DNA from: Haliotis cracherodii
Lineage: Eukaryota
NCBI RefSeq assembly: GCF_022045235.1
Contig: NW_027266266.1
Coordinates: 35,464,001-35,528,000 of the forward strand
Direction of reading: 5' to 3'
DNA: 64,000 bases
A program made the position numbers and the translations under genes. Below are positions 1 to 64,000 of this stretch, piece by piece (the first letter of the stretch is position 1; every line of letters begins with the position of its first letter). The notes beneath the pieces were generated by a model. That model saw only the letters and a list, made by a program, of their open reading frames with translations, was not told the DNA's origin and ran no database searches.

Positions 1-967
1 TCCTGCGGTGGCCAACTCACTTGTTGGAGATTGCTTGAGTGCTTCCAGTTAATAGCAGGTTTATGCTCAGTCAGATGCCCCTCGTTGATAAGATAAAGAT
101 ATTAACTCTCTCAAAGTATAGATACTGCTGAATAGACTTGAAGTTTGTTAATATTTTTCTTCAAGATTTTTCTTGTTATTGAATAAATAATCTAGACATC
201 AATAAGTACCCAAGACATGTCTCAAGAGGTTTCCTTTCCTCCTGATTTTAACCTGGATATCAGTTTTACAGTTTAAACCATAATGTATCTTCAAGTGGAG
301 TCAGTTTTTGTGGGCATTATTTTATAGGAAAACTGTAAAATTTGTAAATATATGAATATTCTATTGTCATTTGTTTAATCATGGCTGCCGACATTATGGT
401 GGAGTGTCCAGCTTTATCCCACTATCCCTCACTATTTGTTAATCCTGCTAGTGAACTAGCTCCCCAGTGCTGCTGCTTGTGTCCAAGCTCTGTATACTCC
501 TGCTCTTACCAGTGTGTATATATATCGCCGTCAGTATAGCCAAGGTGCATATTTCCTGCTTGGTATTTATGATTGTATTTATTACATTAGTATCAGTGTA
601 GTAAGGGACAGTCTACAAAGCCTCATCTTGTATGCTGATGCTGTTTTACGTCTGATATGGTTTATATTTGCATTGCTGCTATCATTGATGCCTCATTGTA
701 ATACAAGATTCCAAAATATCAGTTTGGCTTCGTTCTTTTGTTGGCTTCACACAAAGCGTTTATATGGCACAACCATAGTGTTATATTCAGTGTTTTGTTG
801 ATGTAGTTTTCAGATATCAAGTATAATTTATCAATATTCATGCTGCTTACCTACAATGATACACGCAGGGTAACAGTCTCCAACTTGCATCATATCTTGC
901 AACCATCTGACATGTAGAGCTGATAGGCGACTGACACTCTGTTCAGGCTATGTTTAACTCAACCAAG

Positions 968-2778
968 ACCTGCATCATAGCCGTGATATACGCCTAATAC
1001 CTACATCATAGCCGTGATATACATCTAATATCTGCATCATAGCATTGATATACACCTAATACCTACATCATAGCCGTGATATACATCTAAAACCTGCATC
1101 ATAGCTGTGATATACGTCTAATACCTGCATCATAGCCCTGATATACGTCTAATACCTGCATCATAGCCGTGATATACGTCTAATACCTGCATCACAGCCG
1201 TGATATACGTCTAATACCTACATCATAGCCGTGGTATACGTCTAATACCTGCATCATAGCCGTGATATACGTCTAATACCTGCATCATAGCCGTATTGTA
1301 CGTCTAATACCTGCATCATAGCCGTGATATACATCTAATACCTGCATCATAGCCGTGATGTACGTCTCATACCTGCAGCATAGCCGTGATATACATCTAA
1401 TACCTGCATCATAGCCGTGATGTATGTCTCATACCTGCATCATAGCCGTGATATACATCTAATACCTGCATCATAGCCGTGATGTATGTCTCATACCTGC
1501 ATCATAGCCGTGATATACATCTAATACCTGCATCATAGCCGTGATATACATCTAATACCTGCATCATAGCCGTGATATGCATCTAATACCTGCATCATAG
1601 CCGTGATGTACGTCTAATACCTGCATCATAGCCGTGATATACGTCTAATACCTACATCATAGCCGTGATGTAGATTACCTTGTGTATTTTCGTCATAGCC
1701 GTGATGTACGTCTAATACCTGCATCATAGCTGTGATATACATCTAATACCTGCATCATAGCCGTGATGTATGTCTCATACCTGCATCATAGCCGTGATAT
1801 ACATCTAATCCCTGCATCATAGCCGTGATGTACGTCTCATACCTGCATCATAGCCGTGATATACATCTAATACCTGCATCATAGCCGTGATATACATCTA
1901 ATACCTGCATCATAGCCGTGATGTTCGCCTAATACCTGCATCATAGCCGTGATATACATCTAATACCTGCATCATAGCCGTGATGTTCGCCTAATACCTG
2001 CATCATAGCCGTGATATACATCTAATACCTGCATCATAGCTGTGATGTTCGTCTCATACCTGCATCATAGCCGTGATATACATCTAATACCTGCATCATA
2101 GCCGTGATATTCGTCTAATACCTGCATCATAGCCGTGATATACATCTAATACCTGCATCATAGCCGTGATATACATCTAATACCTGCATCATAGCCGTGA
2201 TGTTCGCCTAATACCTGCATCATAGCCGTGATATACATCTAATACCTGCATCATAGCTGTGATGTACGTCTCATACCTGCATCATAGCCGTGATATACAT
2301 CTAATCCCTGCATCATAGCCGTGATGTATGTCTCATACCTGCATCATAGCCGTGATATACATCTAATCCCTGCATCATAGCCGTGATGTACGTCTCATAC
2401 CTGCATCATAGCCGTGATATACATCTAATACCTGCATCATAGCCGTGATGTTCGTCTAATACCTGCATCATAGCCGTGATATACATCTAATACCTGCATC
2501 ATAGCTGTGATGTACGTCTCATAGCTGCATCATAGCCGTGGTGTACGTCTCATTCCAGCATCATAGCCGTGATATACATCTCATTCCAGTATCATCGCCG
2601 TGATATGCATCTAATACCTGCATCATAGCCGTGATGTATGTCTCATAGCTGCATCATAGCCGTGGTGTACGTCTCATTCCAGCACCATAGCCGTGATATA
2701 CGTCTCATTCCAGTATCATAGTCGTGATATACATCTAATACCAGCATCATAGCCGTGATATATGTCTCATACCAGCAT
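968..2778. repeat. 31-bp minisatellite (aatacctgcatcatagccgtgatatacatct)n, ~58 copies
   Basis: Direct 31-bp periodicity. Confidence 0.95.
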
Positions 2779-2824
2779 GATTGTGAGTTTTCCTCTTGCA
2801 TTCAGCTGTTACTTTATAATATCA

Positions 2825-3022
2825 CCTGTGGGATTGTCCTGGATAGAATACCCTTTGTTAGGTCGTAAGAGGCGACTTTTGGGATCGGACTTTGTTGTCT
2901 GCTTGTCATCACACACCGACGTCTCTGCTCATAATGTCAATCACTGGACTGTATGATTATTTACATATCATCGTCATAAATTTGAGTGATTGCTGAGTGC
3001 GGTGTTAAAAAACCAAACAAAG
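2825..3022 (+). mobile_element. SINE family 2 (diverged)
   Basis: gtcgtaagaggcgact...gctcataatgtcaatcactgga...ttgctgagtgcggtgttaaa. Confidence 0.65.
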
Positions 3023-3647
3023 CACCAGCAAATGATATGAGCCAGAATATACAACACACCTCTTCCATGCACTCACAAATCCATTCCTAGGTAAATGTTT
3101 ATATTATGACTCAAGTTGTTTATCTTGGGCAATATTCAATTTTTCAATTGTGTACAGACCGTCTGAAGTTTCAGTAGTATTTGTATGGCCTTATGAAATA
3201 CCCCTTGCCTGGTTATATTGATCTACAATATGTACATAAGATCTGCTAATGGATCCGAGGCGAATACAGAAAACTGCTACTGTACCTGCAGTAAAACTTG
3301 GTTGACTCCACGTTGTGGAGATCCTCGGACATAGTTCGAGTTATCCAGTGTTCCGTGCCCACAAGGGCCGTGTGAGGACAATTCATTAATGTAATCATAA
3401 TAATAATTGATTTATACAGCGTCTAACTTCCTATTTCAACAGCTGCTCGCAGGTGCTTGACAAGGGTAAATATGGAAACTTTGGTTGCATCTGGGATCTC
3501 CAGGGAGAATGAGCATTTCACCTTGTCTACCCTGGAAACGTCATCCGGTATACCACGATAATGGAGTCTATGAGGATTCACTGTTTTTTTTATTAACACC
3601 ACACTCTTTTGTATCCAAGTAACAAACAGAGGTATTTTGCTTAAGGA

Positions 3648-3990
3648 CATGTTCCCGAAGCAAGGGAGTTCGCCGACTACAAAAGTCCAGGTTCCTCTAA
3701 CGAGTCAATATATTGTCCAGTCAAAGCCGCGTAACGAAATCGACATCCGGGGTGTAAACTTCTGTGCAGATTTAGGTCGACTGCAGGATTTGCAGTATTT
3801 GTACCGTCAACAAGGCGTCATTTTGTTTGAAGCAAGTAATATGATCGATGGAATCTGAGTGGTCAATAGGAGAGTAAGGACATAACTAGTAATAGCCTCT
3901 GGTGGCGCTACGATAGTGCCACGGAATTCTAGCGCAGTTCGGCAAGGGTGGACTTTTTCATGTCAGTTAATCCCTTGTCTAGGGAAGATG
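3648..3990. mobile_element. Older, internally deleted copy of the 38170 MITE family
   Basis: Degenerate TIRs (catgttcccgaagcaagggagtt... / ...gttcggcaagggtgga...agggaagatg) and shared internal blocks gtcgactgcaggatttgca, ttttgtttgaagcaa and ggtggcgctacgat. Confidence 0.7.
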
Positions 3991-4187
3991 GCTTTGGGAA
4001 GGAGACACACCATGCCATTAACTCACGTCGGGACTGGGCAAAAGCCTGTAGGTGGTTTTGGACGGAAATGTCATACCTCGTGACCTCGAAGCCCCCTGGA
4101 CCACACATATATCGGGAAATAACCCTTGTTAATGAAATTTGGCAAAAGTCCATGTTTCAAATATAAAATACAATTTTAGAAATGTGG

Positions 4188-7100
4188 CTATTGTAGTGCG
4201 TCAGTAGTATGCCTGTAGTGCGTCAGTAGTGTGCCTGTAGTGCGTCAGCAGTCTGCCTGTAGTGTGTCAGTAGTGTGCCTGTAGTGTGTCACTAGTGTGC
4301 CTGTAGTGTGCCTGTAGTGCGTCAGTAGTATGCCTGTAGTGCGTCAGTAGTGTGCCTGTAGTGTGTCAGTAGTGTGCCTGTAGTGTGTCACTAGTGTGCC
4401 TGTAGTGTGTCAGTAGTGTGCCTGTAGTGCGTCAGTAATGTGCCTGTAGTGTGTCAGCAGTGTGCCTGTAGTGCGTCAGTAGTGTGCCTGTAGTGCGTCA
4501 GTAGTGTGCCTGTGGTGTGTCAGTAGTGTGCCTGTGGTGTGTCAGTAGTGTGCCTCTAGTGTGTCAGCAGTGTGTCAGTAGTGCGTCAGTAGTATGTCTG
4601 TAGTGCGTCAGTAGTGTGCCTGTAGTGTCAGTAGTGTGCCTGTAGTGTGCCTGTAGTGCGTCAGTAGTGTGCCTGTAGTGCGTCAGTAGTGTGCCTGTAG
4701 TGTGTCAGCAGTGTGCCTGTAGTGTGTCAGTAGTGTGCCTGTAGTGCGTCATTAGTATGTCTGAAGTGCGTCAGTAGTGTGCCTGTAGTGTGTCAGTAGT
4801 GTGTCAGAAGTGTGCCTGTAGTGTACGTGTCACTAGTGTGCATGTAGTGCCCCAGTAGTGTCGTCAGAAGTGAGTCAGTAGTGTTCCTGTAGTTTGTCAG
4901 TAGTGTGGCAGAAGTGTGCCTGTAGTGTACGTGTCAGTAGTGTGTAAGTAGTGTACCTGTCAGTAGTGCGTCAGACGTGTGTCAGTAGTGTACTTGTCAG
5001 CAGTGTGTCAGTAGTGTGTCAGCAGTGTGTCAGTAGTGTGTCACTAGTGTGACAGTAGTGTGACAGTATTGTACGTGTCAGTAGTGTACGTATCAGTAGT
5101 GTGTCAACAGTGCGTCAGTAGTGTGTCAGAAGTGTGACAGTAGTGTACGTGTCAGTAGTGTGTCAGAAGTGTACGCGTCAGTAGTGTGTCAGTAGTGTAC
5201 GCGTCAGTAGTGTACGCGTCAGTAGTGTGTCAGTAGTGTACGCGTCAGTAGTGTACGCGTCAGTAGTGTGTCAGTAGTGTACGCGTCAGTAGTGTGTCAG
5301 TAGTGTACGCGTCAGTAGTGTGTCAGTAGTGTACGCGTCAGTAGTATGTCAGTAGTGTACGCGTCAGTAGTGTGTCAGTAGTGTACGCGTCAGTAGTGTG
5401 TCAGTAGTGTACGCATCAGTAGTGTGTCAGTAGTGTACGCGTCAGTAGTGTGTCAGTAGTGTAAGTGTCAGTAGTGTGTCAGAAGTGTACGCGTCAGTAG
5501 TGTGTCAGTAGTGTAAGTGTCAGTAGTGTGTCAGTAGCGTAAGTGTCAGTAGTGTGTCAGTAGTGTACGTGTCAGTAGTGTACGTGTCAGTAGTGCGTCA
5601 GTAGTGTGACAGTAGTGTGTCAGTAGTGTTTCAGAAGTGCGTCAGTAGTGTGACAGTAGTGTGTCAGTAGTGTGTCAGAAGTGTGTCAGTAGTGTGTCAG
5701 AAGTGTGCCAGTAGTGTGTCAGTAGTGTACGTGTCAGCAGTGCGTCAGTAGTGTGACAGTAGTGTGTCAGTAGTGTGTCAGAAGTGTGACAGTAGTGTAC
5801 GTGTCAGTAGTGTGTCAGAAGTGTGACAGTAGTGTACGTGTCAGCAGCGCGTCAGTAGTGTGACAGTAGTGTGTCAGCAGTGTGTCAGAAGTGTCAGTAG
5901 TTTGTCAGTAGTGTGTCAGTAGTGTGTCAGAAGTGTGACAGTAGTGTACGTGTCAGTAGTGTGTCAGTAGTGTGTCAGTCGTGTGCCTGTAGTGCGTCAG
6001 TAGTGTGTCAGAAGTGTGCCAGTTGTGTACGTGTCAGTAGTGTCTCAGTAGTATGTCAGTAGTGTGTCAGTAGGGTACGTGTCAGTAGTGTCTCAGTAGG
6101 GTACGTGTCAGTAGTGCCTGTAGTGTGTCAGTAGGGTACGTGTCAGTAGTGTCTCAGTAGTATGTCAGTAGTGTGTCAGTAGGGTACGTGTCAGTAGTGT
6201 CTCAGTAGTATGTCAGTAGTGTGTCAGTAGGGTACGTGTCAGTAGTGTCTCAGTAGTATGTCAGTAGTGTGTCAGTAGGGTACGTGTCAGTAGTGCCTGT
6301 AGTGTGTCAGTAGTGTCTCAGTAGGGTACGTGTCAGTAGTGTCTCAGTAGGGTACGTGTCAGTAGTGCCTGTAGTGTGTCAGTAGGGTACGTGTCAGTAG
6401 TGTCTCAGTAGTATGTCAGTAGTGTGTCAGTAGGGTACGTGTCAGTAGTGTCTCAGTAGTATGTCAGTAGTGTGTCAGTAGGGTACGTGTCAGTAGGGTA
6501 CGTGTCAGTAGTGTCTCAGTAGTATGTCAGTAGTGTGTCAGTAGGGTACGTGTCAGTAGTGCCTGTAGCGTGTCAGTAGTGTCTCAGTAGGGTACGTGTC
6601 AGTAGTGTCTCAGTAGGGTACGTGTCAGTAGTGCCTGTAGTGTGTCAGTAGGGTACGTGTCAGTAGTGCCTGTAGTGTGTCAGTAGGGTACGTGTCAGTA
6701 GTGCCTGTAGTGTGTCAGTAGTGTGTCAGTAGTGCCTGCAGTATGTCAGCAGTGTCTCGGTAGGATACGTGTCTGTAGTGTCTCAGTGGTACGTGCCAGT
6801 AGTGCCTGTAGTGTGTCAGTAGTGTCTCAGTAGGGTAGGTGTCAGTAGTGTCTCAGTGGTACGTGTCAGTAGTGTCTCAGTAGTGTACGTGTCAGTAGTG
6901 ACTCAGTAGGGTAGGTGTCAGTAGTGTCTCAGTAGGGTACGTGTCAGTAGTGACTCAGTAGGGTACGTGTCAGTAGTGCCTGTAGTGTGTCAGTAGTGTC
7001 TCAGTAGGGTACATGTCAGTAGTGTCTCAGTGGTACGTGTCAGTAGTGTCTCAGTGGTACGTGTCAGTAGTGTCTCAGCAGGGTACGTGTCAGTAGTGAC

Positions 7101-7436
7101 TCAGTAGGGTACGTGTCAGTAGTGACTCAGTAGGGTACGTGTCAGTAGTGACTCAGTAGGGTACGTGTCAGTAGTGACTCAGTAGGGTACGTGTCAGTAG
7201 TGCCTGTAGTGTGTCAGTAGTGTCTCAGTAGGGTACGTGTCAGTAGTGTGTCAGTGGTACGTGTCAGTAGTGACTCAGTGGTACGTGTCAGTAGTGTCTT
7301 AGTGGTACGTGTCAGTAGTGTCTCAGTAGGGTACGTGTCAGTAGTGTCTCAGTAGGGTACGTGTCAGTAGTGTCTCAGTAGGGTACTTGTCAGTAGTGTC
7401 TCAGTGGTACGTGTCAGTAGTATGTCAGTGGTACGT
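4188..7436. repeat. Complex minisatellite built on 11-bp (cagtagtgtgt) and 15-bp (cagtagggtacgtgt) units
   Basis: Unit composition drifts along the array: 22-bp dimers, then 11/15-bp mixes, then 26-bp units. Confidence 0.95.
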
Positions 7437-7664
7437 CATCATGAAGACATGCTGATCCGTGGCCTACTGTGACTATGATCGTGCTCCGACTGCGAAGGAC
7501 GTTATTCAAGCTTTGTATTCCCTTTGACAGTCAGCGATGTTTCACAAGGTACCCAACCGACCTCTCCTTGGAATTATCTAAAGTCGGCTTATCATAAAAG
7601 AAAAACACCATCCACCCAGGCCCTGTTCCACGATCTATCCACGACTATCGTAAGTCTGTCTTAA

Positions 7665-8120
7665 AGGGCAGGTAAAGTGCAAAAAATGATTACGATTTTG
7701 TTGCGAATACCAATTTTCGAAGAAACATCTAGCCAATTTTCGAGAAAAGAAAATCATAATAGAATGTTTTTAAATGTCCAAGTGAAAGTGCTGACATCAC
7801 ACGCTACGTAATCGGCTTCCAAAACAAACCTTTGTGAGGGCGTGGCATCCTCAGTGTTGTTACTTAGGTGCTATAAGCTGTAAGTGGACAGAGTAATCAT
7901 GAGGATGAGCAGACAGATGAAGCAGAAGGAGGCAGACTGGGCGTCGGCCAGATTTTCATCATCTTTAAAATTGAGCAGAAAGGGGAATCCTCTCAGTGGC
8001 GGAATCTTTCGTTTTACGCTATTACCGTTTGTAAAATTAGAATTTGATCAAGCATTTGTGATTACGTATGCCCAAAAGTACTTATATTTGCAAAATTGCT
8101 ATGTTGATGTTACTGGCCCT
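7665..8120. mobile_element. Possible TTAA-flanked non-autonomous DNA transposon (Kolobok/piggyBac-type ends)
   Basis: TTAA|agggcaggtaa ... ttactggccct|TTAA: short imperfect TIRs with TTAA on both sides. Confidence 0.35.
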
Positions 8121-8261
8121 TTAAAGTGTCCCAGCACGGTCCCAACGGACACTACCTGCTGAACATTATAAGTTATAACCTTTAAAATTGAAATAGAAAA
8201 ACTTCACCAAAAGCTTTTCCCTGGGCCTAACACGAAGCATCTGAAAACCCACAAGAAGGAT

Positions 8262-8420
8262 TGAGTGAATGTTGTTTAACCTCGCAATCATATCCCAGCT
8301 ATATCATGGCTATATGTCAACCGTAACTGTATGGCAGCATGAGCAACGATCAACGTGCGCCTGATCCTCTTTAGTCGACTCTTACGGTAAACACATCTTG
8401 TCTTAACCCTCGAGCTGAAC
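8262..8420 (-). mobile_element. SINE family 2 fragment
   Basis: gttgtttaac...ccagctatat...atgagcaacgatc...ttagtcgactcttacg. Confidence 0.5.
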
Positions 8421-9334
8421 GTGAAGTACATCACTGTGGATTGTCAAGACACGACAGTGAGTATGAGTTTGACACTGTCTTCAAAAGTATTTCAGTTCGT
8501 TTTGGTGAACCAACGAGAACAGGTGCTGACAAACCTAGACACCTACTCAGGGCGAATCTGGAATTCGAACCAACGATCAAAGGTTTCTGGTGCGTCTATA
8601 GGACGCAACTCTGTACAGGGAATTGTGGCGCCTTAGACGACAGGGCCACCTGATCATGAGCCTCCTTGTGTGTATGAAGTCGTTTGAAAGAATTTACGGT
8701 CATCAGTACTACACTTTTTATAAGCCCTCTTGTTATATCGTGAGAGCCGTCTGTTGACGTTCAATGTATTTAGATATATAGTTGATCTACCTGACATGTA
8801 CAGACCACGGCCGTGCCGCCATGCAACTGTTGATCAAGTCACGCCCTGTCAGCGGTGTAGATTCATGATCAAATACTGCTCACCATTCTGCAGTGCAGGT
8901 GACCTTTCACGTGACGTGGATCCTGTAAAAGTCGGTATAGAGAGTGTATGGGCTATACATGTGGCCGATTTATTAACTAATGGTTGGAACTATACTGTAT
9001 TTAATGAGAGTATGAACTGTCTTATTTAACGTAAACGAAGTTCCAGAATATGAGATTTAAGACCTACCCTGCTCGCTATCGGGAGTTAAACAAAAGAGCA
9101 CTGCCAACAGATGTATCCGGTAAAAATTGATGTATCTGAATATATATAGAAAGAAAAGGGTATCTACATAATAGAACGGTGACCAATAATAAGGGCGTGG
9201 CGGCAGACGTGACACTTCCGTTACCCTCAGCTGTGAGGTGCTTAGGGAAACAAACGAAACATTAAAATAACTATTCGCATTTCGCTAAGTATGGTCGAGA
9301 TAGTTATGTGGGGTTTGTATCGGGTGGACGTGGC

Positions 9335-10050
9335 GTGAATTGTTGTGTGAGATGGTGGTCGTCATGATGACTTGGTAGGGTAGATGAGGCTGGGGATAGT
9401 TGTGTGAGATGGTGGGTGTCGTGATGACGTGGTAGGGTAGATGAGGGTCGGGATAGTTGTGTGAGATGGTGGGTGTCGTGATGACGTGGTAGGGTAGATG
9501 AGGCTGGGGATAGTTGTGTGAGATGGTGGGTGTCGTGATGACGTGGTAGGGTAGATGAGGGTCGGGATAGTTGTGTGAGATGGTGGGTGTCGTGATGACG
9601 TGGTAGGGTAGATGAGGGTCGGGATAGTTGTGTGAGATGGTGGTCGTCGTGATGACGTGGTAGGGTAGATGAGGGTCGGGATAGTTGTGTGAGATGGTGG
9701 TCGTCGTGATGACGTGGTAGGGTAGATGAGGGTCGGGATAGTTGTGTGAGATGGTGGGTGTCGTGATGACGTGGTAGGGTAGATGAGTGTCGGGATAGTT
9801 GTGTGAGATGGTGGGTGTCGTGATGACGTGGTAGGGTAGATGAGGGTCGGGATAGTTGTGTGAGATGGTGGGTGTCGTGATGACGTGGTAGGGTAGATGA
9901 GGGTCGGGATAGTTGTGTGAGATGGTGGGTGTCGTGATGACGTGGTAGGGTAGATGAGGGTCGGGATAGTTGTGTGAGATGGTGGGTGTCGTGATGACGT
10001 GGTAGGGTAGATGAGGGTCGGGATAGTTGTGTGAGATGGTGGTTGTTGTG
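9335..10050. repeat. 60-bp minisatellite, ~12 near-identical copies
   Basis: (gggatagttgtgtgagatggtgggtgtcgtgatgacgtggtagggtagatgagggtc)-type unit. Confidence 0.95.
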
Positions 10051-11416
10051 ACAGTTGGATTGGACGGTTGTTCGGACATTGGCCCCAGATGATGGCGTCA
10101 GGGCAACGAGTATGAGACAGTGGAACCAAAGAGTTGTTATTTCAACAGAATTTGGCAATGAATTTTGCTAGAGCTCTTGAAAACTCTTACCTATTTACAA
10201 CCCATGAATCTACTTACTTCACATTGTTTATAAAACGTCCAGGAACATGTGTAAATACTTACTTTCCCGGACACAGTAATGTAGTGAGCGTCGCTGACAT
10301 TTGCCCTCCGCGATTTGAGATGTGTCCCTGCGTGACCCCTGAAATGTGTTATTTACCAGAGAGTTGATCACCAGTTACCAGTGACCAGGCCAATAGCTGG
10401 GTAAAGGTCAGTGGGCAGTGTGTTTGACAGTCGTACAGGAGACTCGGGTTGGATTCAGAAAAAGGAATATAATTTGTGAAGAGAAATCTCATATACTGAC
10501 CTGAAACTCAAATCGCTCAGTGAAATAAAAAAAATACAGCTTAATATAATAAAATGAATTACTTTAAAGAATGTTAGTCCCAATTTTAAAGTTAATGTCA
10601 ATGCTGGCGATGATCTTTGCAATCATCGTAACGCCATTACCACCGAGGCGTGATAGGACGACTACAGCAGGCACAACGCCTATACATACCCCTTTGAAAT
10701 CTTAGGTCAAACAAAATTGTTTACGTAGCCGCCTCGGGTATCCAAACAAACACTACTTGGTCCCTAAACTAAGGCGGGGAGACTCAGAACCCTATCTACG
10801 GTCTACAGGATATACAAGGCCCTAAAGGTTAGTTACTTCTGTCCATTATTTTTTAATTCGGGTGTTGGAAGTTTACATTGTTGTGACTAATAAATATATT
10901 TAAAGATAATTTACATCTAACTCATCGCCCGTCCACGCTTCCCATGGTGATCTGAACGCAGCTGTACATGGTAAAGATATTTACGATCCACAGACAGGGG
11001 TATTTGTTTGAGTTGTCATAAAAACACAATTCATACCAGGTAATCCTTTAATAAAGGACACACATTAATCGGGACAGTACCGTTCAGGATTACCAAAGTT
11101 CCTGATCGTGGATCTGTAATAATACGCCGCTATAATAATGTTGACGTGGCCAGACGCATTCACCCACTGTCTCGTTGTGCGCTCCTCAACATTAACAATG
11201 CATACCTCCAACCAGAATCTCACTGACACACTGTGTGGAGCGAGGGTAGTTTTAGCGCAATTACTATTATATATTATCTGAACTCCCATTCTTGAGATGT
11301 ATCACCGCAAACAAGTCATATTCCTGTGTGGTTATGAAAATACATATTGCTATTCTCCTGAACGTGTATGTCCCTACGTCATCAACTTCTTGTTGTCAAT
11401 TTGTGCTTAGTAATTT

Positions 11417-11417
11417 T

Positions 11418-11467
<50 letters not shown>

Positions 11468-11735
11468 TTAGAAATATTATACTACGACTACTTCTGCTGC
11501 TACTACTACTACTGCGACTACTTCTGCTACTACTACCGCTGCTGCTACATCTACTGCTGCTGCCACTACTACTACTACTACTACTACTACTATTACTACT
11601 ACTACTACTATTAGAATTATTATACAGCGACTTCTGCTACTACTACTACTACTACGACTACTTCTGCTGCTACTACTACTACTGCGTCTACTTCTGCTAC
11701 TACTACTACTGCTGCTGATACTGCTACTGCTGCTG

Positions 11736-11772
<37 letters not shown>

Positions 11773-11777
11773 TACTA

Positions 11778-11814
<37 letters not shown>

Positions 11815-11848
11815 GTCTTCTTCTTCCTTTACTAATACTGCTACTACC
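11417..11848. repeat. Imperfect (CTA)n microsatellite
   Basis: Trinucleotide run abutting the gap. Confidence 0.95.
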
Positions 11849-12125
11849 TGTGACCATCCGGGTTTGNNNNNNNNNNNNNNNNNNNNNNNNNNNNNNNNNN
11901 NNNNNNNNNNNNNNNNNNNNNNNNNNNNNNNNNNNNNNNNNNNNNNNNNNNNNNNNNNNNNNNNNNNNNNNNNNNNNNNNNNNNNNNNNNNNNNNNNNNN
12001 NNNNNNNNNNNNNNNNNNNNNNNNNAGAATTGCTTGTCGTAAGAGGTGACTATCGAGGTCGGTGGACTGGTAACCAATATGCGTAGATCGATGTTCATGA
12101 TATCAATCACTGCATGGGTCGTATA
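11848..12125 (+). mobile_element. SINE family 2 fragment spanning the assembly gap
   Basis: tgaccatccgggttt[N]agaattgcttgtcgtaagaggtgacta...gcgtagatcgatgttcatgatatcaatcactg. Confidence 0.6.
11867..12025. other. Assembly gap (159 N)
   Basis: Run of n. Confidence 0.99.
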
Positions 12126-12369
12126 GCTGTTTAAGTCGTCTTAGGCGTCACAATTCGCTGTGCTGAGTGGCGTCCAATGATCACATCACTACTACTTCTA
12201 CTGCTGCTACTTCTTCTACCACTTCTATTACTGCTAATTCCACTGTAAAATTCTATAAGTCTAGGTTCTTGCATGGTTTGTTTTTACCATACTCGTGTAA
12301 GCGACCTAATATCATGACTGACTCACTCACTTTAACTGATCTGTCTCTCTTCCAGACGTGCACAACCTG

Positions 12370-13943
12370 ATGACGGCGTGGCGACTGTACCCGGGTCTCC
12401 CCTTCCTCGCCCTGCTGGTGGTGGCAGCCCTTGCACACCCCGACACGTGAGAACTCCAGCCCCCTGACATAAGTTAACACGAACACAAAGTACCATCTCT
12501 GTAACTGTCATCATCTGGGAGATGAAGCTGGGGGCATCCCGCCATTCCTCTTTACGAAGAAATTATATGTATGCGTCCTTGCGCATCAGGCGTGTCAGTT
12601 ACCTGACTGTGGGCAGTAAATACTTCATTCCTATTCATTACCTCTTCGTATTTAGTTCATGAATACAGCCAGCCCATGTCATACTAGCGACACGTCCCAG
12701 CAGCTCAGCTCTCGGCAACGTACCCGCCACGTTAACGTTACGCTATGTCAATGATAGGTAGAAGGTCGTTTTCACAAATAATGATTAATTTGTATGGCGA
12801 ACACTATTGGAGTTGCATCCCACAATCAGCCCAGTATTGATGGTGGTCGGTTCGAAGCTATGCTAAGACTGTAATTATGATTGTAGGTTCGTCAAGCTCG
12901 TGGGCTCCACCAAGGCTTAACTTTGGGCTTTCCTCCTACACCCTGATATAACTGCAATAATGTTCTAAGAGGGTCTAAACTCACTCTCACTAAATCCTTG
13001 AAAATCTTTCAGTGATGGTCTCTATTTATGGAGTGAACAGGGCATGGTTTTACATCACTTTTAGCAATATACGACCAATATCACGACGGGGGATACCAGC
13101 AATGGGCTTCACACATTCTGTCCATATGGGTAATCAAACCTGGGTCTTCGGCGAACGCTTTAACCAGTCGGCTACCCCACCGCCCGCTCTCTGTGTTACG
13201 TCAAATACCCAGTTAGACAGAGCAAAGCTGGACGCCATACACTGATTCCGTTCTCTAGAGGCTGTCGCATCGCTACGGTAGTGCTCCAGTATTAAGACTG
13301 CCTCCTCCGTGGTCTAATGGTAGAGCGTCCGCTCGGAGAGCGGAAGGTTGGGGGTTCGATCAGACCAAAGGCGTTAAAAGGTGGTACTTGTTGTTACCTT
13401 AACTGGCGCTCGACGTTAAGGGGCTAAAACAAGGTCTGGTCGGCTAGGAGTCAGTATACTGTGTCTGAGTGGGGTAATCATGTTAAATTGCGACATGGTA
13501 CCTCGGTGGAATAGCACTAAAAAATCGGCATTAGTCCAGACTAGTACAAGCAGCCACACACATACACGCACGTCGTTATATAAGTGCAATGCTCTTGGAC
13601 GCGACATTGAACCCTATTTCACCTCACCTCATTGCTATAGTCAATAACTAAACTTTAATGCTCGGAAATGGCTCACCATAACCCATCCTGCGAAAACCTA
13701 TAGTCCAGTATGTGCACCGACCTAAAGTTTTATTAATTGGCAGTATTAATTGGATTGCCAATTGAAGAGACATATCCCCTACTTAACATGAACAGTATAT
13801 GTTCCCCCAAAAGCCCGGTACAACGAGGTGTGATGTCTAAATTCCCGACCCTCAAGTAGCGAAGAGTAAGGGTGTCTGTTTTCAACTATCGTCAAACTAA
13901 ACTAAGCCATATTCCGCAAGATGTAATTGGTAGCTCGGAAACC

Positions 13944-14004
<61 letters not shown>

Positions 14005-16559
14005 ACATCTATCTGACAATAACCCCATGTCGCCTATGCTCGCCTTCAGCGGCTACAGCTGCAACCCTCCAGAAACGTTCGAGGAGAAGTTGGACCGCAT
14101 GGTGGAGTACGACGACAGTGATGGAGACGGTGTTGTTTCTGCTAAAGACATCGACAGGAGCCTCATATTGCATGACCATAACCGTGAGTAGGCACACGCT
14201 TCATGCGTTCTGTGGTAGTCCAGGTGGCCACATTTCGTTTGTTTGGTTTTGGTTTAACGCTGCACCAGCTATATAATGTATGTCTGTAAATGATAGTCTG
14301 GACCAGACAATCCACTGATTGACACCATGAACATCGATCTACGCAGTTGGGATACGATGACATGCATCGACCAAGTCAGCGAGCATGACCGCCTGAACCC
14401 GTTCGTCGCCTCTTACACCAATCATGGGTTGCTCAAGACCTATTATTACCCGGATCTTCACGGGTCAACCATTGGTTAATGAACGGGTTGGATATCTAAC
14501 ATATGCCAGTGAGTGGGTGAGTGAGTTGAGTTATAACATTAAGGTATTAAATTAGGTATTGTCTGTAAACCGTTGAGCAGGGATATGGTACAGACAAACC
14601 AAGGTTGACAATCGGCGTAGATATGGGATACGACCTCACCTTCAGCCAGGAACCACCAAGCGTAGGCTCGTCATCCACATCTTCCTACCCTGTCACTGTT
14701 GCCATACGCACCATGTCAGAGTGTTGTAACATGTCAGAGTGTTGTAACATGTCAGAGCGTTGTAACATGTCAGAGTGTTGTAACATGTCAGAGTGTTGTA
14801 ACATGTCAGAGTGTTATAACATGTCAGAGTGTTATAACATGTCAGAGTGTTGTAACATATTAGACTGTTATAACATGTCAGAGTGTTGTAACATGTCAGA
14901 GTGTTGTAACATGTCAGAGTGTTATAAACATGTCAGAGTGTTGTAACATGTCAGTGTGTTATAACATGTCAGAGTGTTGTAACATGTCAGAGTGTTATAA
15001 CATGTCAGAGTGTTGTAACATATTAGACTGTTATAACATGTCAGAGTGTTGTAACATGTCAGAGTGTTGTAACATGTCAGAGTGTTATAACATGTCAGAG
15101 TGTTATAACATGTCAGAGTGTTGTAACATATTAGACTGTTATAACATGTCAGAGTGTTGTAACATGTCAGAGTGTTGTAACATGTCAGAGTGTTATAACA
15201 TGTCAGAGTGTTGTAACATGTCAGAGTGTTGTAACATGTCAGAGTGTTATAACATGTCAGAGTGTTATAACATGTCAGAGTGTTGTAACATGTCAGAGTG
15301 TTGTAACATGTCAGAGTGTTGTAACATGTCAGAGTGTTGTAACATGTCAGTGTGTTATAACATGTCAGAGTGTTGTAACATGTCAGAGTGTTGTAACATG
15401 TCAGAGTGTTGTAACATATCAGACTATTATAACATGTCAGAGTGTTGTAACATGTCAGAGTGTTGTAACATGTCAGAGTGTTATAACATGTCAGAGTGTT
15501 ATAACATGTCAGAGTGTTGTAACATATTAGACTGTTATAACATGTCAGAGTGTTGTAACATGTCAGAGTGTTGTAACATGTCAGAGTGTTATAACATGTC
15601 AGAGTGTTGTAACATGTCAGTGTGTTATAACATGTCAGACTATTTTAACATGTCAGAGTGTTATAACATGTCAGAGTGTTGTAACATGTCAGAGTGTTGT
15701 AACATGTCAGAGTGTTGTAACATGTCAGAGTGTTATAACATGTCAGAGTGTTGTAACATGTCAGAGTGTTGTAACATGTCAGAGTGTTGTAACATATCAG
15801 ACTATTATAACATGTCAGAGTGTTGTAACATATCAGAGTGTTATAACATGTCAGAGTGTTGTAACATGTCAGAGTGTTGTAACATATTAGACTATTATAA
15901 CATGTCAGAGTGTTGTAACATGTCAGGGTGTTGTAACATATTAGACTGTTATAACATGTCAGAGTGTTGTAACATGTCAGGGTGTTGTAACATGTCAGTG
16001 TGTTGTAACATGTCAGAGTGTTGTAACATGTCAGAGTGTTGTAACATGTCAGGGTGTTGTAACATGTCAGACTGTTGTAACATGTCAGAGTGTTGTAACA
16101 TGTCAGAGTGTTGTAACATATTAGACTGTTATAACATGTCAGAGTGTTGTAACATGTCAGGGTGTTGTAACATGTCAGAGTGTTGTAACATGTCAGAGTG
16201 TTGTAACATGTCAGGGTGTTGTAACATGTCAGAGTGTTGTAACATGTCAGCTACTGAAGTATTTTGTCTTTGGGCCAGTGGATGGTGTTGTGTCGCCGTA
16301 CGAGTTCGTGAAGGAGTGGACGTGTCGCTATGGCGACCAACCGGACGTTGCTCACAGGATCTTCAACCAGCTGACACAGGGCTTCAGCCTGCTTTTGTTT
16401 GAGCCGTCCCGGAACAGTGGTCAGTACAGGCGTTCGCAACTACTACTCGAACTACAAAAACTAAGTCTGCTGCTACCCCTACAATACCATGTCTACGACT
16501 TCGACAACGTCTTTCGCTAATGCTACAACTACTTCTAAATACGACTACTACTACTACTG

Positions 16560-16613
<54 letters not shown>

Positions 16614-17937
16614 GTATTGCCACTACCACCCTTATAGACTAAGTAGTCCTGATAAATGTTAATACTGCTACATTGATATCAACAGTAAACTACCGCTACA
16701 ACAAAATCATAGGGGCAACTTAGTTTAGTTCATGGTAATCGTAGTTCGTTGTAAGCATGTCAACTGTTATACACAGTGACCAGGATCTTAAAACAGTTCG
16801 TTACATCCACCAGTTCGTTATAAGCATGTCCATATGATCCCAATACTTCCGTGGTTATATTGTTAGAGCATAAATGTTCATATATTTTATTTAGATAATA
16901 TTCTTGCTTCTTTTCAGCCAACCAAACAGTTGCAGAATTCCGCGAAAGTCTATACTCGGTGGGTTGCCTGGGTCATATGTGTGTACAAATCAGGGGAGAT
17001 AATTTACCCTGGTGGGAATTTGGAAGTAAACGTTAATAGATGAGCCCCTTTTCACAAAGCGATCTTAAGGGCTAAGATGTCATATGCCCATTTAGTGTGT
17101 AAAGTTTAGTGAGCCACCACTGGAACAGTATTCCAGTCATATCACTGCGTGTCGGTTTAATGTGGGAGACGTCTCATGCGTTTACTACTTTGATGAAACC
17201 CACGAGCACGGGTATGGTGCTGACAGACCTAGAAACATGATCACTGCGAAACGGGATTCGAACCCATAATCATAGGTTTATCAGCACATTGAATTGCGGC
17301 GCCCAAGACGACAAGTTCTCCGCGTTTGCATAAGACTGCCATGTCGATAGAATATCGCAGAGCGTAGCGTAATGCAACAAACAAATAACATTAGACCAAT
17401 GACAGGTACATATCCACAATCCAAGAACTCCTTGCCCGCCTTGTGGTCTAGTGGTCGAGCGTGCATCCGGAGAGCTGAAGGTCGGGGGTTCGATCCTTTA
17501 GGCAGCCTCATAACAAAAGACGTTAAAAGATGGTATTTGTTGTTACCCTGACTGGTCGACTTGGAGTCGGCATACTGTGTCTGAGAGGAATATTGATGTT
17601 AAACTGCAGCATTGTATCTCAGTGGGCTAGCAATTTAGATCGGCATTAGTCCGGACAAGTACAAGCAGCCACACAAATACACGTGAATACATGTCGCTAT
17701 TTAAGTATAATAATCTTGAACGCGACGTCAAACCTCATTTCACCTCACCTTGTAACTCCGTGACTTTTGTGTCGTAGCGCTAAGATATATTTGTACAGGT
17801 GGGCTTAAAAGCAGCGCTAGCTTCACACAGTCGTCCATGACACTATACATGTATAAGCTGAAGTTAGTACTGGCATATTTATTCTGAAACGTGTTCTATT
17901 TCAGTTTTACACAGAGAAAGAGATCCGCGGGACATGA
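12370..17937 (+). CDS. Secreted two-EF-hand Ca2+-binding protein, paralogue A (141 aa); coding exons 12370-12446, 14050-14183, 16279-16419, 16918-16958, 17905-17937
   Basis: All introns are GT..AG, phases 2,1,1,0, and the joined CDS is 426 nt and open: MTAWRLYPGLPFLALLVVAALAHPDTGYSCNPPETFEEKLDRMVEYDDSDGDGVVSAKDIDRSLILHDHNLDGVVSPYEFVKEWTCRYGDQPDVAHRIFNQLTQGFSLLLFEPSRNSANQTVAEFRESLYSFYTEKEIRGT*. It has a hydrophobic signal peptide and EF loops DSDGDGVVSAKD and DHNLDGVVSPYE (the second spans a splice junction). Exon structure matches paralogue B. An acceptor at 12354-12355 implies an unlocated upstream exon. Confidence 0.88.
13030..13186 (-). mobile_element. Short tRNA-derived SINE, family 3
   Basis: Reverse complement of the same head (gaacgctttaaccagtcggctaccccaccgccc) and tail (ttttagcaatat...aatatcacg). 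Confidence 0.65.
13300..13631 (+). mobile_element. tRNA-derived SINE, family 1 (Meta/MESC-like central domain), full length
   Basis: A box TGGTCTAATGG, B box GGTTCGATC, core ggtacttgttgttacc...ctggtcggct.ggagtcagtatactgtgtctgagtgggg...agcacta, and tail gcgac.ttaaaccc.atttcacctcac. Seven copies are in this window. Confidence 0.8.
13945..13999. repeat. (TA)n microsatellite
   Basis: Perfect dinucleotide run about 50 bp upstream of an exon acceptor. Confidence 0.95.
14240..14467 (-). mobile_element. SINE family 2 (gtcgtaagaggcgact core; Nin-domain-like)
   Basis: Reverse complement of gacccgtgaagatccggg...aacccatg...taagaggcgac...atcgatgttcatg..tcaatca.tggattgtctggtccagact...gcgttaaac. About ten copies are in this window. 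Confidence 0.75.
14712..16250. repeat. 18-bp intronic minisatellite (catgtcagagtgttgtaa)n, ~85 copies
   Basis: Direct periodicity; ends about 28 bp before the 16279 exon. Confidence 0.95.
16541..16630. repeat. (CTA)n microsatellite
   Basis: Trinucleotide run. Confidence 0.9.
17434..17750 (+). mobile_element. tRNA-derived SINE, family 1
   Basis: Same head, core and tail as the 13300 copy; lies in the last intron of paralogue A. Confidence 0.8.
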
Positions 17938-18949
17938 TGGTGGTAGCTGGGAGACAATTCATTGAGGAGCGTCTACACTGCCTGCGATACGATCGACAAA
18001 TAACAAAAAAATTTTTTAACAAGAGATCTAATGATGTTGTGCACCAGATTATGAACAAAACACAACGATGGAGACATTAGCTGGCCTTACTTCGACTTTA
18101 CGTTAACAACTGTTTTGAAATTATTTTTAGATAAAACATTTCTTTGGTGTTTTCCAATCTTTGAGATAACAATGAGTGTCTTCAGGCGGACAGAGCCACA
18201 CTTCGCTCCGATTACACGTTTACACGAAACTAATTCTAGATTACCCAGTGTATTTTATTTCCATTCTATCAGGAGTAATACCCTGGGTCAAGTCCATCAC
18301 ATCGCTTCTTTTTAGCCCAATTCGAATGACATGGTGCTATCAAGAGCCGCCCAACCAAATTACATGTGCATAAAAAAACAGATGTGCTAAATTCACTGGA
18401 TAATTGTGCTCATTAAGTGTTAAAGGTGGGCAAGTCTCAAATCACAGGGCGGTCGGAGCAAGTTTGAACCATACAAGCATCCCTTTTACGTGTCCGCGCA
18501 AGTTCTATGATCGAAATCATTGTGATAACCCGATTTTTCTGAAGAAAAAAACATATCAGAACTTTATTTGATCGCAACGTAAATCTACTCTCCTCCATGT
18601 ATACACATGTTCGTCATGTTCCCTTCGGATATTATATGGGAAGAAATAATCAGTAATATGAGTTTTGTTCAATAAAAAAACAACATCTATTATTTGAGTG
18701 TATTTGGTCACTTATACTGTTAATTCTAGTATCTAAACAGGAGAAACAGTAGCTAACCAGGACCCATGGATGTTTGATAGGCCTGCATCTGGAACTCAAT
18801 GTCAGAATGAACATACACACAAAACAAGAAACGCACAGGTGATATTGATATAATTATATGAAGACATCAGCACATATACGATTTGTGAAGCAAGAATATG
18901 ATATCAGCTGGCAGCAAATAACTAATGCAGCAAAACGCAGCAAAGACCA

Positions 18950-21595
18950 GTGTAGTCAGTGGAGGCGATGGAGGTAGCTACTGTAACTATTGTAGTCAGT
19001 GGAGGAAGTGTAGCTACTATAACTATTGTAGTCAGTGGAGGCAGTGTAGCTACTGTAACTATTGTAGTCAGTGGAGGAAGTGTAGCTACTGTAACTATTG
19101 CAGCCAGAGGAGGTGATGGAGGTAGCTACTGTAACTATTGTAGTCAGTAGAGGCGGTGTAGCTACTGTAACTATTGCAGCCAGAGGAGGTGATGGAGGTA
19201 GCTGCTGTAACTATTGTAGTCAGTGGAGGCAGTGTAGCTACTATAACTATTGTAGTCAGTGGAGGCAGTGTAGCTACTGTAACTATTGCAGCCAGAGGAG
19301 GTGATGGAGGTAGCTACTGTAACTATTGCAGCCAGAGGAAGTGATGAAGGTAGCTACTGTAACTATTGTAGTCAGTAGAGGCAGTGTAGCTACTGTAACT
19401 ATTGTAGTCGGTGGAGGCAGTGTAGCTACTGTAACTATTGCAGCCAGAGGAGGTGATGGAGGTAGCTACTGTAACTATTGCAGCCAGAGGAGGTGATGGA
19501 GGTAGCTACTGTAACTATTGTAGTCAGTGGAGGCGGTGTAGCTACTGTAACTATTGCAGCCAGAGGAGGTGATGGAGGTAGCTACTGTAACTATTGAAGT
19601 CAGTGGAGGCAGTGTAGCTACTGTAACTATTGCAGCCAGAGGAGGTGATGGAGGTAGCTGCTGTAACTATTGTAGTCAGTGGAGGCAGTGTAGCTACTGT
19701 AACTATTGTAGTCAGTGGAGGCAGTGTAGCTACTGTAACTATTGCAGCCAGAGGAGGTGATGGAGGTAGCTACTGTAACTATTGTAGTCAGTGGAGGCAG
19801 TGTAGCTACTGTAACTATTGTAGTCAGTGGAGGCAGTGTAGCTACTGTTACTATTGCAGCAAGAGGAGGTGATGGAGGTAGCTACTGTAACTATTGTAGG
19901 CAGTGTAGCTACTGTAACTATTGTAGTCAGAGGAGACAGTGTAGCTACTGTAACTGTTGCAGTCGGAGGAGGTGATGGAGGTAGCTACTGTAACTATTGT
20001 AGTCAGTGGAGGCAGTGTAGCTACTGTAACTATTGTAGTCAGTGGAGGAAGTGTGGCTACTGTAACTATTGTAGTCGGTGGAGGCAGTGTAGCTACTGTA
20101 ACTATTGCAGCCAGAGGAGGTGATGGAGGTAGCTACTGTAACTATTGTAGTCAGTGGAGGCAGTGTAGCTACTGTAACTATTGTAGTCAGTGGAGGCAGT
20201 GTAGCTACTGTTACTATTGCAGCAAGAGGAGGTGATGGAGGTAGCTACTGTAACTATTGTAGTCAGTGTAGCTACTGTAACTATTGTAGTCAGAGGAGAC
20301 AGTGTAGCTACTGTAACTGTTGCAGTCGGAGGAGGTGATGGAGGTAGCTACTGTAACTATTGTAGTCAGTGGAGGCAGTGTAGCTACTGTAACTATTTTA
20401 GTCAGTGGAGGCAGTGTAGCTACTGTAACTATTTTAGTCAGTGGAGGCAGTGTAGCTACTGTAACTATTGTAGTCAGTGGCGGCAGTGTAGCTACTGTAA
20501 CTATTGTAGTCAGTGGAGGCGGTGTAGCTGCTGTAACTATTGCAGCCAGAGGAGGCGATGGAGGTAGCTACTGTAACTATTTTAGTCAGTGGAGGCAGTG
20601 TAGCTACTGTAACTATTGTAGTCAGTGGAGGCAGTGTAGCTACTGTAACTATTGTAGTCAGTGGAGGCGGTGTAGCTACTGTAACTATTGTAGTCAGTGG
20701 AGGCAGTGTAGCTACTGTAACTATTGTAGTCAGTGGAGGCAGTGTAGCTACTGTAACTATTGTAGTCAGTGGAGGCAGTGTAGCTACTGTAACTATTGCA
20801 GCCAGAGGAGGCGATGGAGGTAGCTACTGTAACTATTGTAGTCACATGAGGCGAGGGAGGTAGCTACTGTAACTAGAATATGATATGAGCTGGCAGCAAA
20901 TAACTAATGCAGCAAAACGCAGCAAAGACCAGTGTAGTCAGTGGAGGCTATGGAGGTAGCTACTGTAACGTTTGTAGTCAGTGGAGGCAGTGTAGCTACT
21001 GTAACTATTGCAGCCAGAGGAGGTGATGGAGGTAGCTACTGCAACTATTGTAGTCAGTGGAGGCAGTGTAGCTACTGTAACTATTGTAGTCAGTGGAGGT
21101 GATGGAGGTAGCAACTGTAACTATTGAAGTCAGTGGAGGCAGTGTAGCTACTGTAACTATTGTAGCCAGAGGAGGCAGTGTAGCTACTGTAGCCAGTGGA
21201 GGCAGTGTAGCTACTGTAGCCAGTGGAGGCAGTGTAGCTACTGTAGCCAGTGGAGGCAGTGTAGCTACTGTAGCTAGAGGAGGCAGTGTAGCTACTGTAG
21301 CCAGTGGAGGCAGTGTAGCTACTGTAGCCAGTGGAGGCAGTGTAGCTACTGTAGCCAGTGGAGGCAGTGTAGCTACTGTAGCCAGAGTAGGCAGTGTAGC
21401 TATTGTAGCCAGTGGAGGCAGTGTAGCTACTGTAGCTTCTGTAGCCAGAGGAGGCAGTGTAGCTACTTTAACCATTGTAGCCAGTGTAGGCAGTGTAACT
21501 ACTGTAACTATTGTAGTCAGTGGAGGCAGTGTAGCTACTGTAGTTACTGTAGCCAGTGGAAGGAGTGTAGCTACTGGAACTATTGCAGCCATTGG
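18950..21595. repeat. Composite minisatellite of 36/40-bp units (gtagctactgtaactattg core), ending in 27-bp units
   Basis: Two unit types are interspersed, and the unique left flank recurs at ~20876-20935. Confidence 0.95.
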
Positions 21596-21879
21596 AGGGA
21601 GTATAGCCGGTCATTCTGCTTCGACATCCACTTGGGTCACTTAGGTCCTTGTGAACTGTGACTCCTGATACACGTCCCGTATCGACAGTGTCATGTTCCT
21701 TTGCACATAGTTTTAACTTGTTTAACTTGTAGACTACAATTTCTAGTGTTTGAAACTACATCTACCATCTAATGCAACAGTTGCGTCAATGGCGAGACCA
21801 GGGGGCCCCAAACGACCTCGACAAAATCTGGACAGGAAGGATTGCGTGGAGTTGAAGCTCTTTTCTTCCAAAACGTGCT

Positions 21880-22175
21880 CCCCTTGTGTCAAGGTGAACT
21901 CGTCTACCTCCCCTTGTGTCAAGGTGAACTCGCCTACCTTCCCTTTTTCAAGGTGAACGCGCCTACCTTCCCTTGTGTCAAGGTGAACGCGCCTACCTCC
22001 CCTTGTGTCAAGGTGAACTCGCCTACCCCACCCTTGTGTCAAGGTGAACTCGCCTACCTCCCTTGTGTCAAGGTGAACTCGCCTACCTCCCCTTGTGTCA
22101 AGGTCATCTCACCTACCTCCCCTTGTGTCAAGGTGAACTCGCCCACCTCCCCTTGTGTAAAGGTGAACTCGCCTT
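21880..22175. repeat. ~30-bp minisatellite (ccttgtgtcaaggtgaactcgcctacctcc)n, ~10 copies
   Basis: Direct periodicity. Confidence 0.92.
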
Positions 22176-22221
22176 ATATCTCCTGAACATGAATAATTCG
22201 TCATAGATTAACCAACAAATA

Positions 22222-23980
22222 CTGAACACTGTCTGAACACTGACATACAGTCTGGACACAGTCTGACACCATACAATCTAGTCCAAGTCTGACACCATAC
22301 AACCTAGACCCTGTCTGAACACTGACATACAGTCTAGACCCTATTTGACACCATACAGTCTAGACCCTGTCTGAACACTGACATACAGTCTGGACACAGT
22401 CTGACACCATACAATCTAGTCCAAGTCTGACACCATACAACCTAGACCCTGTCTGAACACTGACATACAGTCTAGACCCTATTTGACACCATACAGTCTA
22501 GACCCAGTCTGACACCATACAGCCTAGACCCTGTCTGAACACCGACATACAGTCTAGACCAAATCTGACATCTTACAGTCTAGACCCTGTCTTAACACTG
22601 ACATTCAGTCTAGACCCTATTTGACACCATACAGTCAAGACCCAGTCCGACACCAAACAGTCTAGACACTGTCTGACACCAAACAGTCTAGACCCTGTCT
22701 GAACACTGACATACAATCTAGACCCTGTCTGAAAACTGACATACAGTCTACACCCTGTCTGACACCATACAGTCTTGAACCTGTCTGACACCAAACAGTC
22801 TAGACACTGTCTGAACACTGACATTCAGTCTAGACCCTGTCTGAACACTGACATACATTCTGTACCCCGTCTCACACCATACAACCTAGACCCTGTCTGA
22901 ACACTGACATACAGTCTGGATCCAGTCTGACACCATACAACCTAGACCCTGTCTGAACACTGACATACAGTCTAGACCCCGTCTCACACCACACAGTCTA
23001 GACCCAGTCTGACACCACACAGTCTAGACCCTGTCTGACACCATACAGTCTAGACCCTGTCTGACACAATAAAGTCTAGACACTGTCTGAGCTCTGACAT
23101 ACAGTCTTGACCCAGTCTCACACCACACAGTCTAGACGCAGTCCCACACCACATAGTCTAGACCCAGTCTGACACCATACAGTCTGGACCCTGTCTGACA
23201 CCATACAGTCTGGACCCTGTCTGACACCATAAAGTCTAGACCCTGTCTGAACACTGACATACAATCTAGACCCAGTCGAACACCATAAAGTCTAGACCCA
23301 GTCTCACACCATACAGCCTAGACCCTGTCTGAACACTGACATACAGTCTGGACCCTGTCTGACACCATAAAGTCTAGACCCTGTCTGAACACTGACATAC
23401 AGTCTAGACCCTGTCTGAAAACTGACATACAATCTAGACCCTGTCTCACACCACACAGTCTAGACCAAGTCTCCCACCATACAGTCTAGACCCTGTCTCA
23501 CTCCATACAGTCAAAACCCAGTCTCACACCATATAGTCTAGACACTGTCTGACACCATGAAGTCGAGACCCTGTCTGAACACTGACATACAATCTAGACC
23601 CAGTCAAACACCATAAAGTCTAGACCCAGTCTGACACCATACAGTCTAGACCCAGTCTGACACCATAAAGTCTAGACACTGTGACACCATACAGCCTAGA
23701 CCCTGTCTGAACACTGACATACAGTCTAGACCCTGTCTGACACCATACAGCCTAGACCCTGTCTGAACACTGACATACAGTCTGGACCCTGTCTGACACC
23801 ATACAGTCTAGACCCAGTCTGACACCATACAGCCTAGACCCTGTCGGAACACTGACATACAGTCTAGACCCTGTCTGACACCATACAGCCTAGACCCTGT
23901 CTGAACACTGACATTCAGTCTAGACCCTGTCTGAACACTGGCATACAGTCTAGACCCTATCTGAACACTGAAATACAGTC
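22222..23980. repeat. 26/30-bp minisatellite (cagtctagaccctgtctga core)
   Basis: Alternating 26- and 30-bp variants. Confidence 0.95.
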
Positions 23981-24352
23981 CATGAAATCGCATGATCGTC
24001 TCTATTTTCTTATGCAACATACCTGACAATTGTATTTGATAAATCGCGTATTGTGAAAACATATCTCGCTTTCACACAGATACGCCGAGATAAAACACAC
24101 AGTAAACATAGATCACGATGCAGTTGTTTCTGATATGTTGTTACCATGACAATGTTTAAAAAAGCAGAGCAGTGAACCGTCGTATGAGTTAAGTCACAGC
24201 TTCATTTGATGTTGAAGACGTGTATTTTCATAATACAACAAGTTCATTAAACACTGAAAGTGTCACATTAAAATATTTTAACACATGTTGATAGGTGTTT
24301 TACTGCTGCAAATCAGAACATCGTGTAACTTTAAAAGGTCAAGCAATACCAA

Positions 24353-25719
24353 CACACTTCAAACAAAAAAGAAACACGCAGGTAGATTTTTAGTACATTT
24401 ATTGTACCTAATAAAGTCGACTTAATATCATAGATACAAACATGAAATTTTGGAGCTCGATAGTCACATGTTGTCGTTGTACAAAGGCATTGAAAACTGT
24501 TCATTGTCATGTCACATAGGGCCACACAACCCGTGTGACCTCCCCGGGCAGCAATCACGGCTCTGCATCTCCTCGGCACGGACTGGATAAGTGTATGAAT
24601 TCTGTCCTGCGGAATTCTGAGCCATTCTGCATTCGCGTTGGCCAGTTGTGGGAGTGACTTTGAAGTTGACGTACACGTCAATCGAGTTCATTCCAGAGGT
24701 GTTCGATTGGTTAGAGATCTGGAGATCTCAACGGCCAGGGCAAGACGATGATGTTGGCATTATGAAGGTAGTCTACCGTGGCACGAGCTGTGTGCGGTGG
24801 AGCGTTGTCCTGTTGAAACAGCTACCTCTGGCAGTCAATGAAGAATTTGATTCATGTAGCGATTTGCTGTCAATTTTCCCTGAACCACAACCAAGTCAGA
24901 TCTCGTGGTGAAGGATACCGAAATTGTCGAATTCACGTACACAATGTGGGGCAAAACGCTCATTTCAACGACGATAAACACGTTGTCTTCCATCTCTCCG
25001 GTGAAGATGAAATCGTGATTCATCGCGAAACCACACGCATCTCCAGTTTCTCAAATTCCAAGGCTGTAAGGTATGGCACCAACGTAAGCGTCGCTGTCGG
25101 TGGATCTGTTGCAAAACAGGGACGATAACTGGTCTTCTGGGTGGGACTCCAACCTCGCGAAGATGGTTCCTGACAGTCTAGTCCGATATCTTCCTCAAAC
25201 CAGGGATGCGTCCTGCAGTCTCCGTAGCTGTTGCATTGTGATGACGTAGGCGGAACAGTCGAATGTAGCGATCCTGTGCAGTAGTGGAATTGAACTGTGT
25301 ATCGGTCACAAAGGCGGCAAATAGTGCTGTGGTGGACGTTAAAGTGGAGGGCAACAGAAGACTGCGATTCTCCTCTTTGGATACGTCCTATGTCGATGTT
25401 CCGATCGGCAGCTCTATGTCTAGACATTTTCGAACTTGAATGAATGACAAATGATTGGCTTATGCTTGCCACTGCTACGTGTTACGAATGCCATAACTTG
25501 CACGTGCATTTTGCTTTGCTGTTTTCCTCCATGATATTTTTGAACAAGTGTGAAAACAATGCCGTTTAAGACATTGCAAATCGACAATGGCTGCGTTTTT
25601 ACGCACCGTTTGTCGAATATCAGGCCACCAACATTTTCCAATAACATATATCCAATTTACATACCGGATTTTTTGCAGTGAACTACATACTACCTGTGCG
25701 TTTCCTTTTTTGAAGAGTG
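24353..25719 (-). mobile_element. Decayed Tc1/mariner (Tc1-like DD34E) DNA transposon
   Basis: Imperfect TIRs cacacttcaaacaaaaaagaaacacgcaggta (24353-) and tacctgtgcgtttccttttttgaagagtg (-25719). Minus-strand transposase remnants: HTH region MSRHRAADRNIDIGRIQRGESQSSVALHFNVHHSTICRL, FRDESRF, FQQDNAPPH, PWPLRSPDL*PIEHLW and WLRIPQDRIHTLIQSVPRRCRAVIAARGGHT. Multiple stops and frameshifts. Confidence 0.9.
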
Positions 25720-25854
25720 CATTCATCCTACGATCCGGTTAATCCCGGGTGTCGATAAAGAGAGGCTAGTTTCACACTGCATTATTTTAAAAGACACATT
25801 ATTGCTTCATATATCTTCACAATATCTCAATTCTGTACTTTACATGTCTCCTCG

Positions 25855-25995
25855 TGGCGGTCGGGTAGCCTACTGGTTAAAGCGTTCGCTCGTCACGCCA
25901 AAAACCCGGGTTCGATTCCCCCCATCGGTTCTGGTGTTCCCTGTCGTGATATTGCTGGAATATTGCTAAAATCGGCATAAAACACAACTCACTTA
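25855..25995 (+). mobile_element. Short tRNA-derived SINE, family 3
   Basis: A box tagcctactggttaaagcg, B box gggttcgattccc, and tail gatattgctggaatattgctaaaatcggcataaaacacaactcac. Confidence 0.7.
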
Positions 25996-26156
25996 TTGAC
26001 CCGCTCTCAGGAGTCGACAACAGCTGAAACTTATGTGAACAGACACAGTGCACGTGTCGAGTCAACGTGACGCATTGACTGAACACAACGTGCGCCGCAT
26101 CACATTCAACCGCAGTCCCCCTGCTGCTGTGCAGTGGAACCGGATTCACCCGTCAC

Positions 26157-26416
26157 ACACGGAGCTCCGTTTATTCAGTTATATATCACTGTGTCACGGA
26201 GCTCCGTTTATTCAGTTATGTATCACTGCGTCACGGAGCTCCGTTTATTCAGTTATATATCACTGCGTCACGGAGCTCCGTTTATTCAGTTATATATCAC
26301 TGCGTCACGGAGCTCCGTTTATTCAGTTATGTATCACTGCGTCACGGAGCTCCGTTTATTCAGTTATATATCACTGCGTCACGGAGCTCCGTTTATTCAG
26401 TTATATATCACTGCGT
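26157..26416. repeat. 37-bp minisatellite, 7 copies, each with the 12-bp palindrome ACGGAGCTCCGT
   Basis: (cacggagctccgtttattcagttatatatcactgcgt)n. Confidence 0.95.
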
Positions 26417-27369
26417 GTCGGCTGTGTGAGGTCACAGGTCTGTGATCTGTGAACGATCCGAAAAGGGGGCACAGGAAGTGATAAATGTAACACATATTAC
26501 TCAAGTTCAAGATTATTTACTTTTATTCTTCAATAATTCAAACTAATGTTTACAAAATACATAGTTTTTAAAATATAATTTATGAAATAACCCTCCATAG
26601 AAATATATTTACTTTCATCGGAATAAGTTGCATATTTGCACTGCTTGGACTTGGGAAATCAACATGACATATCTCATTGAAGGGGTGGTTTTAGAAATGA
26701 TGAAAACATGCTGAACGAACTAACTTGACTAAATAACAGGATTTTTATCTATTTCGAAATTCGAAATGGTACTTATGTGGCAGTTGGTTTTAGATATCAA
26801 CCAAACAGTGATACATATTACAAATGACATACCTGGCCACCTATGATAATTCCAGTTGTACACATGTAAATGTCAGAATGTGAAATATGCGATGCAACCC
26901 GCGTTCATAATATGCACACAAAGTAGTTATTAAACATTTGATTAATTCAGTTGTTTCATCGTTATTGTTTCTCAGATGTAGATCCGTCACTAAGTACAAA
27001 GCGAGTTCATGAGATTCATATATCAAATGCAATTAGCTGGCTTTCGTAACTAAATGCCGATCGCGCTGATGAATTCTGTCGACGTATTGCCACAACTCTT
27101 TAACGTACATCTACAATCCCCCACATCCAAGTTTCGTAATCAGTATTGACGTCGTTGCATGGCTAAGTATCATGTTGCAACTGTTCAAAGCTTGCCTGCT
27201 GCACGAATCCTCATGTTTTTTTCCAGGACAAACATTGACTCATTTAATTGAGAGAGAAGGGCAATGATCAAACAGTGTTGAAAAGTAGCGCCGAAGAAAA
27301 GGACAGTATTTCCAACGTCATTTCTGTCGTGAACATTGGAGCATCGAAATCTTTCAAATCTTTGAGACA

Positions 27370-28539
27370 ATGAATGAAGAAATTTATTTGAGATTCTTCT
27401 TAATCCTGTTCACGGTAACATTTGGCCGAGGGTTCCCAAACGCTAGCGATCATGTTCGGTTGCTTGGCGACGTCTTGGAGATTACGACACAAGAGTCCGA
27501 CCAGTCCATGACCAGTCCAAGATGGTCAGTATCCACATGTCCATCGACATGAGGTACTTTCGGAGCATCGACAACGTATTTCAGCACCTCTCCTTCTTGG
27601 GCGATCCGGTCCTGTAGTGCTAGGATGAGCTTCTGAAATGGGACCCCTCCAAATATGGAGGCATATTACACCAAATTCCACCATTGCCTGACAGACATGA
27701 GGGAGCCAAGTCTGATCCTCGTGGACAATCTCTCCTTCGACCAATCTTCAGCGGAACAGAACCTTCTCATTGTGTATTCAGACGGTCGGGTACAACTGAT
27801 GAAGAACACGTTTTTTCAGAGTTACTGCCCTTTGGATATGTCGGACTTTCCCTTTGATGAACAAGTGTGTACATTCGAGTTCATCACATCGAACTACTTG
27901 ATTGAACTACATGAAGTCAATCTGACCTTTGATGAAGACTACCTCGCTACTCTTCCAGAAAAATACAGACACGCAGAATGGGTACTGTGTGATGCTAAGT
28001 ACATTCGCTTGCTTGAAAATGATGTTACAGAGCAACGTGATGAAATAAATTTCATACTGAAGCTTCAGAGGGGGTCTTTGTTTTACGTTCTCAACGTTGT
28101 GTCTCCCATCGTCCTCATCTCTATCCTGAACGTCCCCGTGTTCGCTGTTCCACCAGCCTCTTGTCCCTAGCCGTGTTTATGAGTTATATCACCTCGCTTA
28201 CCTACCTCTTCCGACAAACCTTCCCTTCTCATGATCTACCTTACAAGCATGCTTATTTTGAGTGGACTGTCCATCCTTGCTACGGCCATTGTGTCTGCTT
28301 GCCATGGCAAAGTGAAACCTTCGCCCTTCTGCTTTGAGATCCTTGCGAAGAGGTCCAAGAAAAAGGTTTCGTACCCGGGCAACGACGTTGTTGCCAGGGT
28401 TACGTGGAAAGTCGCCAGTAGAATGGTGGACAAGATCTTCTTTTACGTATTTCTCCTGATAATTGTCAGAACGAAAGGTGCGTTTGTCTATTTGTTTGTT
28501 TACACCAACTCCCTTTGTAGCGTTAACTCAAATCTCTGA
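27370..28539 (+). pseudogene. Intronless nicotinic acetylcholine receptor-like (Cys-loop ligand-gated ion channel) pseudogene
   Basis: Collinear motifs across shifting frames: signal MNEEIYLRFFLILFTVTFGRG, YDTRVRPV, *C*DELLKWDPSKYGGI (in-frame TAGs ~27615-27623), EPSLILVDN, Cys-loop YCPLDMSDFPFDEQVC, M1 RGSLFYVLNVVSPIVLISIL, a truncated M2 (LSLAVFMSYIT), M3 LLMIYLTSMLILSGLSILATAIV and M4 WKVASRMVDKIFFYVFLLIIV. Frameshifts occur at about 27480, 27670-27700 and 28160-28200. No introns. Confidence 0.88.
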
Positions 28540-30349
28540 TGTGAAAGGAAAATCCTAAAGCATTGTGTTAAACCAAATTTCCCATTTAGATTTTTCAACC
28601 TATTAGATGGATTTGGATAAATGGTATGTTTCAGTAAATTTTCAATTCGAGGCTCAATAGCAGCGCTTCAAGGATCTCATTACATGTACATCACACCCAT
28701 ATACGCCATATAAGTGCGGTAGTTTCTTTATATTATATAAAGATAAGTATTTCCTCATGTTTAGTCTATCAGTTGACGCCGATATCTTCTGACAATTATT
28801 CACATACTCACTCACTAAAACAAAGGTCAGTTCATATAGCACTGACAGTAATATGTATTCATATTAATATGAGTAACTTATTTGATATTAAGTAAGCTGT
28901 CATACTGACTGACGATATATATGTCCCAAGCGCTCTGGTGCTTGTATTAAAAAGCTTAAAACTTTATCTGCTGTCTAGAGACAAAATACTTTTACCTTTT
29001 TTTACAAACTGAGATATTTATTTGGATATACAGAAGGTGAAATGGATTTTCTACTGCCATGTGTTGTAAGTGCTCCGGTGTAGCAGTTATATGGCGTCCC
29101 TTCCAACCGATTCGTCTGTCCCTCTGCGTCATAGGATGTGACCCCCCTGGAGGAGCACACGGCACACGTTTACACAGACGGGTGGGGCTTACCTTTGTTG
29201 TGTATATGTGTTCAGTTATTTATCAGTTGTTATCAATGCGTCTGTATATTTCAGTAAAACTGCATACAAAGAATACAGAACTGATGGAAATGTTTGTTAT
29301 GTCTTACTTTGTGTAATTCGTTGTTGAGGTAAGACGTGAAAATGTAAAAAAAACCCAGTGAACATAACAGTTTGAAACATCAATAAAAGAGCGTTATTGG
29401 AATATACAACCGTCCGTGTGCGTTGTTTAGAGTAATATCGATGATGTTGATGTTCCTGTAAGTTGAAAACAAAACGATCTTGCCTGAAGGAATGTGAATA
29501 CATTCCGGGAGATTGTTGGGGTGGTGGAAAACAGTGAGAGATGCCCGCTCACATATACCGGGTAAATGACCCTGGTTACCCTGTCATTTCAAGTGGATTG
29601 GCTGAAACGTCACCATAATGGCTTCTGACAAAAATGATTTCCTAATAATTATTCTCGGATTGACAAATACATAACTATAATATACCTTGATTGTATACAA
29701 CCCATCCCAACATCCATCTCATCAGGTGAGTTTTCCGGGAGAACGGGGTTTCACAATAATACGCCAATACTTCCTTAGATGTTTTAATGTCAATAAACTC
29801 GTTACTGTACTTTTATAGAGTTTCTCTAATTGATTTACGTAAGTAAGTTTTTGACTGGTTAAAGCGGTGGTTGTGTGCTCTGCTGGGAGTATTAGATATA
29901 TACAGCGCGTCATTAGGTCAATATGTACGCCCCTCTTATCCCCTTCAGCTCTTTGTTCAACCTTTACGGTATTTGCAGTCGTGTGAGCAAACATTGAAGT
30001 GCAGGTTGCTGAGTTGACAAAAAACATCGTGCGTGTCAATATTTGCTACATCCACTGCGTATGCGACTAGCATAGGCGATTTCGACTAGGAACTCGTGTT
30101 ATCGAGTGAGAGAAAGAGTATTTTGGTTTACTTCCGCTTTTAATATTATGTAGAACATCGCTTTAATGTAGGATGAAGCAAATGGTGACGGAGATCGCAG
30201 ATGCTTCCTGTTTTGATGTGGATGAATCACGCATACTGATTGCAGTGAACGGAATTCGGATGGTGTCGGCACCCAATCACAGTGTCTTTGACAATCACTG
30301 CTCAGGGTGTAATTGTGAAACGTAGAACATTGTGGTTTGCAACTTTGCA

Positions 30350-30535
30350 GGTTGTTTGTTTATGTTTGTTTTGCAATATTTCATCTGTATGACGGCGGTA
30401 TGTAAATAATCGAGTCTGGTGATCGATATTATGAGCAACGATCCACGCCATCGTTCGATGATACACAATCCACCAAGTGGCCGAGGCTGATCACCGAGTA
30501 CGTTCCTCGAGTACCTGTTCTAACCTGGAATCCCC
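30350..30535 (-). mobile_element. SINE family 2 fragment
   Basis: gtttgtttatgtttg...gacggcggtatgtaaataatcgagtctgg...atgagcaacgatc. Confidence 0.55.
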
Positions 30536-31374
30536 ACTGGGGTGGAGTTAGTGTCACCTATTTTCAACGATTACACTGTCAAGGTTCACTGTCGTAATTG
30601 GGCATTGTCAAATAGTACATTTATCAGAGAGCAGGGAATCAAGAAAACCCAAACGTATTACCATCATACTCGGAAGGACCATTGGATTCGACCCCATGAC
30701 AAGTGTTCCTCCGGATACTCCTATACTGCAGTGATTTCGCCATATTCGAATTTCATTAAATTTCAGAGATGATTATTTTGATGCGCGTCATCGCTTGTAT
30801 GATACAAATCATTACTTTTGATGAGGTCACGGACAAGGGCCTGAGGTGGTCTGACCGGACCGAGGTCGCAGGACAAGGGGTCGGGTCAGAGGTTATCCAT
30901 CAAGAGTATGAAACCTTTAAATCGTCCTCTCTTTCATAACGGTAACTTACAAATGTAGCTGCGAAACGTTAGAACAAGACGCCATCTTGTTTCCTAGCTA
31001 CACGAGTTAATATTTATCACGTGACGGGTCAATACTCATCATGTGACGAGTAAATATTGAAGGTCAGTGTCAGTCACATGAATTGGGGGCTCTCCATTTA
31101 AATCTATTGTTTCGTCACGTGGTAAGGATTAACCAATGGAATTGCAAGATTCTAAATGGAGGTTTAACAACAGGAAGTGCTATCCAAACGCCGTGATATT
31201 TAAATAAAAACAATCATGATAAACCGGCCAAGAGGGCCATATATGTCCATCTGTTGGCGTTGTTGTACGACCTTTGTTTATCAATCAGGGCCTAATTACT
31301 GAACTGTTTTTAAAGTATATACATGTCAAACATATTCATATTCACTACGAGTATTTAATGATGAAACATACAGG

Positions 31375-31624
31375 AATTACTTACGCCGCTTTTATGATGC
31401 TAGCTTACGGAGAGAGCATGCCGCCGTGTAGCATGAATACCCCGCTCAGACACACTATACCGATTCCGAGGCGACCAGTCCTTGTTTCTCTCCTTACTGC
31501 GAAGCGCCAGGCAGGGTAACAACAAGCATCATTTTGAACGCCTTTCGGTAAGTCTCGGCTACAGGCTTGAACCACCGACCTTCCGCTCAAAGGGCAGACG
31601 CTCTACCCACTAGACCACTAGGCG
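31375..31624 (-). mobile_element. tRNA-derived SINE, family 1 (diverged)
   Basis: Reverse complement of the head (ctctacccactagaccac) and core (cagggtaacaacaag; ctcagacacactatac). Confidence 0.7.
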
Positions 31625-32289
31625 AGTGAACATGGGAACATGTTGCATAGTCCCTCATTAAGGTCACGAAGGCGTCTTTCAGACATATAATATGAAAGTA
31701 TGAAAGGTCGAAGAATTGAAACTTTCCTTTCTTTTATGTATTTTCTGAACACACTCGATGCGATGACATGTTGTATACAATTGAGAGCATGCTGCACGAC
31801 TAGTGACCAGCACCATCTATTACTAGATTGATCTAAACCTCACAACGAGTTAAACAAGAGTGAAATGACTCCAACTTGCCAATACAATTAAAAGTAAGCC
31901 CAGCGTATTAGATCTTATTAGTGTGTGCAACTCTAAAACCCATCACGACGAGCCCCTCTCGTGGACTACAATCATGTAGGTGGTTTCGAAATGCATATCT
32001 ATATACCTGCGTGACAGCGTTATAGCGAGGAAGCACCGTGAAATGCCGAAAACTATTTCATAGGATCATGGTAAACAAAACGCGTATTTAACAACGTATG
32101 GTGCTTCAACGATCGCTTTTGGGTGCGATCAGATAAGTATTCCTAAGCTGTTGTATTGCCATACATGATTGTATTCAGGAGGTCGCGGAGTGGACGTTCC
32201 CAGGTGCGTTGATGTTGAGACAGGGTGGAGTAGACGTGGATGAGTGTAATGAAATATTTATTTACGTTATCCCCACCAGAAGATGGACT

Positions 32290-32350
32290 CACCCAAGCGG
32301 GTACAGACAGTCTTTCACTGACTGGTCTGAAACAGGGCAATCAGACATTG
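32290..32350 (+). other. Probable 5' (largely untranslated) first exon of EF-hand paralogue B; start approximate
   Basis: The ATG at 32899 directly follows an acceptor (ttatttctgatag), so an upstream exon is required. A consensus donor TTG|GTGAGT lies at 32350/32351. Confidence 0.5.
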
Positions 32351-32898
32351 GTGAGTCGACATTCAATCTTCCTACTTCTTTTCATCAGTAGATATTCTTC
32401 TGCAACCAAACAAGGGAATGGCAGTGATCGTGTTCTTCTCTATCAAAATTATTTTTTAAACACGTAACTCAAAACTATTCTTTTTTAAAGGTTTAAACAA
32501 AACTGTATTTGCGTCTAACCAGACAAGTATCCTAATTTGAATTCTTAAACTTTTCATATGTTTAATATCAAACTTAAAACAGATTTCAGACTAATGTTTT
32601 TTCAGTCCATATTAGAGTCGTACATCCGAAGGGATATCGACGAGTGACTTTCTTTGTGGGGCATTAATACAGTAAAAGTCAACTCGACAAGCGCCTGTGT
32701 GTACTGTTAGAAGACATTCAAATCTTTACAAGAATACAGTCCATATTTTGATAACCATTACCAATTAACAGTTATCAGTAAATTCACATGATCGCAGTTA
32801 CGCTGGTCTTGTGTAGACATGTTAAATTTGAAAATTGTTTAGTTAGAACTGTTTTAGTGAACTGTATATTATTAACAACTTATACTTATTTCTGATAG

Positions 32899-35800
32899 AT
32901 GATGTTGAGAACAGCAGTGATTTTGTCTTTCGTGGCAGTGACGGGGGCGTTTCTGTACGACTCTAGCGGAGGGTAAGTACATTCGCATACATCTTATTCC
33001 TTATTTCTTGAGAGTGTTCTTTATGATCAGATAGAATATGAATCTAACATAATTGCATCATCATATTTACAAATACACGCATTCTTCCTAATTCTGGTTA
33101 ATTGACTTTTAAATCAAGTGTCTTAGAATAACGGACAAGCTGTTTTTCACTAGGCAGAGCGTAGCTACACAAACACAAGGCAGAGCGTAGCTACACAAAC
33201 ACAAGGCAGAGCGTAGCTACACAAACACTGAGCAGAGTGTAGCTACCCAAACACAAGGCAGAGCGTAGCTACACAAACACAAGGCAGAGCGTAGCTACAC
33301 AAACACAAGGCAGAGCGTAGCTACACAAACACTAGGCAGAGCGTAGCTACACAAACACTAGGCAGAGCGTAGCTACACAAACACAAGGCAAAGCGTAGCG
33401 ACACAAACACTAGGCAGAGCGTAGCGACACAAACACAAGGCAGAGCGTAGTGACACAAACACAAGGCAGAGCGTAGCGACACAAACACTAGGCAGAGCGT
33501 AGCGATACAAACACAAGGCAGAGCGTAGCGACACAAACGCAAGGCAGAGCGTAGCTACCCACACACAAGGCAGAGCGTAGCTACACAAACACAAGGCAGA
33601 GCGTAGCTACCCACACACAAGGCAGAGCGTAGCTACACAAACACTGAGCAGAGCGTAGCTACACAAACACTAAGCAGAGCGTAGCGACACAAACACTAGG
33701 CAGAGCGTAGCTACACAAACACTAGGCAGAGCGTAACTACACAAAGACTAGGCAGAGCGTAGCTACACAAACACTAAGCACAGCGTAGCTACACAAACAC
33801 AAGGCAGAGCGTAGCTACACAAACACTAGGCAGAGCGTAGCGACACAAACACTAGGCAGAGCGTAACTACACAAAGACTAGGCAGAGCGTAGCTACCCAC
33901 ACACAAGGTAGAGCGTAACTACACAAACACTAGGCAGAGCGTAGCTACACAAACACTAGGCAGAGCGTAGCTACACAAACACAAGGAAGAGCGGTGCTAC
34001 ACACACACTAAGCAGAGCGAAGCTACACACACACAAGGCAGAGCGTAGCTACAAAAAACACAAGGCAGAGCGTAGCTACACAAACACAAGACAGAGCGTA
34101 GCTACACAAACACAAGGCAGAGCGTAGCTACACAAACACTAAGCAGAGCGTAGCTACACAAACACTGAGCAGAGCGTAGCTACACAAACACTAGGCAGAG
34201 CGTAGCTACACAAACACAAGGCAGAGCGTAGCTACACAAACACAAGGCAGAGCGAAGCTACACAAACACAAGGCAGAGCGTAGCTACACAAACACAAGGA
34301 AGAGCGGGGCTACACAAACACTAAGCAGAGCGTAGCTACACACACACAAGGCAGAGCGTAGCTACAAAAACACAAGGCAGAGCGTAGCTACACAAACACA
34401 AGACAGAGCGTAGCTACACAAACACAAGGCAGAGCGTAGCTACACAAAGACTAAGCAGAGCGTAGCTACACAAACACAAGGCAGAGCGTAGCTACACAAA
34501 CACTAGGCAGAGCGTAGCTACACAAACACAAGGCAGAGCGTAGCTACACAAACACAAGGCAGAGCGAAGCTACACAAACACAAGGCAGAGCGTAGCTACA
34601 CAAACACTGAGCAGAGCGTAGCTACACAAACACAAGGCAGAGAGTAGCTACACAAACACAAGGTAGAGCGTAGCTACACAAACACAAGGCAGAGCAAGAG
34701 TTCCAGCTTTAGTAACGATAAAGTCTCACAAGGATGTCAGCTGTAGTTAAGATACATTGTCACAAGTCACAAAAGTTCCGGCTTAAGTAATGGTAGCGTC
34801 TCACAGGTGACAAGAGTATCAGATTTAGTAACGATAAAGTCTCACAAGTGACAAGAGTGTCAGCTATAGTAACGATAAAGTAAATATTTCAAAGACTTTT
34901 TTTGTTATGGAGGACATTAATTATAACTGTAATTAGTTAATTCTGTCTTCACACAACCACAAAAACTGAGAAACTTAATCAAAAAGACATAGACACATTT
35001 AATAAAAAATACAAATTCAACTTGAACCCACAGTGGAACTACTTATATTAATATGACCATCACGTGGCTCGACGCACAAACCTGAACGCAGTGGGTTCTC
35101 TCAACATCACAGTACGTGTTTCCTCTCAAGCAATTTTTGAAACATGTTTTAAACATCGGTCGTGATGATAGACATGCACGATCCTTGTGCGGTGGGATCT
35201 GGCGGTACACGGACCATGGGGAAAGGATAGGAAAAATCACTACTCAGCACCATGTGTGTCAAATGTTCGTCTGGCTTTCAGTTTCTGTTGCAACCCACCA
35301 AAGTCATTGGAAGAGAAGATCGATAGAATCCTTGACTTCAACGACAATGATGGCGACGGAATCATGACCCCCCAGGACCTAGACCGTGATCTCATCCTGT
35401 ACGACATCAACGGTAGGCATTCGTAACCAACTCGTGTTATTCCGGGACAAGCCGAATAGCGACTCGTGCCTCTCTCGTGGCCATTAAGCGACTGGGTTCC
35501 GTCCAAGCGTAAAGGGGCATAGCTAAAATTATTGTCAACCCGCTGCTAATGATTCACGTGTATTTACCCCCCCCCCCCCCAATCATATATATATATTCCA
35601 GAAGCTGTTTAAAACACATCGGGACCTACGGCATTTTACAGTATGATTGAACGCATTTAACTGTATCTTAGGGATAATTTTAAATGCAAGACATATGTAA
35701 AATCATAAATTATTTGTACGATGCCATTGCAGGATGAAACATCCAACAAGTTAAAGGCTCGGCATTTATCGTTTACATTCGAAAAAAGGCGATTGACAAG

Positions 35801-38800
35801 TCGTTTTCTATGCATACAAATCAGATTATGCTTATCTGAATGCTTCACTCTCACGTACCGAAGAAGCATCGATGCTGATAGGCTGATGAGAGTGCCGAGC
35901 CGACTCGTGAAGGTTCGGTTTACAATTGGTTATGCAAGAGGCGACTAACGGGAGCGGGTGGTCAGGCTCGCTGACTTGGTTGATGCTTGTCATAATATTC
36001 CAATTACGTGGATTGAGGCTCATATCAATCTCTGGATTGTCTGGTCCAGACTCGATTATTGACAGAACGACGTTATATAGTAGGAATATTACAGAAGCGT
36101 TAACCAACCAACCAAACAAATAAACAAAGAAATCAAGCCGAGTGGTACTGTGTCCGAGTAAACATTCTGACTGTATCAAATAACAATGGAGTTGTGTTAT
36201 GTTGTGGTTAAGTTACAGCAGTGTCACGTATATGAATCGGGTTTAGCCCCGTTTTGAGCAACATTTTAGTTATCTCGTCAGGTGGCACCTTACTGGGAGA
36301 CACTGTTCAATCACGTTTGGTAATTATTTAAACCATGACTTCTTTGTTTAAACGGGAATTGACTAATTAATGTGTTGATTAAACTTGGCAATGACGAAAA
36401 TGCTATTTTCTATCAGTGACTTAGATGATAATGTAACCTTATAAAATGCATGAGTCACCAGCGCGATCCAACCTCTGGACTCTATACTGCAGGCTACCCT
36501 ATGTTTTCGCCTTCCGACATGACCTTGGTACCTACATCAGATAAATAGATAATCTGTCTTTGAATGGGGACGTTTAAATTGTGTTTTACTCAGTATGTTA
36601 TTTTATACATTGAACGTACATTTGGCAGCCGTTTTGGTTAATGAAACAGAGAAAAATAATCTTTGCTTAATCATGGCCATGTGAGCTCATACTGGATCCG
36701 TCAACATGGGCGAGTAATATTTACGTTGATGATCTGCCGAGCTGTACCAATATGAAGGATATAAAACTGTATATAGTCACGAGTAACGTCATTCCCCGGA
36801 GGATTCATTTCAGACGACTGCAGCGTGTCACGGTTTGAGTGGGCAGCTGTGTGGTCATGTCGTTATGGAGACACGCCAGACAAGGCAGTCGAGATTTTCA
36901 ACATGATATCACAGGGTGAACCATCCATCAGCTTCAAGACAATGAGAGCGACCGCAAGTAAGGATTGGATTAAGTCAAATGTATCGTATATTTCTTGTTT
37001 ACATCGAAATGAAGCCTCATACTCCCCTCGCGATAATGAGAGTTTTCATGGACTCAAAGCTTACCTCAATTTAGACACTGACATGTGAGTCGATGTATAG
37101 TCAAACACGAACCGTTACACGGTACCTTCCTCATATTGGAAATATGATAATTAGCTAAACGTGACACTTACCTCACAGTTTATTCGAAATTCTCGGCATT
37201 CGACACATCCATCTCATCGGGAACAGCTAGGTATGAATGAAGGGAGGAACCGGTCAGAGCCGGACATTCGGTCAAACACAAATTCGTCATGACGGTTTGA
37301 CTGTATTCGTTGCCTATCTGTGACGTCATCGGTCTTAATCAGAAATGAGCTTCATCTGATATAAAATAATTATCCAAATCTTGTCGTCTTAAAATAAACC
37401 AATACACCATCTTGACCAAAGAAATGAATAGAAGGTGGCTCGAATAACTTCTAATTTGAACCCCACCCGACGGGGCACAATCTCATATATTCATAAAAAA
37501 ACACCGCTAGAAATGTCCAGAACAAGTCATTGCACAAATAGGTTTCAAAAGAGATTTTATTTTCAATTATCGTCCATCGTCCCATACTACACCGTTGCCT
37601 TTGAAATGAAGATCTGTTTCTGCAATAATCTACCACAACTGAGGCACGCTGTCTTCAGAAAGAAGGCTTTTTTTTATTTTTCAGAGAATACTACAAGAGC
37701 TGATTTCGAAACGCGCGTTAGAGCGGTGAGTACATGCGTTTGGAGGTGATTGCCAAAGACGGGCCAAAGTTGTATTGGCTAATTACTCCATTATCGGTGA
37801 CCATATTTACATATTATTGATGCAACATACACACATGACATTACTGAACAATCACCAACCAAAAACGTGCACCATAATTATGTGATTCGGAGTAAATCGC
37901 TTGAAAACCAGAAAGTGGGGCTGTGTGTAAGCGTTGCAGATCTAGATAACATGTAAAAGAGCAATCGTTAAACGAAATAGGATTTTAAACGTATCAAATA
38001 TTTCTAGATATCGTGATACTAATTTCAATTTGTCGGCATAGTGTTTACATTTATAGGATATACCATGAATACTAATGTCACTGTTTATCGTATTTAAAGC
38101 AGACACGTTGGTTAAAGTAGACCTCTTATCTCCATAATCACAACAGTCTCACAAATGTTGGGTCCGACTCATCTTCCCGAGGCAAGTGAGTTAACTGACT
38201 ATAAAAGTCCAGTTTCCACCCTTGCCGAACTAGGCTGGTATTATAGAGTTACATTTTGGCTGGACTAACGAGTCTATGCATAGTCCAATCAAAATCGCGC
38301 ACCGAAATCGAAATCCGGTTCGTAAGGTGTCATGCAGATTTCGGTCGACTGCAGGATTTGCAAAGCATGTGCACCGCTAACTCGTTGTCAGCAGAGATTG
38401 TCTAAATCTTTTCATGCCCATAATCAAGGTGCTCACGTGATTTGATGCACTTCGCGATGTAAGACTCGTTTTATCACAATACAGATCTTGATTATCGATC
38501 AGATCGTCTTGACTGGGCGCCACCGTTTTGTTTGAAGCAAATGCAAGTGATACGAGAGGTTGAATCTGATTGGTCAAAAGGAGAGGCATAGAAAGGACAT
38601 AACTCGTAATAGCCACTGGTGGCGCTACGATCGAGCCCAGGAATTCCAGACTAGTTCGGCAAGGGTGGAAACTGGACTTTTAAAGTCAGTTAACTCTCTT
38701 GCCTCGGGAAGATGGGTCCGACTTGGCCCGGACTGTCAAAATCACACAGATGTATCAACAAATGTGTTTTCATCTATAGATTAGTATTATATCTACCTAT

Positions 38801-39318
38801 ATACCAGTTTACAGTGTCTCAGATCGCGGTAATTAAAAACAGTTAGGTGCTCAAAGTGAAGCCTGTTTCCCTCCCACCTGTCACGTGTCAGTACCGTTAT
38901 TCCGTTCGACTTATTCAATGAAAAAACATGGTTACTTCTTATATTGAAGCTTATCTCAATGAAGTTGTTCTGGAAGTATGATGTTAACGGCTTCGAGCAC
39001 CCACGTAGATACAGTGTGTGAGGCCAGTGTGCAGTGTCATCTGCGGGGAACTGGTAATTCTGTCTCCTTAGACGCTTCAATACGCTGTTCTGAGAATCCT
39101 ACAATCTTCGGTTCGATTCCTGGTTTGTCAGCACCAAATCCATGCTCGTGGATTTCACCATAGTGGTAAACGTCTAAGATCTGCATCAAGATGACTCACC
39201 GTAATATAACTGGAATGCGAATGGAATGGAAAGCGAATTAAAACCACACTGACGCACTCATTCATATGTGTCTCATGTTTTTCAGTTCTACTCTGATCCA
39301 GCCACACCCAGGCGATGA
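32899..39318 (+). CDS. Secreted two-EF-hand Ca2+-binding protein, paralogue B (140 aa); coding exons 32899-32972, 35282-35412, 36814-36957, 37685-37725, 39286-39318
   Basis: All introns are GT..AG, phases 2,1,1,0, and the joined CDS is 423 nt and open: MMLRTAVILSFVAVTGAFLYDSSGGFCCNPPKSLEEKIDRILDFNDNDGDGIMTPQDLDRDLILYDINDDCSVSRFEWAAVWSCRYGDTPDKAVEIFNMISQGEPSISFKTMRATAKNTTRADFETRVRAFYSDPATPRR*. It has a signal peptide and EF loops DNDGDGIMTPQD and DINDDCSVSRFE. The last two coding exons are 41 and 33 nt, exactly as in paralogue A. Confidence 0.9.
33148..34696. repeat. 26-bp intronic minisatellite (ggcagagcgtagctacacaaacacaa)n, ~59 copies, followed by a few ~38-bp degenerate repeats to ~34880
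   Basis: Direct periodicity within the first coding intron of paralogue B. Confidence 0.95.
35900..36127 (+). mobile_element. SINE family 2
   Basis: aagaggcgactaacgggagcgggtggtcaggctcgctgacttggttga...ggattgtctggtccagactcgattatt...gcgttaaccaaccaaccaaac. Confidence 0.75.
38170..38714. mobile_element. Non-autonomous DNA transposon (MITE) with ~64-bp TIRs and 9-bp TSD (Mutator-like), in the last intron of EF-hand paralogue B
   Basis: TIR catcttcccgaggcaagtgagttaactgactataaaagtccagtttccacccttgccgaactag, with its reverse complement (2 mismatches) ending at 38714. Flanked by the direct repeat GGTCCGACT at 38161-38169 and 38715-38723. Confidence 0.88.
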
Positions 39319-39636
39319 CCCACCAGTCACCCAAGACATTAACCGCCTATGCAGACGTGTGTACCTTTGTAAACAAGAGCAAACAAACACCTTTCATACG
39401 TTATCGTTCTTTGTCCTTGGCTTATCAGTGAGGTAATAATTACGTCGCATGAGACATTTTCCAGCTGTATGTCGAGGAAGACTTCAGTCATCAGGACGAT
39501 GCTATTTATATCAGGGACGACCAAAGGACCAAGGTTTTGGAAAACAGTCAACCTTATGATGTTGTGGTATATTGTGGTTAAAAATGACATCGTCAGTGTC
39601 TTTACAGACTCTTTGACCTTGACGTTTAGTTATTTA

Positions 39637-39916
39637 GAGTGAGTGGGTGGTGTTTAATGTCGCGATTATGTAGCGACGTGCATGCACGCGTGTGTGTGGC
39701 TGCTTGTACTAGTCCGGACTAATGCCGATCTTACAGAGCTAGCCCACTGAGATACCATGCCGCAATTTAACATGAGTACCCCACTTAACCCCTGAATGTC
39801 GAGCTCCAGGCTGGGTAACGTCTTTTAACGACTTTTGCTATGACGCGGCCGGGAATCGAACCCCCGACCTTCCACTCTCCGGGCAGACACTCTACCACTA
39901 GACCACGGATGCGGCC
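39637..39916 (-). mobile_element. tRNA-derived SINE, family 1
   Basis: Reverse complement: ggctgcttgtactagtccggactaatgccgat ... gaatcgaacccccgaccttcc ... ctctaccactagaccacgg. Confidence 0.8.
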
Positions 39917-40024
39917 CAACTGTGATTCGAATCCACGATCATCGGATTCTGGATCGTCTCAGGCAATTCTGGCGTGTTAGACGACTGCATCACTCATGCC
40001 CTAAGTGTAATGCAGGACATTTCC

Positions 40025-40760
40025 AGTGTTTGTTTGTTGTTAAACGTCGCACTCTGCCATATTCAAGCTATATAACGGCGGTCTGTAACTAATCGAGTCT
40101 GGACCAGACAATCCAGTGATTGATATAATAAGAATCGATTCACGCAATCAATCAATCAATCAGTTTATTTGGTAATAAGGCCTCAGGCCCACGTACATGT
40201 ATATACAAATTAGTTTCACATCAAGTGCTGCATGAAATAATATTTACAGGTAAGAAGAACGAAGACAGATAGCATTTTTAACATAATTGGCTAAGTTCTC
40301 AAGGCGGTTTACATCAGAAGAGTTTAACATTCTAACCAGTGTGTCTTTACGATTATTAAAAGTAATGAAGTCTAAATATGGGAAATATTTTGAACGAATA
40401 TCTTCATAAATAGGGCAAACAAGAATGAAATGAATTTCATTTTCAACTGCCCTTAACTTGCACAATGGACAAAACCGGAGTGTCTTATCGGTGCCATCCC
40501 TCCTTCCTGTATTATGCATAATTCCCAGTTCTCCAATACGTTAAAGGGTAAGCATACGTCGCTTTTCTTTTGATACTACATTTAATAGATACGGTTCAGG
40601 TGATAATGATGTCTTAAATAATGAATACAGTTCTAATTTCGAGCAATTGTGATACGATGACATGCATCAACCAAGTCATCTAGCCTGACCACCCGATCCC
40701 GTTTGTCGCCTCCATGACAAACACAGTCGCCTCTTACCACAAGCATGGGTTGCTCAATCA
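40025..40760 (-). mobile_element. SINE family 2 split by the LINE insertion
   Basis: The 3' half (40025-40148) and 5' half (40643-40760) join into a contiguous copy that matches the intact 14240-14467 element. Confidence 0.75.
40144..40647 (-). mobile_element. 5'-truncated LINE (3' end of ORF2 plus microsatellite tail) inserted into a SINE
   Basis: Minus-strand peptide RFCPLCKLRAVENEIHFILVCPIYEDIRSKY is the typical C-terminal Cys/His motif of non-LTR ORF2. It is followed by AATAAA and a (TGAT)n tail. GCAAT occurs at both junctions. Confidence 0.8.
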
Positions 40761-41089
40761 ATGAATCAATATTCTATTCTTAAAAAAACATTCACACCCA
40801 CGGCGGTACAGCAGAAAAAGTTTTTAAACACTATAATAATTTGTATTTAACAAGATGTCGGTTATACTGTTCAAATATTTGGCGACATTTAAACAATTTG
40901 TTTGAAAATGTGTATGAACATTTAAACAGAAAACCATACATGAACAACCCAGTATACAGATTGAGAACACATATACACTCACCGTCAAAGGTACGTATCT
41001 AGTATACATATGAATTGTACATTTTATGTTACATGTCTGCTACTTAACAAATTTTTTCTGTATATTTTGATATAAGGAGCTGCGTATAT

Positions 41090-41820
41090 TTATTTGAGAT
41101 AAATTTGGATCTTGATTCACGGAAAGCTTCTTATTCACATTTAAACAGGAAGTGGAATTCAACGCCTACAGCTGCAGCATACGCAGTTTACGTGTTCTTA
41201 ATTCTCTGTCAATACCAAGCAAACGGCCGCCAACTTCGACAGGTCGATTATGGTTACATGTTTTGTATTTCAGAATAGGATGCTATATGTGTTTAGATAG
41301 GAGAAGAAAGTTTTCAAATGACGTGATATCATTTAATTATTTATAATCTTACCCCTGTGAACTTCTCTCGACGTCTGATCCCCAATCTTCACAGGACATT
41401 TTAGTTTGTTCTATATGGCCAGTTAGCCACTCGCTTTTCCAAGATCACAAGCTAGTTTAAGGAATTTTTAATGAATCTTTTCATTATTTTCACAGTTTCG
41501 TATGCCAGAATTTCACAGCTATATAATAATATTGGCAATATCATAACATCAAAAGCATTGAGGATACAGTCCAAAGGAATATTATAATTTCTACATTTTT
41601 TGAGAAGACAGATCATGGCTAAAGACGCACTCTCTGATAAACATTTTATTGTTGACTTGAAACTTATGTTTCTAATGAATATAACACCGTACGTATAATT
41701 GTCTACAGTATCAATTTCCGTATTCTCCAAATAAAAAGATAACATACTGTTTTTCGACGTCCCGCTTCGAAATGTTTTTTTTCCAGGTTTACGTCTAATT
41801 GCCAAGTGAACACACAACGC
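41090..41820 (-). mobile_element. Degenerate LINE ORF2 fragment (region C-terminal to the RT domain)
   Basis: Peptide FYLENTEIDTVDNYTYGVIF...AFDVMILPILLYSCEILAY matches the 'IEIVxxYxYLG...PILLYGCEIW' pattern of non-LTR retrotransposons. Boundaries are approximate. Confidence 0.7.
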
Positions 41821-42039
41821 CCTTTAGAAAGTAATCAAAATTAACAAATGTTATATTTGGAATAATACTTTCTGAGTAAAGTACATATTCTCGTACTTTT
41901 TTGTCTGGAGACCCGTCCGGGATTCGAGGCACCTAATATTGCCAAATATTGCAACAACTTTTAAAAGAATCTAATGTATTCTGGAGTTCAGGGATCAGTT
42001 GCAGAATCAGCAAAGAGGAGAGTGTCCGACCGCCCCACC

Positions 42040-42160
42040 GTGTTTATAGTGCCAGCCCACTGAGATACCGCAGTTTGAAATGAATACCCCACTCAGACAC
42101 AGTATACTGACTCCGAGCCGAGCCGACCTGAGCCAGGCAGGGTAACAACAAGTACGTTCT
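42040..42160 (-). mobile_element. SINE family 1 core fragment
   Basis: ccccactcagacacagtatactgactccgagccga...ccaggcagggtaacaacaagtac. Confidence 0.7.
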
Positions 42161-42347
42161 CTTATCGTCTGTTGATATGGCGAGGTAAAGAGAATACTCA
42201 AATTGAAAGAAATTTAGACTCTGTCTGTTTGTATGCCCTTATTGGCTGCAATACACTTTGCCTACAGTACTATCAAAACAACTTCAGGTTTCAGTGATTA
42301 TGGCTGCCACGTCTTCATCACTACACAAGGATACATAGCCCACATTC

Positions 42348-42585
42348 CATGACCATCCGGGGTAGAACAGGCCTTCAGCAACCCATGCTTGCCGTAAATG
42401 GCGACTCTAATTGTCGTAAGAGGCGACAGACGGGATCGGGTGGTTGGGTGGTCATCGTATCCCATTTACGTAGATCGATGCTCATGATATCAGTGACTAG
42501 ATTGTCTGGTCGAGACTCGATTATTTACATACTGCAGCCATGTAGCTGGAATAATGCGGCTTTAAACAGACAAACAAACAAACAC
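42348..42585 (+). mobile_element. SINE family 2
   Basis: tgaccatccggggtagaacaggccttcagcaacccatgcttg...gtcgtaagaggcgac...gcggctttaaacagacaaacaaac. Confidence 0.75.
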
Positions 42586-42671
42586 AATTTATACCCGTGC
42601 TCATTTAATGCTCACAAATACCATGCAGGGTGCTGCAACAGCATATTACACGTGCACCATCTCGTGGGGAG

Positions 42672-42956
42672 ACCGCCTCCGTGGTCTGGTGGTAGAGCGC
42701 CCGCCCGGAGAGCGGAAGGTCGGGAGTTCTATCTCCGGCCGCGTCATACCAAAAGACATTACAAGATGGTACTTGTTGTTACCCAGTCTAGCGCTCGGCA
42801 CTAAGGGGCTATATCAAGTACTGGTCGGCTCGGAGTCAGTATACTGTGTCTGAGAAGGGTATTCATGTTAAACTGCGGCATGGTATCACACTGAGTTAGT
42901 ACTATAAATCGGCATCAGCCCGGACTAGTACAAGCAGCCACACACACACACACACA

Positions 42957-42996
<40 letters not shown>
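42672..42996 (+). mobile_element. tRNA-derived SINE, family 1, ending in an expanded (CA)n
   Basis: Head ccgcctccgtggtctggtggtagagcg, conserved core, and (CA)n at 42939-42996. Confidence 0.8.
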
Positions 42997-42997
<1 letters not shown>

Positions 42998-43175
42998 TGC
43001 AGGTTCAATTCACGTGATGGAATTTCTTTGTTGATAAATATTGATTTTTTAACCAGTCAAAAATCAACATAAGATGCGAATCAATTGATATTGTTGATAA
43101 GTAAAACCTCTAACCTCAAATTACTTTAAGGAAAAACCTCCCTATGAATATTCAACTTTCAACTTGATTGTGTAA

Positions 43176-43550
43176 CCGCCTTCGTGAGAGCGGAAGGTCA
43201 GGGGTTCAATTCCCGGCCGCGTCATACCAAAACACGTTCTTGTCTTGACGTAGCTTGTTGTTACCCTGCCTGGTGCTCGGCATTAAGGGAATAACACAAG
43301 GACTGGTCGGCTCGGCATTAAGGGAATAACACAAGGACTGGTCGGCTCGGAGTCAGTATACTGTGTCTGAGTGGGGTATTCATGTTGAACTGCGGCATAG
43401 TATCTCACTGGATAGCACTATACAATCGTTCATTAGTCCGGACTAGTACAAGCAACCCTACACACACACACGCGTGCATGCACGTCACTATTTTAGTGTT
43501 AATAATCTTGGGCGCGACGTTAAACCCCATTTCATCTGATCACCTGATCA
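43176..43550 (+). mobile_element. tRNA-derived SINE, family 1, with an internal ~35-bp tandem duplication
   Basis: B box ggttcaattcc, ctcggcattaagggaataacacaaggactggtcgg present twice, and tail gcgcgacgttaaaccccatttca. Confidence 0.8.
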
Positions 43551-43718
43551 CATTGATTGAGTGCAAGTTCATGGTTTAAAAGAGGAGAGATTTTAGATCT
43601 CAAAACCCCTTCGGTTTATCTGCTAAATAAAACATATACAACATTGAGATTCGTAGTTTCTTTGATTTATTCAAAACACACAGACAAACAGGCTCATGAT
43701 GGAGTGGAGAACCCAGCG

Positions 43719-45205
43719 CTATCCAGCCTGCAAAGAGAAGCACATCACCATATAGTTCCCTGAATAGATCAAGATGATTAAACAATTGGCAATTTGCGTA
43801 ATGAGTTATTTCAAGCCAACTCAAAAGAAACATTAGGGTTTCTAGATATTGAAAAGAGTGTGTTAAATGACTTTTGAAAAAAGTGCAGGTTACTGCGTTG
43901 CAATACCACCGTGAACAATATATCAGTTATGTCTGGGGGAGTCAAACGGAGTACTCACTGGCTTTACCAGTTGGTGGAAACCCGCGAGCACGGGCATGGT
44001 GTTTACAAACCATAGATAACAATCCGAGTTAATTTGGGATATTGACCAACATTGGAAAGGCACGCGACTCTGACACATCTACAGTACGGCGATTTGAACG
44101 TGTGTGGATTACATTCAAAAGGGTGTGTAGTAAATTATTGACGACATACCAGGACAGTCAAACAGAAGTTCCTTAGCCAGTTGTCTACGCCGATTCCGCC
44201 GATGAGGAGCATACAGAAGGGATTCAGTTCCGCTCCTTCAGTACCAGTTACTCCCGTCTCGCCTGTACTGCCGATCACGGTATTAGAGACCCCTTGTGGG
44301 CCAGTGAAACCTGCAACTCCGGTACCCCCATTATCCCCAACAGCGCCAGTATCCCCCATGTTTCCGATATCACCATTACCTCCAATAATACCTCTATTCC
44401 CAACACCACCCGTGACCCCCGGGGCTCCATTGCCTCCACCCATGCCCGTGGATCCAGTGTCTCCAGTGTCTCCAGTGTATCCGGTGTATCCGGTGTAGCC
44501 TTGTACCCCTGTTGTCCCGGTGTCTCCAGTATTGCCTGTGGAGCCAGTAATACCAGTACTTCCAGTGTTTCCAGTATAGCCTGTAAAGCCATCCTTGCCC
44601 TGTACCCCCATAATCCCCATTGTTCCTTTCTGGCCCATCGCGCCAGTATCGCCAGTGTCACCGATGTTTCCCGTATATCCTGTGTATCCCGTATAGCCGG
44701 TGCCGCCCGTGTAACCAATCATTCCGACAGGGCCCTGTGATCCAGTGTTCCCCTGTGGTCCAGTATCTCCTGATACCCCTCCGGTACCCTCAACTCCTCT
44801 AGGTCCTGAAATGCCTTGTGTGCCTGTCGACCCTTGTGGACCCGTTGACCCTGTAAACCCAGTGTAGCCCTTGGGCCCTTGTGCACCTGTTGGGCCCATG
44901 TCCCCCGTCGGACCGGTCACCCCCTGCGTTCCTGTAATGCCCTTAACGCCAATGGTGCCGGTTGCTCCTCTAGGTCCTGTTGGACCTGTCCGACCAGTAG
45001 GACCTGCCAAACGAAACACAAATTTCACAAATAATCACACACTGCAAAAAAATACAAACAGTGGACGCACACACTAAAATAAAGATACGTATAGTAAGTG
45101 AATTGATGGAAAATACAATCGTTAAGTAAAATGACAAGAAATACCTTTCGAGTGACCAGCGGCCAGTGCAAGTACAGTGAGGAGAACGATGCTGCTTGTC
45201 CACAT
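43719..45205 (-). CDS. Secreted short-chain collagen-like protein, Gly-X-Thr-rich (307 aa); exons 45205-45145, 45003-44150, 43727-43719
   Basis: Exon 1 encodes the signal peptide [20 protein letters not shown] and ends in a phase-1 GT donor. The acceptor tgtgtttcgtttggcag precedes 80 uninterrupted GXY triplets, NTVI, 5 more triplets and [27 protein letters not shown] donor CTG|GTATGT at 44150/44149 joins the acceptor cttctctttgcag, giving ...AG*. AATAAA lies about 50 nt downstream (43671-43666). If the last intron is not spliced, the ORF ends at 44135 (...VLVCRQ*). Gly codons are mixed, so this is not a DNA tandem repeat. Confidence 0.88.
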
Positions 45206-45235
45206 GTCTGAATGCCTAAGAGCCCGATCTGGGTA

Positions 45236-45272
45236 CTGTTCTGAACAAAGCCAAATCACCACCCATATATAC
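45236..45272 (-). promoter_or_regulatory. Candidate TATA box and initiator of the collagen-like gene
   Basis: Minus-strand TATATAT at 45271-45265, with an Inr-like TTCAGA about 25-30 nt downstream and about 35 nt before the ATG at 45205. Confidence 0.5.
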
Positions 45273-46153
45273 GATATGAGGTGTCCAATTTTATCAGGTA
45301 TTGTCAGTTAAGTGATAACATCTGTGCATGTGACATCGTTCCTCCGCCTTCTTCTACAACAGCTGTTACAGCTTCTCGGGGACAGGCAGTGGTCTGAGAT
45401 CTGCCAGCTGACCAACATCAAACAAACATAATAAAACAAACGATGTTTGGACACCAGTAACACATACAGAATTAACAAATAGCGCAGTACATTCCAAAAC
45501 ATTCAATCTCGTTCCCAGTAATCCAATTCAAGAAAACACAATCCATATTCAGAAACATTCCGCGAAGGGAAAGCATAGACATTTTGGAATCAGAAGTCAG
45601 TTGTCTGATCAAAAGTTGAAATGATATTCCAATTAATGTTTTTTTCCAAACATTTTCTTCTAGTTACTTGCAGAGGTGTATTCAAAATAATTTTCGCTTC
45701 TCAACTGCTAGATTATTGGTTACATCCCTCACTTTTTATCGGGAAAAGTAAAGGTGATTCCTCCCATGGCTACACATTGTAAAGACGCTTCGTGGAGTTA
45801 ACCACAAAGGCGTAGATGGTATGCTTCTAAATGCACTCAACAGTATAAACATTATTATAGCTAAAAAGGATAGAATTATCATTAAACCACCCGCACGTTA
45901 TCAGAAATGAGCGCGCCGCTGTAACTTGATAATTCCCTCATAGTGCTTGCATATAAGCCTGTTGTTAGGTGACTGTGATAGGGGTAGAGAAAGTGACGTC
46001 ACGTTTTATAGTGACGTCATCTGTTTTTTTCTGTGACGTTTCCATATTTGTAAACGTGGGTCAGTGACATTCATGTTGATTGCAGTAAATGTTTCAAAAC
46101 CGACAGTGTTGTTTCTTTTTATTTGATAACAAATTCCATCCATTTTAGCTATA

Positions 46154-46294
46154 ATAACGGTCACGCTATTTTTCAGGGCATTATCATTTGCAGAAGCCCT
46201 CGGTCTTTTCAACTGCCCTCCTTCGTCGGGCAGTTAATGGAAAACCTCGAGCTTCTGCAAATGATAATGCCCTGAAAAATAGCGTTACCCTTAT
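46154..46294. repeat. ~140-bp hairpin / inverted repeat
   Basis: Perfect 35-bp arms at 46163-46197 and 46251-46285, plus an inner stem aactgccc/gggcagtt. Confidence 0.9.
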
Positions 46295-47034
46295 AATAAT
46301 TATCAATGACAAACAATATATTTTGCCCACGTTGCTGACAACCTTCCACATATGTGTGTACTTGCTATTCCAAATACAGTGACATAGTGTTAATCCTGAC
46401 GGCATCGTTCCATGTGCAATTAGAATTTTCTGATTAAAACATAATTACAGTGATCAATGACCAGTGCATGTAATTAACTGGTATCGGCAGTGACCGCCCG
46501 GATAGTGGCGCCTCCCTGTTATAACGGGGTCCGGACTAGTGAGGTTGCATTGTACCAGTTGTGTAGGTTTTTCAATACCGGGTTTGCTGCAACAGGGGAG
46601 TGCAAACGGTTATTTTCTTAAATACTATAGTATAGACACGTGAGTGGCTTTAAGCAGTCAGTCAGATTTGCTGCCCTGGCTGTGTATGAGTGAGTGACTA
46701 TGGATATCGTGTTACTTATATTACGGCTTGTCCTCTAAATCACGAGAAAGGTCCAGTTTAAAAGTAGACGTAGACGTAGTCGTATATCACACTGCTAAAA
46801 TAAACACGATGAAGTTCAAACATGAGTTCAAACAAACATGAGTTCAAAACGGAGGCGAATTTGGGACTCTAACAAAAGACCCTGGAGCTTGTTGGCAAAA
46901 TAAGGTGGAGAGACAAGAACTTCATTAAAGTTGTTCGTCGGAATAGATGCATTTCCATTTTCAGAATGTGTAAAGATTAAGGGATGATTTTGTGACAGGT
47001 CATGCATGATCCTATAGGGCTACTTTAGCTACTC

Positions 47035-47322
47035 CCCGTGTAGGTCCGACCCAGAGTTGGTCTGCAGCAACCCATGCTTCCCGTAAGAGACGACTTGGCT
47101 TGTCGTAAGAGGCGACTGACGGGATCGGTGGCTTGGTTGATACATGTATGTCATCGTATCCTAATCGCGTGGATCGATGCACTTGATGTCAATCACTGGA
47201 TTGTCTGTCCCAGACTCGATTATTTACAGACCGCCGTCATATAGCTGGAATATTGCTGAGTGCGGCGTTAAACAAAAAAACCCAACAACCCGCAAAAACA
47301 AAGCAAACCAAACAAACAAACT
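47035..47322 (+). mobile_element. SINE family 2 (a further 3' fragment lies at 47808-47912)
   Basis: cagcaacccatgctt...gtcgtaagaggcgactgacgggatcgg...atagctggaatattgctgagtgcggcgttaaacaaa. Confidence 0.75.
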
Positions 47323-48369
47323 ACTTCAGCTTCAAGCATTAAATTGTTTGCACATTCAACATATGTTTATTAACTGTCCGCCAAGTCCCATTCCACCCCG
47401 GGTCAGAGGTCATGATCAGTTGGTATTCACGGTTTGGGTGAGTTCAGTTTGTTACCATCTGGTTTCACGGGATGCTATCAGTGACATGCTTCGCACTCTC
47501 AACGTGGAAGGTGACATTTCTTAGATAGCAGCATTGATTAAAATATGTAATAAACTAACAATTAATAAGGGTTGGGATCAATTAATCTTCAGCTATCTAT
47601 CTCTATTTTTCACCGATCAATCAGTCTGGATAACACGTTTAATCGTGCATGTAGAAACGCTTGTCGGTGGATTAATTTACGTGTACATGTGAACATATTT
47701 GTTCAGAAACTTTCCGCGACTTTGAACCTCCTTCCTATTTTAAGCTGACACAGCCTGGAAACTGAAATATTTTCTGTAAGTGGAACCAATGCCCCGACAC
47801 AAAACACATGGATCGATGCACTTGATGTCAATCACTGGATTGCATGGTCCAGATTCGATTATTTACAGACCGCGGTCACATTGCTGGAATATTGCTGAGC
47901 GCGGCGTTAAGGGCGCCAACTTGACTTTGACTAACCAACACTGCATGCCAAACACTTATCACCTCGTCTATTGTAAGATTGTCATTTGTTAAACGTATGG
48001 GAGTATGTACTGCAATGAAAGAAAGATAATTTATGGGATTAAAAACCCGTAAACATTCTGGACTTATCACTGCGTAAGAAGACTTTTAATGATGAAAGTC
48101 TTTCTTTCTTCATCTCATTTCTAAATTTCGACTTTCGACAAAATGGGACCGTATTCTACTAATCAGTCGGGTTCCTATGTTGCGGTTTCATATGACGTTA
48201 TTCATTGTACCATGTGGGCAGAACTCTCCATATTTTCAGGAGTTCTTAGCCACAGTGCCTTTACATACTTCAAATAAGGCAAATGCACTCCTAAAACTGA
48301 AGTGGCACCAAGCCATCCTTAAACTGTAAAAACACGCATCAACAGAGGAAAACAGGGACAGATCGAGAG

Positions 48370-51300
48370 GCACACGGAGAAACAGACATTGGATACACAG
48401 AGACACTGATACACGGAGAAACAGACATTGACCACACAGAGACACTGACACACGGAGAAACAGGCATTGACCACACAGAGACACTGACACACGGAGAAAC
48501 AGGCATTGACCACACAGAGACACTGACACACGGAGAAACAGGCATTGACCACACAGAGACACTGACACACGGAGAAACAGGCATTGACCACACAGAGACA
48601 CTGACACACGGAGAAACAGGCATTGACCACACAGAGACACTGACACACGGGGAAACAGGCATTGACCACACAGAGACACTGACACACGGAGAAACAGATA
48701 TTGAATACACAGAGACACTGACACACGGAGAAACAGACATTGACCACACAGAGACACTGACACACCGAGAAACAGACATTGGATACACAGAGACACTGAC
48801 ACACGGAGAAACAGACATTGGATACAATGAGACACTGACACACCGAGAAACAGACATTGAATACACAGAGACACTGACACACGGAGAAACAGACATTGGA
48901 TACACAGAGACTCTGACACACGGGGAAACAGATATTGGATACACAAAGACGCTGAGACACGGAGAAACAGACATTGACCACACAGAGACACTGACACACG
49001 GAGAAACAGGCATTGACCACACAGAGACACTGACACACGGAGAAACAGGCATTGACCACACAGAGACACTGACACACGGAGAAACGGGCATTGACCACAC
49101 AGAGACACTGACACACGGAGAAACAGACATTGGATACACAGAGACACTGACACACCGAGAGACAGACATTGAATACAGTGAGACACTGACACACGGAGAA
49201 ACAGATATTGAATACACAGAGACACTGACACACGGAGAAACAGATATTGAATACACAGAAACACTGACACAAGGAGAAACAGACATTGGATACACAGAGA
49301 CTCTGACACACGGAGAAACAGATATTGAATACACAGAGACACTGACACACGGAGAAACAGATATTGAATACACAGAGACACTGACACACGGAGAAACAGA
49401 CATTGGATACAGTGAGACACTGACACACGGAGAAACAGATATTGAATACACAGAGACACTGACACACGGAGAAAGAGATATTGAATACACAGAGACACTG
49501 ACACACGGAGAAACAGATATTGAATACACAGAGACACTGAGACACGGAGAAACAGATATTGAATACACAGAGACACTGACACACGGAGAAACAGACATTG
49601 GATACACAGAGACACTGAGACACGGAGAAACAGATATTGGATACAGTGAGACATTGACACACGGAGAAACAGACATTGGATACAGTGAGACACTGACACA
49701 CGGAGAAACAGATATTGAATACACAGAGACACTGACACACGGAGAAACAGATATTGGATACAGTGAGACACTGACACACCGAGAGACAGATATTGGATAC
49801 AGTGAGACACTGGCACACAGAGAGACAGACATTGGATACACAGAGACACTGACATACGGAGAAACAGACATTGGATACACAGAGACACTGACACACGGAG
49901 AAACAGGCATTGAATACACAGAGACATTGACACACGGAGAAACAGACATTTGATACACAGAGACACTGACACACGGAGAAACAGACATTGGATACAGTGA
50001 GACACTGACACACGGAGATACAGACATTGACCACACAGAGACACTGACACACGGAGAAACAGGCATTGACCACACAGAGACACTAACACACGGAGAAACA
50101 GGCATTGACCACACAGAGACACTGACACACCGAGAAACAGACATTGGATTCACAGAGACACTGACACACAGAGAGACAGATATTGAATACAGTGAGACAC
50201 TGACACACGGAGAAACAGATATTGAATACACAGAGACACTGACACACGGAGAAACAGGCATTGAATACACAGAGACACTGACACACGGAGAAACAGATAT
50301 TGGATACACAGAGACACTGACACACGGAGAAACAGATATTGAATACACAGAGACACTGACACACGGAGAAACAGATATTGAATACACAGAGACACTGACA
50401 CACGGAGAAACAGATATTGAATACACAGAGACACTGACACACGGAGAAACAGATATTGAATACACAGAGACACTGACACACGGAGAAACAGACATTGGAT
50501 ACAGTGAGACACTGACACACGGAGAAACAGATATTGAATACACAGAGACACTGACACACGGAGAAACAGATATTGAATACACAGAGACACTGACACACGG
50601 AGAAACAGATATTGAATACACAGAGACACTTACACACGGAGAAACAGATATTGAATACACAGAGACACTGACACACGGAGAAACAGACATTAGATACACA
50701 GAGACACTGAGACACGGAGAAACAGATATTGAATACACAGAGACACTGACACACGGAGAAACAGATATTGAATACACAGAGACACTGACACACGGAGAAA
50801 CAGATATTGGATACACAGAGACACTTACACACGGAGAAACAGATATTGAATACACAGAGACACTGACACACGGAGAAACAGACATTGGATACAGTAAGAC
50901 ACTGACACACGGAGAAACAGATATTGAATACACAGAGACACTGACACACGGAGAAACAGATATTGAATACACAGAGACACTGACACACGGAGAAAGAGAT
51001 ATTGAATACACAGAGACACTGACACACGGAGAAACAGGCATTGAATACACAGAGACATTGACACACGGAGAAACAGACATTTGATACACAGAGACACTGA
51101 AACACGGAGAAACAGACATTGGATACAGTGAGACACTGACACACGGAGATACAGACATTGACCACACAGAGACACTGACACACGGAGAAACACGCATTGA
51201 CCACACAGAGACACTGACACACGGAGAAACAGGCATTGACCACACAGAGACACTGACACACGGAGAAACAGACATTGGACTCACAGAGACACTGACACAC

Positions 51301-54300
51301 AGAGAGACAGATATTGAATACAGTGAGACACTGACACACGGAGAAACAGATATTGAATACACAGAGACACTGACACACGGAGAAACAGATATTGAATACA
51401 CAGAGACACTGACACACGGAGAAACAGATATTGGATACACAGAGACACTGACACACGGAGAAACAGATATTGAATACACAGAGACACTGACACACGGAGA
51501 AACAGATATTGAATACACAGAGACACTGAGACACGGAGAAACAGATATTGAATACACAGAGACACTGACACACGGAGAAACAGATATTGAATACACAGAG
51601 ACACTGACACACGGAGAAACAGATATTGGATACACAGAGACACTGACACACGGAGAAACAGATATTGAATACAGTGAGACACTGACACACGGAGAAACAG
51701 ACATTGGATACAGTGAGACACTGACACACGGAGAAACAGATATTGAATACACAGAGACACTGACACACGGAGAAAGAGATATTGAATACACAGAGACACT
51801 GACACACGGAGAAACAGATATTGAATACACAGAGACACTGACACACGGAGAAACAGATATTGAATACACAGAGACACTGACACACGGAGAAACAGACATT
51901 AGATACACAGAGACACTGAGACACGGAGAAACAGATATTGAATACACAGAGACACTGACACACGGAGAAACAGACATTGGATACAGTGAGACACTGACAC
52001 ACGGAGAAACAGATATTGAATACACAGAGACACTGACACACGGAGAAACAGATATTGAATACACAGAAACACTGACACAAGGAGAAACAGACATTGGATA
52101 CACAGAGACTCTGACACACGGAGAAACAGATATTGAATACACAGAGACACTGACACACGGAGAAACAGATATTGAATACACAGAGACACTGACACACGGA
52201 GAAACAGACATTGGATACACAGAGACACTGACACACGGAGAAACAGATATTGAATACACAGAGACACTGACACACGGAGAAAGAGATATTGAATACACAG
52301 AGACACTGACACACGGAGAAACAGATATTGAATACACAGAGACACTGACACACGGAGAAACAGATATTGAATACACAGAGACACTGACACACGGAGAAAC
52401 AGACATTGGATACACAGAGACACTGAGACACGGAGAAACAGATATTGGATACAGTGAGACATTGACACACGGAGAAACAGACATTGGATACAGTGAGACA
52501 CTGACACACGGAGAAACAGATATTGAATACACAGAGACACTGACACACGGAGAAACAGATATTGGATACAGTGAGACACTGACACACCGAGAGACAGATA
52601 TTGGATACAGTGAGACACTGGCACACAGAGAGACAGACATTGGATACACAGAGACACTGACATACGGAGAAACAGACATTGGATACACAGAGACACTGAC
52701 ACACGGAGAAACAGGCATTGAATACACAGAGACATTGACACACGGAGAAACAGACATTTGATACACAGAGACACTGACACACGGAGAAACAGACATTGGA
52801 TTCAGTGAGACACTGACACACGGAGATACAGACATTGACCACACAGAGACACTGACATACGGAGAAACAGGCATTGACCACACAGAGACACTAACACACG
52901 GAGAAACAGGCATTGACCACACAGAGACACTGACACACCGAGAAACAGACATTGGATTCACAGAGACACTGACACACAGAGAGACAGATATTGAATACAG
53001 TGAGACACTGACACACGGAGAAACAGATATTGAATACACAGAGACACTGACACACGGAGAAACAGGCATTGGATACACAGAGACACTGACACACGGAGAA
53101 ACAGATATTGGATACACAGAGACACTGACACACGGAGAAACAGATATTGAATACACAGAGACACTGACACACGGAGAAACAGATATTGAATACACAGAGA
53201 CACTGACACACGGAGAAACAGATATTGAATACACAGAGACACTGAGACACGGAGAAACAGATATTGAATACACAGAGACACTGAGACACGGAGAAACAGA
53301 TATTGAATACACAGAGACACTGACACACGGAGAAACAGATATTGGATACACAGAGACACTGACACACGGAGAAACAGATATTGAATACACAGAGACACTG
53401 ACACACGGAGAAACAGACATTGGATACAGTGAGACACTGACACACGGAGAAACAGATATTGAATACACAGAGACATTGACACACGGAGAAAGAGATATTG
53501 AATACACAGAGACACTGACACACGGAGAAACAGATATTGAATACACAGAGACACTGACACACGGAGAAACAGATATTGAATACACAGAGACACTGACACA
53601 CGGAGAAACAGACATTAGATACACAGAGACACTGAGACACGGAGAAACAGATATTGAATACACAGAGACACTGACACACGGAGAAACAGACATTGGATAC
53701 AGTGAGACACTGACACACGGAGAAACAGATATTGAATACACAGAGACACTGACACACGGAGAAACAGATATTGAATACACAGAGACACTGACACACGGAG
53801 AAACAGATATTGAATACACAGAGACACTGACACACGGAGAAACAGATATTGAATACACAGAGACACTGACATACGGAGAAACAGACATTAGATACACAGA
53901 GACACTGAGACACGGAGAAACAGATATTGAATACACAGAGACACTGAGACACGGAGAAACAGATATTGAATACACAGAGACACTGACACACGGAGAAACA
54001 GATATTGAATACACAGAGACACTGACACACAGAGAAACAGATATTGAATACACAGAGACACTGACACACGGAGAAACAGATATTGAATACACAGAGACAC
54101 TGAGACACGGAGAAACAGATATTGAATACACAGAGACACTGACACACGGAGAAACAGATATTGAATACACAGAGACACTGACACACGGAGAAACAGACAT
54201 TGGATACACAGAGACACTGAGACACGGAGAAACAGATATTGAATACACAGAGACACTGACACACGGAGAAACAGACATTGGATACAGTGAGACACTGACA

Positions 54301-57300
54301 CACGCAGAAACAGATATTGAATACACAGAGACACTGACAAACGGAGAAACAGATATTGAATACACAGAGACACTGACACACGGAGAAACAGACATTGGAT
54401 ACAGTGAGACACTGAGACACGGAGAAACAGATATTAAATAAAAAAGAGACACTGACACACGGAGAAACAGATATTGAATACACAGAGACACTGACACACG
54501 GAGAAACAGATATTGAATACACAGAGACACTGACACACGGAGAAACAGATATTGAATACACAGAGACACTGACACACGGAGAAATAGATATTGAATACAC
54601 AGAGACACTGACACACGGAGAAACAGACATTGGATACAGTGAGACACTGAGACACGGAGAAACAGATATTGAATACACAGAGACACTGACACACGGAGAA
54701 ACAGACACTGGATACAGTGAGACACTGACACACGGAGAAACAGATATTGAATACACAGAGACACTGAGACACGGAGAAACAGATATTGAATACACAGAGA
54801 CACTGACACACGGAGAAACAGACATTGGATACACAGAGACACTGAGACACGGAGAAACAGATATTGAATACACAGAGACACTGACACACGGAGAAACAGA
54901 CATTGGATACAGTGAGACACTGACACACGGAGAAACAGATATTGAATACACAGAGACACTGAGACACGGAGAAACAGATATTGAATACACAGAGACACTG
55001 ACACACGGAGAAACAGACATTGGATACAGTGAGACACTGAGACACGGAGAAACAGATATTGGATACACAGAGACACTGACACACTGAGAAACAGACATTG
55101 GATACAGTGAGACACTGACACACGTAGAAACAGATATTGAATACACAGAGACACTGACACACGGAGAAACAGATATTGAATACACAGAGACACGGACACA
55201 CGGAGAAACAGACATTGGATACACAGAGACACTGAGACACGGAGAAACAGATATTGAATACACAGAGACACTGACACACGGAGAAACAGACATTGGATAC
55301 AATGAGACACTGACACACGGAGAAACAGATATTGAATACACAGAGACACTGACACACGGAGAAACAGATATTGAATACACAGAGACACTGACACACGGAG
55401 AAACAGACATTGAATACAGTGAGACACTGACACACGGAGAAACAGATATTGGATACACAGAGACACTGAGACACGGAGAAACAGAAATTGGATACAGTGA
55501 GACACTGACACACGGAGAAACAGATATTGAATACACAGAGACACTGACACACGGAGAAACAGATATTGAATACACAGAGACACTGACACACGGAGAAACA
55601 GATATTGAATACACAGAGACAATGACACACGGAGAAACAGACATTAGATACACAGAGACACTGAGACACGGAGAAACAGATATTGAATACACAGAGACAC
55701 TGACACACGGAGAAACAGATATTGAATACACAGAGACACTGACACACGGAGAAACAGATATTGGATACACAGAGACACTTACACACGGAGAAAAAGATAT
55801 TGAATACAGAGAGACACTGACACACGGAGAAACAGACATTGGATACAGTAAGACACTGACATACGGAGAAACAGATATTGAATACACAGAGACACTGACA
55901 CACGGAGAAACAGATATTGAATACACAGAGACACTGACACACGGAGAAACAGATATTGAATACACAGAGACACTGACACACGGAGAAACAGGCATTGAAT
56001 ACACAGAGACACTGACACACGGAGAAACAGACATTTGATACACAGAGACACTGACACACGGAGAAACAGACATTGGATACAGTGAGACACTGACACACGG
56101 AGATACAGACATTGACCACACAGAGACACTCACACACGGAGAAACACGCATTGACCACACAGAGACACTGACACACGGAGAAACAGGCATTGACCACACA
56201 GAGACACTGACACACGGAGAAACAGACATTGGATTCACAGAGACACTGACACACAGAGAGACAGATATTGAATACACAGAGACACTGACACACGGAGAAA
56301 CAGATATTGAATACACAGAGACACTGACACACGGAGAAACAGATATTGAATACACAGAGACACTGACACACGGAGAAACAGATATTGGATACACAGAGAC
56401 ACTGACACACGGAGAAACAGATATTGAATACACAGAGACACTGACACACGGAGAAACAGATATTGAATACACAGAGACACTGAGACACGGAGAAACAGAT
56501 ATTGAATACACAGAGACACTGACACACGGAGAAACAGATATTGAATACACAGAGACACTGACACACGGAGAAACAGATATTGGATACACAGAGACACTGA
56601 CACACGGAGAAACAGATATTGAATACACAGAGACACTGACACACGGAGAAACAGACATTGGATACAGTGAGACACTGACACACGGAGAAACAGATATTGA
56701 ATACACAGAGACACTGACACACGGAGAAACAGATATTGAATACACAGAGACACTGACACACGGAGAAACAGATATTGAATACACAGAGACACTGACACAC
56801 GGAGAAACAGATATTGAATACACAGAGACACTGACACACGGAGAAACAGACATTGGATACACAGAGACACTGAGACACGGAGAAACAGATATTGAATACA
56901 CAGAGACACTGACACACGGAGAAACAGACATTGGATACAGTGAGACACTGACACACCGAGAAACAGATATTGAATACACAGAGACACTGAGACACGGAGA
57001 AACAGATATTGAATACACAGAGACACTGACACACGGAGAAACAGATATTGAATACACAGAGACACTGACACACGGAGAAACAGATATTGAATACACAGAG
57101 ACACTGACACACAGAGAAACAGACATTAGATACACAGAGACACTGAGACACGGAGAAACAGATATTGAATACACAGAGACACTGACACACGGAGAAACAG
57201 ATATTGAATACACAGAGACACTGACACACGGAGAAACAGATATTGGATACACAGAGACACTGACACACGGAGAAACAGATATTGAATACACAGAGACACT

Positions 57301-58660
57301 GACACACGGAGAAACAGATATTGAATACACAGAGACACTGACACACGGAGAAACAGATATTCAATACACAGAGACACTGACACACGGAGAAATAGATATT
57401 GAATACACAGAGACACTGACACACGGAGAAACAGACATTGGATACACAGAGACACTGAGACACGGAGAAACAGATATTGAATACACAGAGAAACAGACAC
57501 ACGGAGAAACAGACACTGGATACAGTGAGACACTGACACACGCAGAAACAGATATTGAATACACAGAGACACTGAGACACGGAGAAACAGATATTGAATA
57601 CACAGAGACACTGACACACGGAGAAACAGACATTGGATACACAGAGACACTGAGACACGGAGAAACAGATATTGAATACACAGAGACACTGACACACGGA
57701 GAAACAGACATTGGATACAGTGAGACACTGACACACGGAGAAACAGATATTGAATACACAGAGACACTGAGACACGGAGAAACAGATATTGAATACACAG
57801 AGACACTGACACACGGAGAAACAGACATTGGATACAGTGAGACACTGAGACACGGAGAAACAGATATTGGATACACAGAGACACTGACACACGGAGAAAC
57901 AGACATTGGATACACAGAGACACTGACACACGGAGAAACAGACATTGGAGACACAGAGACACTGACACACGGAGAAACAGATATTGAATACACAGAGACA
58001 CTGACACACCAAGAAACAGACATTGGATACACAGAGACTCTGACACACGGAGAAACAGACATTTGATACAGTGAGACACTGAGACACGGAGAAACAGACA
58101 TTGAATACACAGAGACACTGACACACCGAGAGACAGATATTGGATACACAGAGACACTGACACACGGAGAAACAGACATTGGATACACATAGAAACTGAC
58201 ACACGGAGAAACAGATATTGGATACAGTGAGACACTGACACACGGAGAAACAGGCATTGACCACACAGAGACACTGACACACGGAGAAACAGACATTGGA
58301 GACACAGAGACACTGACACACGGAGAAACAGATATTGAATACACAGAGACACTGACACACCAAGAAACAGACATTGGATACACAGAGACTCTGACACACG
58401 GAGAAACAGACATTTGATACAGTGAGACACTGAGACACGGAGAAACAGACATTGAATACACAGAGACGCTGACACACCGAGAGACAGATATTGGATACAC
58501 AGAGACACTGACACACGGAGAAACAGACATTGGATACACATAGAAACTGACACACGGAGAAACAGATATTGGATACAGTGAGACACTGACACACGGAGAA
58601 ACAGGCATTGACTACACAGAAACACTGACACACGGAGAAACAGACATTGAATACACAGAG
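48370..58660. repeat. 39-bp satellite (gacacacggagaaacagatattgaatacacagagacact)n, ~264 copies, with higher-order structure
   Basis: Direct periodicity over 10.3 kb; variant blocks recur 2808 bp apart. Confidence 0.97.
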
Positions 58661-61600
58661 GGGTAGTCTGTTAGAGACGACAGTCTGTTAGAGACGACAA
58701 TCTGTTAGAGGGGACAGTCTGTTAGAGAGGACAGCCTGTTAGAGGGCACTGTCTCTTTGAGAGGACAATTTGTTAGAGGGGACAGTTTGTTAGAGAGCAC
58801 AGTTTGTTAGAGAGGACAGTCTTTTAGAGGGACAGTCTGTTAGAGAGGACAGTTTGTTAGAGGGGACAGTCTGTTAGAGAGGACAGTTTGTTAGAGAGGA
58901 CAGTCTGTTAGAGAGGACAGTCTGTTAGAGGGGACAGTCTGTTAGAGAGGACAGTTTGTTAGAGAGGACAGTTTGTTAGAGAGGACAGTTTGTTAGAGAG
59001 GACAGTCTGTTAGAGAGGACAGTTTGTTAGAGAGGACAGTCTGTTAGAGGGGACAGTCTGTTAGAGAGGACAGTTTGTTAGAGGGGACAGTCTGTTAGAG
59101 AGGACAGTTTGTTAGAGAGGACAGTTTGTAAAGAGGACAGTTTGTTAGAGAGGACAGTTTGTTAGAGGGGACAGTCTGTTAGAGAGGACAGTTTGTTAGA
59201 GAGGACAGTCTGTTAGAGAGGACAGTCTGTTAGAGGGGACAGTCTGTTAGAGAGGACAGTTTGTTAGAGAGGACAGTTTGTTAGAGAGGACAGTTTGTTA
59301 GAGAGGACAGTCTGTTAGAGAGGACAGTTTGTTAGAGAGGACAGTCTGTTAGAGGGGACAGTCTGTTAGAGAGGACAGTTTGTTAGAGGGGACAGTCTGT
59401 TAGAGAGGACAGTTTGTTAGAGAGGACAGTTTGTAAAGAGGACAGTTTGTTAGAGAGGACAGTTTGTTAGAGAGGACAGTCTGTTAGAGGGGACAGTCTG
59501 TTAGAGAGGACAGTTTGTTAGAGAGGACAGTCTGTTAGAGAGGACAGTTTGTTAGAGAGGACAGTCTGTTAGAGGGGACAGTCTGTTAGAGAGGACAGTT
59601 TGTTAGAGAGGACAGTCTGTTAGAGAGGACAGTTTGTTAGAGAGGACAGTCTGTTAGAGGGGACAGTCTGTTAGAGAGGGCAGTCTGCTAGAGAGGACAG
59701 TTTGTTAGAGGGGACAGTCTGTTAGAGAGGACAGTTTGTTAGAGAGGACAGTCTGTTAGAGAGGACAGTCTGTTAGAGGGGACAGTCTGTTAGAGAGGAC
59801 AGTTTGTTAGAGGGGACAGTCTGTTAGAGAGGACAGTTTGTTAGAGAGGACAGTCTGTTAGAGAGGACAGTCTGTTAGAGGGGACAGTCTGTTAGAGAGG
59901 ACAGTTTGTTAGAGAGGACAGTTTGTTAGAGAGGACAGTTTGTTAGAGAGGACAGTCTGTTAGAGAGGACAGTTTGTTAGAGAGGACAGTCTGTTAGAGG
60001 GGACAGTCTGTTAGAGAGGACAGTTTGTTAGAGGGGACAGTCTGTTAGAGAGGACAGTTTGTTAGAGAGGACAGTTTGTAAAGAGGACAGTTTGTTAGAG
60101 AGGACAGTTTGTTAGAGGGGACAGTCTGTTAGAGAGGACAGTTTGTTAGAGAGGACAGTCTGTTAGAGAGGACAGTCTGTTAGAGGGGACAGTCTGTTAG
60201 AGAGGACAGTTTGTTAGAGAGGACAGTTTGTTAGAGAGGACAGTTTGTTAGAGAGGACAGTCTGTTAGAGAGGACAGTTTGTTAGAGAGGACAGTCTGTT
60301 AGAGGGGACAGTCTGTTAGAGAGGACAGTTTGTTAGAGGGGACAGTCTGTTAGAGAGGACAGTTTGTTAGAGAGGACAGTTTGTAAAGAGGACAGTTTGT
60401 TAGAGAGGACAGTTTGTTAGAGAGGACAGTCTGTTAGAGGGGACAGTCTGTTAGAGAGGACAGTTTGTTAGAGAGGACAGTCTGTTAGAGAGGACAGTTT
60501 GTTAGAGAGGACAGTCTGTTAGAGGGGACAGTCTGTTAGAGAGGACAGTTTGTTAGAGAGGACAGTCTATTAGAGAGGACAGTTTGTTAGAGAGGACAGT
60601 CTGTTAGAGAGGACAGTTTGTTAGAGAGGACAGTCTGTTAGAGGGGACAGTCTGTTAGAGAGGGCAGTCTGCTAGAGAGGACAGTTTGTTAGAGAGGACA
60701 GTTTGTTAGAGGGGACAGTCTGTTAGAGAGGACAGTTTGTTAGAGGGGACGGTCTGTTAGAGGGGACGGTCTGTTAGAGAGGACGGTCTGTTAGAGGGGA
60801 CGGTCTGTTAGAGGGGACAGAGGGGATGGTCTGTGAAAGGCGACAGAGGGGACGGTCTGTGAGAGGGGACAGAGGGGATGGTCTGTGAAAGGGGACAGAG
60901 GGGACGGTCTGTTAGAGAGGACGGTCGTTAGAGAGGACGGTCTGTTAGAGAGGACGGTCTGTTAGAGGGGACAGAGGGGATGGTCTGTGAAAGGGGACAG
61001 AGGGGACGGTCTGTTAGAGGGGACAGAGGGGACGGTCTGTTAGAGGGGACAGAGGGGACGGTCTGTTAGAGAGGACAGAGGGGACGGTCTGTTAGAGGGG
61101 ACAGAGGGGACGGTCTGTGAGAGGAGACAGAGGGGATGGTCTGTTAGAGGGGACAGAGGGGATGGTCTGTTAGAGGGGACAGAGGGGACGGTCTGTGAAA
61201 GGAGACAGAGGGGATGGTTTGTTAGAGGGGACAGAGGGGATGGTCTGTGAGAGGGGACAGAGGGGATGGTCTGTGAGAGGGGACAGTGGGGATGGTCTGT
61301 TAGAGGGGACAGAGGGGATGGTCTGTTAGAGGGGACAGTGGGGATGGTCTGTTAGAGGGGACAATCTGTTAGAGGGGACAGAGGGGACGGTCTGTGAGAG
61401 GGGACAGAGGGGATGGTCTGTGAAAGGGGACAGAGGGGACAGTCTGTTAGAGGGGACAGAGGGGATGGTCTGTTAGAGGGGACAGAGGGGACGGTCTGTT
61501 AGAGGGGACAGAGGGGATGGTCTGTGAGAGGAGACAGAGGGGACGGTCTGTTAGAGGGGACAGAGGGGATGGTCTGTTAGAGGGGACAGTCTGTTAGAGG

Positions 61601-63186
61601 GGACAGAGGGGACAGTCTGTTAGAGGGGACAGAGGGGACGGTCTGTGAGAGGAGACAGAGGGGATGGTTTGTTAGAGGGGACAGAGGGGATGGTCTGTTA
61701 GAGGGGACAGAGGGGATGGTCTGTGAAAGGGGACAGAGGGGATGGACTGTTAGAGGAGACAGAGGGGATGGTCTGTTAGAGGGGACAGAGGGGATGGTCT
61801 GTGAAAGGGGACAGAGGGGACGGTCTGTTAGATGGGGCAGAGGGGATGGTCTGTGAAAGGGGACAGAGGGGACGGTCTGTTAGATGGGACAGAGGGGACG
61901 GTCTGTTAGAGGGGACAGAGGGGACGGTCTGTTAGAGGGGCAGTCTGTTAGATGGGACAGAGGGGACGGTCTGTTAGAGGGGACAGTCTGTTAGAGGGGA
62001 CAGTCTGTTAGATGGAACAGAGGGGACGGTCTGTTAGAGGGGACGGTCTGTTAGAGGGAACAGTCTGTTAGATGGGACAGAGGGGACGGTCTGTTAGAGA
62101 GGACAGAGGGGATGGTCTGTTGGAGGGGACATAGGGGACGGTCTGTTAGAGGGGACAGAGGGGACGGTCTGTCAAAGGGGACAGAGGGGACGGACTGTTA
62201 GAGGAGACAGAGGGGATGGTCTGTTAGAGGGGACAGAGGGGATGGTCTGTGAAAGGGGACAGAGGGGACGGTCTGTTAGATGGGACAGAGGGGATGGTCT
62301 GTGAAAGGGGACAGAGGGGACGGTCTGTTAGATGGGACAGAGGGGACGGTCTGTTAGAGGGGACAGAGGGGACGGTCTGTTAGAGGGGACAGTCTGTTAG
62401 ATGGGACAGAGGGGACGGTCTGTTAGAGGGGACAGTCTGTTAGAGGGGACAGTCTGTTAGATGGGACAGAGGGGACGGTCTGTTAGAGGGGACGGTCTGT
62501 TAGAGGGGATGGTCTGTTAGATGGGACAGAGGGGACGGTCTGTTAGAGAGGACAGAGGGGATGGTCTGTTGGAGGGGACATAGGGGACGGTCTGTTAGAG
62601 GGGACAGAGGGGACGGTCTGTCAAAGGGGAGAGAGGGGACGGTCTGTTAGGTGGGGCAGAGGGGACGGTCTGTTGGCGGGGACGGTCTGTTAAAGGGGAC
62701 AGAGGGGGTGGTTTGTTAGAGGGGACGGTCTGTTAGAGGGGACAGAGGGGATGGTCTGTTAGAGGGGACAGAGGGGATGGTTTCTTAGAGGGAACAGAGG
62801 GGACAGTCTGTTAGAGGGGACAGAGGTGACGGTATGTTAGAGGGCACAGAGGGGACCGACTGTTAGAGGGGACAGAGGGGACGGTCTGTTAGAGGGGACA
62901 GAGGGATGGTCTGTTGAGGGGGACAGAGGGGACGGACTGTTAGAGGGGACAGAGGTGACGGTCTGTTAGAGGGGACAGAGGGGATGGTCTGTTGAAGGGT
63001 ACAGAGGGGACGGTCCGTTAGAGGGGACGATCTGTTAATGGGGACAGAGGGGATGGTCTGTTAAAGGGGACAGTCTGTTAGAGGGGACAGAGGGGACGGT
63101 CTGTTAGAGGGGACGGTCTGTTAAAGGGGAGAGAGGGGATGGTCTGTTAGAGGGGACAGAGGGGATGGTCCGTTAGAGGGGACAGT
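58661..63186. repeat. 17-bp satellite (tagagaggacagtYtgt)n grading into a G-rich 26-bp variant (agaggggacagaggggacggtctgtt) from ~60800
   Basis: Direct periodicity; abuts the 39-bp satellite with no spacer. Confidence 0.97.
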
Positions 63187-63429
63187 GTTTTTGTGAATGA
63201 GTGAGTATAGCTTTATCCCGCTTTCAACCACCAGGCGACATCACAGCCTGTTAGAGACCACATGTTACGTGATAGATAGAATCTCCAAGATTCTCAAATA
63301 AATATACAAATGAATTCCAGTTTCTTATCTGGGTGGCATGGAGACGGGCTGATAATGAGACACTTTACGTGTGAATAGGAAATTCGATACTTCTGTAAAT
63401 CACATTGCAATGGCTTGGTCAAGGAAATA

Positions 63430-63550
63430 TTGCCAATGTGACGTTATCCAATACGGACACACGAGGCGAATCACGTGACGCTGAGCAGATGATGACAACC
63501 CACAGTAACCTGGGTATATAGCCATGCTCCCTCATGTTCATCTCACAGTG
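63430..63550 (+). promoter_or_regulatory. Candidate core promoter of the 63571 gene
   Basis: TATATA at 63515-63520, two CCAAT motifs (~63433, ~63448), a CRE-like TGACGT (~63439) and an E-box TCACGTGA (~63471), all within 140 bp of the ATG. Confidence 0.45.
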
Positions 63551-63570
63551 GAGCCATCTGTCTTTCTAAA

Positions 63571-63670
63571 ATGACCATGAATATGATGATAGCTGCCTTT
63601 TGCCTTGTCAGTTTTTCACTGACCACTGCGACCTTCACGAGGACTTCCAGTGGGTCTCGTCGGGCACGCG
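63571..63670 (+). CDS. First coding exon of a secreted protein gene that runs off the window
   Basis: ATG at 63571 gives MTMNMMIAAFCLVSFSLTTATFTRTSSGSRRAR+G, a signal-peptide-like stretch followed by an RxxR motif. It ends at a perfect donor G|GTAAGT (63670/63671, phase 1). A strong acceptor gtttttcttttttcag ends at 63775. Confidence 0.65.
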
Positions 63671-64000
63671 GTAAGTTCTCTGATGTGGAGATGTTGTTAT
63701 AAAGAAATGTCAGAGGGCTAACTGCCTCTGATCAGCGGATAGAACATGTATACAAGATAAGTTTTTCTTTTTCAGGAGATTCACAGGTCAAGTCAGTAAC
63801 AACTCTTATCGTCACAGTTTGCTCTAACCGTAGAAACTAAAACGAGTTCAGTAAAAAATCAGTGAGCATCACATGTCCAATAGCTTTGCTACATCACCAG
63901 CTTTATGAATTATTGCAAAGTAGGGTCCGCTATAAAAATAATATCTTTTGGGCGTATCTGCATGTTCTCAGTTACGTGATGGCTGTGGTTGTGGTAGTGG

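Follow-up and report, generated by a model that had tools for sequence, protein, structure and literature searches.

A transcribed abalone gene for a collagen-like chain with threonine in place of proline at the Y position

Structure and transcription of the gene

The window analysed here is a stretch of 64,000 nucleotides from the genome of the abalone Haliotis cracherodii (contig NW_027266266.1, positions 35,464,001 to 35,528,000), and across all six of its reading frames there is just one run of at least six Gly-X-Y triplets. This run lies on the minus strand, in a gene of two or three exons whose features, together with two paralogues, are collected in Table 1. From its sequence, the gene is predicted to encode an acidic product of about 27 kDa, in which a signal peptide precedes 85 Gly-X-Y triplets and a tail of 28-30 residues closes the chain.

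Table 1 Features of the collagen-like gene (window positions) and its two paralogues (positions on C3).
Feature	Position	Strand	Description and basis
TATA-like element TATATAT	45265..45271	-	60-66 nt 5' of the ATG; read from sequence
Exon 1, coding part	45145..45205	-	20 residues + 1 nt (phase 1); putative signal peptide
Intron 1	45004..45144	-	141 nt, GT..AG
Collagen-like domain, 80 unbroken Gly-X-Y triplets	44285..45003	-	Translation; Pfam PF01391
Four-residue break NTVI, then 5 Gly-X-Y triplets	44228..44284	-	Translation
Non-collagenous tail, 26 residues; end of exon 2 if intron 2 is spliced	44150..44227	-	Translation
Facultative intron 2	43728..44149	-	422 nt, GTATGT...CAG
Exon 3 (three-exon model)	43650..43727	-	A-G + stop 43721-43719, then 3' UTR; sequence and X2 depth
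Paralogue 1	C3:35529026-35529886	+	Triplet counts in text
Paralogue 2	C3:35540183-35541175	-	Triplet run + two-Cys tail

Read by eye, exon 1 encodes a putative signal peptide, in which an 11-residue hydrophobic core stands between M-W-T-S-S and G-H-S-K; upstream, the 5' UTR reaches about 45230 or beyond. Intron 1 splits the first Gly codon of the collagen-like domain. The exon-2 reading frame, translated from 45004..44138 on the minus strand (289 residues), served as the query in all protein searches, with exon 1 judged by reading only; in this query the first Gly codon takes in the final base of the intron, and exon 1 ends in an identical letter. The translation contains three Cys, all within its last 26 residues, and the 26-residue tail has Cys at residues 264 and 281. 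If intron 2 is retained, four further codons lead to a stop at 44137-44135 and a tail of 30 residues; if it is spliced, the 26 residues are followed by A-G, giving a tail of 28. The 3' UTR carries an AATAAA at 43671-43666, and the 3' end is placed only approximately, near 43650.

Evidence for splicing came from contigs of four data sets (X1, X2, X9 and X10). In X1 and X2, one contig each contains a joint from 45001 to 45143 that skips exactly 141 nt and has the ends CT..AC on the plus strand (cut +2), at depths of 522.7 and 102.4, respectively. The depth of this joint is 0 in the DNA-like sets X9 and X10, where contigs read through intron 1, and the upstream intergenic bins (45322-45774) are covered in X9 and X10 and have a depth of 0 in X1 and X2. 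X1 and X2, whose labels give RNA only as a guess, were taken as RNA because they contain the spliced joint and do not cover the intergenic bins. The gene is therefore actively transcribed, and its first intron is spliced. The X2 contig extends 88 letters past the joint at 45143, to about 45230, which fits a start of transcription some 25-30 nt downstream of the TATATAT element. The original prediction, for which a lack of transcripts or junction reads would have been damaging, had described a resident, spliced eukaryotic gene of a probable mollusc as opposed to bacterial contamination; the skipping of intron 1 in X1 and X2 and its retention in X9 and X10 bear this out, and the host is indeed a mollusc, an abalone whose HSP70 is 98% identical to those of H. 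cracherodii and H. fulgens.

The second intron proposed at the same time gains indirect support from X2 but is retained in X1. In X2, contig 18 (depth 102.4) stops at 44149, contig 17 (depth 12.5) covers 43705-44178, which corresponds to intron 2 plus overlaps of about 30 nt, and the depth at 43661 is 75.1. The X1 contig runs from 45001 to 43854 without a break, intron 2 included, and no intron-2 joint was present among the joints listed. An additional C-terminal domain in downstream exons was considered and rejected: the transcript contigs, which end at 43854 (X1) and 43705 (X2), contain no further coding exon, and the depths fit a short last exon.

Composition of the collagen-like domain

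Pfam assigns the domain to the collagen family (PF01391; 115.2 bits, E 1.1e-33, with a gathering threshold of 27.2 bits), which makes the product collagen-like. Gly occupies the first position in every one of triplets 1-80. Within this run the Y position is held by Thr 40 times, followed by Gln (9), Ile (5), Met (5) and a single Pro (in the triplet GAP), and the X position most often by Pro (11), Asp (10), Val (9) and Tyr (9). Over all 85 triplets, Thr is found at Y in 43 and Pro in one, GPP is absent, and Tyr or Phe stands at X in 12, for example in runs of GYT. This recount agrees exactly with the one on which the original prediction was built. The run is also diverse at the DNA level, with 45 distinct triplets among the 80, Gly codons spread over GGA (27), GGC (24), GGT (18) and GGG (18), and Thr encoded by all four of its codons. 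Tandem Repeats Finder (TRF) detected no tandem repeat within the gene at a score of at least 100, and only five micro-arrays of 23-50 nt each at a score of at least 30. Taken together, the TRF results, the 45 different triplets and the mixed codon use rule out an artefact of satellite DNA.

Since only one Y-position Pro is present, hydroxyproline at Y is ruled out as the stabiliser of a helix, as had been argued, and the Y-position counts agree with the Riftia type of collagen in which Thr prevails over hydroxyproline. The further description of the helix as independent of prolyl hydroxylase was too strong, because the 11 Pro at X remain modifiable; in annelid cuticle collagen 4-hydroxyproline occurs at X. 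With Pro making up just 13 of the 289 residues and only 23 charged residues at X and Y, the very low imino-acid content and low charge lead us to expect that an unmodified helix would be weak.

Paralogues and sequence variation

Two paralogues on C3 (Table 1) form a cluster of less than 32 kb with the gene. They carry 85 and 88 triplets, with Thr at Y in 43 and 34, and match PF01391 with 126.5 and 118 bits, so that triplet lengths across the cluster are 85-88. Within the trio, Y is Thr in 114 of 241 triplets and Pro in 8 of 241, whereas 26 other diverse collagen runs of the same genome have Thr at Y in 19 of 519 triplets (3.7%) and Pro in 158 of 519 (30%). The composition of the trio is thus a strong outlier among the collagen exons of its own genome. 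A multi-exon collagen locus on C1 is intermediate, with Thr at 29% and Pro at 14% of Y positions.

Each paralogue tail contains two Cys, 16-17 residues apart. Beyond these two Cys the tails of the three genes could not be aligned, and a search of the abalone genome with each tail returned only that tail itself, save for one chance-level row (E 7.9); a shared trimerisation domain is for these reasons a conjecture. Comparison of the DNA of the three genes and their flanks gave only repeat matches of 41-63 nt and a common microsatellite, so that, with no flank homology, the duplication is not datable from the flanks. A script search for the signal exons of the two paralogues yielded no convincing candidate. 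The open frame of one paralogue (L020) has its own ATG and a hydrophobic start, which suggests that intron 1 may be absent there.

We then compared the gene between data sets. The contigs are about 95% (X1) and 90% (X2) identical to the window, and four independent data sets, with identities of 90-97%, all preserve the frame; among the indels listed for X1 and X2, those in the coding region amount to two paired -1/+1 events, 2-5 nt apart. The tail and 3' processing differ between data sets. Over codons 113-289, a comparison of the window with X1 revealed no non-synonymous change at Gly codons (84 sites) and three synonymous ones, against 23 non-synonymous changes in 197.5 sites at X and Y codons (Fisher p = 0.00024). 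For the same codons dN is 0.075 and dS 0.037, so that the dN/dS ratio comes to 2.0 for all of them and to 3.7 for X and Y codons, values which draw on 40 of 188 differences (for X1 on 37 of 54, all at or below 44668) and take codons 113-289 as fully covered, on the inference that the differences are listed by position. Many of the changes affect two or three adjacent bases of a single codon, a pattern suggestive of conversion between repeat units. Given the partial set of differences and these multi-base codon changes, we do not claim proven positive selection. The Gly scaffold is nevertheless frozen, while the X/Y surface changes fast between abalone alleles or species.

This pattern bears on two alternatives to a collagen helix. 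According to the first, there is no triple helix, and the product is a disordered, mucin-like or adhesive secreted protein rich in Gly, Thr and Tyr, in which O-glycosylated Thr or modified Tyr is functional, as in mussel foot proteins, and the Gly period is a by-product of 9-bp repeat growth. The low Pro content and low charge would suit such a protein, as would the short 9- and 18-bp tandem remnants in the gene and the richness of this genome in minisatellites of 9/18-bp period with GXY frames (19 of 24 other inspected places); passages in PMC4275877 likewise describe a mussel foot protein with O-glycosylated Thr and refer to mussel glue as having "some features of collagen". However, the 80 triplets are unbroken despite their diversity, and fast change at X and Y without a single Gly replacement suggests selection for Gly at every third residue, for which a disordered protein has no need. 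The same helix length has, in addition, been kept by three old paralogues that share hardly any similarity at the DNA level. On balance we regard a disordered protein as unlikely.

According to the second, the locus is a young, weakly constrained or decaying open reading frame derived from repeats, transcribed but without protein function. The very fast amino-acid change, the variation of the tail and 3' processing, and the fact that protein searches did not demonstrate a homologue outside the genus would all be expected of such a frame. Set against this are the intact frame in all four data sets, the strict conservation of Gly, the high depth of the X1 contig with its exact removal of intron 1, and the three diverged paralogues, all of them open frames of equal helix length, which together make this explanation improbable.

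Relatives and a proposed model

A search with the whole exon-2 product gave 4469 matches at E <= 0.001 among 8000 scored candidates. The best 120 of these 4469, with E values as low as 1.4e-50 and identities of 32-67%, are all collagen-like proteins of metagenomic, bacterial or phage type, and none bears an animal name. Six matches were inspected, and each carries other N- or C-terminal domains unrelated to the abalone protein; we take the whole-protein matches to reflect composition and not homology. NCBIfam models of bacterial collagen-like adhesins also match, over the repeats only, at E 1e-29 to 1e-44, with scores far under their cut-offs (Lcl 142 against 500 bits, Scl1 123 against 325, Scl2 103 against 400). 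For the tail, a word search of the protein library with residues 241-289 produced one candidate and no scored match, phmmer found nothing at E <= 0.001 for the 49-residue C-terminus among 1.84 billion representatives, and there were no matches in PDB sequences or Pfam. Since the protein itself is absent from the matches, the libraries may lack abalone gene models for this locus, and the empty tail searches are weak evidence for absence from other molluscs. Collagen (PF01391) was the only family found by Pfam in the exon-2 product; neither there nor in the 49-residue C-terminus was there a fibrillar C-propeptide, a C1q domain or a coiled-coil neck with a lectin domain.

These matches raise the possibility that a collagen-like gene was acquired from a bacterium, phage or giant virus and gained its introns and signal exon later, the more so as, according to passages of PMC11923368, Thr triplets are in excess in bacteria, archaea and viruses but show no such enrichment in the collagen-like proteins of eukaryotes. 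Yet the similarity is confined to low-complexity repeat, the terminal domains of the inspected matches are lacking in the abalone protein, and its tail is without relatives in protein libraries or PDB sequences. The gene also has two spliceosomal introns, the second facultative, belongs to a cluster of three genes and recurs in several abalone data sets, and the intermediate composition of the C1 locus points to an endogenous route to Thr-rich helices. Horizontal transfer is therefore the least probable of the explanations considered, and we think it very unlikely.

BclA, the collagen-like tail-fibre proteins of phages and the Scl/Lcl adhesins resemble the abalone protein in triplet composition and in their short helices, but have globular N- or C-terminal domains or cell-wall anchors, of which it has neither. 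For instance, the BclA C-terminal domain (PF18573) is present in two of the matches (P0041 and P0106) and was not found by Pfam in the abalone exon-2 product. The abalone gene further differs in its introns, putative eukaryotic signal exon and animal paralogues, and in NCBIfam scores under the cut-offs.

Among animal proteins, one close parallel is with annelid cuticle collagen, a very long chain of the worm cuticle; Mann and colleagues reportedly identified glycosylated Thr as the stabiliser of that of Riftia pachyptila in 1996. As described in parts of PMC11923368 and PMC11766948, this too is an animal collagen in which Thr, and not 4-hydroxyproline, dominates at Y. The abalone chain, by comparison, has only 85 triplets, a gastropod host, a gene of two or three exons and a Cys-containing tail of 28-30 residues. 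Nematode cuticle collagens are secreted proteins of about 300 residues with few-exon genes, a Cys-flanked helix, Tyr cross-links and large lineage-specific families, and are alike in being small and secreted, with few exons, Cys beside the helix and a lineage-specific family; their helix, however, is interrupted and Pro-rich and is accompanied by a conserved N-terminal cuticle-collagen domain, whereas the abalone helix is Thr-rich and unbroken for 80 triplets, PF01391 is the only domain in the exon-2 product, and exon 1 codes for 20 residues. Cnidarian minicollagens, in which Cys-containing ends cross-link the trimers, share a short secreted helix and a Cys-containing end, but number about 12-16 triplets, with poly-Pro stretches, and carry a six-Cys domain at each end; the abalone chain has 85 triplets and no Pro run, and its two to three Cys are confined to the C-terminus.

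No report of a mollusc G-X-Thr collagen was found in the literature outside subscription journals, although this protein could be among those tabulated in the supplements of abalone shell proteomes (PMC6003135, PMC2989941). Neither the tail searches nor the literature led to a described family for the protein; identity with a characterised family would have counted against the original prediction. Its proposal of a possible undescribed structural protein class, of the periostracum, shell, mucus, egg coat or radula, is overstated: the protein is a compositionally unusual collagen-like variant belonging to a small family restricted to its lineage, and no described counterpart was found.

We propose, with a probability of roughly 55%, that this gene encodes a secreted Thr-rich collagen-like chain which forms a trimeric rod stabilised by glycosylated Thr. 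Three chains would associate via their C-terminal tails, where the two Cys per tail may form interchain disulfides, and would zip into a collagen triple helix of about 70 nm (85 x 3 x 0.286 nm, the last figure being the rise per residue of collagen). On the analogy of BclA and of the cuticle collagen of Riftia, the Thr residues at Y are probably O-glycosylated in the secretory pathway and would then supply the stability. Passages in PMC11923368 state that without galactosylation of its Thr Ac-(Gly-Pro-Thr)10 remains a random coil and that Thr residues of BclA are glycosylated, and parts of PMC11766948 link the stability of Riftia cuticle collagen to glycosylated Thr. Tyr or Phe at X could give oxidative cross-links, and the rod may have an extracellular structural or coat role.

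A bolder form of this model, which we hold to be rather doubtful, would have the trio as hydroxyproline-independent collagens born within the abalone lineage from 9-bp units, in convergence on the bacterial and viral G-X-Thr solution. The three chains (85, 85 and 88 triplets) would possibly form a heterotrimer, again a rod stabilised by glycosylated Thr, and diversifying selection at X and Y, likened to that on abalone gamete-recognition proteins, would suggest a recognition or coat molecule over a plain scaffold.

If the helix forms and needs modified Thr, abalones would be a second animal lineage, after the annelids with their cuticle collagen, to have replaced hydroxyproline by Thr, and, to our knowledge, the first molluscs to have done so. 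This would be a clear instance of animal collagen-like proteins converging with bacterial or viral ones, and recombinant collagen materials free of hydroxyproline would gain a natural template from an animal. At about 27 kDa, and with its whole helix in one exon, the chain is small enough for expression and study, and its combination of frozen Gly with fast-changing X and Y offers a convenient system in which to ask what, besides stability, selects the surfaces of collagens.

Transcription and splicing of a threonine-rich collagen gene

The exon-2 product of the gene comprises 80 Gly-X-Y triplets without a break, a four-residue interruption and five further triplets. Within the 80-triplet run, the Y position is occupied by Thr 40 times and by Pro once, while the X position holds Pro (11), Asp (10), Val (9) and Tyr (9). 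Overall, 43 of the 85 triplets carry Thr at Y, and GPP does not occur. A recount on the translation reproduced all the figures that the original prediction had given for the gene and its triplets. The product matches the Pfam collagen repeat (E 1.1e-33), and no other run of at least six GXY triplets lies within the window. A DNA satellite was rejected as the source of the repeat: TRF reports just five micro-arrays of 23-50 nt inside the gene, and the use of 45 different triplets and of all Gly and Thr codons also contradicts such a reading. Exon 1 encodes a putative signal peptide (M-W-T-S-S before and G-H-S-K after a hydrophobic core of 11 residues), and the tail of exon 2 starts L-N-P-F-C, with Cys at residues 264, 281 and 287.

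Features of the gene and of related loci (bare coordinates are window positions; C1 and C3 are contigs of the same genome)
Feature	Position	Strand	Description
Exon 1, coding part	ATG 45205, end 45145 before GTATTT	minus	20 codons + 1 base
Intron 1	between 45145 and 45003	minus	141 nt; pyrimidine-rich stretch and CAG at 3' end
Exon 2	start 45003; TAA 44137-44135	minus	phase 1; frame open for 289 codons
Intron 2 (original prediction)	CTG/GTATGT 44150/44149 to CAG/GCT 43728/43727	minus	facultative
PolyA signal AATAAA	43671-43666	minus	
Paralogue	C3:35529026-35529886	plus	1 kb past window end; 85 triplets, Y=Thr 43, Y=Pro 2
Paralogue	C3:35540183-35541175	minus	88 triplets, Y=Thr 34, Y=Pro 6
Collagen locus	C1, 71.83-71.85 Mb		multi-exon; intermediate composition

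Contigs of four sequencing runs (X1, X2, X9 and X10) were compared with the window over 42000-46500. In X1 and X2, one contig each passes directly from 45001 to 45143, leaving out exactly 141 nt whose ends read CT..AC on the plus strand and hence GT..AG on the gene strand (joint depth 522.7 in X1 and 102.4 in X2). This joint is absent from X9 and X10, whose contigs cross the intron unbroken (e.g. X10, 43575-45878); the upstream bins at 45322-45774 are evenly covered in X9 and X10 and have depth 0 in X1 and X2. On this pattern X1 and X2 are taken to be RNA, for which the automated label is a guess, and X9 and X10 to be DNA; intron 1 and transcription of the gene are established.

The second intron of the original prediction fared less uniformly. 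Its removal would give a protein ending L-T-V-L-A-G-stop (43721-43719) with a tail of 28 residues. In X1, a single contig of depth 522.7 is continuous between 45001 and 43854; this run therefore retains the intron, and the protein ends four codons beyond the 44150/44149 boundary. In X2, however, the contig of depth 102.4 ends at 44149, and a second contig of depth 12.5 (43705-44178) spans the putative intron plus an overlap of ~30 nt on each side, as expected for a branch in a 31-mer graph. Depth in X2 is 75.1 at 43661, and the bin mean over 43661-43811 (41.7) agrees with a contig of depth ~75 ending near 43729. Although no intron-2 joint appears among the joints listed, with 765 more lying outside the list, this pattern is as a mostly spliced transcript would leave it, and lends indirect support to splicing. 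The two forms of the protein differ just in the last 2-4 residues.

Relative to the window, the contig of X1 shows 54 differences over 1148 nt (~95% identity) and that of X2 shows 82 over 853 nt (~90%); the X10 contig is ~97.5% identical, with 24 gap positions. No run contained half of the searched words, and the runs derive from individuals or species other than that of the window. Among the differences listed, indels in the coding region are confined to X2, where two -1/+1 pairs occur with 2-5 nt between their members, so the frame is kept.

Host genome and surrounding repeats

The original proposal of a probable mollusc as host was borne out by the genome's HSP70. One intronless gene identifies an abalone, sharing 98% identity with the HSP70 proteins of Haliotis cracherodii and H. 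fulgens, against 93-94% for H. rubra, H. asinina and H. diversicolor and no more than 81% for other molluscs among the matches listed. A tandem cluster at G000:C11:4198039-4225863 holds at least five intronless HSP70 genes and a further copy that contains an internal TGA.

Large arrays of minisatellites with a unit length of 11-57 bp (968-2778, 4193-7436, 9342-10051, 14712-16250, 18951-21607, 22244-23968, 33148-34695, 48371-58660 and 58665-63185) together occupy ~40-45% of the window and account for its strong GC and AT skews and very long spurious ORFs; the biggest has ~264 copies of a 39-bp unit (10.3 kb, 92% matches). The gene is flanked by repeats at 42300-43560 and 45775-46378 whose contig depths, from thousands up to millions in each of the four runs, mark them as high-copy elements. 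By eye, minus-strand ORFs at 40244-40519 and 41452-41817 resemble C-terminal parts of a retroelement protein. A run of 159 N lies at 11867-12025.

Constraint on the helix and relatives in the same genome

Substitutions between the window and X1 were scored among the differences listed (37 of X1's 54) from position 44668 downwards, where the list, apparently cut by position, seems complete for X1. Across these codons (113-289), dN is 0.075 and dS 0.037. Codons for the periodic Gly show three synonymous and no non-synonymous changes, and X/Y codons two and 23, respectively (dN 0.127, dS 0.034); in the 3' UTR, 4 of 281 positions are different (Fisher p = 0.00024 for Gly against X/Y non-synonymous changes; p = 2e-6 for the latter against the UTR). 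Thus, Gly at each third residue is protected, while the remaining helix surface changes faster than the neutral proxies. Many changes alter 2-3 neighbouring bases of a single codon and may stem from conversion between repeat units, so positive selection is suggested and no more.

A six-frame search of the genome with the exon-2 product gave at least 162 matches, and 135 of 3196 candidates were scored. Among 24 places inspected besides the gene itself, 19 were minisatellites reading GXY by chance of frame, two had no run of at least ten triplets, and three were genuine, diverse collagen-like frames. Of these, two are neighbours of the window gene; each paralogue has a short tail containing a pair of Cys spaced 16-17 residues apart, and 0-7 codons past the tail a GT resembles a donor site. 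The proteins of this trio are ~50% identical while DNA similarity is almost nil, so the duplications are old; helix length has been maintained despite this. Pooled over four runs, the trio has Thr at Y in 114 of 241 triplets (47%) and Pro in 8 (3%), compared with 95 (29%) and 46 (14%) of 327 in nine runs of the C1 locus, the third genuine place, and 19 (3.7%) and 158 (30%) of 519 in the genome's 26 other diverse collagen runs. The trio is extreme among this genome's collagens.

Several further features were observed at these places. The C1 locus (G000:C1:71833001-71846340; L015, L037, L048), a candidate endogenous origin for Thr-rich helices, has one exon with 153 triplets and, by eye, an EGF-like Cys pattern in an ORF just downstream. 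An 18-bp-period array (G000:C12:58322001-58332000; L014, L059), with the frame GYTGHT... inside a 1919-aa stop-free frame, is 50-60% identical to the window gene over ~95 residues, and may represent either a simple minisatellite or a giant gene of G-X-Thr repeats. The read-through of paralogue L020 (3183-3320) and the window gene's tail (44138-44233) contain M-L-L-x-x-G-I-G-V and N-W-x-x-R-N-F in swapped order, a resemblance that may be accidental or may date from an ancient rearrangement or duplication of the tail. Ordinary Pro-rich collagen exons occur in opposite orientation on G000:C54:105172-111608 (L030/L033/L046) and G000:C67:27453801-27460237 (L031/L032/L047), with C54 probably carrying an unplaced second copy, or a haplotig, of the C67 locus.

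Relatives elsewhere and a proposed working of the protein

Protein searches used exon 2 alone as the query, with the exons unjoined. The 120 matches listed are all bacterial, phage or metagenomic collagen-like proteins, and the six examined have unrelated terminal domains; NCBIfam adhesin models match the repeats far under their cut-offs. For the C-terminal 49 residues, neither a word search nor an exhaustive phmmer run over 1.84 billion representatives found a relative, and PDB sequences and Pfam gave none. Because the protein itself is also absent from the matches listed, the libraries may be without abalone models of the locus. Literature searches found no mollusc G-X-Thr collagen; supplementary tables of abalone shell proteomes, outside those searches, might list the protein. 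Its architecture sets it apart from fibrillar collagens (no C-propeptide), C1q-type proteins (no C1q domain), minicollagens (without their Cys domains) and nematode collagens (without their N-domain).

The gene is of secretory type, given its putative signal peptide, is spliced and well expressed, and encodes a chain of 27 kDa with Gly periodicity under selection; the chain is acidic, the exon-2 product having a pI of 4.4. Three such chains would pair via their Cys tails and fold into a ~70-nm rod, and the GYT runs (9 triplets) suggest Tyr-based cross-linking. With one X-Pro-Gly site in all, Y-position Hyp cannot stabilise the helix, and 13 Pro in total together with 23 charged X/Y residues imply that a bare helix should be weak. 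Hydroxylation of X-position Pro occurs in annelid cuticle collagen, and by analogy the 11 Pro at X could be candidate hydroxylation sites. According to PMC11923368, (Gly-Pro-Thr)10 folds only with galactosylated Thr residues, and triplets with Thr are characteristic of collagen-like proteins from bacteria, archaea and viruses, not of eukaryotic ones; PMC11766948 refers to Thr glycosylation in the cuticle collagen of Riftia. On these grounds, O-glycosylated Thr would be the most economical stabiliser of the helix. By this analogy, the abalone protein would work like the Thr-type collagens, Riftia cuticle collagen and BclA, yet it belongs to neither, and is without the BclA-C domain.
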